The notes under the pieces: model-generated | What the model saw: only the letters and a program-made list of their open reading frames with translations | Told to the model about the DNA's origin: nothing | Database searches by the model: none | Part shown: one piece after another, positions 1 through 64,000 of the stretch | Layout: each line of letters starts with the position of its first letter | How positions within the stretch are numbered: position 1 is the stretch's first letter | Position numbers and translations under genes: made by a program | Origin: Giardia intestinalis | Taxonomy: Eukaryota | Assembly (NCBI GenBank): GCA_000002435.2 | Contig: CM018792.1 | Direction: 5' to 3' (one strand) | DNA: 64,000 nucleotides

Positions 1-167
1 GGATCAAAGATACGGTGATAACTACTTGTGAAAAACCCGTCTTTGTCCACAACGAGACTAGTCTCCATGCTTTTGTTTGTATCAATTTACTTTAGAATAA
101 GCACAATCCTGGATTCCACATAAATGTAGATACTAGCTCTTGGCCCCTGGCACCCAGCGTGGCGAGG

Positions 168-1853
168 TCACTGATAAGAGGATGGATCAGTCGTTGATTC
201 TGGAACCGTTGAGTCTAGAGCTGTTGATGTGAACTCATAGTGAGTGGTCTGCTCATCCCGCAGCCTCTGATACTTAAGGCGTCTATTCTTCTTCATTATG
301 GCAATGACGAAGGATAGGCCAATAATCAGTCCAGCCAGGACGACAATGGCTACTGGAAGAATGATGATCTCTGCTAGTGACACAGCCACCAATCCCTCGT
401 CGTAATAGACCCTTCCATTTCGCCACCAATAAAATGGAACCGGCGCTGTCTCAATCCCATATTCATTTCGGCCCAATGCAATCCGAGAAGTACCGCCGTC
501 ACACCAATCTGCACCCCAGGAATTTTGAATTCTCCAGTAAGCAACACCGTTCTCGTCTTCCTCCCAACCTATGATAAAGATAAGATGGTCAAGATACTCC
601 GCAAAGTAGTGACGCTTGGCCTTATCGTTTGCACTGACGTCATCATCATCAGTATAGGCAGCCCTAGATGATGGCCCGTACGGCGAGCAGTTCTTAAACA
701 AATCATTACCTGCATAAACGGAGACTGGTAAGGGACCATGACGATAGACTTCCCACTTGATTTCTTCAGGATCTGTAACGGCGCCTGTATAGCCCCCAAG
801 AGGAAGGCCTGCAGTGAAGAAGTAGCGGTCCCCTTCTAGGAACTTACCTGCCTTGCACGGTCGCTCTACACCGTCTCCAGATAGGTACGATATGTAATAG
901 CTGTTCTCTGTAAGGATCCCGAACTCTTCTGCAAACTTAACTACCATCTCGGCAAAGCCGCCACTGCACCCTTGAGCATACTGGTTACAGTCAAGGGCGT
1001 GCTGAACAGAGAGTCGTCTGGTCGCCCCGAGCTTGTCCTCGTCCTCACTAGCAACCATGACACGTGCTGTCATGGCCCAGACGGTGGCAGCTGTATAGCA
1101 CGACCCGCAGTGGCCCTGGTCAAATGGTTCAGGGACATATGACTTACCATTGACAGATCTCCAATCGAAGTTCTTGGGGAGCTTATCTCCTCTGTACGAT
1201 GAGTTACTATTCTCGGCAGCTGCACCCGTGGGGAACAAGCTATGTGAAAAGGACTGTCGGAAGCCTGCTGGTATATTAGTGACGTCACCGTTCTTTTTCA
1301 TTTGGATGTACATGTCTCCCGTTGGGACGGACACGTCTAGTTTTCTTCTAATAAGAGTGGGGTTGACCGGCCCCGGGCCAGACGGCTCATAATAATTGTC
1401 AACTGTGGTCAGGAGAGGCTTGACATTGGTGGCGCGTATGCAGGCCCTGTAGCGCCGCATCATGCCCTGTTTCACGGCCCACCCCATCTCTGGCTGGGAC
1501 TTGTAGCACATGGAATGAACAGTAGAAGAGTCTGGCACATCCTCCCAGGCCAAAAAGTAGAGATACTTCAAGTCGCCAATGTTAATCTGTATGGCCTGAG
1601 AGTAAACTTGCGACCAGGTCCCGCTGGCTCCTGTGTCCTCATCGACTGCAACGTTGGGTGACAAGAGCGTTATCATTCTGGTCTCTTTTACACGTATACT
1701 TGCAGGACAACTTGTTCTATCATTCGTTATTGTGTACTTAAAGCCAGTGGATTCTATCTTCCATGTCCCGAGAACTTGGTCATTAGCGCACCAGCAAGGA
1801 GTGTCTGCACTGGCAAGCCAGATAAAGATGGCGCAGAGAAGCAGACCTGCCAT
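168..1853 (-). CDS. Dipeptidyl-peptidase I (cathepsin C)-like papain-family (C1) cysteine protease with signal peptide and C-terminal transmembrane anchor
   Basis: ATG-initiated 561-aa ORF (ATG confirmed at 1851-1853 on the minus strand). Hydrophobic N-terminal signal peptide, then ADTPCWCANDQVLGTW, which resembles the N-terminus of the cathepsin C exclusion domain (DTPANC..LLGTW). Papain catalytic residues present: Cys in QGHCGSCY, His in HLIFIIGWEED, Asn in NSWGADWCDGG. A hydrophobic stretch IIILPVAIVVLAGLIIGLSFVIAIM is followed by KKNRR near the C-terminus. Confidence 0.75.
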   Translation of the reverse strand: MAGLLLCAIFIWLASADTPCWCANDQVLGTWKIESTGFKYTITNDRTSCPASIRVKETRMITLLSPNVAVDEDTGASGTWSQVYSQAIQINIGDLKYLYFLAWEDVPDSSTVHSMCYKSQPEMGWAVKQGMMRRYRACIRATNVKPLLTTVDNYYEPSGPGPVNPTLIRRKLDVSVPTGDMYIQMKKNGDVTNIPAGFRQSFSHSLFPTGAAAENSNSSYRGDKLPKNFDWRSVNGKSYVPEPFDQGHCGSCYTAATVWAMTARVMVASEDEDKLGATRRLSVQHALDCNQYAQGCSGGFAEMVVKFAEEFGILTENSYYISYLSGDGVERPCKAGKFLEGDRYFFTAGLPLGGYTGAVTDPEEIKWEVYRHGPLPVSVYAGNDLFKNCSPYGPSSRAAYTDDDDVSANDKAKRHYFAEYLDHLIFIIGWEEDENGVAYWRIQNSWGADWCDGGTSRIALGRNEYGIETAPVPFYWWRNGRVYYDEGLVAVSLAEIIILPVAIVVLAGLIIGLSFVIAIMKKNRRLKYQRLRDEQTTHYEFTSTALDSTVPESTTDPSSYQ

Positions 1854-1891
1854 TTTTCTTTTGTGTTGTCAAAAGAATTCACTTATAAAGC

Positions 1892-2710
1892 TCAACCACA
1901 GAGCGCTTGCTCGACGTCCGTGTACTCCGAGGACTCCGCACTAACGCCCTCGAAATCTTGACAGCCCCACGAACTAACGTCACAGTACGCCCTAACCATC
2001 CATAGGTGATCCACTACAAATGGATTTTTATTCCCCTGGACTGTGACAATACGGTCGTGTTCGTCTAGCTCTTCGGCAGTTGGAGGATGCAGGACGTTCC
2101 AGTGAAGCAGAGTGTCAACATCCATGACGTCTCCGAGCCGGTCAAAGTAGTCTGGATAGGCTACGAAGAAATATGCAACTGCTCGTGCGATTTTTCCCTT
2201 AACCGCATCTCTCGGTTCGAAGCACACACCCTTTTCTACTTTGCTGTATCTATTAGGGAATCGGGGAGGCTCTTCTGTGATGTTATTTTTGCCATACCAC
2301 GCAGACACGTTTTCTGTCGGGATGTTATCGAAGGGGTAATTGGAGCGGGCGCTGTTTGCTGCTGCTAGTGCTGGGTAGAGGTGGTGGAGGTCGCTCTTCA
2401 TGGGTTCTAAACTATCAAAAAGGGATTGGGGAACCACATGCTCACAGTTCAGGTCTTCATTACAATTGGTCTCCTCCGTCATGTAGGGACAGTCTAGCTC
2501 TCTCCCAGTGTATACGCACGTGACAGCATTAGTCAAAGGGTTGTTATAAATGAATCCGTACATCTCTAGACGCGCTCTCTTGTATCCCAGATGCGTGTGC
2601 TCTGCGTAGTTCTTCGTTAAAAAGGATCTGAAGCTTGCTCCATAAGCTGTCGAGTTCACTAGACTCTCTTTGGCAAGCGCCAAACCCAGAAGCAGTGAGA
2701 CAGCAAGCAT
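1892..2710 (-). CDS. Secreted endonuclease I (EndA/Vvn family)-like extracellular nuclease
   Basis: 272-aa ORF with ATG start and signal peptide MLAVSLLLGLALA. The motif NCEHVVPQS resembles the conserved EHVvP active-site segment of the Endonuclease_1 family. Several conserved cysteines fit a secreted disulfide-stabilised nuclease. Family assignment is from motif memory, not a search. Confidence 0.5.
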   Translation of the reverse strand: MLAVSLLLGLALAKESLVNSTAYGASFRSFLTKNYAEHTHLGYKRARLEMYGFIYNNPLTNAVTCVYTGRELDCPYMTEETNCNEDLNCEHVVPQSLFDSLEPMKSDLHHLYPALAAANSARSNYPFDNIPTENVSAWYGKNNITEEPPRFPNRYSKVEKGVCFEPRDAVKGKIARAVAYFFVAYPDYFDRLGDVMDVDTLLHWNVLHPPTAEELDEHDRIVTVQGNKNPFVVDHLWMVRAYCDVSSWGCQDFEGVSAESSEYTDVEQALCG

Positions 2711-2759
2711 GCCACTTTATTAATCTCTCAATAATTTAACTTCAATTTTTGAAAGGCAA

Positions 2760-3125
2760 ATGACAAACGACATTATTGCGGTCCAGAAGCGCTTTGAGGG
2801 TCTTCAGCACCAGTACTTGAAGCTTCAGCAAAGCAAGAGCAAGCTTGTTGATTTGCTCCACGAGAACGAACTGGTGCTGGAGGACATGAAGACCCTGAAG
2901 CCTGAGTGCAGCGTCTACCAGACTGTAGGGCCCACACTTCTTCCGCGTTCACATGACGAAGTAAGGAGCGCGTTGACAGAGAAAGTAGGCTTCATAAGGA
3001 AGCAATTGGAAGTAGCTAACAAGCAGCTCCAGGACCTTGAGGGTCAACTGCGTGAAATCAACAAGGAGCGCATGCAGATAGCCCGGAATCGCGGGGCTGT
3101 GAAGGGCGCTTCTGCCGGCATGTAA
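2760..3125 (+). CDS. Prefoldin beta-type subunit (KE2/PFD6-like)
   Basis: 121-aa ORF with coiled coil, central beta-hairpin segment (CSVYQTVGPTLLPRSHDEV) and second coiled coil, the canonical prefoldin-beta layout. ATG confirmed at 2760. Confidence 0.5.
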   Translation: MTNDIIAVQKRFEGLQHQYLKLQQSKSKLVDLLHENELVLEDMKTLKPECSVYQTVGPTLLPRSHDEVRSALTEKVGFIRKQLEVANKQLQDLEGQLREINKERMQIARNRGAVKGASAGM

Positions 3126-3172
3126 ACCGCAGTCATCTCTTTGGCTCCTTTTCTTAAAACTTCCTCTGCAAA

Positions 3173-4918
3173 ATGACGTCCCCGGATTTGCCAGTAGCTG
3201 CACATGAAATTCCTGGCTTTCTGAAGTGCCACATTGAAGGGATACTTCTTCAGTATGCACACTATATGAATGAGGTAGTTGAGCATCAACGGGTTCAGGG
3301 CTTGAACACCAGTGCCGTTTCATCTCTCTCAGAGCTACGAAAGAAAACATCACGTTTTATTGACTCTGTATGTGAGACTATAACGTCTTCTACAGAGGCT
3401 GGAGAGCTGCTCAGACAAAGCTTGGAAGCAATTATGCAAAAGATAGATATTTACCGAGTCATGAAGGCAGCATTTTCTGGGGCGCTTAACCAGGGCAACA
3501 AGACCACCATAGACTATGCCTCGTCTTGCATCCTACCCGCGGCTCTTCAACTTCCTCTTACTTTGGTTATTGTCAATCAAGTAAGCTTCGATGTACTCAA
3601 CTATATGTCCCTTCGTCCAGGTTCGCTGGTTTGTATGTCACGGGGGCCTACACCAACCTGGCTATTGAATGATATTTGCACAAATTATCTTAAGGCCAAG
3701 GCTAACACACTTTCAATATCGTCTAAGCCTCTTCAGCATCGCCTTTGTGTCGTCACTCGTATTTGGTTTGAAAACTCTATTCTTCCAGAGGATGCAGAAG
3801 CTTTCTTAATGACGGTTCCTATTCGGCGTCAAAGGAATCCGTTCTTCTTAGATTCAGGAGCTGAGACTCTTGGAGATATTTCTGAAGAAGATGTCCTCGC
3901 TATATATGGGCCAGATGCGTTGATCTCAGAGCCTGTTACTAAATTAGATCTCCTCTTCAAGAAACGATATACAAGCAAAGAGCAGTTACCATTTACCGGC
4001 AGTGATCTTGAGGCCAGCATGCCCAGCGACCTCAAGGCAAAGATAATTGCACAGGCAAAAGATATCCCCCAAAAGGTTGTCCGTAATGACAAATATACAC
4101 GCACTCAAATGGATAGAGGCCTTTTGAGGCTTATAACTCGTTTCAGACTAGAACTTCTGGACATTCATGACTCAGAGCTACCCCCAGACGCAGACTCTGG
4201 CCCTGCGAATCCCGCTCCCTCCTGTTTTAGCCCACACGCACCTCTAGAGTCACTACAGGATATTGATGCATCCATCCACTCTTCCATGCCGTGGCTCAAA
4301 GCTCCTCTTCGTCTCTCTTATGGGAAACGCTATGTCATTGATGCGCAGACTGCTACGCTTGCTGATCTGAGCCCACTTCTAGATCCATATGTGGACCAGA
4401 TGGTCTTCTGCCCGCTTTCTAACAGTTATTGTCTGGCATACAATAAGCTTCAGAAGAGATTCAGAGTTGCATATGTTCATGACAGTCCCACTCGGGAGAA
4501 CCGCTTCCATGCACGTATCTCCTGGGTTAAGGCAAAAAGCCATCTGGCACAACCCACGGGGGAGCGACACGTCACAGTGCAGATAGATAGCCTAGACTCC
4601 GTGCACCTTTTTGATGTAGACACGTGGCTCGCCGAGAACACCGTTTATGACTGTGCTTGCTGTGCCTCCTCGGCTTCAACAGAGAAAGTGGGTCGCTCAA
4701 GAAGTAGACAGGTTCGCGATGAGAGCAAAACTAGCAAACCGGCAGCTCATCACATGAATGTGCTAATCTTCGCTAGATTCTTGGCCCCTTTGCCGAGCTC
4801 AACCCGGCTCATGGAGGTCATGTACGATGACATCTTCCCCACCGTACCATTCCTCAAGAAGCCAAAGCGGAAATTCTATGCAAACGTAATGCGTACATGT
4901 ATTGAATTTACAGAGTAG
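3173..4918 (+). CDS. Hypothetical protein (581 aa), no recognisable domain
   Basis: Long ATG-initiated ORF with AT-rich 47-bp upstream spacer. Its 3' end overlaps the 3' end of the convergent gene by 11 bp (4908-4918). Confidence 0.6.
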   Translation: MTSPDLPVAAHEIPGFLKCHIEGILLQYAHYMNEVVEHQRVQGLNTSAVSSLSELRKKTSRFIDSVCETITSSTEAGELLRQSLEAIMQKIDIYRVMKAAFSGALNQGNKTTIDYASSCILPAALQLPLTLVIVNQVSFDVLNYMSLRPGSLVCMSRGPTPTWLLNDICTNYLKAKANTLSISSKPLQHRLCVVTRIWFENSILPEDAEAFLMTVPIRRQRNPFFLDSGAETLGDISEEDVLAIYGPDALISEPVTKLDLLFKKRYTSKEQLPFTGSDLEASMPSDLKAKIIAQAKDIPQKVVRNDKYTRTQMDRGLLRLITRFRLELLDIHDSELPPDADSGPANPAPSCFSPHAPLESLQDIDASIHSSMPWLKAPLRLSYGKRYVIDAQTATLADLSPLLDPYVDQMVFCPLSNSYCLAYNKLQKRFRVAYVHDSPTRENRFHARISWVKAKSHLAQPTGERHVTVQIDSLDSVHLFDVDTWLAENTVYDCACCASSASTEKVGRSRSRQVRDESKTSKPAAHHMNVLIFARFLAPLPSSTRLMEVMYDDIFPTVPFLKKPKRKFYANVMRTCIEFTE

Positions 4919-7900
4919 GGTCTGTGTCATCCATTAGCAAAAGCCGCAATTGCCCCACGTTAAGCGCTGACCTAAGATTGATCCCAACCATTTCTCCCAC
5001 TCTTCCTAATACATCAATACTATCCCAACACTCCAAAAAGGCACGGATTGACATCATTTTGTTATGTATTAATTCGTTGGTGTAGTAGAGGGCAGCGAAC
5101 CTCTTCTTAGACGAAATGTGTATTGTTGGTATGGCTTCTATGGGTGCATCTCCGTCGGTTTTCAAGACATATCTAATTCCAGTAGAATTGGAAACAAACT
5201 CAGTTATGCAATTGACAGATGAATCTACAAAGCATTTTATAGACGAGGCGATAGCATCAGAATTATCAGCATCAGCAAGCACAGCATGTAGAGTTTCTTC
5301 TGCGTATGTATAGGTGGACCCAAACTTCAAAAGAGCTACCATCAAATTTGATAAGTGCAAGGGCAGACATCTTCTGTGCAAAAAGGCCCAGCTAAGAAGG
5401 CGTCCAAGCCTACGCAGAATCTCCACTGTTACTGCTGAAATCTCCCCTGCTGGAAGGGTGTACCGTTTAGTGTTACCATCATAGATAAGAACATGTTCTT
5501 CTGCACAAGCTTTTAAAAGGAGAGAGCTATATTCAGCATCGGTAAGATCCCCAGCTTCTGTCGAGAAGGTATACGCATGAGATGCCAGAGATGCGAACGT
5601 TGCACCAGGTTTGAAGACAGAGAGAAGATTCAGAGCCGTCAGTTCTCCTTTTAGTAAATGAGTAACTGTATTCGCACTAGATTCCTTTGTGATTCCTTTA
5701 TAAATGATATTGATGATATCGCAACGTGGCAAGGGGATTGCCTGGAAAACACCGTGCATTGAGACGGCTGCAGATGCAAAAATAGACTCGACAAGTGAAT
5801 CGATTATACCGGGGGTATCCTCGGCAGAGACCGCGTGTTGCAAACATTCTAGGGTGGGGTGATTGAACGGCAGAAGAGAAGCGCATATTCGTTGAATGAC
5901 TTTGAGACAGCAGAGGAGATTTGCCGCATACCTGTCTACGTGAGTTGATGGGGCAGACACAACAACTACATGACTTCTATCCACAACATAAGCATTGCGC
6001 AGCAAGGAATCCAGAATTGCATGCTTGGACATCCTCAGCACGGATAAGATACTCTTAAACAAATGCAGAACTTCGTCTAAAGAATATGCAGCCGTTAAGA
6101 CGGAGAGCAGGGGTTCGCCGACTATAGAGACCTCTGCATAGCCTGCAGAGAAGTCTGGAGCCATTGTAAGTGCTTGAGATAAATAGCTAGAAAGCTCGTC
6201 GACACGCCTCGTCAACGTAGGCTCTGTATCTGCGTGAACAATACAAAAGAAGTTATCCATGTGAACTAAACTATCTAGTACCGGGACTGCGTAGGCATAC
6301 TTATGAGGAAGCCCATCGCCTGAACGTTTAAGTAATCCCTCAGACACATCGAGATTTGCATTGTCCTTCATAGACCTTAGTGAGGGAACGGCATCAAATA
6401 AGCTGGGCACCACAAAGTCTATCTTCAGAGACACAAAGGAATTATCAGCTGCGTAAGAATAAAACTTAGATGCGAGCTGCTGACGCAAAGAAAGCCAATC
6501 CTGCGAAAATGCCACAGAACTATCAATCCGAAAACATTCGCTCTTGAATGGGACGCCCTTCAAGAGCGAAACTCTAACGTTATTCATAAGGCTATTGAAC
6601 TCTATCAGCAAGGAGGAAAGCCTGTCATAGTCCTTTTTCCAGGTAGCTAAGGCATGCCTCCTATCGTTAATGCATGTGAAGAAGCGTACCACAGATTTGA
6701 AAATGTCATACTGCGTGCCGAAAACGGCGTCCGCGCTGCTTTTGGCTTCCAGCTGTTTGTTGTTAATCATGTCAAAGACATCTAAAAGGGTTAAGCTCAG
6801 GCCATTGAACACACAGCGAGATCCTACATACGATTGAGAAGCGCTTTCAAGATCGCTAAGCTGCTTTACGCTCTCTTCACAGACCGAAAGCCCGCGTTCA
6901 GCAGCTTTCTTTCCATCTTGTAAGATGTTGTAGATATTGGCAAACGAAGTGAACTCTGTAGAGGTGCATTGTAGTGCTGCATCTGCCAATTTTCGACAGC
7001 TTTGTTCTTCAGCGGATGCTTCCAGTATTCTTGCAAAATATGAAGGATGCGAGTAGAAATGAGTAATACGGAAGAGCAAGTCTAATAAATGGGGGCTTTC
7101 AGGATTGTATGAAACGTTGGGGCGCGACGGCGCTGAAAGATCGATGTATGTGTGTGGCCCCACCAGCCATCGCATATCCCCATAGAACCCATTGGTGAGC
7201 AAGGGATGGAAGCTAGATGTCAAAAGCCCCTGGCGCCCAGGATTGTCCACCAGTAAGGTGACAGGGGATGCTCCCATAACGTAGTCTAGAAGCCCGATAA
7301 AGATTCCATTGACGCACCGTGGGTGCTTGTCGGCCCACTGCAGAGAGGACTTTGTATGGAAGCCTGTGGACGATGGGGTCGCATAGTCGTGCTGATGATG
7401 ATAGGCAATAGAAAGAGGATCAAGACCACGAGAATCGGCATTAATAATTCGATAAACAGCCTCGACACTATTGTCTTCCAAAGGAGCATTTTCAACGAGA
7501 CCATGTGTCACATCCTCCCTATCAATATAGTGTCGGCGCCCCTGTGCAAAGCTCCTACGCTCACTGGCTAAGGTCCTGGATGTTACTGCATTGGCAATGT
7601 CGCCTCGCACAGCTACAGTGATAATAAACGAAATGAGATCGTCCTTCAACGACTTAGCTATTTTGCATTGGCAGGAGGAGCCTCGAAAGCCTCCTATGCA
7701 GAGCGGACGAGGATTCTTGCCGACTGGGTCGCGAGATGTCGAACAGTAGAGCATGTGATGGATCGTTATGTCCTCAGCGATAATTGCAGAAAGCTCTGGT
7801 GCGGCCTTGGTCCGCAAACAAGATGTTGCACCCGACGTTCTGATATCCGCTAGACAACGAATATAGCGCTGTTCGACATCTGCACGAGTGTGCTTTGAAA

Positions 7901-9152
7901 CCGCAGTGCTATTCCATATCTTAATGTGGGAGAAATCCGCCTTTGAAGGAATAAGGTGTGGTATTCCCATATTTCTATCGTATCCTGGAACAGCGATAGC
8001 AAAGTCACGATACGCGTATTTTATGAGACGCGAGCTATACGTTGTGCTTCTGTAGGTCATGTTAACGACATTAAGACGGCAGCGTAACGATTGAAGACAG
8101 CGGGGGGTTACATAGACAGAGGTGCCATCGAAAGCAACTCCGGAACAGTCAATGTCGAAGCCATATATTACCTCACATGGACGTGAATAAAGCCTGAAGA
8201 CTATCTGGACATCTCTATGGGGATTAAGTCCAAAAATGGTTACAGCAAAGGAGGATCGCATGATGGTTGCGGATGCATTGTTCTTAGTTACCGTATCGAT
8301 AATTCGGTCGATAACCTTCCTAGCTTCTTCAACAGAACAACTATGAATGAAAAGGTCGATATCGGAAGTCCAGAACCCGTTGAGTCCGCAGATATAGTGG
8401 GGAGCTACTTCTGTACGATGTCCTGTATGTAGCGTAAGTTTGTCATTAATTAGAGCCTCAAATTTGCGTCCCTCATCCCCATACTCCTCTGGACTGAATC
8501 CTGGCAGCACACACGCAAGAACAGCACCACCTGCAGCCACCACGTTCGACCAGTCCATGCCGTCAAGGATTCCGTTTGTCAACAAGTGCCAATTTGAGAA
8601 GAATTTCTCTTGAGGGACAACTGTTGACAGCTCCAAGTTTTCTCCGGGCGTACAATAAATAGGCACTGTTTTTGGATACGGAAGACGTGACTTAACTGTG
8701 CCAGGATCGTATAGATCGTGGCACCCCTCCCAAGCCTCTATGTCCTCTATATCCTTGGCATGAAACTTCCGTCGCAAGTTATCTGCGAGAAGTTGGGTGT
8801 TTTTATATTCCTGCATAAATGAGTCCGTGAACATGTCGGTAGCTGGCTCTGACGGCTTGATACGACTGCTCCATTGATTGATGGTTAGAAGTGGGGTGTT
8901 GTCACGAAATTCTATGAAAGGAGCCATAATAGAGAGCAGAATGGGATTACTATACTCAAGCAGAAATCGTGATAAGTTCTCGTGTAACTCTAAGGGCGTG
9001 AGTTCTTCTGTAGTTATCCGAGCAGAGGATAGAAGTTCATCCACTAGCTTTGCAACATCTGGGAGACCGTCTACGTCTACACCCACTGCCCTCCATGTAT
9101 CCACAAGACAAGTAACGTGGTCTTTGAGGCGGTCCTTGATGTCCATCAACAT
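4908..9152 (-). CDS. Large hypothetical protein (1414 aa)
   Basis: 4.2-kb uninterrupted ORF with ATG at 9150-9152 (minus strand). Only short spurious antisense ORFs. No confident domain assignment. Confidence 0.7.
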   Translation of the reverse strand: MLMDIKDRLKDHVTCLVDTWRAVGVDVDGLPDVAKLVDELLSSARITTEELTPLELHENLSRFLLEYSNPILLSIMAPFIEFRDNTPLLTINQWSSRIKPSEPATDMFTDSFMQEYKNTQLLADNLRRKFHAKDIEDIEAWEGCHDLYDPGTVKSRLPYPKTVPIYCTPGENLELSTVVPQEKFFSNWHLLTNGILDGMDWSNVVAAGGAVLACVLPGFSPEEYGDEGRKFEALINDKLTLHTGHRTEVAPHYICGLNGFWTSDIDLFIHSCSVEEARKVIDRIIDTVTKNNASATIMRSSFAVTIFGLNPHRDVQIVFRLYSRPCEVIYGFDIDCSGVAFDGTSVYVTPRCLQSLRCRLNVVNMTYRSTTYSSRLIKYAYRDFAIAVPGYDRNMGIPHLIPSKADFSHIKIWNSTAVSKHTRADVEQRYIRCLADIRTSGATSCLRTKAAPELSAIIAEDITIHHMLYCSTSRDPVGKNPRPLCIGGFRGSSCQCKIAKSLKDDLISFIITVAVRGDIANAVTSRTLASERRSFAQGRRHYIDREDVTHGLVENAPLEDNSVEAVYRIINADSRGLDPLSIAYHHQHDYATPSSTGFHTKSSLQWADKHPRCVNGIFIGLLDYVMGASPVTLLVDNPGRQGLLTSSFHPLLTNGFYGDMRWLVGPHTYIDLSAPSRPNVSYNPESPHLLDLLFRITHFYSHPSYFARILEASAEEQSCRKLADAALQCTSTEFTSFANIYNILQDGKKAAERGLSVCEESVKQLSDLESASQSYVGSRCVFNGLSLTLLDVFDMINNKQLEAKSSADAVFGTQYDIFKSVVRFFTCINDRRHALATWKKDYDRLSSLLIEFNSLMNNVRVSLLKGVPFKSECFRIDSSVAFSQDWLSLRQQLASKFYSYAADNSFVSLKIDFVVPSLFDAVPSLRSMKDNANLDVSEGLLKRSGDGLPHKYAYAVPVLDSLVHMDNFFCIVHADTEPTLTRRVDELSSYLSQALTMAPDFSAGYAEVSIVGEPLLSVLTAAYSLDEVLHLFKSILSVLRMSKHAILDSLLRNAYVVDRSHVVVVSAPSTHVDRYAANLLCCLKVIQRICASLLPFNHPTLECLQHAVSAEDTPGIIDSLVESIFASAAVSMHGVFQAIPLPRCDIINIIYKGITKESSANTVTHLLKGELTALNLLSVFKPGATFASLASHAYTFSTEAGDLTDAEYSSLLLKACAEEHVLIYDGNTKRYTLPAGEISAVTVEILRRLGRLLSWAFLHRRCLPLHLSNLMVALLKFGSTYTYAEETLHAVLADADNSDAIASSIKCFVDSSVNCITEFVSNSTGIRYVLKTDGDAPIEAIPTIHISSKKRFAALYYTNELIHNKMMSIRAFLECWDSIDVLGRVGEMVGINLRSALNVGQLRLLLMDDTDPTL

Positions 9153-9379
9153 TTTTTGAAATTGACTTTATTGGACTCGTTAGTCATGGCCAACAGCGTA
9201 TGATTCGAAGCCCTTATCAACCGTACTGGGCACCCTCGGGAAGCTCGAGTTTAGCTCTTAAGGCTGCCTTTATGACCCAGTAACTATCAACGTAGGCTAT
9301 AATACCTTTCCTCTGCACCTGTAACTGCCTCTTCCTGGACTATAGTAGTGTGACTACTAGCTCAGGATATCGGACAAGC

Positions 9380-12250
9380 TAGAAGGCTCTCCCAATAAGG
9401 ACGAAAAGAGCGGTGGTAGAAATATTACTTTGACACTTTCTGCAAAGACAAACCATACTTGTGTCACAGCTCTCATAAGAGCTGCAAATAGGGGAGAGTG
9501 GAAGCAGCAAGACTCCCGGCCCCCCTCCACGAAGGAGGCCAGGAGCCAGGGAGGGCTGACGCCGGAAGACAGCGGAGGCGCTTTGCATCAGCATCGCCAG
9601 GCCAACTGGGCTCTGTCAGCAGCACCAGGAACGGAGCGCCACAGGGCCATGGTAAGGGCACGGGGTCGCGAGCATGGGAGAAGCACTCTGCCCAGCGCCT
9701 GCTTGCTTGGTAGGACCGGGCGCCAGAGGGGCATGTTGCCATCGGGGTATCTCTGCCACTAATGCGCAGCGCATTGGAACACGTGCCTGGGGCCGCATCC
9801 CCTCGGCTGGACAGACAGCAGCTAGACTCGACGTGCAGATGGAAGCCGTGATAGCGGACGCCGTCTCCCGGAGCAGCGCCCCCGCACAGGGCCGGCTATG
9901 CCGCGCCAGCTCGCTCGACAAGGAGCACGGGGGTCCTTGCGACGCCCTCCACCCTTTGCTGTGTTACAGGTACCCATGGCCACGAGCAGCACAGGGGACA
10001 GCGGCGTATGTGGGCAGGGTAGCGTATTCATGGAAGGGGCAGCTGCCCCACCGACGACCACTCCCGCCCTGTGCTTGCCACAATGGGAGGGCACGTGCGC
10101 CCGTAGACCGGCAGATGCCGTGCTGGTCCTCTCGAGCAATATGCGCATCCCTGCGTGACGTCCAGCGTGGACCAGATACCACGACCTGGGCCATCGCTAC
10201 TGGCAAGGCAAGTGCTGGTTGCAGCAGGGACGCCCGCCGCCCTCCAAGATAGACCAGCGACCTGCGCACCAGCTGCTATGGGCCTAACCTGCCGGGAACC
10301 TGGATCACAGCGCACTTGTCAAGGCCGCACACTCATTTGCATACTCGCCGCTAGCGTTGGACAACTGCGAGGTGTCCGTCTCCGGCCGCGCTCGCCTTAG
10401 TGTTTGGTCCATGGTGATACGCCTCAGCCGAGGAGGCTATCCGTACGCGGCAGTTCCCGGAGAGAAGGCAGGGGTGGCCGGCGGGCCTGGGAGATAGGAT
10501 TAGCACTAGCGAGTCCAGCCATCGGCCCGGGTTGCACAAAGGACGCCTGTAGTGCCTCCCCGGCTTCTGAGCATGGAAGGGCTGTGGGGTCTGCAGATGA
10601 GACGGACGCTGCCTTTTGATTTTATGTGTTTGTAGCAGCATAGTATTTATCGGGGTCTGCTCTGTCTGAAACCGAGAACATTCGCTTTCTTTCCTTATAC
10701 AGGCTGGGATCGATTGTAGAGGTGTGCTGTGCAAACCGGTGGCGGTCAGCGTATCTACTATCCAAACAGATACTGCCTGCGTCCTCCTGTGGCAGACCAC
10801 CACCAGGACCCAATCTACACAGCTGCTCTGGCATCTGTCGGACAATCATCACCTCCAGCCGAAGGATTGCTGTACGTCACATATCTTGAGTCGTCCATCG
10901 ACCAGGTGGTGCCATAAGCTCTTGTCCCCTACGTGTCCACCCGATGCTTACTCTGAGCGCCGCCAGTTGCACTCACGTCTGCACTACTCATCTGGATGCC
11001 CCCACTCTTCAAGAGCACATGCCCGCAACCGATGCTCCGTATTACGAGAGGAGCCAGCCGGATCACTGCGCCGTGCATAGCTCTCATAGGCGTGTTGCTA
11101 TGCGCGTCCCAGCCGTTCCACCCGTAAGCTGTCACGCGTTCACATGTGCGCCAGTGCCACCGAGCTTTCGTGGTCTCGAGGGGCCCCTGATGCATGGAGC
11201 GCTTGCGCAAAGTCCTTCCACCACTGACCCAAGCCTACCCCTCGCAAGATCCTTAGCGGAGTTGCATCCGAGATGTGTGCCTGCGTTGCTGTCCAGGTGC
11301 ATGTGCCGGCCCTGGTGCTTCCCACAAGCTTGCGAGCATCGAGCTGGCCTCTACCGAACCGTATCAGAAGTCAACACCAGGATGTAGTCCCCTCGGTTGG
11401 GCTCTGCAGGCTTCCAGAGCTACGCATCAAAAGGCCGTTCTTCTTTGCGTCGTGTAACGTAGGAAAATGCATCGAGCTACTACGCCCTCTCTGTGTGGCG
11501 TGGTTTACAACGGGGGACGAGATCCCTGTGCTCATGTCTATCTGCCCAGGACCAGCCGCAGCCCGGGTTGAGGATGACAAGCGAGCATCACCTGGCTCCT
11601 TGTCAGCAGGTGGGAGATCCAGCCACCCTAGTGCCCACAGCAAAGGGTGCCGATCACTGGCAGAAGGACAAGACACCCAGGCCCCGTTCCTTCCACTGAT
11701 GGTATCTAATAAGAGACTCCTTTGTCGCCTGCACCAACAACCTCAGGCACTGTGGGTCAGAGCGCCTCCATAGTGGACAGCGGTAGCACTATGATGATCT
11801 GGGGTGATGGGAGGGCTGGCTGCCTTCTGAACCCCACCTGGCACCTTGTTATGCGATGGGGAACCTTAGTAGCATTTAGTACGCGAGATCAGAGCTATGC
11901 ACACACCAGGCGAGAGCGTCTCATGGGCTTGCCTCCGTTGGTCCACACTTCCACGGATCCGGTATCTCCTCCAAAAACTGCGAGGATCCGCTTTTGGGTG
12001 CTATCTGCCGGGTAGCCGGGCCAGTAGGTGTCGTCTGAGGGAGGACGCCACAGGGACAGAGAGAACACCGGCGCACAGGGGTTTGCAAGGGGTCGACCCG
12101 CGCAGGGAAGGCACAAGGCCCAGCTCTCCGAGGATGTAGAGACACCGGAAGAGGGGCTAGCTAGAGGCTGCAGGCACGCGGGTGGTCCCGTGCCTATTCA
12201 TGGACTTTCTGTTTCCCTGCGTGGTGGGCTGAGTATCACAGGCTACACGT
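9380..12250. other. GC-rich (roughly 60-65% GC by eye), stop-codon-poor, apparently non-coding block; all six frames are tiled by short overlapping ORFs and no frame carries a long conserved-looking protein
   Basis: Composition shifts abruptly after the 9153-9380 spacer. The ORF track shows dozens of 60-190-aa overlapping ORFs on both strands, typical of high-GC non-coding or degenerate sequence. It sits directly 3' of the large VSP gene. Confidence 0.5.
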
Positions 12251-12259
12251 AGTGGATGC

Positions 12260-12266
12260 GTTTACT
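12260..12266 (-). promoter_or_regulatory. Giardia-type polyadenylation signal AGTAAAC 11-17 nt downstream of the VSP stop codon
   Basis: Reverse complement of gtttact at 12260-12266. The Giardia consensus is AGTRAAY. The same signal lies in a conserved 3' flank after the second VSP. Confidence 0.55.
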
Positions 12267-12276
12267 ACCTAAGTAT

Positions 12277-14805
12277 CTATGCTTTTCCTCTACAGAGGAA
12301 CCACCAGCAGAGGAAGCCCACAAGACCCCCGACTACAACGATGACAGCCACAGAGATGCCCGCTATGGCGCCTGTGCTGAGGCCGCTCTTGTTGACGCTT
12401 CCGCCGGTACTGTCGCCATCTTTCATGAGATAGCAGAGGACGGAACCTTTATTGTTGGGCGGAGGGGCGCAGTTTAAGCAGTCCTTGACACCGGTAATAT
12501 CACCGTTGCTGTTTTCGCAAGATGTGCAGGCGCCTTCTAATGCGGTCTTGTAGTATCCTGTGGCACACGTCGTGCAGGTGTTTGCAGTATTGGCGGCTGA
12601 GCATGTCTTGCAAGTAGGATCGCACGAGGGACAGGTTCCAGCACCGTCCGGACCAAGACTATTGGTGCATGTCTGGCATTTTCCTTTGTTATCAGTTAGT
12701 GCACATACCTGCTTGCCAGGCTGTCTCGTTGTTTCATAGCACCCGCCCTCCTGGATGAAGTATCCGGCGGCGCAGACCGTGCAAGCACCGTTAGCGGCAG
12801 TGGTGCAGAACCGAGTCCTGGCCGCATTGCTTGTGCAGACGCCATTGAGCGGCACGTTGCTCCCCTTGCACTTCGAGCAGTACTTGGTACCTCCAATTGT
12901 TAGGCCGCACGTCTCGCACTCCGGGCCCTCCACGCATTGCTCCACGCACTGGCCGCCCTCATTAAGCTTGGTCTCGTCGGCGTACCTCAGCATCTTCCCG
13001 GCGGGGCAGGCCGTGCACTTGGAAGCGCCGGCCCCGCTGCACTCCGCACAGGAGGGGTCGCAGGGCGCGCACGTTTGCCCGGATAGATACGTTCCGGCCG
13101 GACAAGACCCCAAGCAAGCGTTCTTCTCTGGAGTGAGGAAGTAGTTACTTTGGCACTTTGTGCACTTCTGCTTGTCCTCCGAGCACACCTCGCAGTTGGG
13201 GAGATTGCAGCCAGCAGGCGCGACCTCGTCGCACGTGTTCCGGCCCTCGTTCTTCTGGGTCCCGTCGGGGCACTCGGCGTAGCAGCCGCCCTTGTAGAGG
13301 TAGTGCGCGTTCGTACAGGCCGTGCACGTCCCTGCCTTATCGTTTGTACCGACCGTGCACATGCCCGCGTCCGTCTTCGCCTTGCACTCCCCATTCACCG
13401 GGACCTTGTCCCCTGTGCACTTGGAGCAGAAGGTCTGGCCCCCGATTTCCACGTTGCAGCTGTCGGCGGCGCAGTTTGTCGCGCCGGGGTTTGCGGCGGC
13501 GCACGGCGTTGGGCCAGCAGGCGCGACCTCGTCGCACGTGTTCCGGCCCTCGTTCTTCTGGGTCCCGTCGGGGCACTCGGCGTAGCAGCCGCCCTTGTAG
13601 AGGTAGTGCGCGTTCGTACAGGCCGTGCACGTCCCTGCCTTATCGTTTGTACCGACCGTGCACATGCCCGCGTCCGTCTTCGCCTTGCACTCCCCATTCA
13701 CCGGGACCTTGTCCCCTGTGCACTTGGAGCAGAAGGTCTGGCCCCCGATTTCCACGTTGCAGCTGTCGGCGGCGCAGTTTGTCGCGCCGGGGTTTGCGGC
13801 GGCGCACGGCGTTGGGCCAGCAGGCGCGACCTCGTCGCACGTGTTCCGGCCCTCGTTCTTCTGGGTCCCGTCGGGGCACTCGGCGTAGCAGCCGCCCTTG
13901 TAGAGGTAGTGCGCGTTCGTACAGGCCGTGCACGTCCCTGCCTTATCGTTTGTACCGACCGTGCACATGCCCGCGTCCGTCTTCGCCTTGCACTCCCCAT
14001 TCACCGGGACCTTGTCCCCTGTGCACTTGGAGCAGAAGGTCTGGCCCCCGATTTCCACGTTGCAGCTGTCGGCGGCGCAGTTTGTCGCGCCGGGGTTTGC
14101 GGCGGCGCACGGCGTTGGGCCAGCAGGCGCGACCTCGTCGCACGTGTTCCGGCCCTCGTTCTTCTGGGTCCCGTCGGGGCACTCGGCGTAGCAGCCGCCC
14201 TTGTAGAGGTAGTGCGCGTTCGTACAGGCCGTGCACGTCCCTGCCTTATCGTTTGTACCGACCGTGCACATGCCCGCGTCCGTCTTCGCCTTGCACTCCC
14301 CATTCACCGGGACCTTGTCCCCTGTGCACTTGGAGCAGAAGGTCTGGCCCCCGATTTCCACGTTGCAGCTGTCGGCGGCGCAGTTTGTCGCGCCGGGGTT
14401 TGCGGCGGCGCACGGCGTTGGGCCAGCAGGCGCGACCTCGTCGCACGTGTTCCGGCCCTCGTTCTTCTGGGTCCCGTCGGGGCACTCGGCGTAGCAGCCG
14501 CCCTTGTAGAGGTAGTGCGCGTTCGTACAGGCCGTGCACGTCCCTGCCTTATCGTTTGTACCGACCGTGCACATGCCCGCGTCCGTCTTCGCCTTGCACT
14601 CCCCATTCACCGGGACCTTGTCCCCTGTGCACTTGGAGCAGAAGGTCTGGCCCCCGATTTCCACGTTGCAGCTGTCGGCGGCGCAGTTTGTCGCGCCGGG
14701 GTTTGCGGCGGCGCACGGCGTTGGGTTTGTCTTTGCTTTACTTGCTGTTTGCGACGCCAAGGCCATTTGCAGGGCCAAGCTTACAAAAATAAGCTTATCG
14801 AACAT
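12277..14805 (-). CDS. Variant-specific surface protein (VSP) containing five identical 101-aa tandem repeats
   Basis: 842-aa ORF with ATG at 14803-14805. Signal peptide MFDKLIFVSLALQMALA, many CXXC motifs, GGCY motifs (YKGGCYAECP), a C-terminal TM ([26 protein letters not shown]) and the invariant CRGKA tail, followed by a TAG stop. Confidence 0.92.
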   Translation of the reverse strand: MFDKLIFVSLALQMALASQTASKAKTNPTPCAAANPGATNCAADSCNVEIGGQTFCSKCTGDKVPVNGECKAKTDAGMCTVGTNDKAGTCTACTNAHYLYKGGCYAECPDGTQKNEGRNTCDEVAPAGPTPCAAANPGATNCAADSCNVEIGGQTFCSKCTGDKVPVNGECKAKTDAGMCTVGTNDKAGTCTACTNAHYLYKGGCYAECPDGTQKNEGRNTCDEVAPAGPTPCAAANPGATNCAADSCNVEIGGQTFCSKCTGDKVPVNGECKAKTDAGMCTVGTNDKAGTCTACTNAHYLYKGGCYAECPDGTQKNEGRNTCDEVAPAGPTPCAAANPGATNCAADSCNVEIGGQTFCSKCTGDKVPVNGECKAKTDAGMCTVGTNDKAGTCTACTNAHYLYKGGCYAECPDGTQKNEGRNTCDEVAPAGPTPCAAANPGATNCAADSCNVEIGGQTFCSKCTGDKVPVNGECKAKTDAGMCTVGTNDKAGTCTACTNAHYLYKGGCYAECPDGTQKNEGRNTCDEVAPAGCNLPNCEVCSEDKQKCTKCQSNYFLTPEKNACLGSCPAGTYLSGQTCAPCDPSCAECSGAGASKCTACPAGKMLRYADETKLNEGGQCVEQCVEGPECETCGLTIGGTKYCSKCKGSNVPLNGVCTSNAARTRFCTTAANGACTVCAAGYFIQEGGCYETTRQPGKQVCALTDNKGKCQTCTNSLGPDGAGTCPSCDPTCKTCSAANTANTCTTCATGYYKTALEGACTSCENSNGDITGVKDCLNCAPPPNNKGSVLCYLMKDGDSTGGSVNKSGLSTGAIAGISVAVIVVVGGLVGFLCWWFLCRGKA
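13211..14725. repeat. Tandem array of five 303-bp repeats (each one 101-aa Cys-rich VSP unit), essentially 100% identical at nucleotide level
   Basis: Period of 303 bp is visible directly (for example gccagcaggcgcgacctcgtcgcacg recurs at 13211, 13514, 13817, 14120, 14423). Antisense and out-of-frame ORFs in the track are letter-for-letter identical across copies. Confidence 0.92.
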
Positions 14806-15399
14806 TGGGCCAGCGCTCGGGCAATAGCCATTTAGAAAGCAAGTTTCTTGAGAATTACGCCATGAAATGATGAAGATGGTATGATATTTGTTGTCGATAC
14901 CAGGAGTGTGGCTTTCATCGACAAAGGGTGCCTAGATCAGTGTTCAGGAGAATAATAGAATCACATGCTGTCATCTACAGTATTTGGTGCAGAGAGGAAA
15001 GTGGAGGAGCTCAGATGAGAGTAAGTATGCAGCTAGAGGTACGCTATTATCAGTGACTGTTTGTTATGAAAGGAATAAGCAGGCCACGGTGGAGGCCGCC
15101 GCCATGGGCCTGACGATCAGGAGCGACAACTGCAAGTCCACCATGGCGGGCGAGGAGGTGACCTTTCTCAACCACCCGGCGTCCCCCACTCCAGCAAGCC
15201 TTGCCCCAAAGGCCATCGCAGGTGCTGAGACTGCCCCCATAACCATCCACCAGAAGCTCATCCTGATGTCACTCTGTGTGGTCCCGATGGTGAACCACGC
15301 CCCCCTGGTCGAGATAGCATCGGACAAGGCGGACTACGAGGAGCTCGACAGACATCGCACAAGGCTTCAGCACTAACCAGCAGAAGCTGCGATCGCCTG

Positions 15400-16330
15400 G
15401 TCGACTTCCTGGCGTACCCGAAGGAGAAGGGCGGCCCGGGCCTGCTCATGCCGGGGCTCTACCACGACGAGCTGCGGAGGGCATGGGCCTCCCTGGACGT
15501 CAACAAGGGGACCAGAGACCCGGTGGAGCTGCCGGTGGACGGCCAGGCACTGCAGGGGAAGGGGACCTACTTCAACCGCCTCCTCACGCGCACACACCAG
15601 CTTCCGGACAGAGCGGCGGCGTACTGTCTGCAGATGTGCGGCGTGCTGACCGAGGAGGAAAGGGCCCTGAAGCAGAGAGATGGCTCGATCATGGCGCAGA
15701 CAAGAGGCACCTGCCCGGGCTGCCACACGGCAGACCCTCGACCGCGACATGAACTGCCCGAAAGCGGCGTGGACCAGGACCACGAGGCACGACATGATCG
15801 TCACGTGCCTGTACCTCCGCGTCTCGGGGAAGTTCAACGCAGACCTGGAGGTCAAGACCCACAGCCACCTCAGCGACCAGAACCAGAAGCCCGACATCTG
15901 GCTCGTCGACAAGTGCAAGGCGATAGATGTGGGCGTCATCCAGCCCCGCCAGATGGATGCCTACTACAACGAGAAGGTCAAGAAGTACAGGGACGAGACA
16001 GACGGATCCCTCCACCCCAGTCCAAGAGGCGCCTCGAGGAGCTCCACGTGGACGTCGAGAAGCTCTCCGTCCGGGCTGCCTTCGCCATCGCCCACATGGC
16101 TGCAGAGGCGAACGAGCACCTGACGAAGCTGATCAGACGGGCCGGGCCGAAAGCCTGGTCACCCAGAGCGACCGTCTCCTGTCATCCTACTTCTGACAAC
16201 CGAATGAGTCCATCCCCGGGACCCGACGACAACGATCGAGAAGGGGCCCAAGACTGGACACGCAGTCGAGTGGAATCCCAACCAGGAGAGAACGCCCCGT
16301 TAGCTGCTGCTGATCTGTATGGACAGTATT
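15400..16330 (+). mobile_element. Frameshifted remnant of the C-terminal CCHC / REL-endonuclease domain of a site-specific non-LTR retrotransposon (GilM/GilT/GilD-like), 5'-truncated
   Basis: Three overlapping + strand ORFs in different frames (15448-16332, 15483-15752, 15680-16123) together read like one interrupted coding region. Frame 2 carries KPDIWLVDKCKAIDVGVI (15887-15943), matching the (K/R)PD-x11-15-(V/I)D(V/I) motif of REL endonucleases in R2/NeSL/CRE/Gil elements. A Cys/His cluster (CPGC ... CPKAAWTRTTRHDMIVTC) lies just upstream. Surrounding sequence is GC-rich with no intact ORF. Confidence 0.4.
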
Positions 16331-17374
16331 GAGAATGACAACAAAGACCTGAGCTTCACTCACCGTGAAGGGAGAACAAGAAGAGGCACCCTAGTAGACC
16401 AGCGAGCCTGCAGGACGGCTTGGTCTCTGAAAGAACCGATGTGCACACCTAGACCGAGCACACACCCGCAGAACAGCCGAGGAACGCAGTTAGCTCCTCC
16501 CTTCCACTACTGTGGTCATTATCATATTCCATAGCCAACCCTCGTCTCCGGACATCGCCAAAAATTGAGCGGGAATTTACTCGCGAGATTTGCGGACAGC
16601 GCCCGCAGGCGAGGGCCCCAGCAGCACACCACTCAGTCAGGGGACACGACACGATCGTCGGTGCCTTTGTCTCAGGAGTGCAACGAAGGCTGGAGATCAG
16701 ACACATCCACCTTAGCAAACAGAGCGGGGATCACCCACCGCCCCAATGGCCCACCGGACCAGGGACACATACAACACCGCCCCCCGGTCCCACCAGCCTC
16801 ACCGCCCCACCAACCCCGCCTCACCCACTAGCTGGCCCACTGAGACCTGCGTGACCGCGACTGTGGGAGCGCTGACCCAGAACCACAGCCGGACGGACAC
16901 CGAGGGCCCAGCCAGTGGAGCCAGAGAGATGGCGAGAGAAGATCTGCTTACTCACAGGGGAAGCAGCGACCGAGAACAAATAACGATGCTCCTTATAGCG
17001 AGCCAGAGACCTAATAGCTGCTGTCGTCGAGACAAATGAAAGCATTGTTAAAAAGATAGTAACAACCCATATCTACCATCCACCATGAAGAAAGACCATG
17101 AAGCGAGGCACTACTCACAGACTACATGTGCTGGTGAGTAAGCTGACTCCTAGACTGAACGACGCGCACGCACAGTCTGAGCACACGCCCACAGAGCGAC
17201 CGAAGAAGGCACCAGAGTCTGGATGTATCACTGAAAAGGACTCTCTCGTTATGCTATCCATGACCAACAGTCGTCTCCGGACTGACCAGGAAGGAGCGGG
17301 TCCACCCGCACGATCTCTGGACCACGCTCAGATAGCCCCAGCAGCATAGTACAATAAGCAATATACGGTGACGC

Positions 17375-17381
17375 GTTTACT
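17375..17381 (-). promoter_or_regulatory. Polyadenylation signal AGTAAAC 9 nt downstream of the mini-VSP stop, within a 3' flank conserved with the large VSP (gcgtttactacctaagt)
   Basis: Direct comparison of 12255-12280 with 17370-17392. Confidence 0.55.
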
Positions 17382-17389
17382 ACCTAAGT

Positions 17390-17896
17390 CTACGCCTTTC
17401 CACGGCAGAGGAACCACCAGCAAAGGAATCCGACAAGACCACCTACAACAACAATCACAGCCACAGCAATCCCCGCGATGGCGCCGGTGGAGAGCTCGCT
17501 CTTGTTGACGCTAGAAGACACGCACTCGCTACCATTACTTGGAACAAATCCGTCGTTACACTCTGTGCACGTACCGTCGGGACATGACTTGCAGTTAGGG
17601 AGATTGCAATCAGGGGTGGGGACTCCGTCGCACGTGTTAGTCTCAGGATTTGGGGTTCCCTGAGGGCACGCGGCGTAGCATCCTCCGCTGTAGAGGTAGT
17701 GCCCCTCCCCACACAACTGGCACGCCCCGTTGATCGGGACGTTGTTTGGCTCGCATTTTGTGCAAACCTCTGTAGGAGAACCATTCATATTGACATCTAG
17801 ACAGTTATCTCCAGATGCACAATTTTGAGAGTTGGTGCACGATTTTGGATCGGCAAGCGCCAAGTAAGCGAATGCTAAACCTACCAAGTACAACAT
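17390..17896 (-). CDS. Mini variant-specific surface protein (about 168 aa from the first ATG) equal to roughly a single Cys-rich unit plus TM-CRGKA tail
   Basis: The track ORF starts at a GTG (17915-17917). The first ATG is at 17894-17896, giving signal peptide [19 protein letters not shown] motifs (CTKC, CQLC, CKSC, CTEC), GGCY ([10 protein letters not shown]) and a C-terminal region [38 protein letters not shown] nearly identical to the neighbouring VSP. TAG stop, then AGTAAAC at 17375-17381 (minus). Confidence 0.8.
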
Positions 17897-18308
17897 TGCC
17901 CGTCGAATCACGCTCACACTAAGGGGCGATCAGATAGTAGTGGAAGCCGCCTCCACCGGGCCGCACGCATCCTTCAGCGTATCGCTGTGAGCACGCCGCA
18001 GTGTAGAACAAGAAGGCACTGGTGCTTTTCTGCGGTACCCAAGGACTGACAGCTGACTGGTGCCCTACTCAAGAGCATCCTATCGAGGCCATCTGTTGCA
18101 GGCGGGCGTGGCTTGTGTACCGTTAAAGCCGCCATAAAGCCGCACCTCACAGATTTCAGAAAGTATGCCTCACACTCCCTGTCTTCTGTGGTGTAGATGC
18201 CATTGGTATTTTCACACACTCCTCCCACGCGGCCACCGGCGCACAGGTTTTTACGTCAAAGCGAGTAAAGGATTTGTTTCCAAGGCAAGAGTAATTCAAT
18301 TAGTTCCC

Positions 18309-21300
18309 CTAATTATCAAGGATTTTCCTGCAGCTAGCACAATCTGAGCGTAAGACGGAGTCTAGCTTTCTCATACGTGCAATCAAGTCTCCAGCTAAGT
18401 GCTTTCCAACAGTGCCACATTTTGCAATTGCTTTAGAATTATGCACCTTTGCTCGTAGGTTCATCTGTTCTGCGTGCTTATAGGTGCGACGAACCTCTGC
18501 CTCTTCCCTAAGTTTGGAAGAATAAGCACTCACCTCCTTAGCTAGCGCAATTTTATGCTGAGCACAATGCTCTTTTGCAGCTGAAGTATCCTTCTCCAAA
18601 ATGGTTCTGCGTAATTGTGTTTGAATGGCAAGTTCTTCCGCCTCTGTGAACTGGGTATGAAGACGCCCGAATTGGTTGTTGGACGACGAACAGTGATCTG
18701 TGCATGCAAGATTGTCGTCTTCGGTATCAGAAAAACTATAGTCGTTGCGAAGTTCAGTAAGTCGGTCTTCTTCCAGGCTAAAACGCTCCACCTCTCTGTT
18801 CAACGCTGTCAATTCCTTCAAAGTTCCTCCTAGAACCACTGAAGAATTGCTCGACGTAGACTCAATATCACGATGTACAGACGATGCAGTAGATTTTCTA
18901 GAGGATCTATGGTCATTGTATCCACCTTTCACCGTATGCTGAGCCACAAATCGGTGCAGCTCCATAGGAAGCATGATCTTGTTTCTGTAATAATCCTGCA
19001 GACGTAGCCTATCATGGACAGGCATAGGAATAGGTTGCTTGGTTGTTAAATCCTTCAACTCATTGAGCAAAAGTGTTGCTTTCTGGATGTTTTCCGCGGG
19101 ACGCGGATCAATGAGCGTAGCTTCCCGGATCCCAGCAACAACTATTCTGTTGGTCCGCGTGTTCATAGTCTGTCCAAGCTCCCTAGAGGCTTTGTAAAAG
19201 GCCTCTATTAAGCGGGTCTCGTTAGAGGCTGGATTTGCTCCTGTCTTTGCATAGGCATCCAAAGCATCCAAGGAGTATGTTTTCGAGTCTATATCTGTAC
19301 GCACATCTATTGGATGTATGTTAGACTTGAGGACAAGCGGTAATACACCAGCCCGCTGCCCCTCTCGAACAATTTCTACGGTATTATAGGAAAACCTGGG
19401 CTTAGTCTTAATTTGCGCTGGCTGAAGGTATGTCATGCTGGAGTCGGTGTTTCTGGGCGTTAATTTGCGTGGAGTTGGGGGTAGGGCAGACGTCGACAGA
19501 GTGTGGGCAGGCTGCCTGCAGAAACTTCCCAGTTGTAGGACGCTAAGTGGCTTTTTGGGGGGCTCCACGATGGACTTAATCATCTGTACAGCGTACTTTT
19601 CACGAAAAGCGTTTCGAACCGGAGCATCTACATAATCTTGTAGCTTTACCAGTGCATGCACGTTTCTAATTATATTTAATTGCTTTCTGACAAGATGGCC
19701 ACGCATAACTCGTTGAATCGATAGTGTAGCCAGTGTCATGATTACAGAATTGGGTGTCAATATAATTCCGGGGCTGCCAAGGAAGGTTCTACACATAGAA
19801 GATAGAGATACTGTACTATAGTTGTATCTGAATGGATCGCAGAACCATATCTCCAAAAGTGCGGCCTTAAATGCAAGGTCTGGTATGCTGCAACCAGGTC
19901 TATGTGTGACACAATATAATCCGCCAGTAACGTACTGAAAATCATCAAATAGAGTCGTAGAAAATAGCTCCTTAGATGGAAGCGAGAATACAAGGCCTTC
20001 TTTGATTATGCGAAGATTGCTGAGTATAGTCGCCTTCATGTTGTAGCGTATATATGGCGTTACATCTTCTAGCATTGCCTCATCATGCTCTTTATGCGGG
20101 AAGTAAGAGAGTCTGCTGTCACTACAGAAAGTGCGAAACGGATCACAGTCTAATATCATTTCAAACCGATTTTCAGTGTCGTCACCGTTAATCCCTACTG
20201 CGAGAGAGGAAATCGACCGCAAGCCGCAAATTATTTGTGCAGAAATCGATTGAGAGGCTTTCTTTGATTCTCCAGCTACCATAGGGAGGGCAAAGAAGTT
20301 GAAGTCCGATTGGTTATAAAGTTGCTCCCTGTCACCAGTTCCTTGCATACCTTGAACAACTCCTTTCTGACTATCCTGAGGAAAGGACCGTAGGTAGTGA
20401 CAATAAAGACTATTGGCAGAAAGGACAGAATTGATGTAACACCTACTCGAATAGACTTCAACGGCCCCCCACTGCTTTAAAAACGGATGGCCGAAAATGC
20501 GATTATAATTCAGGTTCTGCAGTACATTCATGTTTAATTGGGTTGATCGTCTTTCTAGCTTACTTTTTGGTCTGCGGTTGAGAGTCTCGAGGTCCTTCGT
20601 GAAGAGGTGTGAAGAGGCCGCGTCAAGCTGGTATTCAAAGCCTATAGCGGTAACGATATCAGAGCCGTAGTAACCTCTGAAGACCCAGTCAGTGCTAAGA
20701 GACCAGTCGCAGGCTTCAGCTAACGCCTTGGCACGCTTTTGCTTTTGAGCTGCTAGTTCTTCCTTACTATTTGTTTTCGGCCTGCTAGACGAATCACTAT
20801 AGTGTGAAGTGTCCAGTTGTTGGATGTGTTGCTTAAATTTTTCTGATAGAGGCGGTAAAAGAGTGATATAAGAATGTTCTCCCAAATAGGAAGTCACGTG
20901 AGGAAGCTTGCGTGTAGATTGCGGGTTCAATAAGCAGTTGTCAAATAGATGACCAGCGACTGTCTGGGAAATCAAAAAGAAACCATTTTTAACAATATCT
21001 ACAAAGACAGTTCGGGCCTTTAGCGTTACTAAAAGTCTCATCCTGGCCAAGATACGCCGGAAGTTCCGCTGAATGATCTGAGCCGCTCTTGATACTCGAA
21101 TAGCTAGGCGGATAATTGGATAGGAATGCATACAAAGTGGTGTGCCAGAGTACATACCCTGCTCTGAATCTACGCTTTTCGGTGGAATTGTGTGTTGAGG
21201 TAGGATAGATACTGAGTCACTTTGATACAGTGTAGTCTTTGAGACGGTAGTCTTGTCATCTGGCAAATAACAATCCGAGGACTTCCCGTAGTCAGAGTCC

Positions 21301-23657
21301 CTGGTATTCTGCAAATTAACTAGTGGCTCAGATAAGACAGAAGTATTAACGGTACTAGAAGAAGATCTAAGCCCGTCATCATGCTCGTTGAGTCGTGCTT
21401 TCCAATCGTCGACGGATGGAGCAGATGTAAATACCGATAAACGAGAGGTAGATCGGGGGATCACATTGGTTGACTGCCGTGGATTTAATGCAGCAATTAA
21501 GTTAGCACTAGCGTTGGCAAGAGCTGAGTCACGTCTAGATTGGTCTGTCAGCGTGTTCCTATGTTCAGGACTCACACTGTACTCTTCGACATGGTAGCCG
21601 AACAACTCTAGCGGCGTAAGTATCATGTTACTGCGCCACATTCTAAAGAGGGATTGAATACTGCAGGCGGCACTTGTCTGTACCAATGTGTGCTCTGTTA
21701 GCAGCAGTATGACTGATCGCTTTTCTTTCGCACGCTTTCTGTATGAAGGAATGCTGATACTGTTAGAGAAACAGCCTGCGGTGACAAGAGAAATCAACTC
21801 CTGGTAAAGGCTATGAGATAAGTGCTTTGTCGCTATTGTTTTCCCAACGGTAATAGACCTTTCAACATCACTGATCATGTCCTCTGGATAAAAGCTTGCA
21901 AAAGAGATGAGTTGAAATTCCGACAAGAGATATCTAAAGAGACTAGAGATACAATACAGGTTAAAGTCGAGTTGTAAGATGAATGGCATATCTGTGCCAT
22001 CGGCAGCATCCCAATGGGCTTTCTGGGTGCTCTCCGGGAGGCTGACCGACTCCAAGCTCCTCATAACACGCTGATAGAGGCTGTTGTGTAAATCCTTTGT
22101 CGCAAAGCTAGTTGCACGGGCCAAGGCCTTGCTGTGAAGAATGTCTTTTGGTGCTTCATATGGACTACTAGCAATGATTGAGTATGCAGCTGCAAATGTT
22201 TTAAAGTTACGTTTCTTGATGCACATATCAAAGACTTCTCCAGCTCTCATGGAAGTCGAAGGCACTGCCTTGAGAAGCTGATAATCTGTAGGCGTAGCAG
22301 AAAATGCACCTGCCTTGTGATGAGTATAAAGAGAGAGCTCTTCTGGACGGGCGTCTGGGTAAGCAAAAATGCTTATTTGTAGTTCCGAAAGGATGATTTG
22401 AATAAGTTGCTCGAAAATGGCTATCAGATTAGAATATTTATCTCCTGCTCTTGCGACGTACAGTCGGAGACTCCTGAGTTCATCATTACGTCGAGACGCG
22501 TCACTTAATGAATGACATTGCGATTGCAGACTTGCCATTTGACGATAGGCGCGAGCAATCAGCGTAGCGGCACGCTCACGGTGAGATTCTTCCCTGTCCT
22601 TCTGCTCCATATTCCATCTGTCTGCCATGCATCTATACGTTCGTTGTATGGTTAGCGTAGCACGTTTGACAGCCAAAACACGCAACTTTATTTCCGATGA
22701 ATAGTGTGCATAGACCTTGAACATGCGATAAAAGGCCTGAATTGTTGTGGCTGCATGGGATCTGTGGCACATTATCGTCTTGCATCTGGCTCGTACAACA
22801 AACCCTTTACAGATGCGTTGCAGAGTCACAATCGGACACATACGTTGGTACACAGAAGCAATAGCTCGCAAGTCATCACGAAAGACCTCAACATTATAGG
22901 CATCAAATGCAAATGGGTCGACAAGGTCCTTGATAGGCTTTTCCGAATCATAGATGATCCCACAGTAACGGGCGTAGCAATCCTTTAGGTGCCCCAGAGA
23001 TGAAGCATCAAGAGATGACAGAGACGGACAAGATTCCATGTATTTGATGTTGAGAGAAAGCCCCTGCAATAAGCTATCGCTCAGATTTAGATACGAAATC
23101 CGCTCGGCGAGTGAAATCACGGAGCCATTTAGAAACTGGAGTGACGGGAGAAGATTTACGATGTAGTGACGAAAATGTGGGTTTTCAAGCGCTGGGTTGT
23201 TGGTGCATGTTAAAATAACCAAGTTTGAAAGTGGGGAAAGGGCCTCAAATGCAGCTAGAGAAAGGTTGTTATGGTCCAGATGGAGGGAGCGTAGCTGTGA
23301 AGCAAGGCTCCAATAATGATAATTTCCCAGGTTGTCGAGTTTGTTGAACCGAAGGTCTAGCCGAAGGATTGATGGCGTTAAAGCAATTTTCCAGATGTCG
23401 TAGAGCTCGTTGTGCGGAAGATAGAGAAAGGCCAGTGAAGTGCAGTTGCCTACGTAGGTATGCGCGTGCTTAAGGCCCAAGGCTGTGAGATTGAGGGAGA
23501 CAATGCGGGATAGGTATGCTCTTCTGGTCTGAAGCTCTTGTTGCTCGAATGGTGTCAGCCTTCTAATGATTGCCAGCGCTGTTTCAGTAGAACAGCCTCC
23601 TGTAACATACAGTGACGAGTGTTGAATAAGATCTTGAAGAGTCACATCATCGCGCAT
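18309..23657 (-). CDS. Leucine-rich-repeat and IQ-motif protein (CEP97/LRRIQ-like), 1782 aa, with C-terminal coiled coil
   Basis: N-terminal LRRs (LNLTALGL.., LYLPHNEL.., LDLRFNKLDNL.., LHLDHNNLS..) with an LRR-cap-like segment, then at least six IQ motifs (IQAFYRMFKV, IQRTYRCMADRW, LIARAYRQMA, IQSLFRMWRS, IQRNFRRILARMR, IQRVMRGHLVRKQL). ATG confirmed at 23655-23657. Confidence 0.7.
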   Translation of the reverse strand: MRDDVTLQDLIQHSSLYVTGGCSTETALAIIRRLTPFEQQELQTRRAYLSRIVSLNLTALGLKHAHTYVGNCTSLAFLYLPHNELYDIWKIALTPSILRLDLRFNKLDNLGNYHYWSLASQLRSLHLDHNNLSLAAFEALSPLSNLVILTCTNNPALENPHFRHYIVNLLPSLQFLNGSVISLAERISYLNLSDSLLQGLSLNIKYMESCPSLSSLDASSLGHLKDCYARYCGIIYDSEKPIKDLVDPFAFDAYNVEVFRDDLRAIASVYQRMCPIVTLQRICKGFVVRARCKTIMCHRSHAATTIQAFYRMFKVYAHYSSEIKLRVLAVKRATLTIQRTYRCMADRWNMEQKDREESHRERAATLIARAYRQMASLQSQCHSLSDASRRNDELRSLRLYVARAGDKYSNLIAIFEQLIQIILSELQISIFAYPDARPEELSLYTHHKAGAFSATPTDYQLLKAVPSTSMRAGEVFDMCIKKRNFKTFAAAYSIIASSPYEAPKDILHSKALARATSFATKDLHNSLYQRVMRSLESVSLPESTQKAHWDAADGTDMPFILQLDFNLYCISSLFRYLLSEFQLISFASFYPEDMISDVERSITVGKTIATKHLSHSLYQELISLVTAGCFSNSISIPSYRKRAKEKRSVILLLTEHTLVQTSAACSIQSLFRMWRSNMILTPLELFGYHVEEYSVSPEHRNTLTDQSRRDSALANASANLIAALNPRQSTNVIPRSTSRLSVFTSAPSVDDWKARLNEHDDGLRSSSSTVNTSVLSEPLVNLQNTRDSDYGKSSDCYLPDDKTTVSKTTLYQSDSVSILPQHTIPPKSVDSEQGMYSGTPLCMHSYPIIRLAIRVSRAAQIIQRNFRRILARMRLLVTLKARTVFVDIVKNGFFLISQTVAGHLFDNCLLNPQSTRKLPHVTSYLGEHSYITLLPPLSEKFKQHIQQLDTSHYSDSSSRPKTNSKEELAAQKQKRAKALAEACDWSLSTDWVFRGYYGSDIVTAIGFEYQLDAASSHLFTKDLETLNRRPKSKLERRSTQLNMNVLQNLNYNRIFGHPFLKQWGAVEVYSSRCYINSVLSANSLYCHYLRSFPQDSQKGVVQGMQGTGDREQLYNQSDFNFFALPMVAGESKKASQSISAQIICGLRSISSLAVGINGDDTENRFEMILDCDPFRTFCSDSRLSYFPHKEHDEAMLEDVTPYIRYNMKATILSNLRIIKEGLVFSLPSKELFSTTLFDDFQYVTGGLYCVTHRPGCSIPDLAFKAALLEIWFCDPFRYNYSTVSLSSMCRTFLGSPGIILTPNSVIMTLATLSIQRVMRGHLVRKQLNIIRNVHALVKLQDYVDAPVRNAFREKYAVQMIKSIVEPPKKPLSVLQLGSFCRQPAHTLSTSALPPTPRKLTPRNTDSSMTYLQPAQIKTKPRFSYNTVEIVREGQRAGVLPLVLKSNIHPIDVRTDIDSKTYSLDALDAYAKTGANPASNETRLIEAFYKASRELGQTMNTRTNRIVVAGIREATLIDPRPAENIQKATLLLNELKDLTTKQPIPMPVHDRLRLQDYYRNKIMLPMELHRFVAQHTVKGGYNDHRSSRKSTASSVHRDIESTSSNSSVVLGGTLKELTALNREVERFSLEEDRLTELRNDYSFSDTEDDNLACTDHCSSSNNQFGRLHTQFTEAEELAIQTQLRRTILEKDTSAAKEHCAQHKIALAKEVSAYSSKLREEAEVRRTYKHAEQMNLRAKVHNSKAIAKCGTVGKHLAGDLIARMRKLDSVLRSDCASCRKILDN

Positions 23658-23811
23658 GAACAGGAGGTTTTTGGTTTTTATTAGCGGAGGAAAACATCCC
23701 AGCTCGGTCTGTTCCCTTCAATAGTTAGTCCAGGAAGGCTGGACTTATAAAGGTGCTTCGATTTAACCTGTTTACAAACCATGAACTCTTGAAATTTGGT
23801 CTGAGTTAAAA

Positions 23812-24696
23812 ATGTATTCTCACACTGGCTGCTCCATCTGCCTAGAACATCCGGACTTTAGATGCTCTGGAAAATGCCAAAGATGCTTCTGTAAAAGTTG
23901 CTTCACATCTCCTGAGGTCCATAGTTTTCTTCAACATGATTTGACTTCCGTTCAAAGCCCTGCGGAAGGCACCACACCGGCAACATTTCTCTGTCTCTAT
24001 TGTTCAAGAGGACAAAGGATCTGCTGCTACTGCTTCCGCCCAACGTCTCAAAAAGACTTTGTCTGCAAACATAATGGTTGTAGCACTTCTGCACACTATA
24101 TATGTCTAATGAACTTTTGCAAGCGAAATGCTATATCGGATCAGTGCCCCCTCCACACATGCGCTATTTGCAGCACAGGATCGCAGGGTGCATTTTCTAA
24201 AAGTCGTGGACGCCGGCCAAGTGAGAGCTTTATGCTTACATGTGCACGCTGCCTCAAAACTGCTCATCTCAAGTGCAACAACTCACATCCTATCTTTCAA
24301 CTGATCTATTTTTCGAACAGCTCCACGGACCATGGGCCTATGTACTCTGTGCTCTGCCGCCAATGTCGGATGCAAGTCAACTCGTCCTTCAGCGCACTGG
24401 CTGATTCATGCAGCTTTATGCAGAAGTACAAGAGCTTTCGCTTAAGCGAGCTCACAGCGTTTCACGGGAAGAATAACCAAAGTGCACCATCTCCTTTATC
24501 GCACGATAAGATTAGCGCTATCGTAAGCGCCTGCGAGCCCTATTCCATGGACTTGTTTCTGGACAAGTACATGGCCCTGCTGGGCGTGCCACCGATTCCC
24601 ATTTCCGTTACCTTCAGTAGTACTGATCCTCAAGTAATTCGCTGCACCGATAAGTGGGAGAACCGTGTAGCAGTCATAAATGATAAGGCTAACTGA
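23812..24696 (+). CDS. Cys/His-rich zinc-finger (PHD/RING-like) protein, 294 aa
   Basis: Dense C-x2-C / H spacing (CSICLEHPDFRCSGKCQRCFCKSCF; CAICSTG...CARCLKTAHLKC). No further family assignment possible by eye. Confidence 0.5.
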   Translation: MYSHTGCSICLEHPDFRCSGKCQRCFCKSCFTSPEVHSFLQHDLTSVQSPAEGTTPATFLCLYCSRGQRICCYCFRPTSQKDFVCKHNGCSTSAHYICLMNFCKRNAISDQCPLHTCAICSTGSQGAFSKSRGRRPSESFMLTCARCLKTAHLKCNNSHPIFQLIYFSNSSTDHGPMYSVLCRQCRMQVNSSFSALADSCSFMQKYKSFRLSELTAFHGKNNQSAPSPLSHDKISAIVSACEPYSMDLFLDKYMALLGVPPIPISVTFSSTDPQVIRCTDKWENRVAVINDKAN

Positions 24697-24701
24697 CTAA
24701 G

Positions 24702-26813
24702 CTAGCTAAGAATGGAGTCCGTGTTGCTTATTGTAGAGACATGTTTAGTACCGTCGGAGAATACCGTAGGAGTCGTTTCATCCTTCTCAAGGAATACTTC
24801 ACTAAACTTCACAAACCCCGGTGAACTGCTCAGTGCATCCAGAAGCTCATTGTATACTATTTTCCCGTCCTCTCCGCTAGTAGAGAGTTCCTGAGCCAGC
24901 CTTAATGCCGCACTCAGAGAAGTTGGATATATACCGTGTTTCCATACCAATTCGGGCATTTCGTGCATGTCACAGGGGAGATTGCTCAGTTTTCCGTTTT
25001 CTAAATACTGCATTTTATACTTCAGGTCCATTTGGTCAGAAATTCCAAAGCATAGTCGGAGAAGGTACCGCGCCAATTGCACTAAATGTGACAGACTGCT
25101 GCTCCTCTTATTGAGCTCTGAGTACACTCCATAACTGGCTGTCTCGAAGCGCAGCATAATGGAGGGCTCTGTAGCCACTGCTATTGTCACCTCTGGCATC
25201 TCTCGGCCATACTGCAGCGTTGACTGAAGAATCTGCAATGCGCAGAAATGTACCACGGTGCTTGCAGGAAACTTGCTAATGCAGGAAATAGAGATGACAT
25301 GCAGCTTCAATGCGACAACCTTTTTCACTATGGAAAGGACCCCAACATGGACAGGAATACCTCCACAGTAAATGATATCCCTGAGTGGCACCTTGATGTT
25401 TCCGCTACTGACATGGTGACCGGATTCGGGGAGACGTGAAAAGTTATCGACGGAGTACGAATACGGCGAGGTTATTTGCACATTATTAGACGTATAGTAT
25501 TTGGGTGGCTCGTCGGGAACAAGAGAGTTCCGCACGTCTGCAGAAATAGAGAGAATACGTGCAGCCAGCCTAAAGAGAAGGACAGCTCCTAGTGGGATTT
25601 CGCGACCATTGTTCTTTTGAAGTAGCTCTAGCTGTGCGTCCCAATTATTAAAAGCGCTAAGAATACAAAAGTAGATCTTGTAGATGCCCTGTTCGTAGTC
25701 ATCTATGGTAGGCAGACCCAAGGGTGTGAGAGTAACACCGGGGTTGGCTGTGTCCAGCATGTAGTCAGAATCAGGGATTGTCGAAATTAGTACATTACGA
25801 TCCAACTCAACCCCCAGCAAAGAGTTAAATTGCGAGTGTCGCTCATTAAGAGTAGCGGCCGGCACTGAAGCCAAAGCATCAGGGCTAGTAGCTCTATAAC
25901 ACTGCAGCATTTTAACAGACATGTAGCTCATGGCGCAAAGAACAATTTCGCTGAGTGGTTGAATCTGCCAATGGGTTGTATCGTCAATGAATCGATGACG
26001 TATTATATGTGTCGCAATCCTGGGAACGTGAGCCAAGACAGGTTGCGAAACGCCCGGTATCTCTCTGACAAGCACCTTGCATAGAATGTCGCTAGCTGAT
26101 AGTAGATAGTCCTGAGGTGAGTCCGGGTGTAGGATGTACTCCACCAGTAGATCGAAGATATTGCTGCATGTCGCTAGATCCCGAATAGCATCGATGGCGG
26201 ACTGACAGCGCGTAGTACTATCATAAAAAAGATAACGAAATGCGTCTGCCATCGACGCATCGTAAAGGAATTGCAACCATGTGTGTAGATACTTTGAATT
26301 GGTCTTTAGAAATGATAGTACGGCACAGAATCGCCTCCCAGTCCACATAATAGACTTTATAACCTTGGAGAAGGCCTCGCAAACATGAGCGCTGCGAGAT
26401 ATGAGATGCTTTGGGAGTATAGTTGGAGAGTAGAGTAGGGTATTAGGTCTCCGCAATTCAGCTCGAATCTGATCCGAAAACGATTGCAATGCATGAAATG
26501 GTAGGTCCAGGATGGAGGGGTCGTCCACGATGGGCGCCATGACCTCATTAATGTTTTCACAAGATCGAATCAGCTGCAATGCTTGCTCAGCTGTTTCCGT
26601 ACTACTAGCAAAAAAAATAAAGTCAAGGAGGCGGTGAAGAGTCTTTTTCTGTTTCAGATATTGAATTAGTTCCTCAGTCCTGCATCGAACCTCAAAAAAC
26701 AAGTCTGTATGAGCCAATAGTCCCTCTATGTCATCCGAGGCCACCATTGCTTCTATCGTTTCCGTGTGCGGAGCCTCGTCAGGGGGGTGCGAGGTTAGCA
26801 ACGCTTTTTGCAT
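24702..26813 (-). CDS. Hypothetical protein (703 aa)
   Basis: Long ATG-initiated ORF, convergent with the previous gene with a 5-bp gap. Confidence 0.6.
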   Translation of the reverse strand: MQKALLTSHPPDEAPHTETIEAMVASDDIEGLLAHTDLFFEVRCRTEELIQYLKQKKTLHRLLDFIFFASSTETAEQALQLIRSCENINEVMAPIVDDPSILDLPFHALQSFSDQIRAELRRPNTLLYSPTILPKHLISRSAHVCEAFSKVIKSIMWTGRRFCAVLSFLKTNSKYLHTWLQFLYDASMADAFRYLFYDSTTRCQSAIDAIRDLATCSNIFDLLVEYILHPDSPQDYLLSASDILCKVLVREIPGVSQPVLAHVPRIATHIIRHRFIDDTTHWQIQPLSEIVLCAMSYMSVKMLQCYRATSPDALASVPAATLNERHSQFNSLLGVELDRNVLISTIPDSDYMLDTANPGVTLTPLGLPTIDDYEQGIYKIYFCILSAFNNWDAQLELLQKNNGREIPLGAVLLFRLAARILSISADVRNSLVPDEPPKYYTSNNVQITSPYSYSVDNFSRLPESGHHVSSGNIKVPLRDIIYCGGIPVHVGVLSIVKKVVALKLHVISISCISKFPASTVVHFCALQILQSTLQYGREMPEVTIAVATEPSIMLRFETASYGVYSELNKRSSSLSHLVQLARYLLRLCFGISDQMDLKYKMQYLENGKLSNLPCDMHEMPELVWKHGIYPTSLSAALRLAQELSTSGEDGKIVYNELLDALSSSPGFVKFSEVFLEKDETTPTVFSDGTKHVSTISNTDSILS

Positions 26814-27000
26814 AAGCTGTCAGAAATTCTCGAAAGCGATCTTTTTAAATTTTTTTCACGAAAGAGAATAACTTAAAAAGACAGCTCCCAACCAACCTCG
26901 TCGGCCAGTTCCTCTGCTGTTCACCTGACTTGCTGCCTGCCATCTGCCTGTGCCTACAGAGTCATATAGAATCACATAAAGCAATTTTTGAATCAACAAA

Positions 27001-30000
27001 ATGATATTCAGAATTTTCGTCGAACACTCCGATTATGGTGCTCAGAGTGCTATTGCAGCGACCTTTACTGCACTGGGTATACCAGTCTATGCGACACTGG
27101 TGAACTACAAATCAAGTGTCCCCAAAGGCGTTGCTATCGTGCCACCCTATCGCACGCATCCAACGCACTTCAAATTTTATCTATCAGCATGTAACGTAGT
27201 CGTGCTTTCTGATAAAGACCCTACTGAGGGACAGATTATCTTAGACCTTCTGGAAGAGCGCTTCTTCGTGGGCCATGTCTTTCTCGTCTCGACATACCTT
27301 ACTTGGGGGCACTCTCCTATCGTTCTTGCGGGTACTGGTGAAAATAACTCTACAAATAACGGTCTCAGGCACGTAAATCCAGAGCAGTATGCACGGAGAA
27401 GAGCACTACCAGAAGCGCAAGGAGTAAAGCTCTTAGAGGACAGGCTCGCCAACATGCTGACTAAGCAGTATACTGATGACGATTCTCTCCAGCCGTGCAT
27501 TAGAGGTGCCATCATATCTCACGGGCTTCTCTATGACTCGTACACTGCGGAGGGCAATGAGCTGATGGAACTTGTTGATTTTGTTGTCGAGACGGGCGTG
27601 CTACCAGCCTTTCTGCCCCAAACCTCATATACCGTTTCGATAACGTCATGCTCCAGGGTCGCTATTGAGCTTCGGAACTTCCTTCAAAATACAGTGGAAC
27701 AGGGGGTCAATCTTCAGCATGTCTGCCCGTTCAGGTTTGTTACTGATGAGATGGTTCCTCTGGACACCCTGCTGGATTGTGTCAATGAGGGTGTGTACGG
27801 ATACAGGAAGTTAAGTCCTTCTCCTATGTCTAAGTTGGAGCTGCTCTCTAAGGGATTATCCTCGCGTCTTATATCTCTGCTTTCCCTAGCTTGTGTGCCA
27901 GAACCCAATCCAGTAGATGACTTTAGCTACTCCAATAGTCAAATGTATATGACATATAAACGTGACGAAGACTATGTTCTGGACTCTGTACAGCAGATTC
28001 TCACTGCAAGCGCTATCACAGAGACGCCACACATTGTCGAGTCTGCACGGGGCTACATTACAGCAAGCATTTTACTTCGGCGTCCACGTTACACTGTTGT
28101 TCTTTTGGGAACCCAAGCCTGTTTCTGCGTCGACGATAAGGCCAAGCTTTTAGCCTCTTCTCTAAATACGCCAATTCTCGATCTATCTCTCGCATTACGA
28201 GACCTTGTACAATTGGGAGAAGCTGCCAAGAGTTCCGCATTCTGGGTTCCTCTCTTAAACAAGGATTTACTTCCGACAAAAACTGATCAATTGCTTACTT
28301 CGGCCAAGCCTGGAAAAGCTAGTGCAGAGCTTGTTTCCATTGAAGATAAGGCAGCCCTACTTGTCAAAATTGTTCACAACCTTCCTGCCAATGGTTCTAC
28401 TAGCGAGCTCCTTCTTTCCACTGCCTCGGCAGCGGCCTATTCGCTGAACGTCAAGGGCTTCATTGCGGCGATATTCATGCTGCACATTCGGGCACGCGCC
28501 CTCGTTGCCAACGGTTATCTCCTCGTTCCTGGTATGATGTCTGCTGCTGATTTGGGTAGCCTCTTGGTGACACCTTTGGAGATCTTTCTCGATCAGATGA
28601 ATATAGACCCTGCCCTAGCAGGGGACTCGAAGAAAGCCCCGTCCAAAGGTGAGCTTCCATTCGGAGTGGCTCTACTGATGCAAGAAGATATCAAAGCCTT
28701 GCCAGCGTATGTCCCTGCCACACACACCTTTAGTCTTCAGCGAGTGGCTGTCAATCCGCTTTTGGCCGAGGTGATCACCAATCCTGAGACTTCTCTGAAA
28801 AGGCAGGACAGCTATAACACATACAAGTTGCTAGCAGCGTCTTTAGATAAGCTTCTTATAAAATCAATTCAGCAAGGCATAGAGGTAATTGAGGATCGCG
28901 TTATTGCTTCTTGCCGCCCGTGTTTATCCGGGGAGCTTCGCTTTGCACCTATCTTTATTGACGTCTCGTCCCTTAATATATCCATTGAGGCGCTGAAAAG
29001 AGCATATCTCTTAACTGCAGGCCGCGCAAGGCTTAACCTATTAAAGCAACAGAATCACTCTGACTCGCAGTTGGTATCCACAATGAGCTATCTGAACTCT
29101 TGCTTACTTGAGCTTAACGGTTCAAATTGGCGTTCCACTGCCATGAGGCAGCTGGCTGTCTTAAGGCAAATCCACGCCGTTAGCGACGGCTATTTTGAAT
29201 ATTTGGGAGAACGTCCCACTCCTACCTCGATTTTGGTCAGCATGGCTCAGATGAAGAGCATCTATGGTCCTGAAGCCATTTTATCCGAGATACGTAAACA
29301 CCTTGACCCTTCCACAAACACGTCCATACAAGTGCTAGTACGGACTGGCGATAATACCATACCACAGTCCAAAATCCAGCTGAACAATCTTATGCGATTT
29401 ACAAACATCCATCCAGAGTTACGGGTCATAAATCTACTTCCAAATCTAGGTTCTGAGGGAAGGCTAATGACAGGGCTTTCGGCTGCAGCCTTAGCTCCTA
29501 GTGCTCCCTGCGACTCTAATTCGAATCTTTATGATGTGCTTGTATTGAGGGAATTGTCTAGGCAATCTAATACTGCGCCTGTTCTACACGCAGGAAGCAG
29601 TACTCCAGAACAGAGGCCCGAAGCTGGTGTAAGGGATGTGTTTAGCTCACTCAGCGAGTTAAGCCGTATGCTGCCTAGTGTAGAGGAGAAGGGTGACCTC
29701 AATACCTACGAAGATGTCGATATTCCGGAGGACCCCCTTCCCTCCGGATACAATAAATCTGACGTAAAAGAAACCACAGAGAGCATGCTGACGCCACGGT
29801 CAACAAGACAGGAAAGCGGGAACGAGTGCTCTGATGAGGAAGAATATCCTAACACTGCTATAGGGAACCTGAACTACTTAAGGGACACCGTCGCTCCCTA
29901 TTTGCAACCAGCTTTGGCAAACTGTATGGCGAATTTTGGAGGGAAGCTACATGCTGAGCAGTTTATACAGCGCATGGTTCAGGAGATGTATACCGAATTC

Positions 30001-30051
30001 TATAATGCAAATCCAGACGGGTGTAGACCAGACTCGTCTATGGAGTGCTAA
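27001..30051 (+). CDS. Hypothetical protein (1016 aa)
   Basis: 3-kb ORF with ATG at 27001 after a 187-bp AT-rich spacer. Acidic Ser-rich C-terminus. Confidence 0.6.
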   Translation: MIFRIFVEHSDYGAQSAIAATFTALGIPVYATLVNYKSSVPKGVAIVPPYRTHPTHFKFYLSACNVVVLSDKDPTEGQIILDLLEERFFVGHVFLVSTYLTWGHSPIVLAGTGENNSTNNGLRHVNPEQYARRRALPEAQGVKLLEDRLANMLTKQYTDDDSLQPCIRGAIISHGLLYDSYTAEGNELMELVDFVVETGVLPAFLPQTSYTVSITSCSRVAIELRNFLQNTVEQGVNLQHVCPFRFVTDEMVPLDTLLDCVNEGVYGYRKLSPSPMSKLELLSKGLSSRLISLLSLACVPEPNPVDDFSYSNSQMYMTYKRDEDYVLDSVQQILTASAITETPHIVESARGYITASILLRRPRYTVVLLGTQACFCVDDKAKLLASSLNTPILDLSLALRDLVQLGEAAKSSAFWVPLLNKDLLPTKTDQLLTSAKPGKASAELVSIEDKAALLVKIVHNLPANGSTSELLLSTASAAAYSLNVKGFIAAIFMLHIRARALVANGYLLVPGMMSAADLGSLLVTPLEIFLDQMNIDPALAGDSKKAPSKGELPFGVALLMQEDIKALPAYVPATHTFSLQRVAVNPLLAEVITNPETSLKRQDSYNTYKLLAASLDKLLIKSIQQGIEVIEDRVIASCRPCLSGELRFAPIFIDVSSLNISIEALKRAYLLTAGRARLNLLKQQNHSDSQLVSTMSYLNSCLLELNGSNWRSTAMRQLAVLRQIHAVSDGYFEYLGERPTPTSILVSMAQMKSIYGPEAILSEIRKHLDPSTNTSIQVLVRTGDNTIPQSKIQLNNLMRFTNIHPELRVINLLPNLGSEGRLMTGLSAAALAPSAPCDSNSNLYDVLVLRELSRQSNTAPVLHAGSSTPEQRPEAGVRDVFSSLSELSRMLPSVEEKGDLNTYEDVDIPEDPLPSGYNKSDVKETTESMLTPRSTRQESGNECSDEEEYPNTAIGNLNYLRDTVAPYLQPALANCMANFGGKLHAEQFIQRMVQEMYTEFYNANPDGCRPDSSMEC

Positions 30052-30063
30052 TGTCACCAGCTT

Positions 30064-33000
30064 TTACTCTTCATCTGAGTTATCGTCATCCTGGTGTATT
30101 CCAGTTGGTGCGGTTCCTTGTAAGGCATGTGACCTGTCACTAGTGTTGTTATTGAGGTTACTCAGCGTATTAGCGTGGTGTACTTGGTGCTGTCTACCGC
30201 GCGTATGCAGGCCGGTTAGCGTCGATCTGGGACTCCCACTTTGGACCACGCCCTCGATAGGAATAGCGATTACCTCTTCTTCTGTTTTAAAGAAGGCGAC
30301 TGTATTGAAATAGCCGGCTTGGATGGGGGTTTTTATTTTCATCACCACAGTAGCAGTCATTCCAGGGGGTATTCCACCTTTGTGTTGCGTCATGCAGATG
30401 TCCACTATGATCCTTTCTTCCCTCGGCACGTCCTTCTCTGTATGCACGAGGTCGTATCTCAGGCGAACGGGCATGTGCCCTATGTTTTTGAAGCAGACAC
30501 GAGCGGTTGTAAGGTCTGCAGGGGCGAGCATACTCCCTATCCTTATCTTTGTCGGGGTAACAAGTACATGCCGTGTATATGGTATCTTGTAGGTCGTTGG
30601 AATAGTGACCTTCCTTAGGTCTTCTCGAGCCGCGAAGGTGATATTTCTACATGCTGCCGCATGCATTGTCTCTGTGGCAACGGTCTGCAATTGGTTTCTT
30701 ATTGACTTGTTAGTCTCAACCTGGGTTAGTGGCCGTGTGAATAGACTGTGCTCCACAAGCTCTTCCTTGGTAGGCAAGGTAGATACCTCTTGCTCCTCTC
30801 TTCTGGAGTAGGGTGGAGGAAGAGAGCGAGGAAGCGTGATGGTCTTGAGGTGGTTTTCAACACAGCGATGAATGCTACGATTAGGAAGGTGCTCTTGTTC
30901 AGCTACTCGCTCCTTCCCTAACACGGTTGCCGCAAGGTCATGATATCTGCTGACGCACTCCTTGTATCCCTCTGGCCCACCTGTAAGATAGGCCTGTCCC
31001 TCCTCAGAATCCCAGAAGAAATCTGTTAGGCCCTTACGTAAAAAGTCCACTTTCATTTGAGAGCCGGCTATTCCATTGTTATCATCTTCGACGCTCTCTA
31101 TGAGATCTTCTGTGGTTGTGTCTCCAGCTAAAGTGGAGGAGGACTTGTCCACATCCAAATATGGAATAGTCGATTGTCCGTCTTCAAGTACACCCTTGCT
31201 TTCATCTACAAAGCTAGAATGTCCAATATCCGTGCCAAACTTCTCACTCTTGCTCCTGCCAATCCCTTTGGACTCCTGCTCCTCTGAATTGTCGGATGAC
31301 TCTCTCTCAGGATCCTTGGAGACTGACGTACTCTCACTTCTTGAGACAGCTTTCTGTGAATTGAAGAGGGGCTCTTCTGAGTTGCTTTTTGTACTATGAC
31401 AGCTTTCTCTTGTAATCTGCTGATTGGCGATATCGTACTTACTAAAGACGATGTGTTTAGCATAACCAGGAAGAGAATAGTTGGCAACAGCCCGCTGCAA
31501 TGGATTAGTGCAGGACATTAGTGGCTGAACAAAGTCTAGGTATATGCTATCAGCTACTGCTCTGTACAGATCAACTGCCAGCTCTTGCTTCTGGTCAGTT
31601 TGGAGAAGACGCAGCGAGGCGGTGATAGAGTCAACACAGCAGCCCGGACTTTCATTAACATTTATCACAAGCTGAAAGCCTAGTGAATACGGCCCTGGTA
31701 GAGGAGAGCCCAGATGTAAGACGGACTCTTTATCTATCTCCGTGTTATCTCCGGTAGGGACAAGCTGAGCAATTCCTGGAGTGAAGTGTGCTAGCGAGCG
31801 TGGAAGCTTTTCATCCTTGCGGAAGATATTCCAAATGCTGGGAAGAAATTGGTACGGGTCTCGGCCTATCGTTCGAAATTGTAATCCTGGCCGAGGATAT
31901 CCTGCAAGCACACTTACCGTTGCACTAATAAGCTCTGGCTGAGTCGTTAATCGATAAGTAAACAGATCAGGATTAACAGCGTTAAGCGCCACGTTTTCGT
32001 TAAGTGGCTTATCTGCTTCTGTGGTCATGCTCATATAATAATCAGCTTTGTGGGAGAAGAAGTGCAGCCGAAGAGTATCACCAAGAGTGGCTTGGACAGA
32101 GCCATCGGGGGATATGGAGATAGTGTCCAGCCCCGACTTAGAATCGTACATGACATTCATCTTACCGCACTCATCAAAGACTGCCATGAGACCAATAGGA
32201 AGCTGGACAAATACGGTTGGTGTCTGTACAGATATGCGGGTGTCCTCTGTACAGAGCTTCTTCAGCGCCCTTACAAACCGAGATGGGTCCTCGTGAATGA
32301 TTTGTTTGTCTATAGTAAATATGTTAGAAATGATATTCTCGAACCAATATTTATTGTCTAAATCTGTTAAGTCTTTGGATGTGCGAAGAATTTCGACGGC
32401 GTCCTTGTGGATTAGACTGTCAGAAAGGTGAGCAATTGTCATGATATTCTTGAAAGAGCAATAGTGAAGCATGACGCGATCTGACGTGAAGATGTAAGGA
32501 ATGATGGTAGGAAGATCGATCGTTGTAAGCTCATGACTTGCAACGAAATCATCGGGGTCAACCACCCGGGCGTGGATTCCTTTTGCATAGTAGATGTTGC
32601 CCTTATTAAGAGGTTTGGTACCAGTGCATGGCATTGGTGGCTCTTTAAGCGTCTCGGCTCTAAATGGTTCATAGAATATGCTGGTTGGGCATGTGAAAAT
32701 GACAAGAAACGATGTAGAGAATTGTCTAGAGAGCCTATCTGTCTGAGAAATAAACACCCCTTTGCGAGCGATGTCATCATACAAGTTAGTTTCGTCACCC
32801 AGAGAAACGTCCTGAGCATTCTGAATGGAAGCCTTCGAGCTTGGATCTTCGAGCTGGGGTGGAGATGTAGCTTGTAAGTCGGAAACACCCGCCTTAGCTG
32901 TATCTATCCCTTCCAAAGCATCTGGGATCGAAAATGTCTTCTCAGTAGGGTGAAGCATAGAGGATGCGGCTGAGTCCTGCTTGACTACTGACAAGATGCT

Positions 33001-36000
33001 AGCAGCATCCTCCTCGAGGTTTCCTGCCTCATCTAGGTCTACATACATTGCGTAATGACTAGCAGGAAATTCGGCATAGATACGCACCATATCTCTCCGC
33101 AACTCATATGACAGTCGTACTATGGGGAAACGGGTTGTCTTCCCCGTGTAGTGCTGCTTAAATTCGTGAAGAAGAGAGAGCCAGGGGTCGCTGTCGGCAG
33201 TAACCTCGAGCACATTGAAGTCAACGTCAAGAAAGATCTTGGTAAGCTTCAAGCGCTGCTGCCCTATGTACAAGAACATTAGAAGATCATGTCTATACTT
33301 GATGAGGACCTTACTTCCCATATAGGTGATATGAATGCCTCGTGATGCTAAGAACAAGTGCAGGTAGCTTGAGGTAGGCCGAGTGCCAAGCACAGAGGTC
33401 CCTGGAGCCGGTAGCGCACGTTCGCGCCGGGTCTTCTCCTCATCTACAAGGGTTTTTAGTTCAGTAAGCTTTCGCTTTCGACGCCTCCACTCTATTTGCT
33501 GCAAGGATTCACGCTCCCGATCTTTTTTGGTTTTGGCAGCGCCAACCGATCGCTGCATAGAGCTATCCGCTGTGCAAGGTTTTGAAGCCTCGTAAAATAT
33601 CCGTTCTATGTAACGCTCAGCATACTGCAAGTCTACTTCTGGTGTCGGAGAAAACGGTGTTGAGACCTGTCCAACAACCACAGTTGAGAGGTTGACAGGA
33701 CGAAGAGAAACTCGTATGCTCAAACCAGAACCGTTAACAATCTTGTGAAGAATAACGCCTGAGGCAGGTATGGATTCTACACAATGCATGGCACCGCCTC
33801 TGCTGTAATGGGCAACATATGCAGAGGTGTCTGCACTGCGCAAGTCGAACTGTGTTGCAAGAGTGTCAATACTAATATCAAAATCTGGCAAAACTGTTGT
33901 ATCTAACAATAAGGGTAACGCCTTCTTCTTATCGTCATCTTCATGGAGTTGTAGTTGCTCTGGCTCTTGTATGTACGCAGCCAAGAGCCGGTTAGGAACA
34001 TAAAGGACAGGGTCGGGTGCAGCTGGCTGTTCATGTACTGGTGATTCTGCCTCTGGTTCTACCTCATCTGCTTGTGGAGACCCAACTTGTTTGGTCCAGT
34101 AGTTAGATGCCAGTCCCACACTTCCGAAACACTCACTGAGCACCAAATTACTATTCAAAAAGTTGCCAGTGGAGCTTAGAAACATGTGAGTGGGGGGAGA
34201 AATTGGGCTGGTGTCAATGAATTCGGAGGCAAGGGGAAAGATGGGCCTAGTGTACTCGCTAAGAGATGGTAGTTCTTGGCGATCGTCTGCAAGGCTGAAG
34301 GAGTTTGCACAGGAGACATCGCGGAGTGATGAAGTAGCTTTAGTAGCAGGGTCTTTCTCCTTTCTTGCACCCGGCTTATCTGCTCTGACATCTCTGGATA
34401 GCACCACATTCTTAAGGCTGGAGACATGTGCTTCTGTGATGCTTTGTTCGGTTGCAGATGCTGGGTCATACAATATAGAGTTTCCCGTCTGGAAAGAAGA
34501 GGACTTATCTCCAGGAATGCGGTAGCGCCGGGTTAAAGGAATAATCGAAGGTAAAAGAGGAACATACTCAGTTAGATTTGGTTGGTTCTTGGAAGGCTCA
34601 GGCGGTTCCTCCCTTTGCACCAGGGTCTGCTTCTCTTCCTTAGACTTTCCCTGCTGCGTAGACTTTGATCGCTGCTCCACCTGCGCCTCTGTATAATACT
34701 GACTCCATATCTGAGGGTAATTATTCGATAAAAACGACTCATCAGTGAGTATGGATTGAATAAGAGGCGTGTTGATCCAGACTCCAAACATAGGGACAGT
34801 ATTGAAAAGGGAAAACAGATCGTCTTTGAATTGAGCTAGAAGATGTGCTTTGCTGTGTTGCAGCGGAACTACGTCTGAAGTGACCACCAGATTGACAGAC
34901 TTATTATCGACGTCAACGGAGATACTATACGTCGACATACTAGCAAGGGTGTCCAGCATCGTGGCATAGTCTAAGTCCTTGTGGGAAAACTCCATCACTA
35001 CAGCTCCAAGTGAGATGTTGACAACTGCATCAGGATGGATGCCATATGATCGGTCAGCTTGAGCCGCATGATCGAAAGATGAACCCTTCACCCCTTGGAT
35101 GGCAGAGGTAATTGCAGACTCCTTGACATGCATCTGGTAGTAATCGATTTGGTTTGCTTTCTCTCCGGATTCATTACTTGCTTCCTTAGAGCAAAACGTA
35201 GCTCCATTTTCTCCTGTAGAGTTACCATTCTCTTCCTTGCACGACCCATGGTCAGATGGTACTGGCTGTGATCTCCTTAGTTTATTCAAAAGAGACATAA
35301 GTGCCAAAAGGTCGTAACTGGCTGCCTTAAGACGGATATCATTGATGTGCTTTTCCCTCTCGACGGCCTCTGCTTCTACGTAATTTTCTACCCGAAAGGT
35401 AAATCCGCTCGAGACTCTAACCGTAGATTCATATGTTGTGGTTATCTTGTGCGGCATTACCCCGAAGAATGCATTCAGCAACGACGGTGCTAATTTGTTT
35501 GAGTTAATTGTGTGCTCAGCTTCGGAGTTCTGGAGCGTGTGGATAGTGAGAGAGGTGGCCCCCGTTGCTGCAGATATTATTGCAGATGATATTGAAATGA
35601 GCTCCTGCCGATTCGAAGTAGAGGTTTCGAGTAGCGCCATGAGTGGTTCTGTATAAAGAGATACCGGACGATTAATTCTAGCTGAAAAGTAAGTACCCAA
35701 TTGCTTGGATGAGTGGGCATCTTTCTCGCTGAAGCTATCTGCCGAACATTGTTGGTCATTGGCATGAGGTTCATCCTTCGGGTTGCCTTCTTCAGAAGTA
35801 GCAATCTTATCTCCTAACTCTGTGCTGAGAAGCATAGTATCAATGGCACTAATATCAAAGTGATTCTCCGCTAAGCTCTGTGTACTAAGATGTTGGACAA
35901 GAGCACTGAGGTCTGAGTGCCCCGCTTCGGTCACCGCCGGAGCATCGGGTGGTTGATTGGCAGTAGCCGTGGTAGCTCCCGCGGAGCTGCTGGCCTTGCT

Positions 36001-37698
36001 GCCAGATCGCTGGGCATGATTGCTTTTTGGTCTTGTAGAGATTACTGCTTGCTCTTCCACGAGTGCTTCCTGTGCTCGACGCTTCTGTTCATGACCCTTT
36101 TGAATCAGATCATCTAAGGCACTAAACTGCCGGAGCATACACTCCATAATAACGGAAACTCTATTCTGATCAGTAGCGGGCATTCTAGACACATCATCGA
36201 GATATCCGGAGAGTAGAAACGAAATCAGGGCACTTTGTTTAGTCTTTCCTTGAGGCGGTCCTAATGTTTCCTCAGGCAAGTCAACAGAGAGTATGTTTGA
36301 GTAGATATGTGCTGCAGATCCTTCGTCAGCCGATGAGCTAGTATACTGTCCTTGGAGAGGCCAGGGCTTGCAAACTGCTTCGTGGGCCAGTAGATCAACA
36401 CCCAGTCGTGAATGCAGATCATGAGAGAAAAACTCATTCATAAATGAACCATTATGCATTCGAGACAAGACCAAAAGCTTGTCTTCAAAGAAGTTTTCAA
36501 GTGTGGGCAAGATCACTGTGTCAGAGACCTCCTTCTGATCTTTTCCTGGCTTTTGTTGGGCTTTTGCTCCATCAGCAGGAACTGGAAATGTGTATATGCC
36601 TTCTACGGGAAGAAGGGCCTTACTTATTCTACGATAGCGTATGTGCTTCAGGCCCTGGGCATGCTTCTGACGATAGTACCCTTCACTACAGAAGTCGAGA
36701 TCCGACAGGTATGAAACGTGGTTACTTGTAAGCCAGTGTTGATAGAACTTTGGTGAAAGCAGGAGCGTGTTAATTATGCGTAGAAGGTCCTTCTGGATGA
36801 TGGAGCACGCTATCAACTGCTCGCTGAAACTATCCTTCACTCTCCCCAGAAAAGCTTTTTCATCCTTAGCCGGTATGGTAGAAATCTTGTCATGCTTCAT
36901 ATAAGCGATATAAAACTGCGTGTATTTGCCTTGATTCCTGATATGAAAGAATGGAATAGTCCTGATTCGAAGGTCAGCGTCGCAATGTTGGTAACGGTAT
37001 GAAAACAGATTATAGTTTGTAGTAAAGGGAGACACGCCCTTTGTATAATTGAGTGGGATGCCTAGCTTTAGAAGAAGATCTCTAAAATTAGAGTCAGTGA
37101 TCCACGTGGTGTTCATGTCTTCGTGAAGAATAAGGACTCCGCCGAAGCATACGCCAGCACGGGCACAGTCAAGAGCAAATTGTTCATGGGGCTGCACCTT
37201 TGGAGGCCCTTTTCTTTGGAGGATAACGCCTGGAGCGTCACCGTCCGGGGTGTTGTCTGTGGTCAGCTGAGAGTCAGCGATGTCTGTCTGCGAAGCATTT
37301 GCGACAGCATAGTGAGAGTAAAAGTGAAAGTTAGCAACAAGAACCACAATGTACTCCGCAACAAGTGCGGTGTCTGGGAGTGGATTGATAGTCTGCTTTC
37401 CTTGTTTCTTGGTATCAGGTGAAGACCGTTGAGACACAAGGGCACAGAAATCCCGCAGAAATAGAAGCTTATCAGTCGCAGTATTAGCGACAGGGTCGCC
37501 AAGCTGCAAGTGCCCAAGACTTGCAGGCTTCAGCTCTGGAGGAAGATCCCTTGCTAGAGTGGGATAGTTTAAAGAGTAGAGCCGCGGGACATAGCCAGAC
37601 GCTATCTGTGCTGACACGGGATCCCACAGCACATTGGAGTTCTGAAGCTCCACATGGATGAGTAGAACCCGGGGATCCATTCGACAAACACCAGCCAT
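30064..37698 (-). CDS. Giant hypothetical protein (2544 aa); the C-terminal region has a beta-sandwich (ASH/MSP/PapD-like) sequence feel, possibly a flagellar or cytoskeletal protein
   Basis: 7.6-kb uninterrupted ORF. The C-terminal segment PVRLRYDLVHTEKDV...GGIPPGMTATVVMKIKTPIQAGYFNTVAFFKTEEEVIAIPIEGVV resembles ASH/MSP-fold repeats. This is a weak, by-eye call. Confidence 0.65.
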   Translation of the reverse strand: MAGVCRMDPRVLLIHVELQNSNVLWDPVSAQIASGYVPRLYSLNYPTLARDLPPELKPASLGHLQLGDPVANTATDKLLFLRDFCALVSQRSSPDTKKQGKQTINPLPDTALVAEYIVVLVANFHFYSHYAVANASQTDIADSQLTTDNTPDGDAPGVILQRKGPPKVQPHEQFALDCARAGVCFGGVLILHEDMNTTWITDSNFRDLLLKLGIPLNYTKGVSPFTTNYNLFSYRYQHCDADLRIRTIPFFHIRNQGKYTQFYIAYMKHDKISTIPAKDEKAFLGRVKDSFSEQLIACSIIQKDLLRIINTLLLSPKFYQHWLTSNHVSYLSDLDFCSEGYYRQKHAQGLKHIRYRRISKALLPVEGIYTFPVPADGAKAQQKPGKDQKEVSDTVILPTLENFFEDKLLVLSRMHNGSFMNEFFSHDLHSRLGVDLLAHEAVCKPWPLQGQYTSSSADEGSAAHIYSNILSVDLPEETLGPPQGKTKQSALISFLLSGYLDDVSRMPATDQNRVSVIMECMLRQFSALDDLIQKGHEQKRRAQEALVEEQAVISTRPKSNHAQRSGSKASSSAGATTATANQPPDAPAVTEAGHSDLSALVQHLSTQSLAENHFDISAIDTMLLSTELGDKIATSEEGNPKDEPHANDQQCSADSFSEKDAHSSKQLGTYFSARINRPVSLYTEPLMALLETSTSNRQELISISSAIISAATGATSLTIHTLQNSEAEHTINSNKLAPSLLNAFFGVMPHKITTTYESTVRVSSGFTFRVENYVEAEAVEREKHINDIRLKAASYDLLALMSLLNKLRRSQPVPSDHGSCKEENGNSTGENGATFCSKEASNESGEKANQIDYYQMHVKESAITSAIQGVKGSSFDHAAQADRSYGIHPDAVVNISLGAVVMEFSHKDLDYATMLDTLASMSTYSISVDVDNKSVNLVVTSDVVPLQHSKAHLLAQFKDDLFSLFNTVPMFGVWINTPLIQSILTDESFLSNNYPQIWSQYYTEAQVEQRSKSTQQGKSKEEKQTLVQREEPPEPSKNQPNLTEYVPLLPSIIPLTRRYRIPGDKSSSFQTGNSILYDPASATEQSITEAHVSSLKNVVLSRDVRADKPGARKEKDPATKATSSLRDVSCANSFSLADDRQELPSLSEYTRPIFPLASEFIDTSPISPPTHMFLSSTGNFLNSNLVLSECFGSVGLASNYWTKQVGSPQADEVEPEAESPVHEQPAAPDPVLYVPNRLLAAYIQEPEQLQLHEDDDKKKALPLLLDTTVLPDFDISIDTLATQFDLRSADTSAYVAHYSRGGAMHCVESIPASGVILHKIVNGSGLSIRVSLRPVNLSTVVVGQVSTPFSPTPEVDLQYAERYIERIFYEASKPCTADSSMQRSVGAAKTKKDRERESLQQIEWRRRKRKLTELKTLVDEEKTRRERALPAPGTSVLGTRPTSSYLHLFLASRGIHITYMGSKVLIKYRHDLLMFLYIGQQRLKLTKIFLDVDFNVLEVTADSDPWLSLLHEFKQHYTGKTTRFPIVRLSYELRRDMVRIYAEFPASHYAMYVDLDEAGNLEEDAASILSVVKQDSAASSMLHPTEKTFSIPDALEGIDTAKAGVSDLQATSPPQLEDPSSKASIQNAQDVSLGDETNLYDDIARKGVFISQTDRLSRQFSTSFLVIFTCPTSIFYEPFRAETLKEPPMPCTGTKPLNKGNIYYAKGIHARVVDPDDFVASHELTTIDLPTIIPYIFTSDRVMLHYCSFKNIMTIAHLSDSLIHKDAVEILRTSKDLTDLDNKYWFENIISNIFTIDKQIIHEDPSRFVRALKKLCTEDTRISVQTPTVFVQLPIGLMAVFDECGKMNVMYDSKSGLDTISISPDGSVQATLGDTLRLHFFSHKADYYMSMTTEADKPLNENVALNAVNPDLFTYRLTTQPELISATVSVLAGYPRPGLQFRTIGRDPYQFLPSIWNIFRKDEKLPRSLAHFTPGIAQLVPTGDNTEIDKESVLHLGSPLPGPYSLGFQLVINVNESPGCCVDSITASLRLLQTDQKQELAVDLYRAVADSIYLDFVQPLMSCTNPLQRAVANYSLPGYAKHIVFSKYDIANQQITRESCHSTKSNSEEPLFNSQKAVSRSESTSVSKDPERESSDNSEEQESKGIGRSKSEKFGTDIGHSSFVDESKGVLEDGQSTIPYLDVDKSSSTLAGDTTTEDLIESVEDDNNGIAGSQMKVDFLRKGLTDFFWDSEEGQAYLTGGPEGYKECVSRYHDLAATVLGKERVAEQEHLPNRSIHRCVENHLKTITLPRSLPPPYSRREEQEVSTLPTKEELVEHSLFTRPLTQVETNKSIRNQLQTVATETMHAAACRNITFAAREDLRKVTIPTTYKIPYTRHVLVTPTKIRIGSMLAPADLTTARVCFKNIGHMPVRLRYDLVHTEKDVPREERIIVDICMTQHKGGIPPGMTATVVMKIKTPIQAGYFNTVAFFKTEEEVIAIPIEGVVQSGSPRSTLTGLHTRGRQHQVHHANTLSNLNNNTSDRSHALQGTAPTGIHQDDDNSDEE

Positions 37699-37725
37699 CA
37701 GTAAATTTTACTTAAGATGAAGGCC

Positions 37726-38388
37726 TCACTTCTTAGACTTGGTTTTTGCATTCTTGGAGCTCTTCTTGGCCTTTACCTTTTTCAACTTGGACGTGAGATC
37801 CTCGGCACTAAAAAGTAGATTGCTTCGTATGTGATCCTCTCGAGTTTGCTTGGCCGCATGCCAATCATACTTGAGGGGCACCAACAGCTTCGCTATTTCG
37901 TCAGAGCGTTTCGAGACCGCTACCTGATAAGCAGACAACCCGGCGTCATTAAGGATCCGCATATCTGGATTGTACTTGAGAATGATCTGTACGATGTCAC
38001 CATGACCATGTTGGATTGCTTGATGAAGCGCAGTATTTCCAGAAGCATCGGTGGCATTGACATCAATTCCATGCTGCAAGGCTATACGTGCTATTTCTTC
38101 GGATCCATCGATTGCAGCGCGGTGTAAAATGGTGCCCCCGTTGCACGAGATATCAGGAGTTCCAACTGAGAACCCATTTCGCAGCAGAAAGTCCAGCACT
38201 GTGGAGTTTTTGGAGGCTGCACAAATGTGAATTGGCGGAACTTCATATTGATATGATGATAAAGCTGTGAGGGGAAAGCTTAGGAGCCGCTGTATTTCAG
38301 CTATATTAGAGCTAGAGATATAGGAAAGGAACAAGGAAACTGTATGCTGCTCCCTGTTATCTAATTCACGGCGACTGGCGAGGGTCAT
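37726..38388 (-). CDS. Ankyrin-repeat protein (220 aa) with Lys-rich C-terminal tail
   Basis: Ankyrin consensus stretches (GGTILHRAAIDGSEEIARIALQHGIDVNATDASGNTALHQAIQHGHGDIVQIIL). The stop TAA overlaps the polyA-like signal TAAGTAAAAT. Only 27 bp separate it from the next gene's ATG. Confidence 0.7.
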   Translation of the reverse strand: MTLASRRELDNREQHTVSLFLSYISSSNIAEIQRLLSFPLTALSSYQYEVPPIHICAASKNSTVLDFLLRNGFSVGTPDISCNGGTILHRAAIDGSEEIARIALQHGIDVNATDASGNTALHQAIQHGHGDIVQIILKYNPDMRILNDAGLSAYQVAVSKRSDEIAKLLVPLKYDWHAAKQTREDHIRSNLLFSAEDLTSKLKKVKAKKSSKNAKTKSKK

Positions 38389-38394
38389 TTTTTG

Positions 38395-38985
38395 TCAGAC
38401 AAGATAGACATCCAAGACTTGAACGACGGGCTCGCCATCAACAAGACTTGCGAGCATCACACTCTTATGATACCGGTGTGCAAGCTCGCAGAGAGACGCT
38501 ACACCGGTAGACGTCCCCGTCACAACTTGGAGAAGGAAATCTGAGTGAGCTTGCTCGGGAGTTGGTACTCTATAAACGGTATAGTCACAGCCAAATTTAA
38601 TCCCATTACGGGGGTACAGACCATGGTTGAGGCGAAGTTGCTTGAAGATGATGTAATCAGCGAGGACGGTGTTCCAATCTTTGACCTGCACGGGGGCATT
38701 CAGGTCACACTGAAGCAGAAAGCCATCGTGTTCGACTGCAAAGCTCGCCTCGGAGGGCCGGAGAATAAGCTCTGTGTTGCCTGCGTCCCTACTGACATAT
38801 TGCCCGTATCCAGCTCTCCACAGAGCCTTAGCCATTGTCTCGTCCAAGACATAGATGGATCCTGCTCGAAGGGTAATAAGCTTCGGTGGGATGTTTCGGA
38901 TATTTATCGCTTCAGGCTCGACTTCCGTCGTTAGCGTTTCAGCAGGCCCGTCCTGGAAGGGTAATTCACCCAGGGAAAGAGCCAT
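38395..38985 (-). CDS. tRNA-splicing endonuclease catalytic subunit (Sen2/Sen34/archaeal EndA-like), 196 aa
   Basis: C-terminal domain YIIFKQLRLNHGLYPRNGIKFGCDYTVYRVPTPEQAHSDFLLQVV matches the catalytic-domain signature of tRNA intron endonucleases (Y..L...G......G.KFG.D..VY.......HS.....V), with Tyr, His and a downstream Lys. Confidence 0.6.
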   Translation of the reverse strand: MALSLGELPFQDGPAETLTTEVEPEAINIRNIPPKLITLRAGSIYVLDETMAKALWRAGYGQYVSRDAGNTELILRPSEASFAVEHDGFLLQCDLNAPVQVKDWNTVLADYIIFKQLRLNHGLYPRNGIKFGCDYTVYRVPTPEQAHSDFLLQVVTGTSTGVASLCELAHRYHKSVMLASLVDGEPVVQVLDVYLV

Positions 38986-39006
38986 AGTTTATTAAAATAA
39001 AGTGAA
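38986..39006. promoter_or_regulatory. 21-bp AT-rich bidirectional promoter/initiator region (tttattaaaataaagtgaa) shared by divergent genes
   Basis: The whole spacer between the endonuclease start (38985, minus) and the kinesin start (39007, plus) is 21 bp and AT-rich, like the short AT-rich initiators Giardia uses. Confidence 0.4.
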
Positions 39007-42000
39007 ATGCCCGTCACTGGCGTCAAGGTGGCCGTGCGCATTCGACCGCTCAACTCACGGGAGAAGGATATGAAGTCCAAGGTGTGCGTGGACACCCCGA
39101 CAGCAAACAGGGTAGTCATCTTTGACCCTAATGGTGATAAGAAGGCACACACGTTCATTTACGATTATGCGTACTGGTCATTGGATGGTCGGTATGAAAA
39201 AGCTACTCAGGACGTTGTCTATAGAGACCTAGGGGCTAATATTCTAAATAACGCCTTCGAAGGCTACAACTATACGATTTTTGCATATGGTCAGACAGGC
39301 TCTGGGAAATCATACACCATGATGGGATCGCTGCAGAATGAGACCGAAGCTGGCCTAATTCCTCGAGCCTGCAGGGAGCTATTTCAACGAATAGAAGCAT
39401 ACGAGGAGGCAGATCCTGCCCACACGACAGAGTTCCAGGTCTCCGTTTCCTACCTCGAAATTTACAATGAGAAACTAAAAGATCTGCTGACCTCAAAGAG
39501 TAAGCAGCGTGAGCTAAAGATCCGGCAGGATCCCAAGACCGGGGTCTTTGTGCAGGACCTCAGCCACCACGCAGTTCGCAGTGCCTTTGAGATACAGAGG
39601 CTGCTGGACATAGGCGATAAAAATAGAACGGTTGCATCAACTAATATGAATGCTACCAGCTCCCGCTCTCACTCAGTTTTTACAATCATGTTCAAGAAGA
39701 TAACTATTAAACACAATAGTTCGGGTAAGATATGTGGAAAGTCGCAGCTCTCCTCCACCATAAGTCTTGTCGACCTGGCTGGATCTGAAAGGCTTGCTTC
39801 AACGGGTTCTGTGGGCGCCCAATTTGTCGAGGGAGTGTCTATCAACCAATCTTTAACGACCCTTGGCATGGTCATTGAAGGGTTGGCCTACAATTCCAGC
39901 TGTGAGTCGAAGAAGAAGCACAAGTTCATTCCATATAGAGATTCACAACTCACATATCTTCTTCAGGATGCGCTGGGTGGGAACGCCATGACCTGCATGG
40001 TTGCTACCATCTCTCCAGCAAATATAAATTATGATGAATCTATCTCCACCCTACGGTATGCAGACAGAGCAAAGCACATTAAGAATGTCGTCCAGAAGAA
40101 CGAGACGGCACAAGAGCGTTACATTAAAGAACTGGAAGACCGTGTAAAGGAGTTGGAGAAGATGCTCATTAATGGCACGCACCCAGCTAACACCGCCGAC
40201 GCTGCTGGATCAACAGAGGGGGAGGCAGACATACGGGCCAAAATAGAGGAGTATGAGCGGCTACTTCAGGTGACGAACATCAATTATGAGAAGCAGCTCG
40301 AACAGTCTGCTCGCATTCAAAAGGATCTTGAAAAGAGACTAATTGAGATGGGAATAGAGCTCACGTACGGTGCTAAAGTTAATGTACCGTATATCTCAAA
40401 TCTGAACGCTGATTCAGCCATGTCGCACACGTTGCTATTTAAATTGGGGACCACAGAAGATCTCATGGCTCACACCGAAGTGACCACTGTTTGTGGCTTC
40501 AAAATGCAGGATACCATTCCAAGTACCTACCGAATCAAGTTGCCGTCTGTTTTGGGGGTTGCCCCGAGCCACTTTAAGGTTCGTAACACAAATAAGGTAA
40601 TAGCTATGGATAACCAGCAAGGCTATTGCCTGTATCCGAAGATGATTGCTGTCTATGTGAGTGTTCTGGATAGCAAGTACCCCATTTTCATCAACGGAGT
40701 AGAGCTCACAGTAGGCACTGAGCGGTTGCTTCAGCACGGGGATCGAATCCTCTGTGGGGCTTGTCTGGAATCCTCCTTCTTCTGCTACAATGACCCTATA
40801 GCAGTTAAGTATGCCAATGACAAGGCGAAAGCATCAAGCCTTACGTTTGTTCCGCCGGAGATCACGTGGGACATGGCTCACGAGGAGTATATGAAGCACC
40901 AAACAGGTGGAGACGACGTAGAGGAGGAGAACCCGTTGCGCGTCGAGGGAAGCTTTTTAGCATCTCCACAGACACACCAGGAGGACGGTGCAGATCTAGG
41001 CAAGGTGCCAGAGGCTAGGCGTGGAGCAGAGGATCATGCTTCAAAGGATGACCTCCGTACAGAGGGCGAGAAGAATGTGCACAGAGCTATCAAGAAAATG
41101 TACCCGTATATCTGCGAGGCCAATGCGCTTGCAGACTTTTTTGACTATCATACTCGTTTTTCTCTGGAGATCCGCAGTTTAATTGAGCCAGATCAGGAAT
41201 CCAATATGCGCCCCATCAGGAAGAACGCTATAGAGGTTGTGGTAACAGATATAGATGAAAATCCCAACACGGGGGAGGTTTCTGCTATCAAGCAGACGTG
41301 GAGTGTCAATAAGTTTATTCAGCGCTTTACAATTATGAAAAATATGTATGAACACGCCATCCAGTGCGACAGCAAGGAGATTGCCCTTGAGTATGCACGG
41401 GAGCGCTGTAATAGCGATGACTACACTGCAGACGAGTTCCCCTTTGACTTTGACGCGGTTGACGAGATCCGCTTCACTGCTCACCTCATAGGTACATGCC
41501 GTCTCTGCTTGAAAGATATCATCTTCAAGGATGTTCACGTTCAAGGTCGTCTCCAGTTCTCGGATTATCGTGGACGCCCAATGTCAGAAGTCGATTCAGA
41601 AGTGGACAGAGCTATTTCAAATGCAGATCACTACGACGACATTGCGCTGGACGATGTATCCAACGTCTCCATTCGCTTCCACTTTCACAAGGCTTACGGG
41701 GTCCCCGTTATTTACACCAAGAATGTGCATGTAGTGGTCCATTATCCCTCGTTCATGGCGAACTCTGAGAGGCCGGATTGCAGGCTTACAGAGGCCCAGG
41801 AAAACACATTTCGCCGGAAGCTTCTGGCAAACGACTGCGGGATAGCATCGAAGCCTAGCGTGGAGATCAGTATCAATCCCCTTCTTGACAGCATAGTCTA
41901 CATAGATATACCCGCTAAGTATTTCGCCGACCCCGCTGTCAAGGAATGGCTCCTAGACTCTAAGAATGGGATTCTTCTATCCTTGTATGGATACAACAGC

Positions 42001-42228
42001 AACATTTACGACACATCAACGCCTGTTTCACACATTGAAGCTCCTACACCAATCCATGAGATCCCAATTCAAAATGACGCCGATTCAGCCCAAAAAGGGA
42101 AGGTAACCATCAACGCCCGGAATGTAATTAAAACGCAGCAGATGCCCGACAAGGAAGAGGAGGCAGAGGATGGCTCAAAGATAATAGTTCGTCGGCAGAT
42201 ATTCTTCATAGACATCAATAAGAGGTAG
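39007..42228 (+). CDS. Kinesin-3 family motor protein (1073 aa) with N-terminal motor domain and probable FHA-like segment
   Basis: MPVTGVKVAVRIRPLNSREK start typical of KIF1/Unc104, P-loop GQTGSGKSYTM, switch I SSRSHSVF, switch II LVDLAGSER, neck coiled coil (ELEDRVKELEKML), then YPIFINGVELTVGTERLLQHGDRILCG. Confidence 0.9.
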   Translation: MPVTGVKVAVRIRPLNSREKDMKSKVCVDTPTANRVVIFDPNGDKKAHTFIYDYAYWSLDGRYEKATQDVVYRDLGANILNNAFEGYNYTIFAYGQTGSGKSYTMMGSLQNETEAGLIPRACRELFQRIEAYEEADPAHTTEFQVSVSYLEIYNEKLKDLLTSKSKQRELKIRQDPKTGVFVQDLSHHAVRSAFEIQRLLDIGDKNRTVASTNMNATSSRSHSVFTIMFKKITIKHNSSGKICGKSQLSSTISLVDLAGSERLASTGSVGAQFVEGVSINQSLTTLGMVIEGLAYNSSCESKKKHKFIPYRDSQLTYLLQDALGGNAMTCMVATISPANINYDESISTLRYADRAKHIKNVVQKNETAQERYIKELEDRVKELEKMLINGTHPANTADAAGSTEGEADIRAKIEEYERLLQVTNINYEKQLEQSARIQKDLEKRLIEMGIELTYGAKVNVPYISNLNADSAMSHTLLFKLGTTEDLMAHTEVTTVCGFKMQDTIPSTYRIKLPSVLGVAPSHFKVRNTNKVIAMDNQQGYCLYPKMIAVYVSVLDSKYPIFINGVELTVGTERLLQHGDRILCGACLESSFFCYNDPIAVKYANDKAKASSLTFVPPEITWDMAHEEYMKHQTGGDDVEEENPLRVEGSFLASPQTHQEDGADLGKVPEARRGAEDHASKDDLRTEGEKNVHRAIKKMYPYICEANALADFFDYHTRFSLEIRSLIEPDQESNMRPIRKNAIEVVVTDIDENPNTGEVSAIKQTWSVNKFIQRFTIMKNMYEHAIQCDSKEIALEYARERCNSDDYTADEFPFDFDAVDEIRFTAHLIGTCRLCLKDIIFKDVHVQGRLQFSDYRGRPMSEVDSEVDRAISNADHYDDIALDDVSNVSIRFHFHKAYGVPVIYTKNVHVVVHYPSFMANSERPDCRLTEAQENTFRRKLLANDCGIASKPSVEISINPLLDSIVYIDIPAKYFADPAVKEWLLDSKNGILLSLYGYNSNIYDTSTPVSHIEAPTPIHEIPIQNDADSAQKGKVTINARNVIKTQQMPDKEEEAEDGSKIIVRRQIFFIDINKR

Positions 42229-42242
42229 AACAACAGGTTGTC

Positions 42243-43991
42243 TTAGTGCATGTTATCGTTCCCCTCCTTCTTGGACTCAAAGACACAATCCATCCCCTTG
42301 AAGTTCCAAAGGGGCTTCCACTGGTCGATGATTGTACATGTTCCTTGAATATGCTTTGTGATGTGGGCCACGGGCTTATATGCATCCGGGGCCTCATCAA
42401 TAACCTCTTGCTGCAGGCATGTTGAGTAAATGCCCTTCATTTGCTCGATGACCGTTTCCAGCTTGATGCTCCGCTTTGCTGCTATGCGTGACATTATTCG
42501 ACCTGCGCCGTGGGGTGCCGTACAGTTCCAATCTGGGTTTCCTAAACCCTTGCAAACGAGGATACCATCTCGCATATTCATGGGGATAATAAGAATGTCG
42601 TCCTTGTTTGCTCGAATGGACCCCTTGCGCATTATTTTAGATTGTAAGTCAATGTAATTATGAATGCAATCTGTGTAAAATAGCGAATCCATGAATGTAG
42701 CAATTGCCTGAGCACGGATGCCAGGATCAAAGTCGTCGTCCCAAATTCCACGCGCCTGGACGGGTATACCAGAAAGAGAGCAATATATGTTAAAGGCTAT
42801 GACTAGACGGTTCAGCTTCGCAAACAATTGGCAAAACTTCATGGCGCGAAGATAGTCCTCGGCTCCTAAAGACTGGTAAAGACACGCGACATTAGGGTTC
42901 TTCACTAGTATCGCTTTGTACGCTTCTATGTCTTCTTCAGTAGTGCCTAAAGGAAAGACACTAAGGTAGTCGTATGAAGACGCAACGAGTTTGCAGCGGC
43001 TTAGATACTCCACAGCTCGGGCATTGATTCGGCGCGTGAGCTCGGCCTTGTACTCTTTGACAGGCAACGCTTGGGCGGAAGCATCCTGTTTTAGCTCCTC
43101 TTGGATCTCATCCCGCAACTTCAAATAGAATGCCTTTTTATCCTCAGCAGAAATAGGTAAGGTGAGACCGGGATTCTCGGCCGATAACTCAGTAGGCATC
43201 TTCTTCAATGCCTGAAGATTGTTGAACAGGAGCTTAAAGAAAGGGGATGTATCATTCACCAGGAGCTCAGCTGGCTCTATCCCCAAAAGAACCTTTGTGA
43301 CAATCTCCGCTGCAGATATGAACTTGGACGCGATGGCCCCGCCAAGACCTCTACTGCCAGAGTGGACAACTATGTAACCTTCACCGCTCTTTGCCGAATC
43401 AAGCTCGACAAAGTGGTTCCCAGAGCCTAAAGTCCCACAGCACTTCATCAAACTATGGAACGTAAACCTCAAGTCCAGATAGTCATGCCAGTATTCGAAT
43501 TCGGCAACAAAGTCGTCATAGCTAAGTAGTCCAGATGCCTCTGGACAGTATTTGGACAGGCACGGCAAGAGATGTGATAGCATTCGCTTAAACCGGGCTT
43601 CCGAAACGTCTTGATGGAATCCAGTGGGACCCCCAGGAACGGCATGTTTTCCATAATATCCTGCTGGGACTTCTTTGTGTACAATCTCATCTAAGTTCTT
43701 CAAGAACGATTGGTCACTGATCTTCCCCTCATATGGTTCTAATAGTTTATTGGGGAGCCGTATGACAAACATTCCACACCCTATATCGACGCCTATGATG
43801 CTAGGAATAATACAGGTATCGTAAGGCGCGGAGAATCCCACAATTGTTCCTTTGCCTGAATGACAATCCGGCATGACCCTTATCGGTTGGTTGACAAAAA
43901 AGGGGAGTTTCGCCAGTTCTTTCAACATTGCAATCGTGCCGTCCTCTGGCTGCTCGGCAAAGATCTTAACATTGGATGGTAGCGATGTCAT
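42243..43991 (-). CDS. RTCB: RtcB/HSPC117-family RNA (tRNA) splicing ligase, 582 aa
   Basis: RtcB signatures MPDCHSGKG, IGVDIGCGM, GSGNHFVELD, APHGAGRIMSR. ATG at 43989-43991 (minus). Somewhat longer than the typical ~500 aa (insertions). Confidence 0.9.
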   Translation of the reverse strand: MTSLPSNVKIFAEQPEDGTIAMLKELAKLPFFVNQPIRVMPDCHSGKGTIVGFSAPYDTCIIPSIIGVDIGCGMFVIRLPNKLLEPYEGKISDQSFLKNLDEIVHKEVPAGYYGKHAVPGGPTGFHQDVSEARFKRMLSHLLPCLSKYCPEASGLLSYDDFVAEFEYWHDYLDLRFTFHSLMKCCGTLGSGNHFVELDSAKSGEGYIVVHSGSRGLGGAIASKFISAAEIVTKVLLGIEPAELLVNDTSPFFKLLFNNLQALKKMPTELSAENPGLTLPISAEDKKAFYLKLRDEIQEELKQDASAQALPVKEYKAELTRRINARAVEYLSRCKLVASSYDYLSVFPLGTTEEDIEAYKAILVKNPNVACLYQSLGAEDYLRAMKFCQLFAKLNRLVIAFNIYCSLSGIPVQARGIWDDDFDPGIRAQAIATFMDSLFYTDCIHNYIDLQSKIMRKGSIRANKDDILIIPMNMRDGILVCKGLGNPDWNCTAPHGAGRIMSRIAAKRSIKLETVIEQMKGIYSTCLQQEVIDEAPDAYKPVAHITKHIQGTCTIIDQWKPLWNFKGMDCVFESKKEGNDNMH

Positions 43992-44368
43992 GGGAAATTG
44001 CTTTTTGTGAAATGATCTTTTACATAAAGCTTTTAGTCATGTGGGAGGGGCTACGGCACTATCGCACTCCACTAAGTCAAGAGGCATGTGTTCATGTCTA
44101 CCATAAATGGCGGAGTACATGGACATTTCAACTAGTATTTGTTACGCTGCTATCTTCTTCGTAGTTGCCATATTGTGAATAGCACAATCACTATTTACAC
44201 AAATGCTGTTTACTTCCCTACAAATTTGACATTTTATATGAAGGCGCAGATCAGCAATATTTTTCACCACATCTATTAAGCCATCGTCCCCTTTAGACAT
44301 AAGTGGAGTAGACACTCTCATTTGAACATGTCTTAAATGGCACAGGCTGGAGCTTTGACAAAAAAGAA

Positions 44369-47300
44369 ATGCCGGTGACAGGGGTCAAGGTCGCGGTGCG
44401 CGTCCGGCCGTTCAACGCGCGCGAGAAGAAGGAGGCGGCGCGGCTCTGCGTCGACATGCCGGGCGGGGGGAAGGTCGTCCTCCGGGACGCAGACGCGAAG
44501 AAGCCCGACGCGGCGTTCGTCTACGACCACGCGTACTGGTCCCACGACGCGAGCCGCCCGTGCGCGACCCAGGACACGGTCTACGCAGACATCGGGCCGA
44601 GCGTCCTCGACAACGCGTTCGAGGGCTACAACTACACGCTCTTCGCGTACGGCCAGACGGGCTCCGGGAAGTCGTACTCGATGATGGGCGCGCCCGCGAG
44701 CGAGGCCGACGCAGGGATCATCCCGCGGGTCGGGCGCGAGCTCTTCCGCCGCGCCGCCGCCTCGCCCGCCGAGACGCAGGTCTCCGTCTCGTTCCTCGAG
44801 ATCTACAACGAGCGGCTCCGGGACCTCCTCGTCCCCGCCGCGGGCGCCCAGGAGCTCCGGATCCGCCAGGACCCCGCGGCGGGCGTCTTCGTCCAGAACC
44901 TCAGCCACCACGCGGTCGCCGACTACGACGCGATCCAGCGCCTGATCGAGCTCGGGGACCGGAACCGGACGGTCGCGGCGACGAACATGAACGCGACGAG
45001 CTCGCGCTCGCACTCCGTCTTCGCGATCGAGGTCGTCCAGACGGCGGTCCTCCGGAACGACGCGGGCGAGGAGGTCGGGCGCCACGTCAAGCGCGCCCGG
45101 GTGAGCCTCGTCGACCTCGCGGGGTCCGAGCGCCAGGGCAAGACGGGCGCGACGGGCGACCGCCTGACGGAGGGCATCAGCATCAACAAGTCCCTGACGA
45201 CCCTCGGGCGCGTCATCGAGGCGCTCGCGTACAACACGACCGCGGAGGGCCGCCGGAAGCCCCAGCACGTCCCGTACCGCGACTCCCAGCTGACGTACCT
45301 CCTCCAGCCCGCGCTCGGGGGCAACTCGATGACGTGCATGATCGCCGCGATCTCGCCTGCGTCGACGAACTACGACGAGAGCCTCTCGACCCTCCGCTAC
45401 GCAGACCGCGCCCACCAGATCGAGAACACCGTCACGAAGAACGAGTCTGCCCAGGAGAAGTACATCCGCGAGCTCGAGGACCGCGTCAAGGAGCTCGAGG
45501 CCCTCCTCGCCGGGGGCGCCCCCGCCGGGGACGCAGGTGCCGGCAATGATGCGTCAAGCACTAACGTTTCCCAAATGCAGGATATCCTTGAAGAGTATAA
45601 GCGCATGCTTGACGAGGCAAACGTTGATAATGCAAAACGCCTCGAGGACGCAGAAAGAGAAAACAAGGCTTTGGAAGAAAGCCTCAACCAATTTGGTCTG
45701 TTAAAAGACTCTCCAACTCACTCCTACCTTCTCTCTCTTAATGAAGATCCTTTGCTTTCTGGCTTGCTGCGTTACAGAATCGTAGGAAAAGAGACAGACA
45801 AGAGTCATTACGTTGCTGTGTTCGGAAATCAAGAGACTGAAAACCCGAAGTTTGATGATTCCATCGTGCTTGCCAACAAGCTTGGCCTTGAATTCGAGCA
45901 TTTCACCATCACATATACAGCTACTGACAATAAGTATGTCCTTGCGTGCCTTTCTGAGACAGAACCTGTCATGCTTAATGGTGATTATCAGCTTCATGAC
46001 ATGGAGCCTGCTACTCTCTTCCACGGAGACTTCCTTAAGTGCGGAGATGGTAACGGAGCATACTACGTGTTTGTCGATCCTAAGCAACAAGAGGCCAATC
46101 CTCTTCAGATATCTCTGCTCTATGATGAGGCGGTCTCCCAGTTTGTTTCAAAGAATGGGACTATTAATCCATTGAACAAGCTTCCTGATCAATACACAGA
46201 GGAGGAGCAACACTCTACAGATGGCCAGCCTGCACAAGATGAACAGGTTTCACCGCCTTCCAGCTCCATCGATATAGAGCGCAATAAGCAGCGCCTCAAG
46301 GAAAAAGAGAAGTATCTACAGATACGTGATGAGATGCTTGATCTATTCCCCAAGCTTTGTGAGGCATCCCAGTTGGCTCGCTATTTCGGCCAGCAGATTG
46401 AGTATTCCATGGACTACGCCACTACCATTGAACAAACAAAGTCTGGATTTCCTAGTTTGAACTACGAGATATCAGTCCAGGCCTCCGTGCGGGTGTATAA
46501 TCCTGGGTTTGAAGAGTACACAAGTGATATCCACACGTGGTCGGTCACTAAGTTCCTGCGCAAGTATTCGGCACTACGTGCTCTCTTCTCCCACGCAGTG
46601 GAAATCAACGATAAGGCCAAGGCTATTGAAGACATGGAGCGTGAGCTCGCGAATGACCCGTGTCTTGGTCTTGATCATCCATTTAGGATGGATGAATCAG
46701 CCCTTCCGGAGTATGATGAATGGACACACTTCATTGGAGAGCTTCAGCTGAATATAGCAGACCTGTGCAAGACTTACACCATTTCTCGTAGACGCCTGCC
46801 AATCTTGAACCCTACTACCCGCGAGGTCATCAGCGATGTAGAATTAGAGGCCTGTATCCCTAATCCTTGCAAGCATGATGGATATGAATGTGAGGCCTTC
46901 GCCGATAGGGTCCTTAAAGTTGGGGAACCATGCTCCATATCAATCTATGTTCACAGGCTCTATGGCATCAAGCCTTTGTATAACGCCAATGTCCATGCCG
47001 TAGTTCACAAGCCGGCGTACTTGGGTATTCCTAACTCCACCCGTCCAAACCGAACGATGACGCCCCAGGAAGAGGACAGGTATCGTAATTTCATCCTGAG
47101 CACAAACCGAGCCGTAGCTTCAAACTGTTCGGGAGAGGTGTCGATAAATCCGCACGTTCGCTCGTGGGTTACTCTAGATCTACCTCCTATCAGTCAAGAA
47201 GGCTATGACTACTTCAGCAGCGGAAAGCCTCTCTATATCTCCTTCTACGGATACTACACCCAGGTCAAGAAGCAGATCCAGAATTCTGCTATTTATAACA

Positions 47301-47449
47301 CAAAGGAAAACACTCTTCACATCCATAAACGCAACATTATTGCAACGAAAATGGGTCCTGTGACCACCGAGGTCCGCGACGGAAAAGAGATCAAGACCAA
47401 GGCAGAATTTTATTTCATCGACATCAATGGACCCTGTGGGGCCGAGTAA
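44369..47449 (+). CDS. Kinesin-3 family motor protein, paralog of 39007-42228 (1026 aa); motor+neck region encoded in extremely GC-rich codons
   Basis: MPVTGVKVAVRVRPFNAREK, GQTGSGKSYSM, SSRSHSVF, LVDLAGSER, ELEDRVKELEALL. Tail regions are also collinear with the first kinesin (NVHAVVHKP.. versus NVHVVVHYP.., ..FYFIDIN.. versus ..IFFIDIN..). Confidence 0.9.
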   Translation: MPVTGVKVAVRVRPFNAREKKEAARLCVDMPGGGKVVLRDADAKKPDAAFVYDHAYWSHDASRPCATQDTVYADIGPSVLDNAFEGYNYTLFAYGQTGSGKSYSMMGAPASEADAGIIPRVGRELFRRAAASPAETQVSVSFLEIYNERLRDLLVPAAGAQELRIRQDPAAGVFVQNLSHHAVADYDAIQRLIELGDRNRTVAATNMNATSSRSHSVFAIEVVQTAVLRNDAGEEVGRHVKRARVSLVDLAGSERQGKTGATGDRLTEGISINKSLTTLGRVIEALAYNTTAEGRRKPQHVPYRDSQLTYLLQPALGGNSMTCMIAAISPASTNYDESLSTLRYADRAHQIENTVTKNESAQEKYIRELEDRVKELEALLAGGAPAGDAGAGNDASSTNVSQMQDILEEYKRMLDEANVDNAKRLEDAERENKALEESLNQFGLLKDSPTHSYLLSLNEDPLLSGLLRYRIVGKETDKSHYVAVFGNQETENPKFDDSIVLANKLGLEFEHFTITYTATDNKYVLACLSETEPVMLNGDYQLHDMEPATLFHGDFLKCGDGNGAYYVFVDPKQQEANPLQISLLYDEAVSQFVSKNGTINPLNKLPDQYTEEEQHSTDGQPAQDEQVSPPSSSIDIERNKQRLKEKEKYLQIRDEMLDLFPKLCEASQLARYFGQQIEYSMDYATTIEQTKSGFPSLNYEISVQASVRVYNPGFEEYTSDIHTWSVTKFLRKYSALRALFSHAVEINDKAKAIEDMERELANDPCLGLDHPFRMDESALPEYDEWTHFIGELQLNIADLCKTYTISRRRLPILNPTTREVISDVELEACIPNPCKHDGYECEAFADRVLKVGEPCSISIYVHRLYGIKPLYNANVHAVVHKPAYLGIPNSTRPNRTMTPQEEDRYRNFILSTNRAVASNCSGEVSINPHVRSWVTLDLPPISQEGYDYFSSGKPLYISFYGYYTQVKKQIQNSAIYNTKENTLHIHKRNIIATKMGPVTTEVRDGKEIKTKAEFYFIDINGPCGAE

Positions 47450-47502
47450 ACCTTTGATATCCAGCTGAGTGAGTTGTGGTCGGAGTTTCTTGTAACATTA
47501 AT

Positions 47503-50500
47503 ATGGGAAGTGAACGAAATCTAAAAAACGCGAATACGGAAATGGACGTTCTCAAGACGTGTCGCTATAATGACTCCTCCTACATAGGTAGTGGGGGACT
47601 TGGCGATGTATATCGGGCAACAAGCGCCAGTTCTGGTGTGAAGGTCGCGGTACGGAGGGTGGATATATCCAAGCTATCCAAAGAAGCCTGGGCAGAGCTT
47701 TCCACCATTTGTAAGCCCTACACCAATCTTATTCATCCGAACCTAGTAAGATACTATAGCGTAACCATAGAGCAGCCCTTCCAACAACTTCTTTTGGAAA
47801 TGGAACTATGTAACGGTGGCTCTCTTCAGGATGTAATCAAAAAGATGCGGTCCGATGGGACGTCGTTTGATGAGGAAACTGTTTGGAGCATAGCCTCACA
47901 GATTGCCGCCGGGCTTTCATGGCTCCACAGCCCATTCAATGGGGTGGGGGTTGTACCTCACTGTAATATAAAGCCCTCTAACATTCTTATAGGCAGTCAA
48001 GGCGTCTTTAAGTTGACTGATTTCGGTTTACAGCACGTGCCATTTAGCAGAACCATCCCCACAAGCCAATCAGGATCGGCGCTGTATCGTGCACCGGAAC
48101 TGCGGGACGGAGCCAGCGCACCGTCGATACGATCAGATATATGGTCGTTTGGTTTGCTTCTTTGGACAATGTGTACACTCCGCCACCCTCTATTTAATCT
48201 GGATGAAGTGACAGAGGAGCCTTCTATTCGTCTCCCAACATATTCCCAAGTACTCAATGATTTAATCGAGGGTTGCCTTCGTATCAACCCTACTAGTAGA
48301 CTTACAATTACCGAAGTGGTTTCGCGCATACGCGCTAACGTGCCAACTTCACACTCTAGATCCAGCTCTACTGCACGGGCTGATACACGGACTGCCTTTC
48401 AATATAAAAACACCAACAATCTACAACCTGAAATCACAAATGAAATAGTGTCTAACGCTACCTACCTAATGAGTAGTAGGCCACGCTCCGCAACTATGGC
48501 CAAGAAGAGCCGCGTTTTTGCTGATGATCCGACTGACCAATCCATCTCTACCCCTGTTACTGGCCCAGAGCAGAAGCTAACTTCCATTCGGCCCATGAGT
48601 GGTCGCGCCTCCACATTTTCCAGAAGCAACACAGATTTATCTGTCTCACAGCAGGTCGAATGCTCGGCTCTGTTAAAACAGGACCAGCTCCCAGTAGCTA
48701 CACCCAACGGGCCAGCTTCTCTCAACATCATGAGCCGCTCTCAGGCCCCTCGAGGCAATCATGATAAGTCGGGCATGCAAGCCATGGTATCCTCTACTGC
48801 TGAGGCTAGTGAGACAGTGATTCAGTCTCGGAATAAAAACCTGGCTGAATCCTTGCGCTTTCAAGGCGCATTTCCTGTTGCTCGAGAGCGACCGCTTCAA
48901 CCAGGTGTTGGCAGACCCGTACCTACTGTTTATAGTACTACGCCATCTCCCTCTTGTCCTGTGTCTGAGCCAATTGAAGATGGACTCCGAGGCGAAGAAG
49001 ACGCTCTCTACACGAGTGGAGCTGCCATTCCTCCTGCTGCTTCAAACGAGCCGCGTGCTGAAGTTAACGACCTGCCCCACACTTTACCTGAGCAGGACGT
49101 TCCACTGAGTCCTATTGTAGATAGCCTACTTATGGCCGCACAAAATTCGCGCTCTGCGTCTCGCGCAGATAGTCGCAGTGTAAAACGTGTGCCCAAGCAT
49201 ATGTCGACTACGGAGTCGTCTATAGTTCAGCAGCCATCTCTGAAAGAATCTTTGTCCGCACCTCAAGTTTCGGGGGCCTCCGATGACGAACTATCCCGGG
49301 CAATTCTCTCAAATGACTGCAACTACTTTTCGATCGTTTTGCAAAAGCTCTATGGTGACCTTTTATCCCAGGAACTTCTTGAGTCTTGTTTCAAGCAAGC
49401 TATAGCTTTCTCTGCTCACTTGGTGCTTCCAATTCTAGCAGAGAATCTCTTAGCAGCTGGAATAAAGATCAAGACCGGCTTTGGACTAGAATCGCGACAG
49501 GGCGTGGATGTAGATTTTCCCAGCGAGCTGATGATTGCCGCGCAAAAAGGTGACGCGGGATTGGTTCGTGCCAGCCTTCGTGACATGGGGCAAATCTACA
49601 AAAATCGGACAGCTCTAATGCTCGCTGCAGAACATGGCTCTGTTGAGTGCATCAAGCTATTGCTGGGAGAGTTGGCGATACAAAATTCAATGGGGGAGAC
49701 GGCTCTTGTTCTCGCAGCTAAGAAGGGGTACGTTGATTGCATCTCTCTCTTGCACGCAGAAGGAAATCTAACCTACTCGGAGTATGATAAGTTTTCTGAC
49801 GGCGCACTCGTCTCTGGATTGACGCCCCTTATGGCATCTATTCGAAGCGGCCAGAGACACTGCATTCATGAATTCCAATATCTTCTTAAGCGACAAGCAA
49901 GCAATGGAGCAACAAGTCTGATGTATGCTGTACTGGGCGAGCTGGATGCCTGCATACCATATTTGGTGGATGAGTGTCGGATCACCGATAACCTTGGCGA
50001 GTCAGCACTCATGAAAGCAGTCGATGGCCCAAGCATGCAGGTTGTCGAGTTCCTAAGCAAGTACGAAGGAGGAATCCAGGACATAGAAGGGAGAACGGCG
50101 CTTCTACGTGCTATTCAGAACAAGAATGTAACATATGTCAAGGCCATGCTTCGCATTCAGAAGCAGTCGTCGGAGCGTGACATAGGGCTGGTTGCAAACG
50201 ATGGGACCACGCTTTTCACTGCAGCAATCAAAAGTGGTTCAGAAAACCTTATTTATCTACTCAATGCCGAGGACATGTCTGCGTCAAAATATCTCCGTTC
50301 AGGTGCGCGTTCTGCAAACATACAGAATGTTCAGCAGTCAGGGTCGGTTATTAAACTAGAAAACCCCAGCGAAGACACAGCTCAGCAAGGATCTGTTCAA
50401 CACACGCCTCAGCAGACACACCAAACGTTGGCTGAGAGGCTACAAGCGGTCAACAATTCACTTGCATCAGCCCAGCCTTCCTTATCCAAAGAACTACTCG

Positions 50501-52035
50501 ATAAGCATCAGCACGACACTCTTTTTGCACTGCTCTCCGGCGATGTTTCTGTTGATGAACTCGACTTCAGCTGCTTCCGCTCCCTTGCAGGTAAAACAGA
50601 TAGAGATGGCTACACCGCTCTAATGATAGCTGCCATCAATGGCAATCAGGCCTTTGTAGAGAAAATTGTGAGCACACCAAGCATGCACGAGGAACTAGGG
50701 AAAGTTGATCGTGAAGGGCGTAGCGCACTAATACTTTCAATACTACACCAGCGGGTGGCCTGCGCGAAGATACTCGTGACAGTGCCAGGAGAACTCGGTT
50801 GTAGCATGCCCGACGGAGTCACCCCCTTGATTCTAGCGATTCAGAAGCGATTTTATAGCATTGTCCCTTCTCTCCTAGAAGTCTCAGGGCAGCGCACCAA
50901 GGAAGGAAAGAGCGCACTTATGATAGCGATGGAACTAAATGCGCCCCTGCGTTCATTGGGGAGCCTCCCAGAAAGAGAAGCAACCCTGTGCAATGCCTTA
51001 GGGGAAAATGCACTCTTTTACACTATCAGAAACAACAAGCATCTCTATCTAGCCCGGCTTGCCGAGGTTGCCAATAATCGCCCAAATGACGCTGGGCTTT
51101 ATGCGATCAACATTGCTGTAGAACAAGATTGCTGGCAATGTTTCAAAACCATGTATGAATATGAGGCCCGCGCTGTCATTGGAACGCGAGAGGCCATCGG
51201 AGCGCCGTTCAAGACGTTGATCTTATCCATACTGCGGAACAATAGCATCCGTATACTTGAAAATATGAGTGCCCTTCTCCGTACTAAGCCTTTCAGGGTC
51301 CAACTTCCATCTACACAAGTCTCCGTGCTCGACAGTCTATCCCCCACTATGCTGGCAGCCAGAGAAGGAAACGAGGCAGAACTTTGCGCGCTGATCTGTA
51401 ATCAGCGTTCAGGCTCTAAAGCAAATGCCCATATTGTCCAAGTGTACAACGGTAGGACCGCCCTGATGGAGGCCGCAGCACGGGGCTACGCTTCTTGTGT
51501 AAGGCTACTTCTAGGTGAGGTGGGGTTTCGAGATGAAAATGGCCGCACTGCGCTGATGCTTGCAGCACAGAATGGGCACCTTGAATGCGTCCATCTGCTA
51601 CTCATAGAAGCAGGCGTTAAGACGATAACCCGCGAAACGGCTCTAACTCTTGCAGTGGCCAACGATATGACAGAGTGTGCAGATGTCCTTCTATGTAGAG
51701 AGTATTGGCTATCTGGAACCTCCTCTATGCTGCCGTTCAGTTTGGGGATACAGCACTCAAAGGCGTGTGCAGAAGTTGTCTCGATTAAGCGGGTTGTGAG
51801 TCTGTATAGGACATACTACAAGGATTATGAGGCGCAGATCGGCCGATGCCACATATGCCTCGATGAACTGTGTACTGTCCGGTGTCTTCCATGCAGTCAT
51901 GATGTTGCATGCCCGTCCTGCGTGCGAGATATTCTGGAGGCAACGCGTGCAGGAAACACTAAACGCAATCGCTGCCCAATCTGTAGAGCAGAGATTGAAA
52001 ACTGGACACAAGTATTTGTTGAAAGCAGTCTTTAG
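47503..52035 (+). CDS. NEK-like pseudokinase, ankyrin-repeat, C-terminal RING-finger protein (about 1510 aa from the first ATG)
   Basis: The track start at 47476 is GTG; the first ATG is at 47503. The kinase fold has GSGGLGDV, but VAIK is VAVR (Lys to Arg) and HRD is HCNIKPSNIL (Asp to Asn), while DFG and APE are retained. Multiple ankyrin repeats in the middle and C-terminal half (TALMLAAEHGSVECIKLLL, ETALVLAAKKGYVDCISLL, RTALMLAAQNGHLECVHLLL ...). C-terminal C3HC4 RING: CHICLDELCTVRCLPCSHDVACPSCV...CPICR. Confidence 0.75.
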   Translation: MGSERNLKNANTEMDVLKTCRYNDSSYIGSGGLGDVYRATSASSGVKVAVRRVDISKLSKEAWAELSTICKPYTNLIHPNLVRYYSVTIEQPFQQLLLEMELCNGGSLQDVIKKMRSDGTSFDEETVWSIASQIAAGLSWLHSPFNGVGVVPHCNIKPSNILIGSQGVFKLTDFGLQHVPFSRTIPTSQSGSALYRAPELRDGASAPSIRSDIWSFGLLLWTMCTLRHPLFNLDEVTEEPSIRLPTYSQVLNDLIEGCLRINPTSRLTITEVVSRIRANVPTSHSRSSSTARADTRTAFQYKNTNNLQPEITNEIVSNATYLMSSRPRSATMAKKSRVFADDPTDQSISTPVTGPEQKLTSIRPMSGRASTFSRSNTDLSVSQQVECSALLKQDQLPVATPNGPASLNIMSRSQAPRGNHDKSGMQAMVSSTAEASETVIQSRNKNLAESLRFQGAFPVARERPLQPGVGRPVPTVYSTTPSPSCPVSEPIEDGLRGEEDALYTSGAAIPPAASNEPRAEVNDLPHTLPEQDVPLSPIVDSLLMAAQNSRSASRADSRSVKRVPKHMSTTESSIVQQPSLKESLSAPQVSGASDDELSRAILSNDCNYFSIVLQKLYGDLLSQELLESCFKQAIAFSAHLVLPILAENLLAAGIKIKTGFGLESRQGVDVDFPSELMIAAQKGDAGLVRASLRDMGQIYKNRTALMLAAEHGSVECIKLLLGELAIQNSMGETALVLAAKKGYVDCISLLHAEGNLTYSEYDKFSDGALVSGLTPLMASIRSGQRHCIHEFQYLLKRQASNGATSLMYAVLGELDACIPYLVDECRITDNLGESALMKAVDGPSMQVVEFLSKYEGGIQDIEGRTALLRAIQNKNVTYVKAMLRIQKQSSERDIGLVANDGTTLFTAAIKSGSENLIYLLNAEDMSASKYLRSGARSANIQNVQQSGSVIKLENPSEDTAQQGSVQHTPQQTHQTLAERLQAVNNSLASAQPSLSKELLDKHQHDTLFALLSGDVSVDELDFSCFRSLAGKTDRDGYTALMIAAINGNQAFVEKIVSTPSMHEELGKVDREGRSALILSILHQRVACAKILVTVPGELGCSMPDGVTPLILAIQKRFYSIVPSLLEVSGQRTKEGKSALMIAMELNAPLRSLGSLPEREATLCNALGENALFYTIRNNKHLYLARLAEVANNRPNDAGLYAINIAVEQDCWQCFKTMYEYEARAVIGTREAIGAPFKTLILSILRNNSIRILENMSALLRTKPFRVQLPSTQVSVLDSLSPTMLAAREGNEAELCALICNQRSGSKANAHIVQVYNGRTALMEAAARGYASCVRLLLGEVGFRDENGRTALMLAAQNGHLECVHLLLIEAGVKTITRETALTLAVANDMTECADVLLCREYWLSGTSSMLPFSLGIQHSKACAEVVSIKRVVSLYRTYYKDYEAQIGRCHICLDELCTVRCLPCSHDVACPSCVRDILEATRAGNTKRNRCPICRAEIENWTQVFVESSL

Positions 52036-52091
52036 TTTTATATTCTATTAAACAATCTGTAAATGCAATCTCCTCCTTGGTTATGCGAACT

Positions 52092-53138
52092 TTATGCGAA
52101 CTTCCCATAGATAGGTGTTCCACACTTTCCACAACAACCATCCTTAAGATTGCAAACCTTACCGTCAAAGCCTGTCATGCGAGAAATAAGCAGTTCGCCA
52201 CACTGGGGGCAGCTCGTATTCAAGTACGATGTATCCCGCACATTGCCAGCATAAAGATAGAGGAGCCCGGCCTCCTTGCCGAAGGCCAAGGCACGCTCTA
52301 GCGTTTCTGTCGGAGTTCGTTCTTTGTCCAGCATTTTGTAGTCAGGATGAAACGCAGAAACATGCCACGGAATGTCCTTTCCAACAGATGCGATGAAATT
52401 AGCTATATCCTGCAGCTCCTCGCCTGAATCATTCATGCCGGGAACAATCAGAGTCGTGACTTCAACTATGACTTTTTTCGTGCTATAGAGGAATTTAATT
52501 GTGTTCTTGACTGGCTCAAGACTACCGCCCATGATCTTTCTGTACGTTTCCTGTCGAAATGTCTTCAGATCGACGTTGATTGCCGAGATCATTCCCACCA
52601 ACGCATCCAGTTGCTCCTTGCTTTCAAACCCATTCGACACATAGACGTATGATATGCCTTCTTTGGCTGCTAAGCAAGCAATGTCATAAGAATACTCAAA
52701 CCATATGCTGGGCTCGTTGTAAGTGGCTGCAATATGTCTGATGCGTCTCCTCTTGCAAATAAGTATGATCTCATCCGGCGTTAGAATGCGCCCGTCAGAT
52801 CTCTCCAGACAATAGTCTTCGATATCCTGCACGTTAGGCTTGTCCATACTGATGCTCCAATTCTGGCAAAACTTGCATGAAAAGTTACAGCCTATGGTGC
52901 CTATACTTAGTATCGCCTCTCCGGGATAATAGTGATAGAGGGGTTTCTTTTCCATTGGGTCAACGTGGAGGGCGCTAGGCTTCCCCCAGACGGCCAAGTA
53001 CAGTTTTCCATTATCGTTATAACGGACACCGCAGATCCCCGATTTTCCTTCTCCAATGGTACAATAATGAGAACAACAAGTGCACTGAACGCTCCCGGGG
53101 GTCTTGCCTGGTCGGTAGAGAACACACTCACGCTTCAT
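52092..53138 (-). CDS. Radical SAM enzyme of the AmmeMemoRadiSam / pyruvate-formate-lyase-activase-like type (348 aa)
   Basis: CX3CX2C radical-SAM cluster GCNFSCKFCQNW. It is preceded by the characteristic N-terminal Cys cluster (CTCCSHYCTIGEGKSGICGVRYNDNGKLY) and VDPMEKKPLYHYYPG. ATG at 53136-53138 (minus). Confidence 0.7.
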   Translation of the reverse strand: MKRECVLYRPGKTPGSVQCTCCSHYCTIGEGKSGICGVRYNDNGKLYLAVWGKPSALHVDPMEKKPLYHYYPGEAILSIGTIGCNFSCKFCQNWSISMDKPNVQDIEDYCLERSDGRILTPDEIILICKRRRIRHIAATYNEPSIWFEYSYDIACLAAKEGISYVYVSNGFESKEQLDALVGMISAINVDLKTFRQETYRKIMGGSLEPVKNTIKFLYSTKKVIVEVTTLIVPGMNDSGEELQDIANFIASVGKDIPWHVSAFHPDYKMLDKERTPTETLERALAFGKEAGLLYLYAGNVRDTSYLNTSCPQCGELLISRMTGFDGKVCNLKDGCCGKCGTPIYGKFA

Positions 53139-53230
53139 TTTTTGCCAAGGAGTCGTTCCGTGCGTGGCTGTTTAAGGACACACTTAGGATTTTGAGGAAG
53201 TTAGTCGTTATCACAATATACTGTGACTAA

Positions 53231-55672
53231 ATGGAGCTTCTGGAATCCCTCATTGCACTCGCAGAGATGCGGCCACACCAGATCAGAGAGTACATATCTA
53301 CAGGCCGAAAACGGCTAATGGATGCAGTTCACGATGGCCTGACTCCGTATCAACGTACAGCAATCACAATCCAGATCGATGAACTACAAAGACACAGGCT
53401 TCGACAGTTTCGACTACTTGATTTCCTTCTTGGCTTATCGACAGCCGATTCCTCTGTCTCAACGGCACTTCCTATCTATGCTTATAATAACCTTGCTAAG
53501 AGCAGTATCGAAGCAAGCACAAGTAGGGAGCCGAGCGACCTTTCCTCGAGCAACGACTCTTTCTCGGACGTCTCTTTGAGTGTAGCAAACCAATACGTTA
53601 TGTTTAGATGCTTACGCAATGGCGTAACACACTACAGATCAGAGTACGTCCTGCATCTTCTGGGCAAGTCTGTCTCACTAAGAAGACGCTACGGACGGCG
53701 CTTTCTACTTCCTTATCGGTTTTTCTATAGCCAACACGAGGACACTGTCCATATGTTTCTTTCTTTACGGGATTACATGGTTCTTTTACCGTTAGAAGTT
53801 ATTCTAGAGAACTTTGCAATCGCACGCTACCACCTCTTTGCAAATCTGTTCTGCTTCTTTATCAAAGATCTCTTGGATGTGATGGCGCTTTTTCATGAGC
53901 ATGAGATTGTGCTCAGCGGGGATCTATCTCATCTATGCGTTGATAGACTCTCTGGGAGAATAAAGCTTAACCTGTGTACGTATTCTGTCCCAATACCTCG
54001 TAGTTATCATGCTGGAGTAGAAGAGGATCTGCGTGCCGTTGCCAACCTAATTCTTCGATACACCCATGACTCTACGCTTTATCCCATATCCGATGTGCAA
54101 AAGCAGTTACTCCAGATTGCCTATTCCATACATCAATCAGTAAGCCAAGATCACAGTGATCAGTTCCTTGTGATTCCTAATCTATCTGATGTCGCCAAAT
54201 GTCTAGCTCAGCACCCTGTGTTCTTTAGTAACGCGTATCCTTCGATCTCTATTATTAACACGGACGTAGTGGCGGTCTTTACTACTGCGCAAGAGCTCAG
54301 TAAGGAAATGCAGGTTGCCTCAATTGATGAAACTGCCGATTCTATCTATCCTTTAGCAGATAGCACCCCTAGGGCAGATGCTTCCCTGTCACGGTCACCA
54401 GGAAGTCAGCATGATTTTGATAACTGGTTTACTACTGCCTCTTATCAACCTCTGCCACCTATAGGCGCCATGCTTCTGGGAAGTAACGCTGCTGCTACAC
54501 CAGCCACGCGGTCACGTACACAGGGCCCTGAGTCTTTAGAAATAGAGATGCTTGGTGACAGCCCGGTACATTTCGAGAGCACGTCATCAACTATTGAGTC
54601 ATCAACTACCGGACTATCGCCTGAGCCTCGTCTGAATCTCGAGTTACAAGTAGGACCGCCTCCCCCTATTCTCTCGACAGCAATGCGAATCAGTGATCGC
54701 TATACGCACAGTTGGAGAACTGTAGAAAGACTTAAGAGGGAAACTACAAAGACCAACGTAGAAGAAAACAGAGAAGGGCCGCACAATATACACTGTTGCG
54801 CTAAGACTAGTGAACAGTGCCTACCACCAGGGAAGCTTTTTCCGGTAGCAGTGCCCCAATTCCCCGTATCTGCCATATCGATCATTCAGGCACCGTCTCC
54901 TCAGCCTCAACCTCTGCATCAACGAGCCGCCTCGAATCCACCACCTTCCAACACGATCACAAGACTCCAGATTGCAAATCCAAACACCAGTCCCATAAGT
55001 TGGTCTCATGTGCCTACCAATGTACCCCCTGGGAAAGGCAGAAAGGCATCGTTTGGAGGGAGTGTACTGACAACGAAGATCTCACGTGGTGAGCATAGAA
55101 GCAAAAGTCAGCCTACTCCGGCTATAGCGCCGATTTCGAGAACAATCTACACACTGAACATTGGAACAGAGGCACCAGCACGCAAACCAGCGCAATTCCT
55201 TCCTCTGAAACAATCTATTCCTATAGAAGCCCGGCCTGAGCCTCAGGCAAAAGGTATAGCTGGATTGACAACAGTGGCGCCCCCTGCGTTCCCGTCAGCT
55301 TCAGGACAAGCCTTTCGAAGACATTCTCATAGCGCAGCTCCACCTCTCTCACAAACTGAGGTTACCGAAAGCATTTCTAAAGCCCTAGGCCCAAAGGTAC
55401 CATATCAATATACGCGCAATCCGGTATCTGTAGCGCATCAGCCCACGCTCTCAAGGTCTCTCAGTGCTCAACCACGTGCAAGTACTACGGAAGACGTGGA
55501 AGACTATGACGTTCTATACTCACGGGTTACTCTTCATGCGCCAAAGTTCGCAGAACCTGTACGGCGTGTATTGATAGAGAGAAACTTCAGTATCGCCGCA
55601 TCTGCTCCAAAGGCCACCAAGGATATCAACCCAATCGAGGAGCTGAATCAGGCGCTTGTAAATTATTGGTGA
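53231..55672 (+). CDS. Hypothetical protein (813 aa) with Ser/Pro/Thr-rich low-complexity C-terminal half
   Basis: Long ATG-initiated ORF. No recognisable domain. Confidence 0.6.
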   Translation: MELLESLIALAEMRPHQIREYISTGRKRLMDAVHDGLTPYQRTAITIQIDELQRHRLRQFRLLDFLLGLSTADSSVSTALPIYAYNNLAKSSIEASTSREPSDLSSSNDSFSDVSLSVANQYVMFRCLRNGVTHYRSEYVLHLLGKSVSLRRRYGRRFLLPYRFFYSQHEDTVHMFLSLRDYMVLLPLEVILENFAIARYHLFANLFCFFIKDLLDVMALFHEHEIVLSGDLSHLCVDRLSGRIKLNLCTYSVPIPRSYHAGVEEDLRAVANLILRYTHDSTLYPISDVQKQLLQIAYSIHQSVSQDHSDQFLVIPNLSDVAKCLAQHPVFFSNAYPSISIINTDVVAVFTTAQELSKEMQVASIDETADSIYPLADSTPRADASLSRSPGSQHDFDNWFTTASYQPLPPIGAMLLGSNAAATPATRSRTQGPESLEIEMLGDSPVHFESTSSTIESSTTGLSPEPRLNLELQVGPPPPILSTAMRISDRYTHSWRTVERLKRETTKTNVEENREGPHNIHCCAKTSEQCLPPGKLFPVAVPQFPVSAISIIQAPSPQPQPLHQRAASNPPPSNTITRLQIANPNTSPISWSHVPTNVPPGKGRKASFGGSVLTTKISRGEHRSKSQPTPAIAPISRTIYTLNIGTEAPARKPAQFLPLKQSIPIEARPEPQAKGIAGLTTVAPPAFPSASGQAFRRHSHSAAPPLSQTEVTESISKALGPKVPYQYTRNPVSVAHQPTLSRSLSAQPRASTTEDVEDYDVLYSRVTLHAPKFAEPVRRVLIERNFSIAASAPKATKDINPIEELNQALVNYW

Positions 55673-55717
55673 TTAATTTGGGGCATCTTCGGCAATCCTT
55701 GGACGAAATTCAAAAAC

Positions 55718-58558
55718 ATGTCTGACGAGCAGCTAGGCGCGAAATATACGCGCCAGGATCTGATTCTAACTAGCGAACTGGCTTGTGTGTATCGTGTCTT
55801 TTACAGAGAGCTTGATATGCAGCTTCTGATGCATGAATATACCCTACAGGGTGCAAAGTACTCTGATGAGCTTCATGCCCATCTAGCCGCTATGCAGGAA
55901 TTAGATCACATCTACTTAGACTCCTTAGTTGATAGCATTTCTCTTGATAGCGGAATAAAGCTATGTGCTATTTACGATCTTCATGATCATGGGTCCATTT
56001 CACAGGTGATGTCAAGCTACACTGAGCAGAAGATACCGATCAATGAAAACATGGTCTGGGAAATCAGTGCACAAATCATCAGTGCGCTGCGGTATTTGCA
56101 CAGCCACTCTTCTGCGGCAAATAGAGGCCTCCCCTACACCCATGGCAATCTTCGGCCAAGCAACATCTTGGTGACAGATAGCAATAAGCTTGTTCTAACA
56201 GCATATGGTTTTTCGCTCAATGACCCACGGATTAAGCATCTCTGTGAACCCGACTGGCAGTATGCTGCCCCGGAGGTTCTTTCCAGTCAGTCCTCAGGTG
56301 ATTATATGCCCCATAGTGATATGTTTTCCCTTGGTCTTATCCTGTTAGAGATGTGCACTGGAACACCTGCTTCGTGTCAGCGTAGGGAGGATGCACTAGA
56401 TGTACTGAACAACTTGCAACTTCCACTTTCAATTAGCGGCTACTCTATTGATTTGCTAGAGTTCATCAAGAAGCTTTTACAAGTGGACCCTAGTTGTAGA
56501 ATGACTGCAGCGGAAGCAGCCAACCATCCTGGCATAATTGAGGGCCTCAATAGAGTTTCTACCAGTCGACACTGCAGTCTCGAAACTATTATTACACAAG
56601 AAGATTTACAGAATACGGAGCAGAGTGACATTTCCTTGGCCATACCTGAGAACCTGATGTCCAAACATCTATCTCTAGCACCAGAACCCGAAGACAGGAC
56701 AGACGAGATTGCTCAGCTGTTAGAACTTATTGCTAACGATAACCTAGAGAAGTTGCTTGTTTGCCAACAATTCAACAATGATTGCTTCGCTCAACATGAG
56801 CGTGTGACAACCTATTTAAAGACACCAGATGTCATATGCAGATTACTTACCTTAGCTTTTGTGCCAATAGAACAGTGTTCAGAAAAATCTGCTGAGAAAA
56901 TGACGGCTCTGGTGATGCACCAGCTTCAAGGAGAGGCTATCTCTGTTATACAAGAATGTGGGTACGGAGCCGTTGTTCTGGAGTCTCTACTGCTACACCC
57001 CTACTTGCTAAACATCCCTTTTAGCATGCTCTCCAAGTTTATTGAAGAATATGAAGCAGGTGTGCTGCCTCGGCGGCTAGTGTATAGCAAGTACGATATT
57101 ATTCTGTCATCGTTTAACAAGCTAATTCTCTCTATCATTTCTTCTCCGAGCCGATTGCCGGGACTGTTCAGCGCACTTTCTAATGAAAACACGTCATGGA
57201 TGAGTCTCTGGATCCAGGGCATAGTCAATCCGCATATAAATGAAGCGCTGCGGAAACTTCTGCTTGATCAGGAGTGTCGTCGCAATCTAACATACAAGAA
57301 GCTAGACGCCTTTGTAGGGGAATTAGATCTAATTGGGCGTCTGCTAAAGCATCTGATCACCAGTGATTCTATTGAGGCATATGCTAATCTTGAATCTGCA
57401 GCCCACATTCTCCTGCAAATATTAACAGCTAGGGTTCCTTTTTTAAATCTTCGGGTGCTTGCGGGAACAGAAGCAGTAATAGAGCGGGTTTTGTCCCCCA
57501 CCATGAACACACCGGAGGCCTATCCGAGATTGCTCATCCTTTTAGATTTCATAGTTTGCGTTACCAGCGTTGTTATCTGCAAGAGCACAGTCATATGCTT
57601 AAGGTCTCGGCAAAAAATCAATGATCTGCTTATGGACACTAATGCCGTCGGGATTGACAGCGCTATGCTGCTATCGTGCTTGGAGGCTAACGACCGGGCA
57701 GAGATGCAGCTCTTTTTAGGCACATTTTCGGCTATTGAAGGCCTTTTTGCGAGGATTGAAGACCTGCTCTCTACGGTGTCCAATCCAATGATTAACTATT
57801 TGTGGATTGATTTTGTAGCTCGGTCCTTACAAATTACTAACGACGTAAGAACAGAGATCTATAAGTACCAAAACAACTGCCTTCCCAATGATGGGATCGA
57901 CAGTGCTAGCTTCAACGTGCCCTATGCATACGGGCTTAAGCCCATAGGATATGGTATGCTCCTGGGGCCCAACTCTGTGGCGCGCACCGGCGCTTCTGGA
58001 GTAAGGAACACCGTTGGCCTTGATGACACCTTTCTGCTGGATGCCAATACTGTTATCTCTGTTTCGATATACACAATTTGCAAGAAACTAACAGAAACCA
58101 ATCTCCTCTATCTCTTTGCACAGCATGCGGCAGCCAATCCATCATTCACAATATACCATGTTCGGTTTGTTAAGATAATGCATCTAGTTTTTGAGTACGG
58201 ACGCATAGACTTCAGAGTACTAGATAATGGTCTCAAGCGGTCTCGTTTGTTTGGATTCTACGAGGCGATGTCCGGCCAATACTTACATAGGCAACAGCAG
58301 CGTCTACCAACCGATAAGATGCATTGTAGCTTTACCTGCCACCTAGTATTTTTTCTTCGACAGGTGATGAAGATTGCAACATTTGGATCGCAATACGCCT
58401 GGGAGGCTGAAGGCAAGTCAGACCAACTTCCTAAGAACCTTGCAGACTTGAAAAGACTATTGGCCAAAGTGGATGATGAAAACGCCGATAAGATAGGGCA
58501 GCTCCTTATAAGTAGTAACTTTCTTGAACGTTTCAGTTCAATCTTCCTTTCAAAATAA
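55718..58558 (+). CDS. Hypothetical protein with N-terminal degenerate (NEK-like) pseudokinase domain, 946 aa
   Basis: HGNLRPSNILVTD in place of HRDLKPxN (Asp to Asn, Lys to Arg), YGF in place of DFG, APE retained (QYAAPEVL). No ankyrin repeats evident. Confidence 0.6.
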   Translation: MSDEQLGAKYTRQDLILTSELACVYRVFYRELDMQLLMHEYTLQGAKYSDELHAHLAAMQELDHIYLDSLVDSISLDSGIKLCAIYDLHDHGSISQVMSSYTEQKIPINENMVWEISAQIISALRYLHSHSSAANRGLPYTHGNLRPSNILVTDSNKLVLTAYGFSLNDPRIKHLCEPDWQYAAPEVLSSQSSGDYMPHSDMFSLGLILLEMCTGTPASCQRREDALDVLNNLQLPLSISGYSIDLLEFIKKLLQVDPSCRMTAAEAANHPGIIEGLNRVSTSRHCSLETIITQEDLQNTEQSDISLAIPENLMSKHLSLAPEPEDRTDEIAQLLELIANDNLEKLLVCQQFNNDCFAQHERVTTYLKTPDVICRLLTLAFVPIEQCSEKSAEKMTALVMHQLQGEAISVIQECGYGAVVLESLLLHPYLLNIPFSMLSKFIEEYEAGVLPRRLVYSKYDIILSSFNKLILSIISSPSRLPGLFSALSNENTSWMSLWIQGIVNPHINEALRKLLLDQECRRNLTYKKLDAFVGELDLIGRLLKHLITSDSIEAYANLESAAHILLQILTARVPFLNLRVLAGTEAVIERVLSPTMNTPEAYPRLLILLDFIVCVTSVVICKSTVICLRSRQKINDLLMDTNAVGIDSAMLLSCLEANDRAEMQLFLGTFSAIEGLFARIEDLLSTVSNPMINYLWIDFVARSLQITNDVRTEIYKYQNNCLPNDGIDSASFNVPYAYGLKPIGYGMLLGPNSVARTGASGVRNTVGLDDTFLLDANTVISVSIYTICKKLTETNLLYLFAQHAAANPSFTIYHVRFVKIMHLVFEYGRIDFRVLDNGLKRSRLFGFYEAMSGQYLHRQQQRLPTDKMHCSFTCHLVFFLRQVMKIATFGSQYAWEAEGKSDQLPKNLADLKRLLAKVDDENADKIGQLLISSNFLERFSSIFLSK

Positions 58559-58852
58559 AACCTTCTTCATCAAAAGGCAACGAGGCAAGGATCTGCGATA
58601 GAGGCTAAGCGGGCAGACCGAGCGGCTGCTCTGGCGGCGATTAAAAACAGTAAATCCGAGAAAGCCCCGCAGAAAACCTTTAGTCAACCGACAAAACCTG
58701 AGGCCAGAAAGGTCGTCGTTGTCAATGCTGGGCAAAAGAAAATCGTCAACGCCGCGCCTTCCTCTGGTGCAGCTCCACGGGTGGCAAATACTCCACAAGC
58801 AAGGGGTGACTCTGGTCCTGCATCTAGGCGCTCCCCGACCCAGGCACAAGGA

Positions 58853-60970
58853 ATGCATGTGATCAAGTCATCTTTTCTTAATAGTATGCTTGGTAATAAT
58901 AGAAACGTTGACACCGGCGTAGTTTCTCAGGCTCGGGCCGTCGACCCAAATGAGTATGGAGAGAGTGTTTCTCTCGTGGACCAGAAAGATGACCAGCCAG
59001 CAAGGCTCCAAATGAGCGAGCAGACCGCAGCTACATTAGCACAGCTTAATCTTCAGCCACCTACGTTGTCTCATCAAGCAGCACATCAAGGGCAATTACA
59101 GCAGCAACAACAGTTACCACCCCGGCAGGTACAGCTACCCCCTGTGGATAATAGGTATTCCTCTGCAATTACTTCCATGTCTGACCCGTCAAACTGCAAT
59201 ATTCCGGGAATGGGCAGGGAGCCGATGCGTGTCTCTAAAACGCCTGCTACAGATGTTACGCATACAAGATCCAATCCCCCATTCACCGAGCCTGCCAAGC
59301 CGACGGTCAAGAAGAGCATAAACGAAATGACAGATGCCGAGTACGCTGAGTATTCTAACCAAAACATGAAGAAGTATCAAGCAAGCCTTTTGCACAAGCT
59401 ATTTGTCACAAAGACGTGCACAGCAATAGACAAGCAAGAGATTGATGACCTGGTCAAGATAGACAAGGAGTTCCGTGCTCAGTATCTCCAAATGAAGCAA
59501 GAGGCTGACCGAGAAGAGGAGGAGACACGACGACGTGCAAAGGCGGAGGAAGAGCGTCAGATTGCCGAAAGAATACAGATGGAACTGAACGCCAAGCAAG
59601 CAAAACTAGATAAAGTGTTGCACGCGCGCGCAGGTCATTTCGATGAAAGTGAGTTTGTCCCGGCTGAGCCTGCTCCCAGGACTAGATACATTCCTCAGGA
59701 CGAGCAGATGCCGGCAGCTAGTAGTGCACTTCTAGATAAGATGCAAACCGAGCTCTTATCTACGAAGTCACAGCTATCAAAGGCTCTAGATGAAATTGAA
59801 CGTTTAGAGATCGAAGTACGCAAGGAGCGGGAACAAAAGGATGCCTTGTCTGCCACTGTCGAGAGCTTGCGTAGGGAACTAGAAAAGGCCAGAAGTGCAA
59901 ACCAAGTTGTATCCACATCCTCCTCTGCAGTGCAAATGGAGCGCCCTATAGAGTCGCCCGGGAAGAGCTCGAGCATGCCTATCCACAATTCTCCTGGTAT
60001 CAGGCCTCCTTTGCACGTCGGCACTAACCGTACAACAGACTCCCAAAGCCGTCAGCCTGGCCAGTTCTCGGGACTTCCTCAACAGAAGGAGCAGCAGAAT
60101 GAAGAGACTTTCATGGATATCCTCAAGAGGAAGATAAGCACGACGCTGACTAACGTGGAATATGCTATTCCACTGAAGAAAAAGGATGGTACGGAGAGGC
60201 CAAGCAGTCCACGACGTATTTCACATGCTCCACCAGTGCCGCCTTCAGCACCAAATATTGGACAGGCCTCTAGTGGTATCACTAACAGCTCCGCTTTAAA
60301 TGACACCGTGTCGTTCCTAAATGCACAGGAGTCTATATTGCAGGTTAATGCGAACCAGGGCCCACAAGAGCCAGACGATGCTTCGCTGTACTCGATAAAG
60401 CAAAATACACTCAACCCTTATATGCAAACCCTTATTTGCGAGAACGATATTCTGCTGGTTGATTGTGACAACCAGAGTATGCAATCCACCGATGCCTTCA
60501 ACACCTCAACAATGTCGACCGGTAATATTCCGGAGAGCCTAATGCATGGCCCAAATGCTTCGTTTAACCACAGGATTCGCTCTATAGACCCGAGTGATCA
60601 TCATAACAGAACGCAAGAAACAGAGAATAGAGATGATAGTTTCCCCCTATATGTAGATTCATTGCCAACCAATAGCAATCTTAGTAATAGCCTTTTAACA
60701 ACTGAAGGACAGCAGAGTGCTGAAAACAACAAGCCCCAAACGAATTTCATAATGTCCGACGACGGTCTTGTGCAGCGTTCAGCAGATGAAGCAGCTGCGC
60801 GCTCAAGCAATATTCTTGGGCACCCCTTTACTGTGCGGCACGTCTTGCAAGATGGGTCCAGCACTCATTTTCTGACGCACAATAACCTACGAGGTCAAAT
60901 GATTTTCGATCACGATAGCGATAGCGACGGTTCTTTGCTGACAGAGAGCGTTCCTGACGAGCCTTCTTGA
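58853..60970 (+). CDS. Hypothetical Gln-rich coiled-coil protein (at least 705 aa); start uncertain
   Basis: The track starts this ORF at a GTG (58781). The reading frame is open from 58559 and the first in-frame ATG is at 58853. Coiled-coil segments (KAEEERQIAERIQMELNAKQAKLDKVL; EIERLEIEVRKEREQKDALSATVESLRRELEKAR) and a Gln-rich N-terminal region. Confidence 0.5.
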   Translation: MHVIKSSFLNSMLGNNRNVDTGVVSQARAVDPNEYGESVSLVDQKDDQPARLQMSEQTAATLAQLNLQPPTLSHQAAHQGQLQQQQQLPPRQVQLPPVDNRYSSAITSMSDPSNCNIPGMGREPMRVSKTPATDVTHTRSNPPFTEPAKPTVKKSINEMTDAEYAEYSNQNMKKYQASLLHKLFVTKTCTAIDKQEIDDLVKIDKEFRAQYLQMKQEADREEEETRRRAKAEEERQIAERIQMELNAKQAKLDKVLHARAGHFDESEFVPAEPAPRTRYIPQDEQMPAASSALLDKMQTELLSTKSQLSKALDEIERLEIEVRKEREQKDALSATVESLRRELEKARSANQVVSTSSSAVQMERPIESPGKSSSMPIHNSPGIRPPLHVGTNRTTDSQSRQPGQFSGLPQQKEQQNEETFMDILKRKISTTLTNVEYAIPLKKKDGTERPSSPRRISHAPPVPPSAPNIGQASSGITNSSALNDTVSFLNAQESILQVNANQGPQEPDDASLYSIKQNTLNPYMQTLICENDILLVDCDNQSMQSTDAFNTSTMSTGNIPESLMHGPNASFNHRIRSIDPSDHHNRTQETENRDDSFPLYVDSLPTNSNLSNSLLTTEGQQSAENNKPQTNFIMSDDGLVQRSADEAAARSSNILGHPFTVRHVLQDGSSTHFLTHNNLRGQMIFDHDSDSDGSLLTESVPDEPS

Positions 60971-61002
60971 GAACCAAGTAAACATAAAAACCATACTCTT
61001 CC

Positions 61003-64000
61003 ATGCTTAATCTTATCCCTCCCCGAAGCTTTGTGCTTCAGGAAACTATCCAGGAGATCACTGGTCTAGTTGCGCATGCGCAGGAGCTCACCACTCTATA
61101 CTTTAAGGCTCTTTGCGACTTCCATGTGTTGTTTCCTCTATTACAAGATATACGTTCTGTAGTTGCACAAATCAGTGCCCTCAGCTCCACTGTTCCGCTG
61201 GCAATGGATGGAGTTGTTGCCTGTTGCGTTTCCTCTGTTCTTGCCTGCCTCAAACGAGTTATAGAGGCCACTGTCACAATAGGAGAGTCATGTCTCTCTG
61301 CCATTACTCCAACATGGCAATGGAACGATCACATCTACGAAGTACTTCACTCAGCGTATGTCCAGACCGTGCTTGCCGTTAATGCAGCAAGATTTAAGCA
61401 CATATATAGCACCTTGCCTCTGAGCACCTCTCTCACGGTTAACTCCCTCTACATCATCATTTGCATATTCTGGGAGAACACTATCGGCTACAGGCCCACA
61501 GCGCCGGCGTCCGAAGTCCTCTCGTCTCTTCTCAATTGGCTGGACGCAAGAGGCTACTATGACAAAAGCACGTCCATCAATAAGACAGAGAAGAGTAGAG
61601 ACAGCTTCCTCGCAGATATCACTGGCGCCGTGCCGAACAGCGCTGTCACCCCGAATGACCTCTTTTGTTATGCGCACATCTTCAACTATTTTCTCTATGA
61701 AAGCCTTTGCACCAATCTACCAGGAGTATCTCTGGAGAGTCACCTCTACGAATTGGTTAAGGAGGCCAGATTGACGTTTATGGATAATGTTTTCCCCGGT
61801 ATTCTGCCACTCACCAACGTGACGAATCAGTCATACATCAATCCCTGCTATAACCTACCTTCGTTCGACACCTTTTGGCTCCAGTTTGATCTGTCTGCAT
61901 ATTCAAAATCAAGCTTGCCCCTCGCAATCGCCTTTCCCCGGCCCGAGTTTATTAAAGACACCGTGCGGTTTAGCGAGGAAAGTGTGTTGCTGAATGAAGA
62001 ATACATTAAGATATCTAATTGTCATGTCCTGGTGCAAAAGCTTAAGCTGAAGCTGAAGCCAATTGACGATGCCCACGATAGCACGCTCTCCAAGGTCTAT
62101 ACAGATCGTGCTACAAAGCTTCAGGATCTTTATGCTTCTATAACGCAAAAGCTTAATGGTGTAGATGCGACTAACATCTCTTCTATTCAGGACAGGTATC
62201 TGGCCAACTTGATAATACTGAGGCAGCTCAGTTTTTGCTATCTTCCATCAGACTTGAAGCATGAGCATCTCTCGTACTACACTTCTAGGCTTCCGGTCCC
62301 GATACTGGACCTGGGGATCATCTCTGTTCCGTATTTGGCGGAGTATCTCTTCCACATCTTGAGGCACAAGTCTCCTACAGAAAGCCCGATTGGGATCCCG
62401 GCAGACTTCGTAACACACGTGTGTGGTACGCGGGTCTTCTCGGATACAGCACCATCTGTGGGTACACGGCCACCGCAAAAGGACACCATCGAATACCTCC
62501 TTTTCTGTCTCAACCAAATACACCCGCATAAAGGCCTGCACATAGACTTGCACGCAGATGAGCATCTCCGCACAAATGTCGTACCAAGTAACTCGGGAAG
62601 GGACTACGAATTATCGCAAACGTTGTTACGCACGGTCAACGGGACTCCAATATTGATCCAACGGTATATGGAGCGAGAATGCAAGAAGGCCATGCTTTCT
62701 AATAAGATCAAGCTCACTGCAATGAAGCTACACCAAGTGCATCTTCTGGTCAAGCAGTCAATTGACTCTGTCATTAGCGATTGTGTGGACTCTATTAAGA
62801 CGCACAACACGACGTACAAGCACATGACCAAGGAGGATATAATCCAAGAACTTTTTAGTGCAAGCGAGATTGAGGGCTATGAAATGCTCACTAAAGAGAA
62901 GTCTATCGGGGATGAAAAGCCAACTGAGCCAGACAAACTCAACAAGCTAAACGATCATGTTTCGTTTATCGTTTCCAAGATGATAACCATATGCTTGAAT
63001 ACAGCCATAATTTGCGGGAGCGAGTTTGACAAAGAACTGACAAAGATTACTGGGTGCATACTTCCGTTTGGTGGCCTATCTTGTAGGTTGACTATGAGCT
63101 ATCTGAATAAGCTTTATAACAGATATAGCTCTATCTCAGAGCATCTCACGGAAGGAGTTATGGGGGCGATCTCGTCGCTTTGGGAAATAGTAGCGGCCAA
63201 AACAGGCTATTCTTCCGGGGCCTTGGATCGTATTTTGGTGTATAGAGGTCTGCACATTAAGCAATCTGCGATCACATCACCCGAGTTGATCCTTCCAAGC
63301 ATTTGCAAGAAGGACGATTCTCGCTTGAACTACCATTCGTCAAGGTTCCGGGACGAGCTCCTAGCAACATGCTCAGGGCGAAAAGAGTGTGACAGCCCCT
63401 ATTTGGGGGGCGGTCCTGAGTTTCATTTACATCGGAAGACACAGGAGAATGAGTACTTCAAAGGGCATAGAGGACGAGTCCTTTACCACGAGGCCGGGTA
63501 CCTGCCCCTTCGCACCTTTTCCCTAGCCATGGTTCAAATGGCTTCAAATTTAAAGTTTACTATCTATAACGATCTGTCTCTTTTAATCTTTATGTTCAAA
63601 CACCTTCCTATTTCTCTATCACGGTCTATTCTTATCTGCCAGCTATATTCTCAAGCGGTTCTCAACATTCCCAAGATTCTATCTGCATCTATAGCCTGTA
63701 CAGAGCTTTTAAAACTCAAGCTACACCCTTCCACGACTACCAGTTACATGAGCGCTTTCCCTCTACAGGAATCCTTTTGCGTTAAGGGCAGAGAGTTGTT
63801 GGATAAGCAGTCTATTGTTCCAGCTCTCCTTTCTGATTTAAACCAGCTAAAATTCAACATAGTTGTTTCAGGAACCCCCGGATCTGGGGTCACAACGTTG
63901 ATCAAATATCTCACACTTTCTCCATTGTTCCAGTATATAGAGCCGCTTTCGTCGGCAGCAGGAGAGCCAATCCTCTTCATGGAAAGTCACATGGTGTCAA
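61003..64000 (+). CDS. Hypothetical large protein, 5' portion only (999+ codons; continues past the window end)
   Basis: Not in the supplied ORF track because it has no stop inside the window. Manual translation from ATG at 61003 (MLNLIPPRSFVLQETIQ...) runs uninterrupted to 64000. A degenerate P-loop-like GTPGSGVTT lies near the window end. Confidence 0.55.
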   Translation, partial: MLNLIPPRSFVLQETIQEITGLVAHAQELTTLYFKALCDFHVLFPLLQDIRSVVAQISALSSTVPLAMDGVVACCVSSVLACLKRVIEATVTIGESCLSAITPTWQWNDHIYEVLHSAYVQTVLAVNAARFKHIYSTLPLSTSLTVNSLYIIICIFWENTIGYRPTAPASEVLSSLLNWLDARGYYDKSTSINKTEKSRDSFLADITGAVPNSAVTPNDLFCYAHIFNYFLYESLCTNLPGVSLESHLYELVKEARLTFMDNVFPGILPLTNVTNQSYINPCYNLPSFDTFWLQFDLSAYSKSSLPLAIAFPRPEFIKDTVRFSEESVLLNEEYIKISNCHVLVQKLKLKLKPIDDAHDSTLSKVYTDRATKLQDLYASITQKLNGVDATNISSIQDRYLANLIILRQLSFCYLPSDLKHEHLSYYTSRLPVPILDLGIISVPYLAEYLFHILRHKSPTESPIGIPADFVTHVCGTRVFSDTAPSVGTRPPQKDTIEYLLFCLNQIHPHKGLHIDLHADEHLRTNVVPSNSGRDYELSQTLLRTVNGTPILIQRYMERECKKAMLSNKIKLTAMKLHQVHLLVKQSIDSVISDCVDSIKTHNTTYKHMTKEDIIQELFSASEIEGYEMLTKEKSIGDEKPTEPDKLNKLNDHVSFIVSKMITICLNTAIICGSEFDKELTKITGCILPFGGLSCRLTMSYLNKLYNRYSSISEHLTEGVMGAISSLWEIVAAKTGYSSGALDRILVYRGLHIKQSAITSPELILPSICKKDDSRLNYHSSRFRDELLATCSGRKECDSPYLGGGPEFHLHRKTQENEYFKGHRGRVLYHEAGYLPLRTFSLAMVQMASNLKFTIYNDLSLLIFMFKHLPISLSRSILICQLYSQAVLNIPKILSASIACTELLKLKLHPSTTTSYMSAFPLQESFCVKGRELLDKQSIVPALLSDLNQLKFNIVVSGTPGSGVTTLIKYLTLSPLFQYIEPLSSAAGEPILFMESHMVS

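What the first reader, a model, noticed from the sequence alone, without database searches (positions are those of the whole stretch)
15400..16330. Dead non-LTR retrotransposon (REL-endonuclease/CCHC) fragment between the two VSP genes
Three frames must be combined to read a continuous protein-like sequence. It contains a Cys/His cluster and the REL-endonuclease signature KPDIWLVDKCKAIDVGVI (compare R2 RPDLVL...VVDVTV). The fragment is frameshifted and 5'-truncated, as expected for a GilD-like dead element or a decayed GilM/GilT copy. Its position between two VSP genes suggests retroelement debris provides recombination substrate or a boundary in VSP islands.
Basis: partly seen in the sequence, partly recalled or inferred. 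Interest (0 to 1): 0.6.

Follow-up and report, generated by a model that had tools for sequence, protein, structure and literature searches.

The report
Dead Giardia GilD retrotransposon remnant
This is a broken, 5'-truncated copy of the extinct GilD/Genie-2 family of Giardia jumping genes, lying between two surface-antigen (VSP) genes; it is real, but the family, its decay and its position next to VSP genes are already published, and this ORF is already annotated.

Summary
The window is Giardia lamblia WB: ORF 15448-16332 is 100% identical to XP_001709725.1, "Reverse transcriptase/endonuclease, putative". A translation stitched across frames hits only Giardia RT/endonuclease fragments (E down to 2e-192). 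A profile of diplomonad relatives hits solved R2 proteins over the CCHC and restriction-like endonuclease domain (E 7.7e-12).

The element is larger than reported. Copy A (15074-16632, + strand) starts between RT motifs 5 and 6. It runs through the thumb, CCHC, RHD, KPD...D and K..KY motifs to a stop at 16194, then a 436-bp 3'UTR. It is 94% identical to the majority of five other copies. It carries four net frameshifts and two 21-bp deletions, one flanked by GGGAC microhomology. It lacks about 1.5 kb of 5' sequence and the terminal hairpin with AGTAAA.

A second, older partial copy (B, 16633-17348) follows head-to-tail and abuts the 3' flank of the downstream VSP.

The fragment is only 26% identical to the intact 1050-1175-aa Giardia family, taken to be GilM/GilT. 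It therefore belongs to the dead family (GilD/Genie 2), not to a decayed GilM/T copy.

The 9.4-12.3 kb region is unrelated. No poly(A) tail and no clear target-site duplication were found.

Verdict: already known, low interest.

The parts
15074..16632 (+). Copy A: a 5'-truncated, frameshifted copy of the dead Giardia non-LTR family (GilD/Genie 2). It comprises a coding remnant and a 3'UTR and lacks the last ~29 nt of the canonical 3' end.
   Evidence: blastn gives 87-92% identity over ~1.5 kb to six other copies (L001-L005, L008). Identity to their majority consensus is 94%. The 5' breakpoint falls in an AATA microhomology.
15077..15352 (+). Frame-2 segment holding RT motifs 6-7 (AMGLTIRSDNCKS at 15101-15139, VTFLNHP at 15158-15178) and the start of the thumb (HQKLILMSLCVVPMVNHAPLVE at 15248-15313). 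A 21-bp in-frame deletion lies at 15235.
   Evidence: tblastn to P0020, P0006 and P0022, which carry RVT_1, begins at their residues 236, 209 and 154. The segment aligns to residues 616-700 of the intact P0183. The deletion is shown.
15353..15730 (+). Frame-1 segment: the linker between thumb and endonuclease, and the start of the CCHC motif. It is entered through two 2-bp deletions (15352, 15371) and left through a 2-bp deletion (15731).
15712..15757 (+). CCHC zinc-knuckle remnant (CPGCHTA / DRDMNC). It is split by the frameshift at 15731, and the conserved His is replaced by Arg.
   Evidence: C199, C202 and C214 are invariant and H210 is >=90% conserved in the diplomonad alignment A2. Both the window and P0001 have R at the His position.
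15782..15994 (+). Restriction-like endonuclease (PD-(D/E)XK) core in frame 2. It holds RHD (15782-15802), KPD...IDV (15887-15940) and K..KY (NEKVKKYRD, 15968-15994).
   Evidence: H225, D260, D271 and K287 are invariant in A2. These positions align to the R2 endonuclease domain in the profile search of solved structures. The motif definitions come from PMC4838377.
15994..15995 (+). Site of a window-specific 21-bp deletion (GGGACGCTCCCGATCATCTAT). It removes GTLPIIY, the beta-strand 4 region of the endonuclease, and is flanked by GGGAC microhomology.
   Evidence: Microhomology-mediated deletions are the published hallmark of GilD (PMC2861651).
16020..16196 (+). C-terminal tail of the ORF. It runs in frame 1 to 16140, has a 1-bp deletion at 16139, continues in frame 0 from 16143 to 16193, and stops at TGA 16194-16196. 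It is entered through a 1-bp deletion at 16018.
16197..16632 (+). 3'UTR of copy A. The last ~165 bp (16468-16632) are the stretch that other copies repeat in inverted orientation at their 5' end. The terminal hairpin with AGTAAA is missing here.
16633..17348 (+). Unit B: an older, more decayed partial copy lying head-to-tail after A. It starts inside the RHD-coding region (GHDTIVGAF, 16642-16668) and ends with the same GCCCCAGCAGCA motif as A.
   Evidence: A colinear local alignment joins 15781-16626 to 16638-17346 with score 208.5, against shuffles of 71 +/- 8. A sub-alignment scores 29 against 12.3 +/- 1.6. blastn finds 62% identity over 278 bp, E 1.5e-12. The same A-B arrangement occurs in L002 and L005.
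15448..16332 (+). The annotated 294-aa ORF, a frame-1 read-through. It is in the element's true frame only at 15448-15730 and 16020-16140.
   Evidence: It is 100% identical to P0012 = XP_001709725.1, 'Reverse transcriptase/endonuclease, putative [Giardia lamblia ATCC 50803]'.
12277..14805 (-). Upstream neighbour: an 842-aa VSP with a CRGKA tail. Its start codon faces the element's 5' end.
   Evidence: Pfam PF03302, E 3e-137. Five perfect 303-bp repeats.
17390..17917 (-). Downstream neighbour: a short VSP (175-aa ORF, first ATG at 17896) with a CRGKA tail. Its 3' end and poly(A) signal lie about 30-40 bp from the end of unit B.
   Evidence: Pfam PF03302, E 2.2e-19.
17353..17370 (+). Downstream copy of an 18-nt imperfect direct repeat (AATAAGCAATATACGGTG). 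The upstream copy, AATAAGCAGGCCACGGTG, is at 15074-15091. The pair may be a target-site or microhomology signature flanking A+B. Its status is unresolved.
   Evidence: family D5

Best explanation
The region holds non-functional debris of a Giardia non-LTR (LINE-like) retrotransposon. It belongs to the one family that survives only as dead copies, called GilD by Arkhipova & Morrison 2001 and Genie 2 by Burke et al. 2002.

How a live element would have worked (inferred). It would have encoded a single ORF with an RT, a thumb and linker, a CCHC knuckle and a PD-(D/E)XK restriction-like endonuclease. It would have copied itself by target-primed reverse transcription: the endonuclease nicks the target and the RT extends the nick on the element RNA from its 3'UTR.

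What is here (shown).
- Copy A (15074-16632) is the 3' half of such an element. It starts between RT motifs 5 and 6.
- It carries four net frameshifts and two 21-bp deletions.
- It carries a His-to-Arg change in the CCHC motif, has lost endonuclease strand beta-4, and has lost its terminal hairpin and poly(A) signal.
- An older partial copy, B (16633-17348), lies head-to-tail behind it.
- The pair is wedged between the 5' end of one VSP gene and the 3' end of another.
- The same A-B-VSP-tail module recurs in a paralogous locus.

Inferred.
- The element can no longer encode any activity.
- Its present distribution is largely due to segmental duplication and recombination together with VSP genes, rather than to fresh retrotransposition.
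For: Identity of the sequence.
- ORF 15448-16332 is identical to XP_001709725.1, 'Reverse transcriptase/endonuclease, putative', of G. lamblia ATCC 50803.
- The stitched translation hits 29 Giardia proteins (E 2e-192 to 2e-12). Three of them have RVT_1 immediately upstream of the aligned part.

Endonuclease class.
- Full HMMER search of 1.84 billion representatives finds only fragments of the same family, plus RT proteins named for Giardia, Spironucleus or Hexamita among the long hits whose clusters carry names.
- Profile A2 hits R2 proteins over CCHC and the restriction-like endonuclease at E 7.7e-12 to 2e-7. All five significant hits are R2 proteins.
- The C..C..H..C, RH, PD, D and K..KY columns are invariant or nearly so.

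Decay.
- The lesions relative to five other copies are listed.

Family assignment.
- Identity to the intact 1109-aa WB protein is 26%.
- The intact family has ORFs of 1050-1175 aa on contigs of about 5-6 kb. That is consistent with GilM at 5,474 bp (PMC7000408).
- Every relative at 60% identity or more is a fragment of 595 aa or less.
- Every other genomic copy aligned here is also broken by indels or split ORFs.
- The literature describes three families in WB, two telomeric and possibly active and one dead. GilD lies in gene-poor regions next to VSPs and is disrupted by microhomology-mediated deletions (PMC2861651; PMC3091692).
- RT remnants between VSP pairs are annotated in the WB reference (PMC7000408).

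Chromosomal setting.
- The window has no telomere repeats.
Against: - No tool here carries the names GilD or Genie 2. The family name is assigned by elimination and from the literature, not by alignment to the deposited consensus.
- Pfam finds nothing in the window fragments themselves. The RVT_1 part is missing and Pfam gave no hit on the endonuclease part either.
- The single sequence P0001 against PDB gives only E 0.8. Significance needs the profile.
- No poly(A) tail and no clean target-site duplication were found, so insertion by target-primed reverse transcription at this exact site is not demonstrated.
- The A|B junction differs from that of L002 by a ~30-nt replacement that I cannot explain.
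Confidence: 0.9

Rival explanations
1. A decayed copy of one of the telomeric, potentially active families (GilM or GilT) that landed at an internal site.
For: It has the same domain order and the same endonuclease motifs. It is homologous to the intact Giardia RT/endonuclease P0183 at E 2e-13.
Against: - Identity to P0183 is only 26% over 320 aa, and P0001 is 24% identical to P0089.
- The copy is 87-92% identical in DNA to six other degenerate copies of its own family.
- At that level of decay (94% to consensus), a GilM/T origin would leave far higher identity.
Confidence: 0.03
2. A domesticated or still functional host gene: the annotated 294-aa 'reverse transcriptase/endonuclease' ORF encodes a working protein.
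For: An uninterrupted 294-codon ORF exists (15448-16332) and is annotated in the reference genome.
Against: - The ORF follows the family's true frame for only about 135 of its 294 codons.
- All the endonuclease catalytic motifs (RHD, PD, D, K..KY) lie in another frame.
- The RT catalytic core is absent.
- Strand beta-4 and the CCHC His are lost.
- The ORF length is helped by the high GC content (~61%).
Confidence: 0.02
3. The remnant is dead as a transposon but has a secondary role in the locus. Two versions are possible.
- Its sequence serves as homology or a boundary for rearrangements that create, delete or duplicate VSP genes.
- Because copy A has lost its own poly(A) signal, its + strand transcription reads antisense into the downstream VSP and feeds RNAi-based VSP silencing.
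For: - The same A-B-VSP-tail module recurs in the paralogous locus L002, there as part of a 923-bp, 95%-identical inverted duplication.
- L006 has a remnant between two diverging VSPs.
- P15 has a single VSP at the syntenic site.
- Published associations exist between RT remnants, VSP pairs and synteny breaks.
- The element runs antisense to both VSPs, and copy A lacks AGTAAA.
Against: - The WB/P15 difference is explained just as well by recombination between the two VSPs themselves, with the element as a passenger.
- No expression or small-RNA data were available.
- The other copy whose flanks were fully seen away from VSPs, L003, shows the element is not tied to VSPs. L007 lies next to a different cysteine-rich gene.
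Confidence: 0.15

Closest known systems
GilD (Arkhipova & Morrison 2001), also called Genie 2 (Burke, Malik, Rich & Eickbush 2002): the dead non-LTR retrotransposon family of Giardia lamblia
   Same: - Found in Giardia WB.
- Exists only as degenerate copies with frameshifts and deletions, including a microhomology-flanked deletion.
- Lies in a gene-poor stretch next to VSP genes, at a non-telomeric site.
- Has a single ORF with RT followed by CCHC and a restriction-like endonuclease.
- Related copies carry an inverted repeat of the 3' end (about 165-195 bp). This matches my recollection of 'inverted repeats up to 172 bp' for Genie 2.
   Different: No difference of kind. This copy is 5'-truncated, so it lacks the 5' inverted repeat. 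It also lacks the terminal hairpin with AGTAAA. It is followed by a second, older partial copy.
GilM / GilT (Genie 1 / 1A): telomere-associated Giardia non-LTR elements
   Same: Same overall architecture (RT, thumb, CCHC, restriction-like endonuclease) and the same conserved motifs. They are the nearest intact relatives within Giardia.
   Different: - Only about 24-26% protein identity.
- Those elements have intact ORFs of 1050-1175 aa and sit in subtelomeric tandem arrays (PMC7000408, PMC10999387).
- This copy is internal and dead.
R2 and other site-specific non-LTR elements with a restriction-like endonuclease (R2, NeSL, CRE, R4 clades)
   Same: The order CCHC, RH, PD, D, K..KY is the same. 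The family profile matches solved R2 proteins over exactly this domain.
   Different: - A distant clade, whose relatives identified by name here are all diplomonad (Giardia, Spironucleus, Hexamita).
- The R2 RG.W motif is replaced by P-I/V-V-x-G-x-D-G-x-x-H in the diplomonad family.
- No N-terminal part of the protein is present in this copy.
- No rDNA target.

Membership tests
Non-LTR retrotransposon with restriction-like endonuclease (RLE/REL-endo class) | CCHC Cys/His motif between the RT/thumb and the endonuclease | tested here: met
   CPGCHTA...DRDMNC lies at 15712-15757. The Cys columns are invariant and the His column is >=90% conserved in A2. They align to the R2 CCHC. In this copy the His is mutated to Arg and the motif is split by a frameshift.
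Non-LTR retrotransposon with restriction-like endonuclease (RLE/REL-endo class) | PD-(D/E)XK-type motifs in order: RH (helix 1), PD (strand 2), D/E (strand 3), K..KY (helix 2), as defined for R2 in PMC4838377 | tested here: met
   RHD is at 15782-15802, KPD...IDV at 15887-15940 and EKVKKY at 15968-15994. H225, D260, D271 and K287 are invariant. The profile hits R2 endonuclease domains at E 7.7e-12.
Non-LTR retrotransposon with restriction-like endonuclease (RLE/REL-endo class) | RG.W motif after strand 4 | tested here: not met
   The diplomonad family has P-(I/V)-V-x-G-x-D-G-x-x-H instead. In the window copy this stretch (GTLPIIY) is deleted. The motif is conserved in R2 and is not a class-wide requirement.
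Non-LTR retrotransposon with restriction-like endonuclease (RLE/REL-endo class) | Reverse transcriptase domain (RVT_1) upstream in the same ORF | tested here: inconclusive
   The window copy keeps only RT motifs 6-7, and Pfam finds nothing. Sister copies aligned colinearly have PF00078 just upstream (P0006, P0020, P0022; ORFs in L004, L005 and L008).
Non-LTR retrotransposon with restriction-like endonuclease (RLE/REL-endo class) | [quoted passage not shown] | not tested
   No structure was predicted. The only evidence is the sequence-profile match to solved R2 chains.
GilD / Genie 2 (dead Giardia family) | All copies are degenerate, with frameshifts, substitutions and internal deletions, several microhomology-mediated | tested here: met
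   Window lesions: four net frameshifts and two 21-bp deletions, one flanked by GGGAC. No relative at 60% identity or more exceeds 595 aa. The other genomic copies aligned are also broken by indels or split ORFs.
GilD / Genie 2 (dead Giardia family) | Internal, gene-poor location next to VSP genes rather than at telomeres | tested here: met
   VSPs lie on both sides. There are no TAGGG repeats in the 64 kb. Housekeeping genes lie at 4908-9152 and 18309-23657. VSPs or VSP tails are near the copies in L002, L005, L006 and L008.
GilD / Genie 2 (dead Giardia family) | Inverted repeat of the 3' end at the 5' end of the element (recalled from Burke et al. 2002; paper not held) | tested here: not met
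   It is absent from the window copy, because the 5' ~1.5 kb is missing. It is present in sister copies L003 (about 195 bp), L005 (about 170 bp), L001 and L002.
GilD / Genie 2 (dead Giardia family) | Sequence identity to the deposited GilD/Genie 2 consensus | not testable with these tools
   Neither Repbase nor the GenBank consensus entries are available, and the PNAS paper is not held. The assignment rests on elimination against the intact family and on the literature.
GilM / GilT | High identity to the intact ~1100-aa ORF family, with a telomeric tandem array | tested here: not met
   26% identity to P0183. No telomere repeats. No array of full-length units.

The most novel reading that the evidence does not exclude
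The Gil remnant is not merely parked between two VSPs. It may be part of a mobile module (VSP head and promoter, copy A, copy B, VSP tail) that spreads or is lost by homologous recombination between VSP genes, so that it marks where VSP genes are born or fused.

The supporting observation is the syntenic locus in assemblage E isolate P15. It has one VSP whose tail matches the WB upstream VSP and whose head matches the WB downstream VSP. That is exactly the product expected from unequal crossing-over between the two same-strand WB VSPs, or the reverse event, with the retroelement in the lost or gained segment.

A bolder corollary concerns the recurrence of the element's 3' end about 30 bp from the conserved VSP poly(A) signal in both the window and L002, together with the 18-nt flanking repeat. 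These could reflect an original target preference of GilD for the conserved VSP 3' flank.
Probability: 0.3. Interest if true: 0.4.

Novelty: already known. Interest (0 to 1): 0.12.

Why it matters
As a finding it matters little. The family, its death by frameshifts and microhomology deletions, and its position beside VSP genes were published in 2001-2002. RT remnants between VSPs are annotated in the current WB reference.

Two points are of practical use.
- The annotated 294-aa 'reverse transcriptase/endonuclease' ORF is a frame artefact of a pseudogene and should not be treated as a protein.
- The locus is a clean example of a VSP island that differs between assemblages A and E by a recombination event spanning the remnant (two VSPs plus remnant in WB, one VSP in P15). 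It could be used to study how the VSP repertoire turns over.

Tried and rejected
- Pfam on the three frame fragments and on the stitched protein gave no hit. The RT core is missing and Pfam gave no hit on the endonuclease part.
- phmmer of the single sequence P0001 against PDB returned only R2, at E 0.8, which is not significant. The family profile was needed.
- The 2001 PNAS paper is not held, either by DOI or by PMC id.
- Exact-protein look-ups of the WB proteins P0012 and P0183 returned nothing. WB paralogues could therefore not be fetched, and isolate DH, P15 and metagenome contigs were used instead.
- The 9.15-12.3 kb region was searched with blastn (word 7) and relaxed tblastn, using both Gil families and both VSPs as queries. 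Nothing appeared beyond the VSP 3' flank. Part of it (11826-12260) is a repeated spacer downstream of a VSP.
- Poly(A) tail: none at 16632 or 17348.
- Target-site duplication: only the ambiguous 18-nt imperfect repeat, whose upstream copy overlaps element sequence.
- Inverted repeats within the window copy: only short ones of 14-18 nt, probably chance.
- Rfam: no hit in 64 kb. Telomere repeats: none.
- I considered that unit B might simply be an internal duplication of the 3'UTR. Its first ~90 nt align to the RHD-coding region of A, which favours a second truncated copy.
- No structure prediction was run. It was judged unnecessary.
Full report
**What the window is.** The region lies in a Giardia genome. 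Both neighbouring ORFs are variant-specific surface proteins with the CRGKA tail. They are 12277-14805(-), 842 aa, PF03302 E 3e-137, and 17390-17917(-), 175 aa, E 2.2e-19. ORF 15448-16332(+) is 100% identical over all 294 residues to XP_001709725.1, 'Reverse transcriptase/endonuclease, putative [Giardia lamblia ATCC 50803]' (P0012). The window is therefore isolate WB, and this exact ORF is already annotated as a retroelement remnant.

**Checking the observation.** I stitched a 372-aa translation across frames and searched 5.8 billion proteins.
- It gave 29 hits, all Giardia, with E from 2.4e-192 to 2.3e-12.
- Many are named reverse transcriptase/endonuclease. Three (P0006, P0020, P0022) carry Pfam RVT_1 just upstream of the aligned part.

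tblastn of those hits back onto the window confines the homology to 15077-16204 and fixes the frame path:
- frame 2: 15077-15352
- frame 1: 15353-15730
- frame 2: 15731-16019
- frame 1: 16020-16140
- frame 0: 16143-16193, then stop at 16194-16196

No other part of the 64 kb matches these proteins. Pfam finds nothing in the fragments themselves.

**Is it a restriction-like endonuclease element?**
- A full HMMER search of 1.84 billion representatives with the most intact relative (P0001, 367 aa, from a metagenome contig) found 103 proteins.
- These were fragments of the same family plus long proteins of 380-2036 aa. Eight of the ten long proteins examined contain RVT_1.
- The five of those ten whose clusters carry names are from Giardia, Spironucleus salmonicida or Hexamita inflata. 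All five are called reverse transcriptase or reverse transcriptase/endonuclease.
- In an alignment of eleven of these C-terminal regions (A2) the invariant or near-invariant columns are the RLE signature as defined for R2 in PMC4838377. They are C199, C202, H210 and C214 (CCHC), H225 (RH), D260 (PD), D271 (D) and K287 (K..KY).
- A profile of A2 searched against all solved structures returns five significant hits, all R2 retrotransposon proteins (9nl3, 9nl2, 9dou, 8gh6, 8ibw). E values run from 7.7e-12 to 2e-7, aligned over the CCHC and endonuclease domain.
- The single sequence alone gave only E 0.8.

**Which Giardia family?**
- A search with a long Giardia-type relative (P0078) recovers a second family with intact ORFs of 883-1175 aa, mostly 1050-1175 aa. 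Most sit on contigs of about 5-6 kb, and the family includes a WB protein of 1109 aa, P0183.
- This fits the published size of GilM, 5,474 bp (PMC7000408).
- The window's stitched protein is only 26% identical to P0183, aligning to its residues 616-900. P0001 is 24% identical to P0089.
- By contrast the window copy is 87-92% identical in DNA to six other copies from isolate DH and a metagenome (L001-L005, L008).
- Every other genomic copy aligned here is itself broken by indels or split ORFs.
- The literature available here states that WB has three retrotransposon families, two telomeric and possibly active and one dead (PMC3091692; PMC10999387).
- It also states that the dead one, GilD, lies in gene-poor regions next to VSPs and is disrupted by microhomology-mediated deletions (PMC2861651).

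By elimination and by these properties, the fragment is GilD (Genie 2 in the other nomenclature, from my own knowledge). It is not a decayed GilM/GilT copy. I could not align it to the deposited consensus, because neither the consensus nor the 2001 paper is available.

**Anatomy of copy A (15074-16632).** In a six-copy DNA alignment the window copy is 94% identical to the majority consensus of the five other copies. Its lesions are:
- a 21-bp in-frame deletion at 15235, shared with L005
- 2-bp deletions at 15352, 15371 and 15731
- a 21-bp deletion at 15994, flanked by GGGAC direct repeats, which removes GTLPIIY (the strand-4 region of the endonuclease)
- 1-bp deletions at 16018 and 16139

The CCHC histidine is Arg in both the window copy and P0001.

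The 5' boundary falls in a 4-nt AATA microhomology at 15074-15078, between RT motif 5 (YADD, present in P0006 and P0020) and motif 6 (AMGLTIRSDNCKS, 15101-15139).

Fuller copies extend about 1.4-1.55 kb further 5'. They begin with an inverted copy of the last ~165-195 bp of the 3'UTR:
- L003: 4543-4735 against 7480-7673, giving an element of about 3.1 kb
- L005: 4075-4246
- L002: 163-1083, which there also includes unit B and a VSP tail

The window copy lacks this 5' arm.

The canonical 3' end in L002, L003 and L007 is ...CACCACCGGAAGCAACCGGTGGGTGGAGTAAACG(A). That is a small hairpin followed by the Giardia AGTAAA poly(A) signal. The window copy stops about 29 nt short of it, at 16632. There is no poly(A) tail.

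**Unit B (16633-17348).**
- The sequence after 16632 is colinear with 15781-16626 of copy A. The local alignment scores 208.5 against 71 +/- 8 for shuffles.
- Its first ~90 nt match the RHD-coding stretch, with a score of 29 against 12.3 +/- 1.6.
- Its last ~270 nt match the 3'UTR at 62% identity, E 1.5e-12.
- It reads GHDTIVGAF at 16642-16668 and ends with the same GCCCCAGCAGCA motif as A.

I read it as an older, more decayed, more severely truncated copy lying head-to-tail behind A. The same A-B arrangement is present in L002 and, more weakly, in L005. The exact A|B junction differs from L002 by a ~30-nt replacement that I cannot explain.

**Junction with the VSP.**
- B ends about 30-40 bp from the poly(A) signal of the downstream VSP. 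The same juxtaposition is seen on both sides of L002.
- The ~30 nt beyond the VSP poly(A) signal are conserved among VSP genes, including the upstream VSP of the window.
- An 18-nt imperfect direct repeat brackets A+B: AATAAGCAGGCCACGGTG at 15074 and AATAAGCAATATACGGTG at 17353.
- Its upstream copy overlaps sequence homologous to other element copies. It may be a microhomology-assisted 5' junction plus a short target-site duplication, but this is unresolved.

**Context and comparison with another assemblage.**
- The window has no telomere repeats and no Rfam match.
- Its last 435 bp are 83% identical to the spacer downstream of another VSP tail in L008.
- In the assemblage E isolate P15, the interval between the orthologues of the 1414-aa and 1782-aa genes holds a single 546-aa VSP and no RT.
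- The 3' part of that VSP matches window 12251-13332, and its 5' end matches 17717-17917.
- Since the two WB VSPs are in the same orientation, one unequal crossover between them would produce exactly the P15 arrangement. The reverse event would produce the WB one.
- This agrees with published statements that VSPs and RT remnants cluster at synteny breaks (PMC3091692) and that RT remnants lie between VSP pairs (PMC7000408).

**Mechanism.**
- Inferred from the class: a live ancestor would have moved by target-primed reverse transcription, with RLE nicking and RT priming on the nick.
- Shown: this copy cannot do so. It lacks the RT catalytic core, and its endonuclease is split over two frames and has lost a strand.
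- Shown: its annotated ORF is a frame artefact.
- Inferred: its spread with VSP tails is largely by segmental duplication and recombination.

**Verdict.** The thing itself is a textbook dead GilD/Genie 2 remnant that is already annotated and published. Novelty: already known. Interest: low.

Noticed in passing
window 13210-14725: The 842-aa VSP contains 5.0 tandem copies of a 303-bp (101-aa) repeat at 100% identity. This implies very recent expansion or ongoing homogenisation.
   Followed up: partly
L011 15352-18925 vs window 9152-18309: The syntenic locus in assemblage E isolate P15 has one 546-aa VSP where WB has two same-strand VSPs plus the Gil remnant. The tail of the P15 VSP matches the WB upstream VSP (80%) and its head matches the WB downstream VSP. 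This is as expected from unequal recombination between the two. Polarity is unknown.
   Followed up: partly
window 9543-12260: A GC-rich (56-59%) 2.7-kb stretch with no long ORF and no similarity to VSPs or Gil elements. It is not conserved in P15. Its last 435 bp (11826-12260) are 83% identical to the spacer downstream of another VSP tail in DH contig L008 (10031-10464), so a VSP-tail-plus-spacer module is repeated in the genome.
   Followed up: partly
L003 4543-4735 and 7480-7673; L002 163-1083 and 3855-4773; L005 4075-4246: Fuller copies of the dead family carry terminal inverted repeats made of the last ~165-195 bp of the 3'UTR, which is unusual for a non-LTR element. In L002 the inverted duplication is 923 bp at 95% identity and also includes unit B and a VSP tail, giving converging VSP tails around the element.
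   Followed up: partly
L002 ~4030-4058, L003 7644-7673, L007 ~1180-1212: The canonical 3' terminus of the family is a small hairpin (CCACCGG-AAGCAA-CCGGTGG) followed by GGAGTAAACG, the Giardia poly(A) signal. No A-tail is present in the genomic copies.
   Followed up: no
window 16620-16665 vs L002 4020-4065: At the A|B junction, the window and L002 differ by a replacement of about 30 nt of unrelated sequence of nearly equal length. The window has extra 5' sequence of B and lacks the terminal hairpin of A. L002 has the reverse. The origin is unexplained.
   Followed up: partly
window 15074-15091 and 17353-17370: An 18-nt imperfect direct repeat (14 of 18 matches, with the four mismatches contiguous) brackets the A+B composite. 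The downstream copy lies in the conserved VSP 3' flank, and the upstream copy overlaps element-homologous sequence.
   Followed up: partly
L006 4695-9482: DH contig with a doubly truncated remnant of the same family, carrying an ~80-bp internal deletion, lying between two diverging VSPs that are inverted duplicates of each other. This is the '<- psiRT ->' arrangement reported for WB by Xu et al. 2020.
   Followed up: no
window 44369-47449: The second GC-rich patch of the window (58-59% GC at 44-46 kb) is the 5' part of a 1026-aa ORF that looks, by eye, like a kinesin (no domain search run); nothing unusual noted.
   Followed up: partly

What the first reader, a model, noticed from the sequence alone, without database searches (positions are those of the whole stretch)
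44369..45545. Abrupt extreme-GC3 block confined to the motor domain of one kinesin paralog
Within a single uninterrupted ORF, the first ~1.18 kb (motor plus neck coiled coil) has about 97% G or C at third codon positions. Runs such as gcgcgcgag and ccgcgccgccgcc appear with no CpG avoidance. The encoded protein is shifted toward Ala/Arg/Gly/Pro at positions where the paralog 5 kb upstream has K, S, T, N or I. At about 45,540 the composition drops to ordinary (roughly 45% GC3) over a few bases while reading frame and homology to the paralog continue seamlessly. The AT-normal 5' UTR ends five codons before the block begins. Spurious long antisense ORFs (44333-45415 minus, 44560-45549 plus) are a side effect. 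This looks like a gene-conversion or replacement tract from a very GC-rich donor, or strong localised GC-biased conversion. Either is unusual for a housekeeping motor gene, and it fits the other GC-rich blocks around the VSP island.
Basis: seen in the sequence. Interest (0 to 1): 0.8.

Follow-up and report, generated by a model that had tools for sequence, protein, structure and literature searches.

The report
Two kinesin genes sharing one GC-rich motor
The GC-rich first 1.17 kb of this Giardia kinesin-3 gene is one arm of an inverted repeat shared with a second kinesin-3 gene about 30 kb away; ongoing gene conversion keeps the two arms nearly identical and has most likely pushed them to almost 100% G/C at silent sites, a known process seen here in an unusually clean form.

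Summary
Codons 1-388 of the ORF at 44369-47449 have 98% GC3. The rest has 52%, and the step falls at nt 45533-45541.

It is not a foreign insert, a chimera, or a feature of one paralog only. A second kinesin-3 gene (K3-II) lies about 30 kb downstream in inverted orientation, outside the window, and carries the same block.

- **Within lineages**, the two blocks are 99.2-100% identical (assemblages A, B, E and G. muris).
- **Between lineages**, the block differs by 5% (A vs B) and 24% (G. intestinalis vs G. muris).
- **The tails** are only 22% identical in protein.
- **The edges** of identity (about -9 to +1172) coincide with the GC3 step.

This is concerted evolution by interlocus gene conversion. 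A roughly 30 kb inversion specific to assemblage A, with breakpoints at the two blocks, shows that crossovers also happen there.

The GC excess looks like a fixation bias:
- S<->W differences at fourfold sites are about 13-fold rarer in the block than in the tail, while C<->G changes are not reduced.
- All 9 copy-specific variants are G/C->A/T.
- The protein is shifted toward Gly/Ala/Arg/Pro (34% against 21-28%).

GC-biased gene conversion is the best explanation. This is a new instance of a known phenomenon.

The parts
44360..44368 (+). AT-rich leader (aaaaaagaa) just upstream of the ATG, identical in K3-I and K3-II. It marks the 5' limit of shared sequence in assemblage A.
   Evidence: Identity between window K3-I and DH K3-II starts at about -9. 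Further upstream the two are unrelated (28-46% identity). In assemblage B the shared leader reaches about -22 to -24, and in G. muris -9.
44369..45541 (+). The conversion tract, which is the GC3 block. It is one arm of an inverted repeat shared with the kinesin-3 paralog K3-II and encodes aa 1-391.
   Evidence: GC1/GC2/GC3 are 0.675/0.476/0.977. There are 3 mismatches in nt 1-1172 against DH K3-II. WB K3-II (P0123) differs by 1 aa (K21R) in 391. The distance matrix clusters by lineage, not by paralog.
44399..45421 (+). Kinesin motor domain (aa 11-351), lying inside the tract.
   Evidence: Pfam PF00225, E = 5e-106, residues 11-351.
45422..45541 (+). Neck linker and neck coiled coil (aa 352-391), forming the 3' end of the tract. 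GC3 relaxes over the last three codons or so (GCA GGT GCC).
   Evidence: Change point at nt 45533. Identity to K3-II ends at +1172, which is window 45541.
45542..47449 (+). K3-I-specific tail, with ordinary composition (GC3 about 0.51). It is not shared with K3-II.
   Evidence: The tails of K3-I and K3-II are 21.9% identical in protein. The tail is orthologous in assemblage B (86% aa) and in G. muris (about 43-45% aa).
42243..43991 (-). RtcB gene flanking the block upstream. It serves as a marker of the A-specific inversion.
   Evidence: RtcB lies upstream of K3-I in A (window, DH) but upstream of K3-II in B (L006, L012).
47476..52035 (+). NEK/ankyrin kinase gene downstream. It travels with the K3-I tail in all assemblages.
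   Evidence: 81% aa identity, A vs B.
39007..42228 (+). It is not a conversion partner.
   Evidence: GC3 is 0.55. There is only 64% nucleotide similarity over 483 nt to the block. The similarity at the 5' end is at protein level, with synonymous differences.
44333..45415 (-). Spurious antisense ORF. The plus-strand ORF 44560-45549 and the minus-strand ORF 44923-45339 are of the same kind.
   Evidence: The first codon position of these frames falls on the sense third position, which is always G or C, so TAA, TAG and TGA cannot occur (and frame arithmetic).

Best explanation
The block is one arm of a 1.17 kb inverted repeat. The repeat is formed by the 5' ends (leader, motor domain and neck coil) of two anciently duplicated kinesin-3 genes.

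**The two genes**
- K3-I is in the window.
- K3-II lies about 30.7 kb downstream on the opposite strand, next to the clathrin heavy-chain gene.

**Mechanism**
- Recurrent intrachromosomal (interlocus) gene conversion between the arms keeps them nearly identical within each Giardia lineage. The promoters and the cargo-binding tails have diverged beyond DNA recognition.
- Heteroduplex cannot extend past the ends of homology, so the tract has fixed, sharp edges.
- Within the tract, resolution of G/C:A/T mismatches in favour of G/C (GC-biased gene conversion) removes most new G/C->A/T mutations and leaves G<->C changes neutral.
- Over a very long time (since before the G. muris / G. intestinalis split) this has driven silent sites to about 98% G/C. 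It has also pulled first and second codon positions, and hence the protein, toward Gly/Ala/Arg/Pro.
- Occasional crossover between the arms inverts the interval, as happened in the assemblage A lineage.

**Shown:** the concerted evolution, the coincidence of the edges, the inversion, and the substitution spectrum.

**Inferred:** that the fixation bias comes from biased mismatch repair rather than selection.
For: **1. A second carrier exists.** K3-II in assemblage B (L006, L012), A2 (L010), E (L009, partial) and G. muris (L007) has the same GC3 block of about 100%, or 84-96% in G. muris.

**2. The block clusters by lineage, not by paralog.**
- K3-I vs K3-II differences: A 4-9 per about 1160-1170 nt, B 8/1164 between isolates and 3 within GS, E 0/291, G. 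muris 0 in 1166.
- Between lineages: A vs B 5%, A vs E 3%, G. intestinalis vs G. muris 24%.

**3. The duplication is older than the species.** K3-I and K3-II tails are 21.9% identical in protein. Each tail has its own ortholog in G. muris at about 43%.

**4. The edges coincide.** Identity runs from -9 to +1172 in A, about -22 to +1158 in B, and -9 to +1166 in G. muris. The GC3 change point is at +1164.

**5. Crossover has occurred at the arms.**
- The upstream neighbours are swapped between A and B. RtcB lies upstream of K3-I in A and of K3-II in B. The 866/868-aa gene lies upstream of K3-II in A and of K3-I in B and in G. muris.
- Downstream neighbours stay with the tails.
- The 58 nt upstream of K3-I in assemblage E match the upstream of K3-II in A.

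**6. There is a fixation bias.**
- At fourfold sites A vs B, the block has 25/219 differences, of which 17 are C<->G. The tail has 125/231, of which 5 are C<->G.
- S<->W differences are 3.7% in the block against 52% in the tail.
- All 9 copy-specific singletons are G->A or C->T. Fixed third-position differences are 19 S<->S to 8 S<->W (Fisher p = 0.006).

**7. The bias is not limited to third positions.**
- Arg uses 32 CGS and 0 AGR codons. Leu uses 30 CTS and 0 TTR.
- GC1 and GC2 are raised. GARP is 34% against 21-28% in the 11 other kinesin-3 motors compared. FYMINK is 19% against 25-30%.

**8. Lineage-specific A/T-ending codons are shared by both copies** (for example GCA at codons 41, 73, 115, 345 in A and GCA at codon 9 in B). 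This shows homogenisation after the A/B split.
Against: - No conversion event is observed directly.
- The bias could in principle be selection for G/C-ending codons. All 26 reported optimal codons of Giardia end in G or C, and some genes reach GC3s of 99% (PMC8393687). S<->S neutrality alone therefore does not separate gBGC from codon selection.
- The only non-coding part of the tract, the 9-24 nt leader, is AT-rich. It is probably the promoter/initiator and constrained, so there is no neutral non-coding site on which to test the bias.
- The singleton test rests on 9 sites from draft assemblies, and some could be sequencing errors.
- The WB copy of K3-II could be checked only as protein (P0123). 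Its DNA was not retrievable, so the A comparison uses the A2 isolate DH.
- GC3 of 98% needs a strong bias, roughly B of 4 or more by a back-of-envelope equilibrium argument. GC-biased conversion has not been measured in Giardia.
Confidence: 0.8

Rival explanations
1. Selection on codon usage or GC content of the motor-coding mRNA segment, for example for fast or accurate translation and co-translational folding of the motor, or for mRNA stability. Under this view gene conversion only homogenises the copies and plays no part in the GC excess.
For: - Giardia's reported optimal codons all end in G or C.
- Highly expressed genes use them almost exclusively, and GC3s reaches 99% in some genes (PMC8393687).
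- Within the block there are specific preferences: GTC 28 to GTG 3, and CTC 26 to CTG 4.
- Codon 4 (ACA) is conserved in all eight sequences.
Against: - The tail of the same mRNA is translated equally often but has GC3 of 0.51.
- The equally conserved motor of K3-III has GC3 of 0.55.
- The edges of the bias match the edges of paralog identity rather than the Pfam motor domain (aa 11-351). The bias covers aa 1-10 and the neck as well.
- Non-synonymous sites are shifted too: GARP 34%, GC1 0.675 and GC2 0.476 against 0.50 and 0.39.
- G<->C changes at fourfold sites are frequent, which argues against specific-codon selection.
Confidence: 0.1
2. Recombination-associated GC-biased mutation. Repair synthesis during frequent conversion is mutagenic toward G/C, and this, rather than biased fixation of heteroduplex mismatches, enriches the tract.
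For: - The GC excess is co-extensive with the recombining tract.
- C<->G differences per site are somewhat higher in the block than in the tail, 7.8% against 2.2% of fourfold sites.
Against: All 9 young, copy-specific variants are G/C->A/T transitions, so the visible mutational input is AT-biased, not GC-biased.
Confidence: 0.06
3. A one-off replacement of the motor region by DNA from a very GC-rich foreign or unidentified donor (horizontal transfer or introgression).
For: The composition is very different from the flanks and changes abruptly.
Against: - The best protein relatives of the block are Giardia kinesin-3 motors: G. muris 74%, an unidentified relative 67%, K3-III 61%, and other eukaryotes 54% or less.
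- The block is present with the same edges in A, B, E and G. muris, and it diverges along the species tree.
- A foreign composition would have decayed over that time unless actively maintained.
Confidence: 0.02
4. An assembly artefact: a chimeric join, or a repeat copy pasted into the wrong gene.
For: The P15 draft assembly breaks at the block. One contig ends 58 nt upstream of K3-I, and another ends inside the K3-II block. The repeat does therefore trouble assemblers.
Against: - Two independent Logan assemblies (SRR2642194, SRR2642197) match window 44207/44219-47459 exactly, across both junctions.
- WB, DH, GS, GS_b, BAH15c1 and the chromosome-level G. muris assembly all show both genes, each with unique flanks on both sides of the block.
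Confidence: 0.01

Closest known systems
Arm-to-arm GC-biased gene conversion in sex-chromosome palindromes (human Y palindrome P6, PMC3723533; primate X palindromes, PMC8981503)
   Same: Both involve inverted repeats on one chromosome, kept more than 99% identical by intrachromosomal gene conversion. Both show a bias toward G/C alleles and rare inversions of the spacer by crossover between arms.
   Different: - Here the arms are only 1.17 kb, are entirely coding, and are the 5' parts of two genes whose 3' parts differ.
- The spacer is 20-30 kb of ordinary genes.
- The GC effect is far stronger: silent sites at 98% against 51% in the flanks.
- The system has persisted across a very deep split (24% block divergence between G. 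muris and G. intestinalis).
- The organism has no demonstrated meiosis.
GC3 enrichment of paralogs under concerted evolution (mammalian Hsp70 and histone genes, Kudla 2004 and Galtier 2003, cited from memory; rDNA, Escobar 2011, cited in PMC10123126)
   Same: Multicopy coding sequences that exchange by ectopic conversion have much higher GC3 than non-converting relatives. The GC excess follows the converted segment.
   Different: - Those cases involve whole genes or gene arrays. Here only one domain-coding segment of two otherwise unrelated-looking genes is converted, which gives a step inside an ORF.
- For Giardia, gBGC has so far only been suggested for rDNA (PMC10123126).
Kinesin-3 family (KIF1/Unc104, KIF13, KIF28/KLP-6 type motors)
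   Same: The protein has an N-terminal kinesin motor followed by a neck coil. Its best database relatives are annotated kinesin-3, KIF13, KIF28 or unc-104. The tail shows FHA-like similarity in the paralogs.
   Different: - Pfam does not detect an FHA or PH domain in K3-I itself at E <= 0.001.
- The tails are Giardia-specific.
- The motor is compositionally shifted, at 34% Gly/Ala/Arg/Pro.
Translational codon bias of highly expressed Giardia genes (Lafay & Sharp 1999, as cited in PMC8393687)
   Same: The same set of G/C-ending codons is used almost exclusively.
   Different: That bias applies to whole genes and scales with expression. Here it stops at codon 388 of a 1026-codon ORF and extends to amino-acid composition.

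Membership tests
Concerted evolution by interlocus gene conversion | Paralogous segments are more similar within a lineage than orthologous segments are between lineages. | tested here: met
   K3-I vs K3-II block differences are 0.3-0.8% (A), 0.3-0.7% (B), 0% (E, 291 nt) and 0% (G. muris). Between lineages they are 5% (A vs B) and 24% (G. intestinalis vs G. muris).
Concerted evolution by interlocus gene conversion | The duplication predates the lineages compared, so recent independent duplication is excluded. | tested here: met
   The tails are 21.9% identical between paralogs. Each has an ortholog in B and in G. muris with conserved downstream neighbours.
Concerted evolution by interlocus gene conversion | There is a discrete tract with unrelated flanks. 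| tested here: met
   Identity is 96-100% per 50-nt bin (mostly 100%) from nt 1 to about 1150, and 28-58% on either side.
Concerted evolution by interlocus gene conversion | Conversion events are observed directly (pedigree, clone or population haplotypes). | not testable with these tools
   This needs population or clonal resequencing with phased long reads.
GC-biased gene conversion (gBGC) | GC enrichment is co-extensive with the recombining tract. | tested here: met
   The GC3 change point at +1164 lies within 10 nt of the identity edges at +1158 to +1172. The 5' edge is at the ATG or leader.
GC-biased gene conversion (gBGC) | There is a fixation bias toward G/C. Young variants are mostly S->W, while fixed differences are depleted in S<->W relative to S<->S. 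| tested here: met
   All 9 singletons are S->W. Fixed third-position differences are 19 SS to 8 SW (p = 0.006). Fourfold S<->W differences are 3.7% in the block against 52% in the tail. The sample is small.
GC-biased gene conversion (gBGC) | It acts on all sites regardless of coding role, including non-synonymous and non-coding sites. | tested here: inconclusive
   Non-synonymous sites and synonymous first positions are shifted. The only non-coding part of the tract, the 9-24 nt leader, is AT-rich and probably constrained as a promoter.
GC-biased gene conversion (gBGC) | A transmission or repair bias at heteroduplex mismatches has been measured. | not testable with these tools
   No measurement for Giardia was found in the searched literature.
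Translational selection on codon usage | The bias applies along the whole translated ORF and only to synonymous choices. | tested here: not met
   GC3 is 0.98 in codons 1-388 and 0.52 in codons 389-1026. Amino-acid composition is also shifted.
Horizontally acquired or foreign segment | The closest relatives of the segment lie outside the host lineage. | tested here: not met
   The closest relatives are Giardia kinesin-3 motors, and the block follows the Giardia species tree.
Kinesin-3 family motor protein | An N-terminal kinesin motor domain, with closest relatives annotated as kinesin-3 (KIF1/13/28). | tested here: met
   PF00225, E = 5e-106, aa 11-351. Hits are annotated Kinesin-3, KIF13, KIF28P and unc-104.
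Kinesin-3 family motor protein | An FHA domain downstream of the neck. | tested here: inconclusive
   No FHA hit was found in K3-I at E <= 0.001. K3-III has a weak hit just below the Pfam cutoff (20.4 against 20.7 bits), and K3-II has a faint precomputed hit.

The most novel reading that the evidence does not exclude
The kinesin-3 block may be the visible tip of a general rule. Under this reading, GC-biased conversion is strong in Giardia, and much of the genome's wide GC3 heterogeneity reflects how often a sequence recombines rather than translational selection. That would include the 'optimal codon' signature of some genes and the GC-richness of rDNA and VSP genes. The K3-I/K3-II arms would then be a natural, calibrated reporter of homologous recombination (rate, tract length, bias and crossover fraction) in an organism whose sexual or parasexual cycle is still disputed.
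Probability: 0.25. Interest if true: 0.65.

Novelty: new member of a known kind. Interest (0 to 1): 0.45.

Why it matters
**Evolutionary value**
- This is an unusually clean natural experiment. Inside one reading frame, a segment that recombines with a partner sits next to a segment that does not. The two differ by 98% against 51% G/C at silent sites.
- The difference is conserved from G. muris to G. intestinalis.
- It gives sequence-level evidence for active homologous recombination, both conversion and crossover, in Giardia.
- It also gives evidence for a fixation bias toward G/C in Giardia, where such a bias has only been guessed at for rDNA.

**Practical consequences**
- The two kinesin-3 genes have essentially identical motors. 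In WB they differ by 1 aa in 391.
- Short reads, peptides, antibodies, morpholinos and CRISPRi guides aimed at the motor cannot tell the two genes apart.
- Draft assemblies break at the block.
- Kinesin phylogenies built from motor domains will wrongly show a recent, lineage-specific duplication.
- The 30 kb inversion is a structural marker that distinguishes assemblage A from B and E.

Tried and rejected
- **The upstream paralog (39007-42228) as donor or partner:** rejected. It has ordinary GC3 and 64% nucleotide similarity over 483 nt. The 5' resemblance is at protein level only.
- **A second copy of the block inside the window:** none found.
- **Real genes on the other frames or strand of the block:** rejected by frame arithmetic.
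- **Structured RNA or rDNA in the other GC-rich blocks (9.0-17.5 kb):** no Rfam match at gathering threshold.
- **DNA of WB K3-II (P0123):** not on record in the contig index. The DH (A2) copy and the WB protein were used instead.
- **Literature:** four searches were run.
  - Giardia + GC3 + codon usage
  - Giardia + GC-biased gene conversion
  - Giardia + kinesin-3
  - Giardia + gene conversion / paralogs / inversion

  No description of this locus turned up. The library lacks most subscription-journal papers, so prior mention cannot be excluded.
- **Not attempted:**
  - Linking the window genes to GiardiaDB IDs. GL50803_112846 is called kinesin-3 in PMC5739509, but I could not tie it to K3-I or K3-II.
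  - Structure prediction and fold search, because the protein family is unambiguous.
Full report
**1.

The window is Giardia intestinalis WB. The 1026-aa product of ORF 44369-47449 is identical to XP_001709737 / KAE8303810, annotated 'Kinesin-3'.

- Total GC rises from about 0.45 to 0.70-0.72 between 44.3 and 45.5 kb and falls back within one 300-nt step.
- By codon position, GC3 is 98.2% for codons 1-388 and 51.5% for codons 389-1026.
- The maximum-likelihood change point is codon 388 (nt 45533). Log-likelihood is -477.7 for two segments against -634.7 for one.
- Only seven codons in the first 388 end in A or T.
- CpG observed/expected is 1.36 in the block against 0.75 in the tail.
- Other genes in the window have GC3 of 0.42-0.55. 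None exceeds 0.62 in any 200-codon stretch apart from a VSP gene at 0.88.
- The block starts at the ATG itself. The sequence immediately upstream is aaaaaagaa.
Their first codon position falls on the sense third position, which is always G or C, so no stop codon can occur.

**2. It is old and conserved, not a recent tract or a chimera**

- Orthologs from assemblage A2 (DH), assemblage B (GS_b) and G. muris show the same profile. GC3 is 96-100% (84-96% in G. muris) over the first 375 codons or so, then drops to background.
- Two independent Logan assemblies match window 44207/44219-47459 with no mismatch, across both junctions.

**3. The key fact lies outside the window**

Giardia has three kinesin-3 paralogs.

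It has ordinary composition and is not involved.
- **K3-II** is the third gene: P0004/P0134 in B, P0122 in DH, P0123 in WB, P0121 in P15 and P0005 in G. muris. It sits next to the clathrin heavy-chain gene and carries the same GC3 block.

Block differences between K3-I and K3-II:

| Comparison | Differences |
|---|---|
| DH K3-I vs DH K3-II (A2) | 9 in 1158 nt |
| Window K3-I vs DH K3-II (A) | 4 in 1173 nt |
| Within GS (B) | 3 in about 1158 nt |
| Within P15 (E) | 0 in the 291 nt available |
| Within G. muris | 0 in 1166 nt |
| A vs E | 3% |
| A vs B | 5% |
| G. intestinalis vs G. muris | 24% |

- In WB, the two proteins differ by one residue (K21R) in the first 391.
- The flanks are unrelated. 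The 150-300 nt upstream are 28-58% identical and the DNA after the block about 40-50%.
- The tails are 21.9% identical in protein. Each tail has its own ortholog in B (86% for K3-I, 84% for K3-II) and in G. muris at about 43%.

The duplication therefore predates the G. muris / G. intestinalis split. The 5' 1.17 kb has been homogenised repeatedly in every lineage since. This is concerted evolution by interlocus gene conversion.

**4. The tract edges are the composition edges**

Identity between K3-I and K3-II runs as follows:

- A: -9 to +1172, which is window 44360-45541.
- B: about -22 to +1158.
- G. muris: -9 to +1166.

The GC3 change point is at +1164. The block covers aa 1-391, which is more than the Pfam motor domain (aa 11-351) because it includes the N-terminus and the neck coil. 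The composition thus follows the homology tract, not the protein domain.

**5. Geometry and crossover**

- In DH, K3-I is at 30027-33092 (+) and K3-II at 59822-63109 (-) of AHGT01000029. The blocks are inverted-repeat arms 30.7 kb apart.
- In window coordinates the partner would lie at about 74-77 kb, beyond the window's end.
- In G. muris the arms are inverted and 21.6 kb apart.

The upstream neighbours are swapped between assemblages:

| Lineage | Upstream of K3-I | Upstream of K3-II |
|---|---|---|
| A | K3-III, then RtcB | 866-aa gene |
| B | 868-aa ortholog (87% identical) | K3-III, then RtcB |
| G. muris | 811-aa ortholog | (not compared) |

- Downstream genes stay with their tails: the NEK kinase and radical-SAM genes with K3-I, the 151/158-aa gene and clathrin with K3-II.
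- The 58 nt upstream of P15 (assemblage E) K3-I match the upstream of K3-II in A.
- The simplest reading is one inversion of the interval of about 30 kb, by crossover between the arms, in the assemblage A lineage after its split from E.

**6. Why the tract is GC-rich**

*Fourfold degenerate sites, A vs B*

| Region | Sites differing | C<->G | S<->W |
|---|---|---|---|
| Block | 25 of 219 | 17 | 8 (3.7%) |
| Tail | 125 of 231 | 5 | 120 (52%) |

- Exchanges between G/C and A/T are suppressed about 13-fold in the block. G<->C exchanges are not suppressed.
- Against G. muris, 44% of the block's fourfold sites differ, mostly C<->G.
- The block is therefore not conserved as a sequence. It is only held at G/C.

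*Young against fixed variants*

- All nine variants private to one copy are G->A or C->T, so the mutational input is AT-biased.
- Fixed third-position differences are 19 S<->S to 8 S<->W (Fisher p = 0.006).

*Sites other than third positions*

- Arg uses only CGS (32 to 0 AGR) and Leu only CTS (30 to 0 TTR).
- GC1 and GC2 are 0.675 and 0.476, against 0.50 and 0.39 in the K3-III motor.
- Gly+Ala+Arg+Pro is 34%, against 21-28% in the 11 other kinesin-3 motors compared. FYMINK is 19% against 25-30%.
- The shift is graded: G. muris 27%, B 32%, A 34%.

*Interpretation*

- Together with the edge coincidence, this is the expected signature of GC-biased gene conversion.
- Selection for G/C-ending codons is the main rival, because Giardia's reported optimal codons all end in G or C and some genes reach GC3s of 99% (PMC8393687).
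- That rival does not explain three things. The tail of the same mRNA and the motor of K3-III are unbiased. The bias follows the homology tract. The protein itself is shifted.
- A rough equilibrium argument (my inference) suggests a scaled bias B of about 4 or more in G. intestinalis and about 1.5 in G. muris.

**7. Comparison with what is known**

- The closest analogues are the palindromes of primate sex chromosomes. Their arms are kept more than 99% identical by arm-to-arm conversion that is GC-biased, with rare inversions (PMC3723533, PMC8981503).
- A second group is the GC3-rich converting paralogs, namely Hsp70, histones and rDNA. The first two are cited from memory. The rDNA case is cited in PMC10123126, which also floats gBGC for Giardia rDNA.
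- No description of this Giardia locus turned up in four literature searches. The library is incomplete.
- I file the finding as a new instance of a known kind of process. It is notable for three things:
  - the sharpness and size of the effect inside one ORF
  - its persistence across a deep split
  - its occurrence in an organism where recombination is debated

**8. Verdict**

- Observation: confirmed.
Localised GC-biased conversion is supported. A GC-rich donor, 'one paralog only' and the upstream paralog as comparator partner are not.
- Confidence in concerted evolution between K3-I and K3-II is very high. Confidence that the GC excess is due to biased conversion is about 0.7. I give 0.8 for the explanation as a whole.
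- Interest is moderate, at 0.45.

Noticed in passing
window 39007-42228 (+): K3-III is 82% identical in protein to its G. muris ortholog (P0008) over the full 1073 aa, tail included. The tails of K3-I and K3-II are only about 43% identical between the same species. K3-III appears to be an unusually constrained kinesin. The K3-I/II motor (74%) evolves faster than the K3-III motor (81%).
   Followed up: partly
window 9500-17000; VSP gene 12277-14805 (-); VSP C-terminal fragment 17390-17896 (-): These are the only other GC-rich blocks (0.58-0.68 GC) in the window. One is a full VSP gene (PF03302, E = 3e-137) with GC3 of 0.79, reaching 0.88 in one 200-codon stretch. The stretches at 9.5-10.7 kb and 15-17 kb hold only ORFs with flat GC1/GC2/GC3 and have no Pfam or Rfam match. 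Whether their GC-richness also reflects conversion among multicopy VSP sequences was not tested.
   Followed up: partly
L009 (P15 ACVC01000132) 1-290; L011 (P15 ACVC01000073) 1-58: The assemblage E draft assembly breaks at the repeat. One contig ends inside the K3-II block, so the gene model is truncated to 775 aa. The other ends 58 nt upstream of K3-I. GS_b also has a partial K3-II model (P0135, 809 aa).
   Followed up: partly
window 44378-44380 (codon 4, ACA): This is the only A/T-ending codon conserved in all eight block sequences, including both G. muris copies. The first 29 nt of the ORF are identical between G. intestinalis A and G. muris. There may be a nucleotide-level constraint near the initiation site.
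   Followed up: no
L003 (DH K3-I) about nt 1150-1165 of the gene; window equivalent 45520-45541: DH K3-I has a 15-nt (5-codon) deletion exactly at the 3' edge of the conversion tract, giving 1021 aa instead of 1026. A short cluster of differences from DH K3-II sits at the same place. The tract edge looks like a site of local instability.
   Followed up: no
L008 (Logan SRR31929897 contig, gene 6001-9249): This is a kinesin-3 (P0006, 1082 aa) whose tail resembles K3-III. It comes from an unidentified organism with 60% GC, and GC3 is 74-100% along the whole gene. It is probably an unsequenced Giardia relative. It shows 71% nucleotide similarity to the block.
   Followed up: no
L001 and L002, equal to window 44207/44219-47459: Both Logan contigs end at the same base 10 nt after the stop codon and start 150-162 nt upstream of the ATG. 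The shared 3' end looks like a transcript end. If these runs are RNA-seq, the 5' extension is long for Giardia. The run type was not checked.
   Followed up: no
L004 5977-6000 and L012/L006 equivalent (assemblage B leaders): In assemblage B the sequence shared by K3-I and K3-II extends about 22-24 nt upstream of the ATG (tatacccgaacgaaaaaagaa). In A and in G. muris it extends only 9 nt. The 5' limit of the tract therefore differs between lineages.
   Followed up: partly
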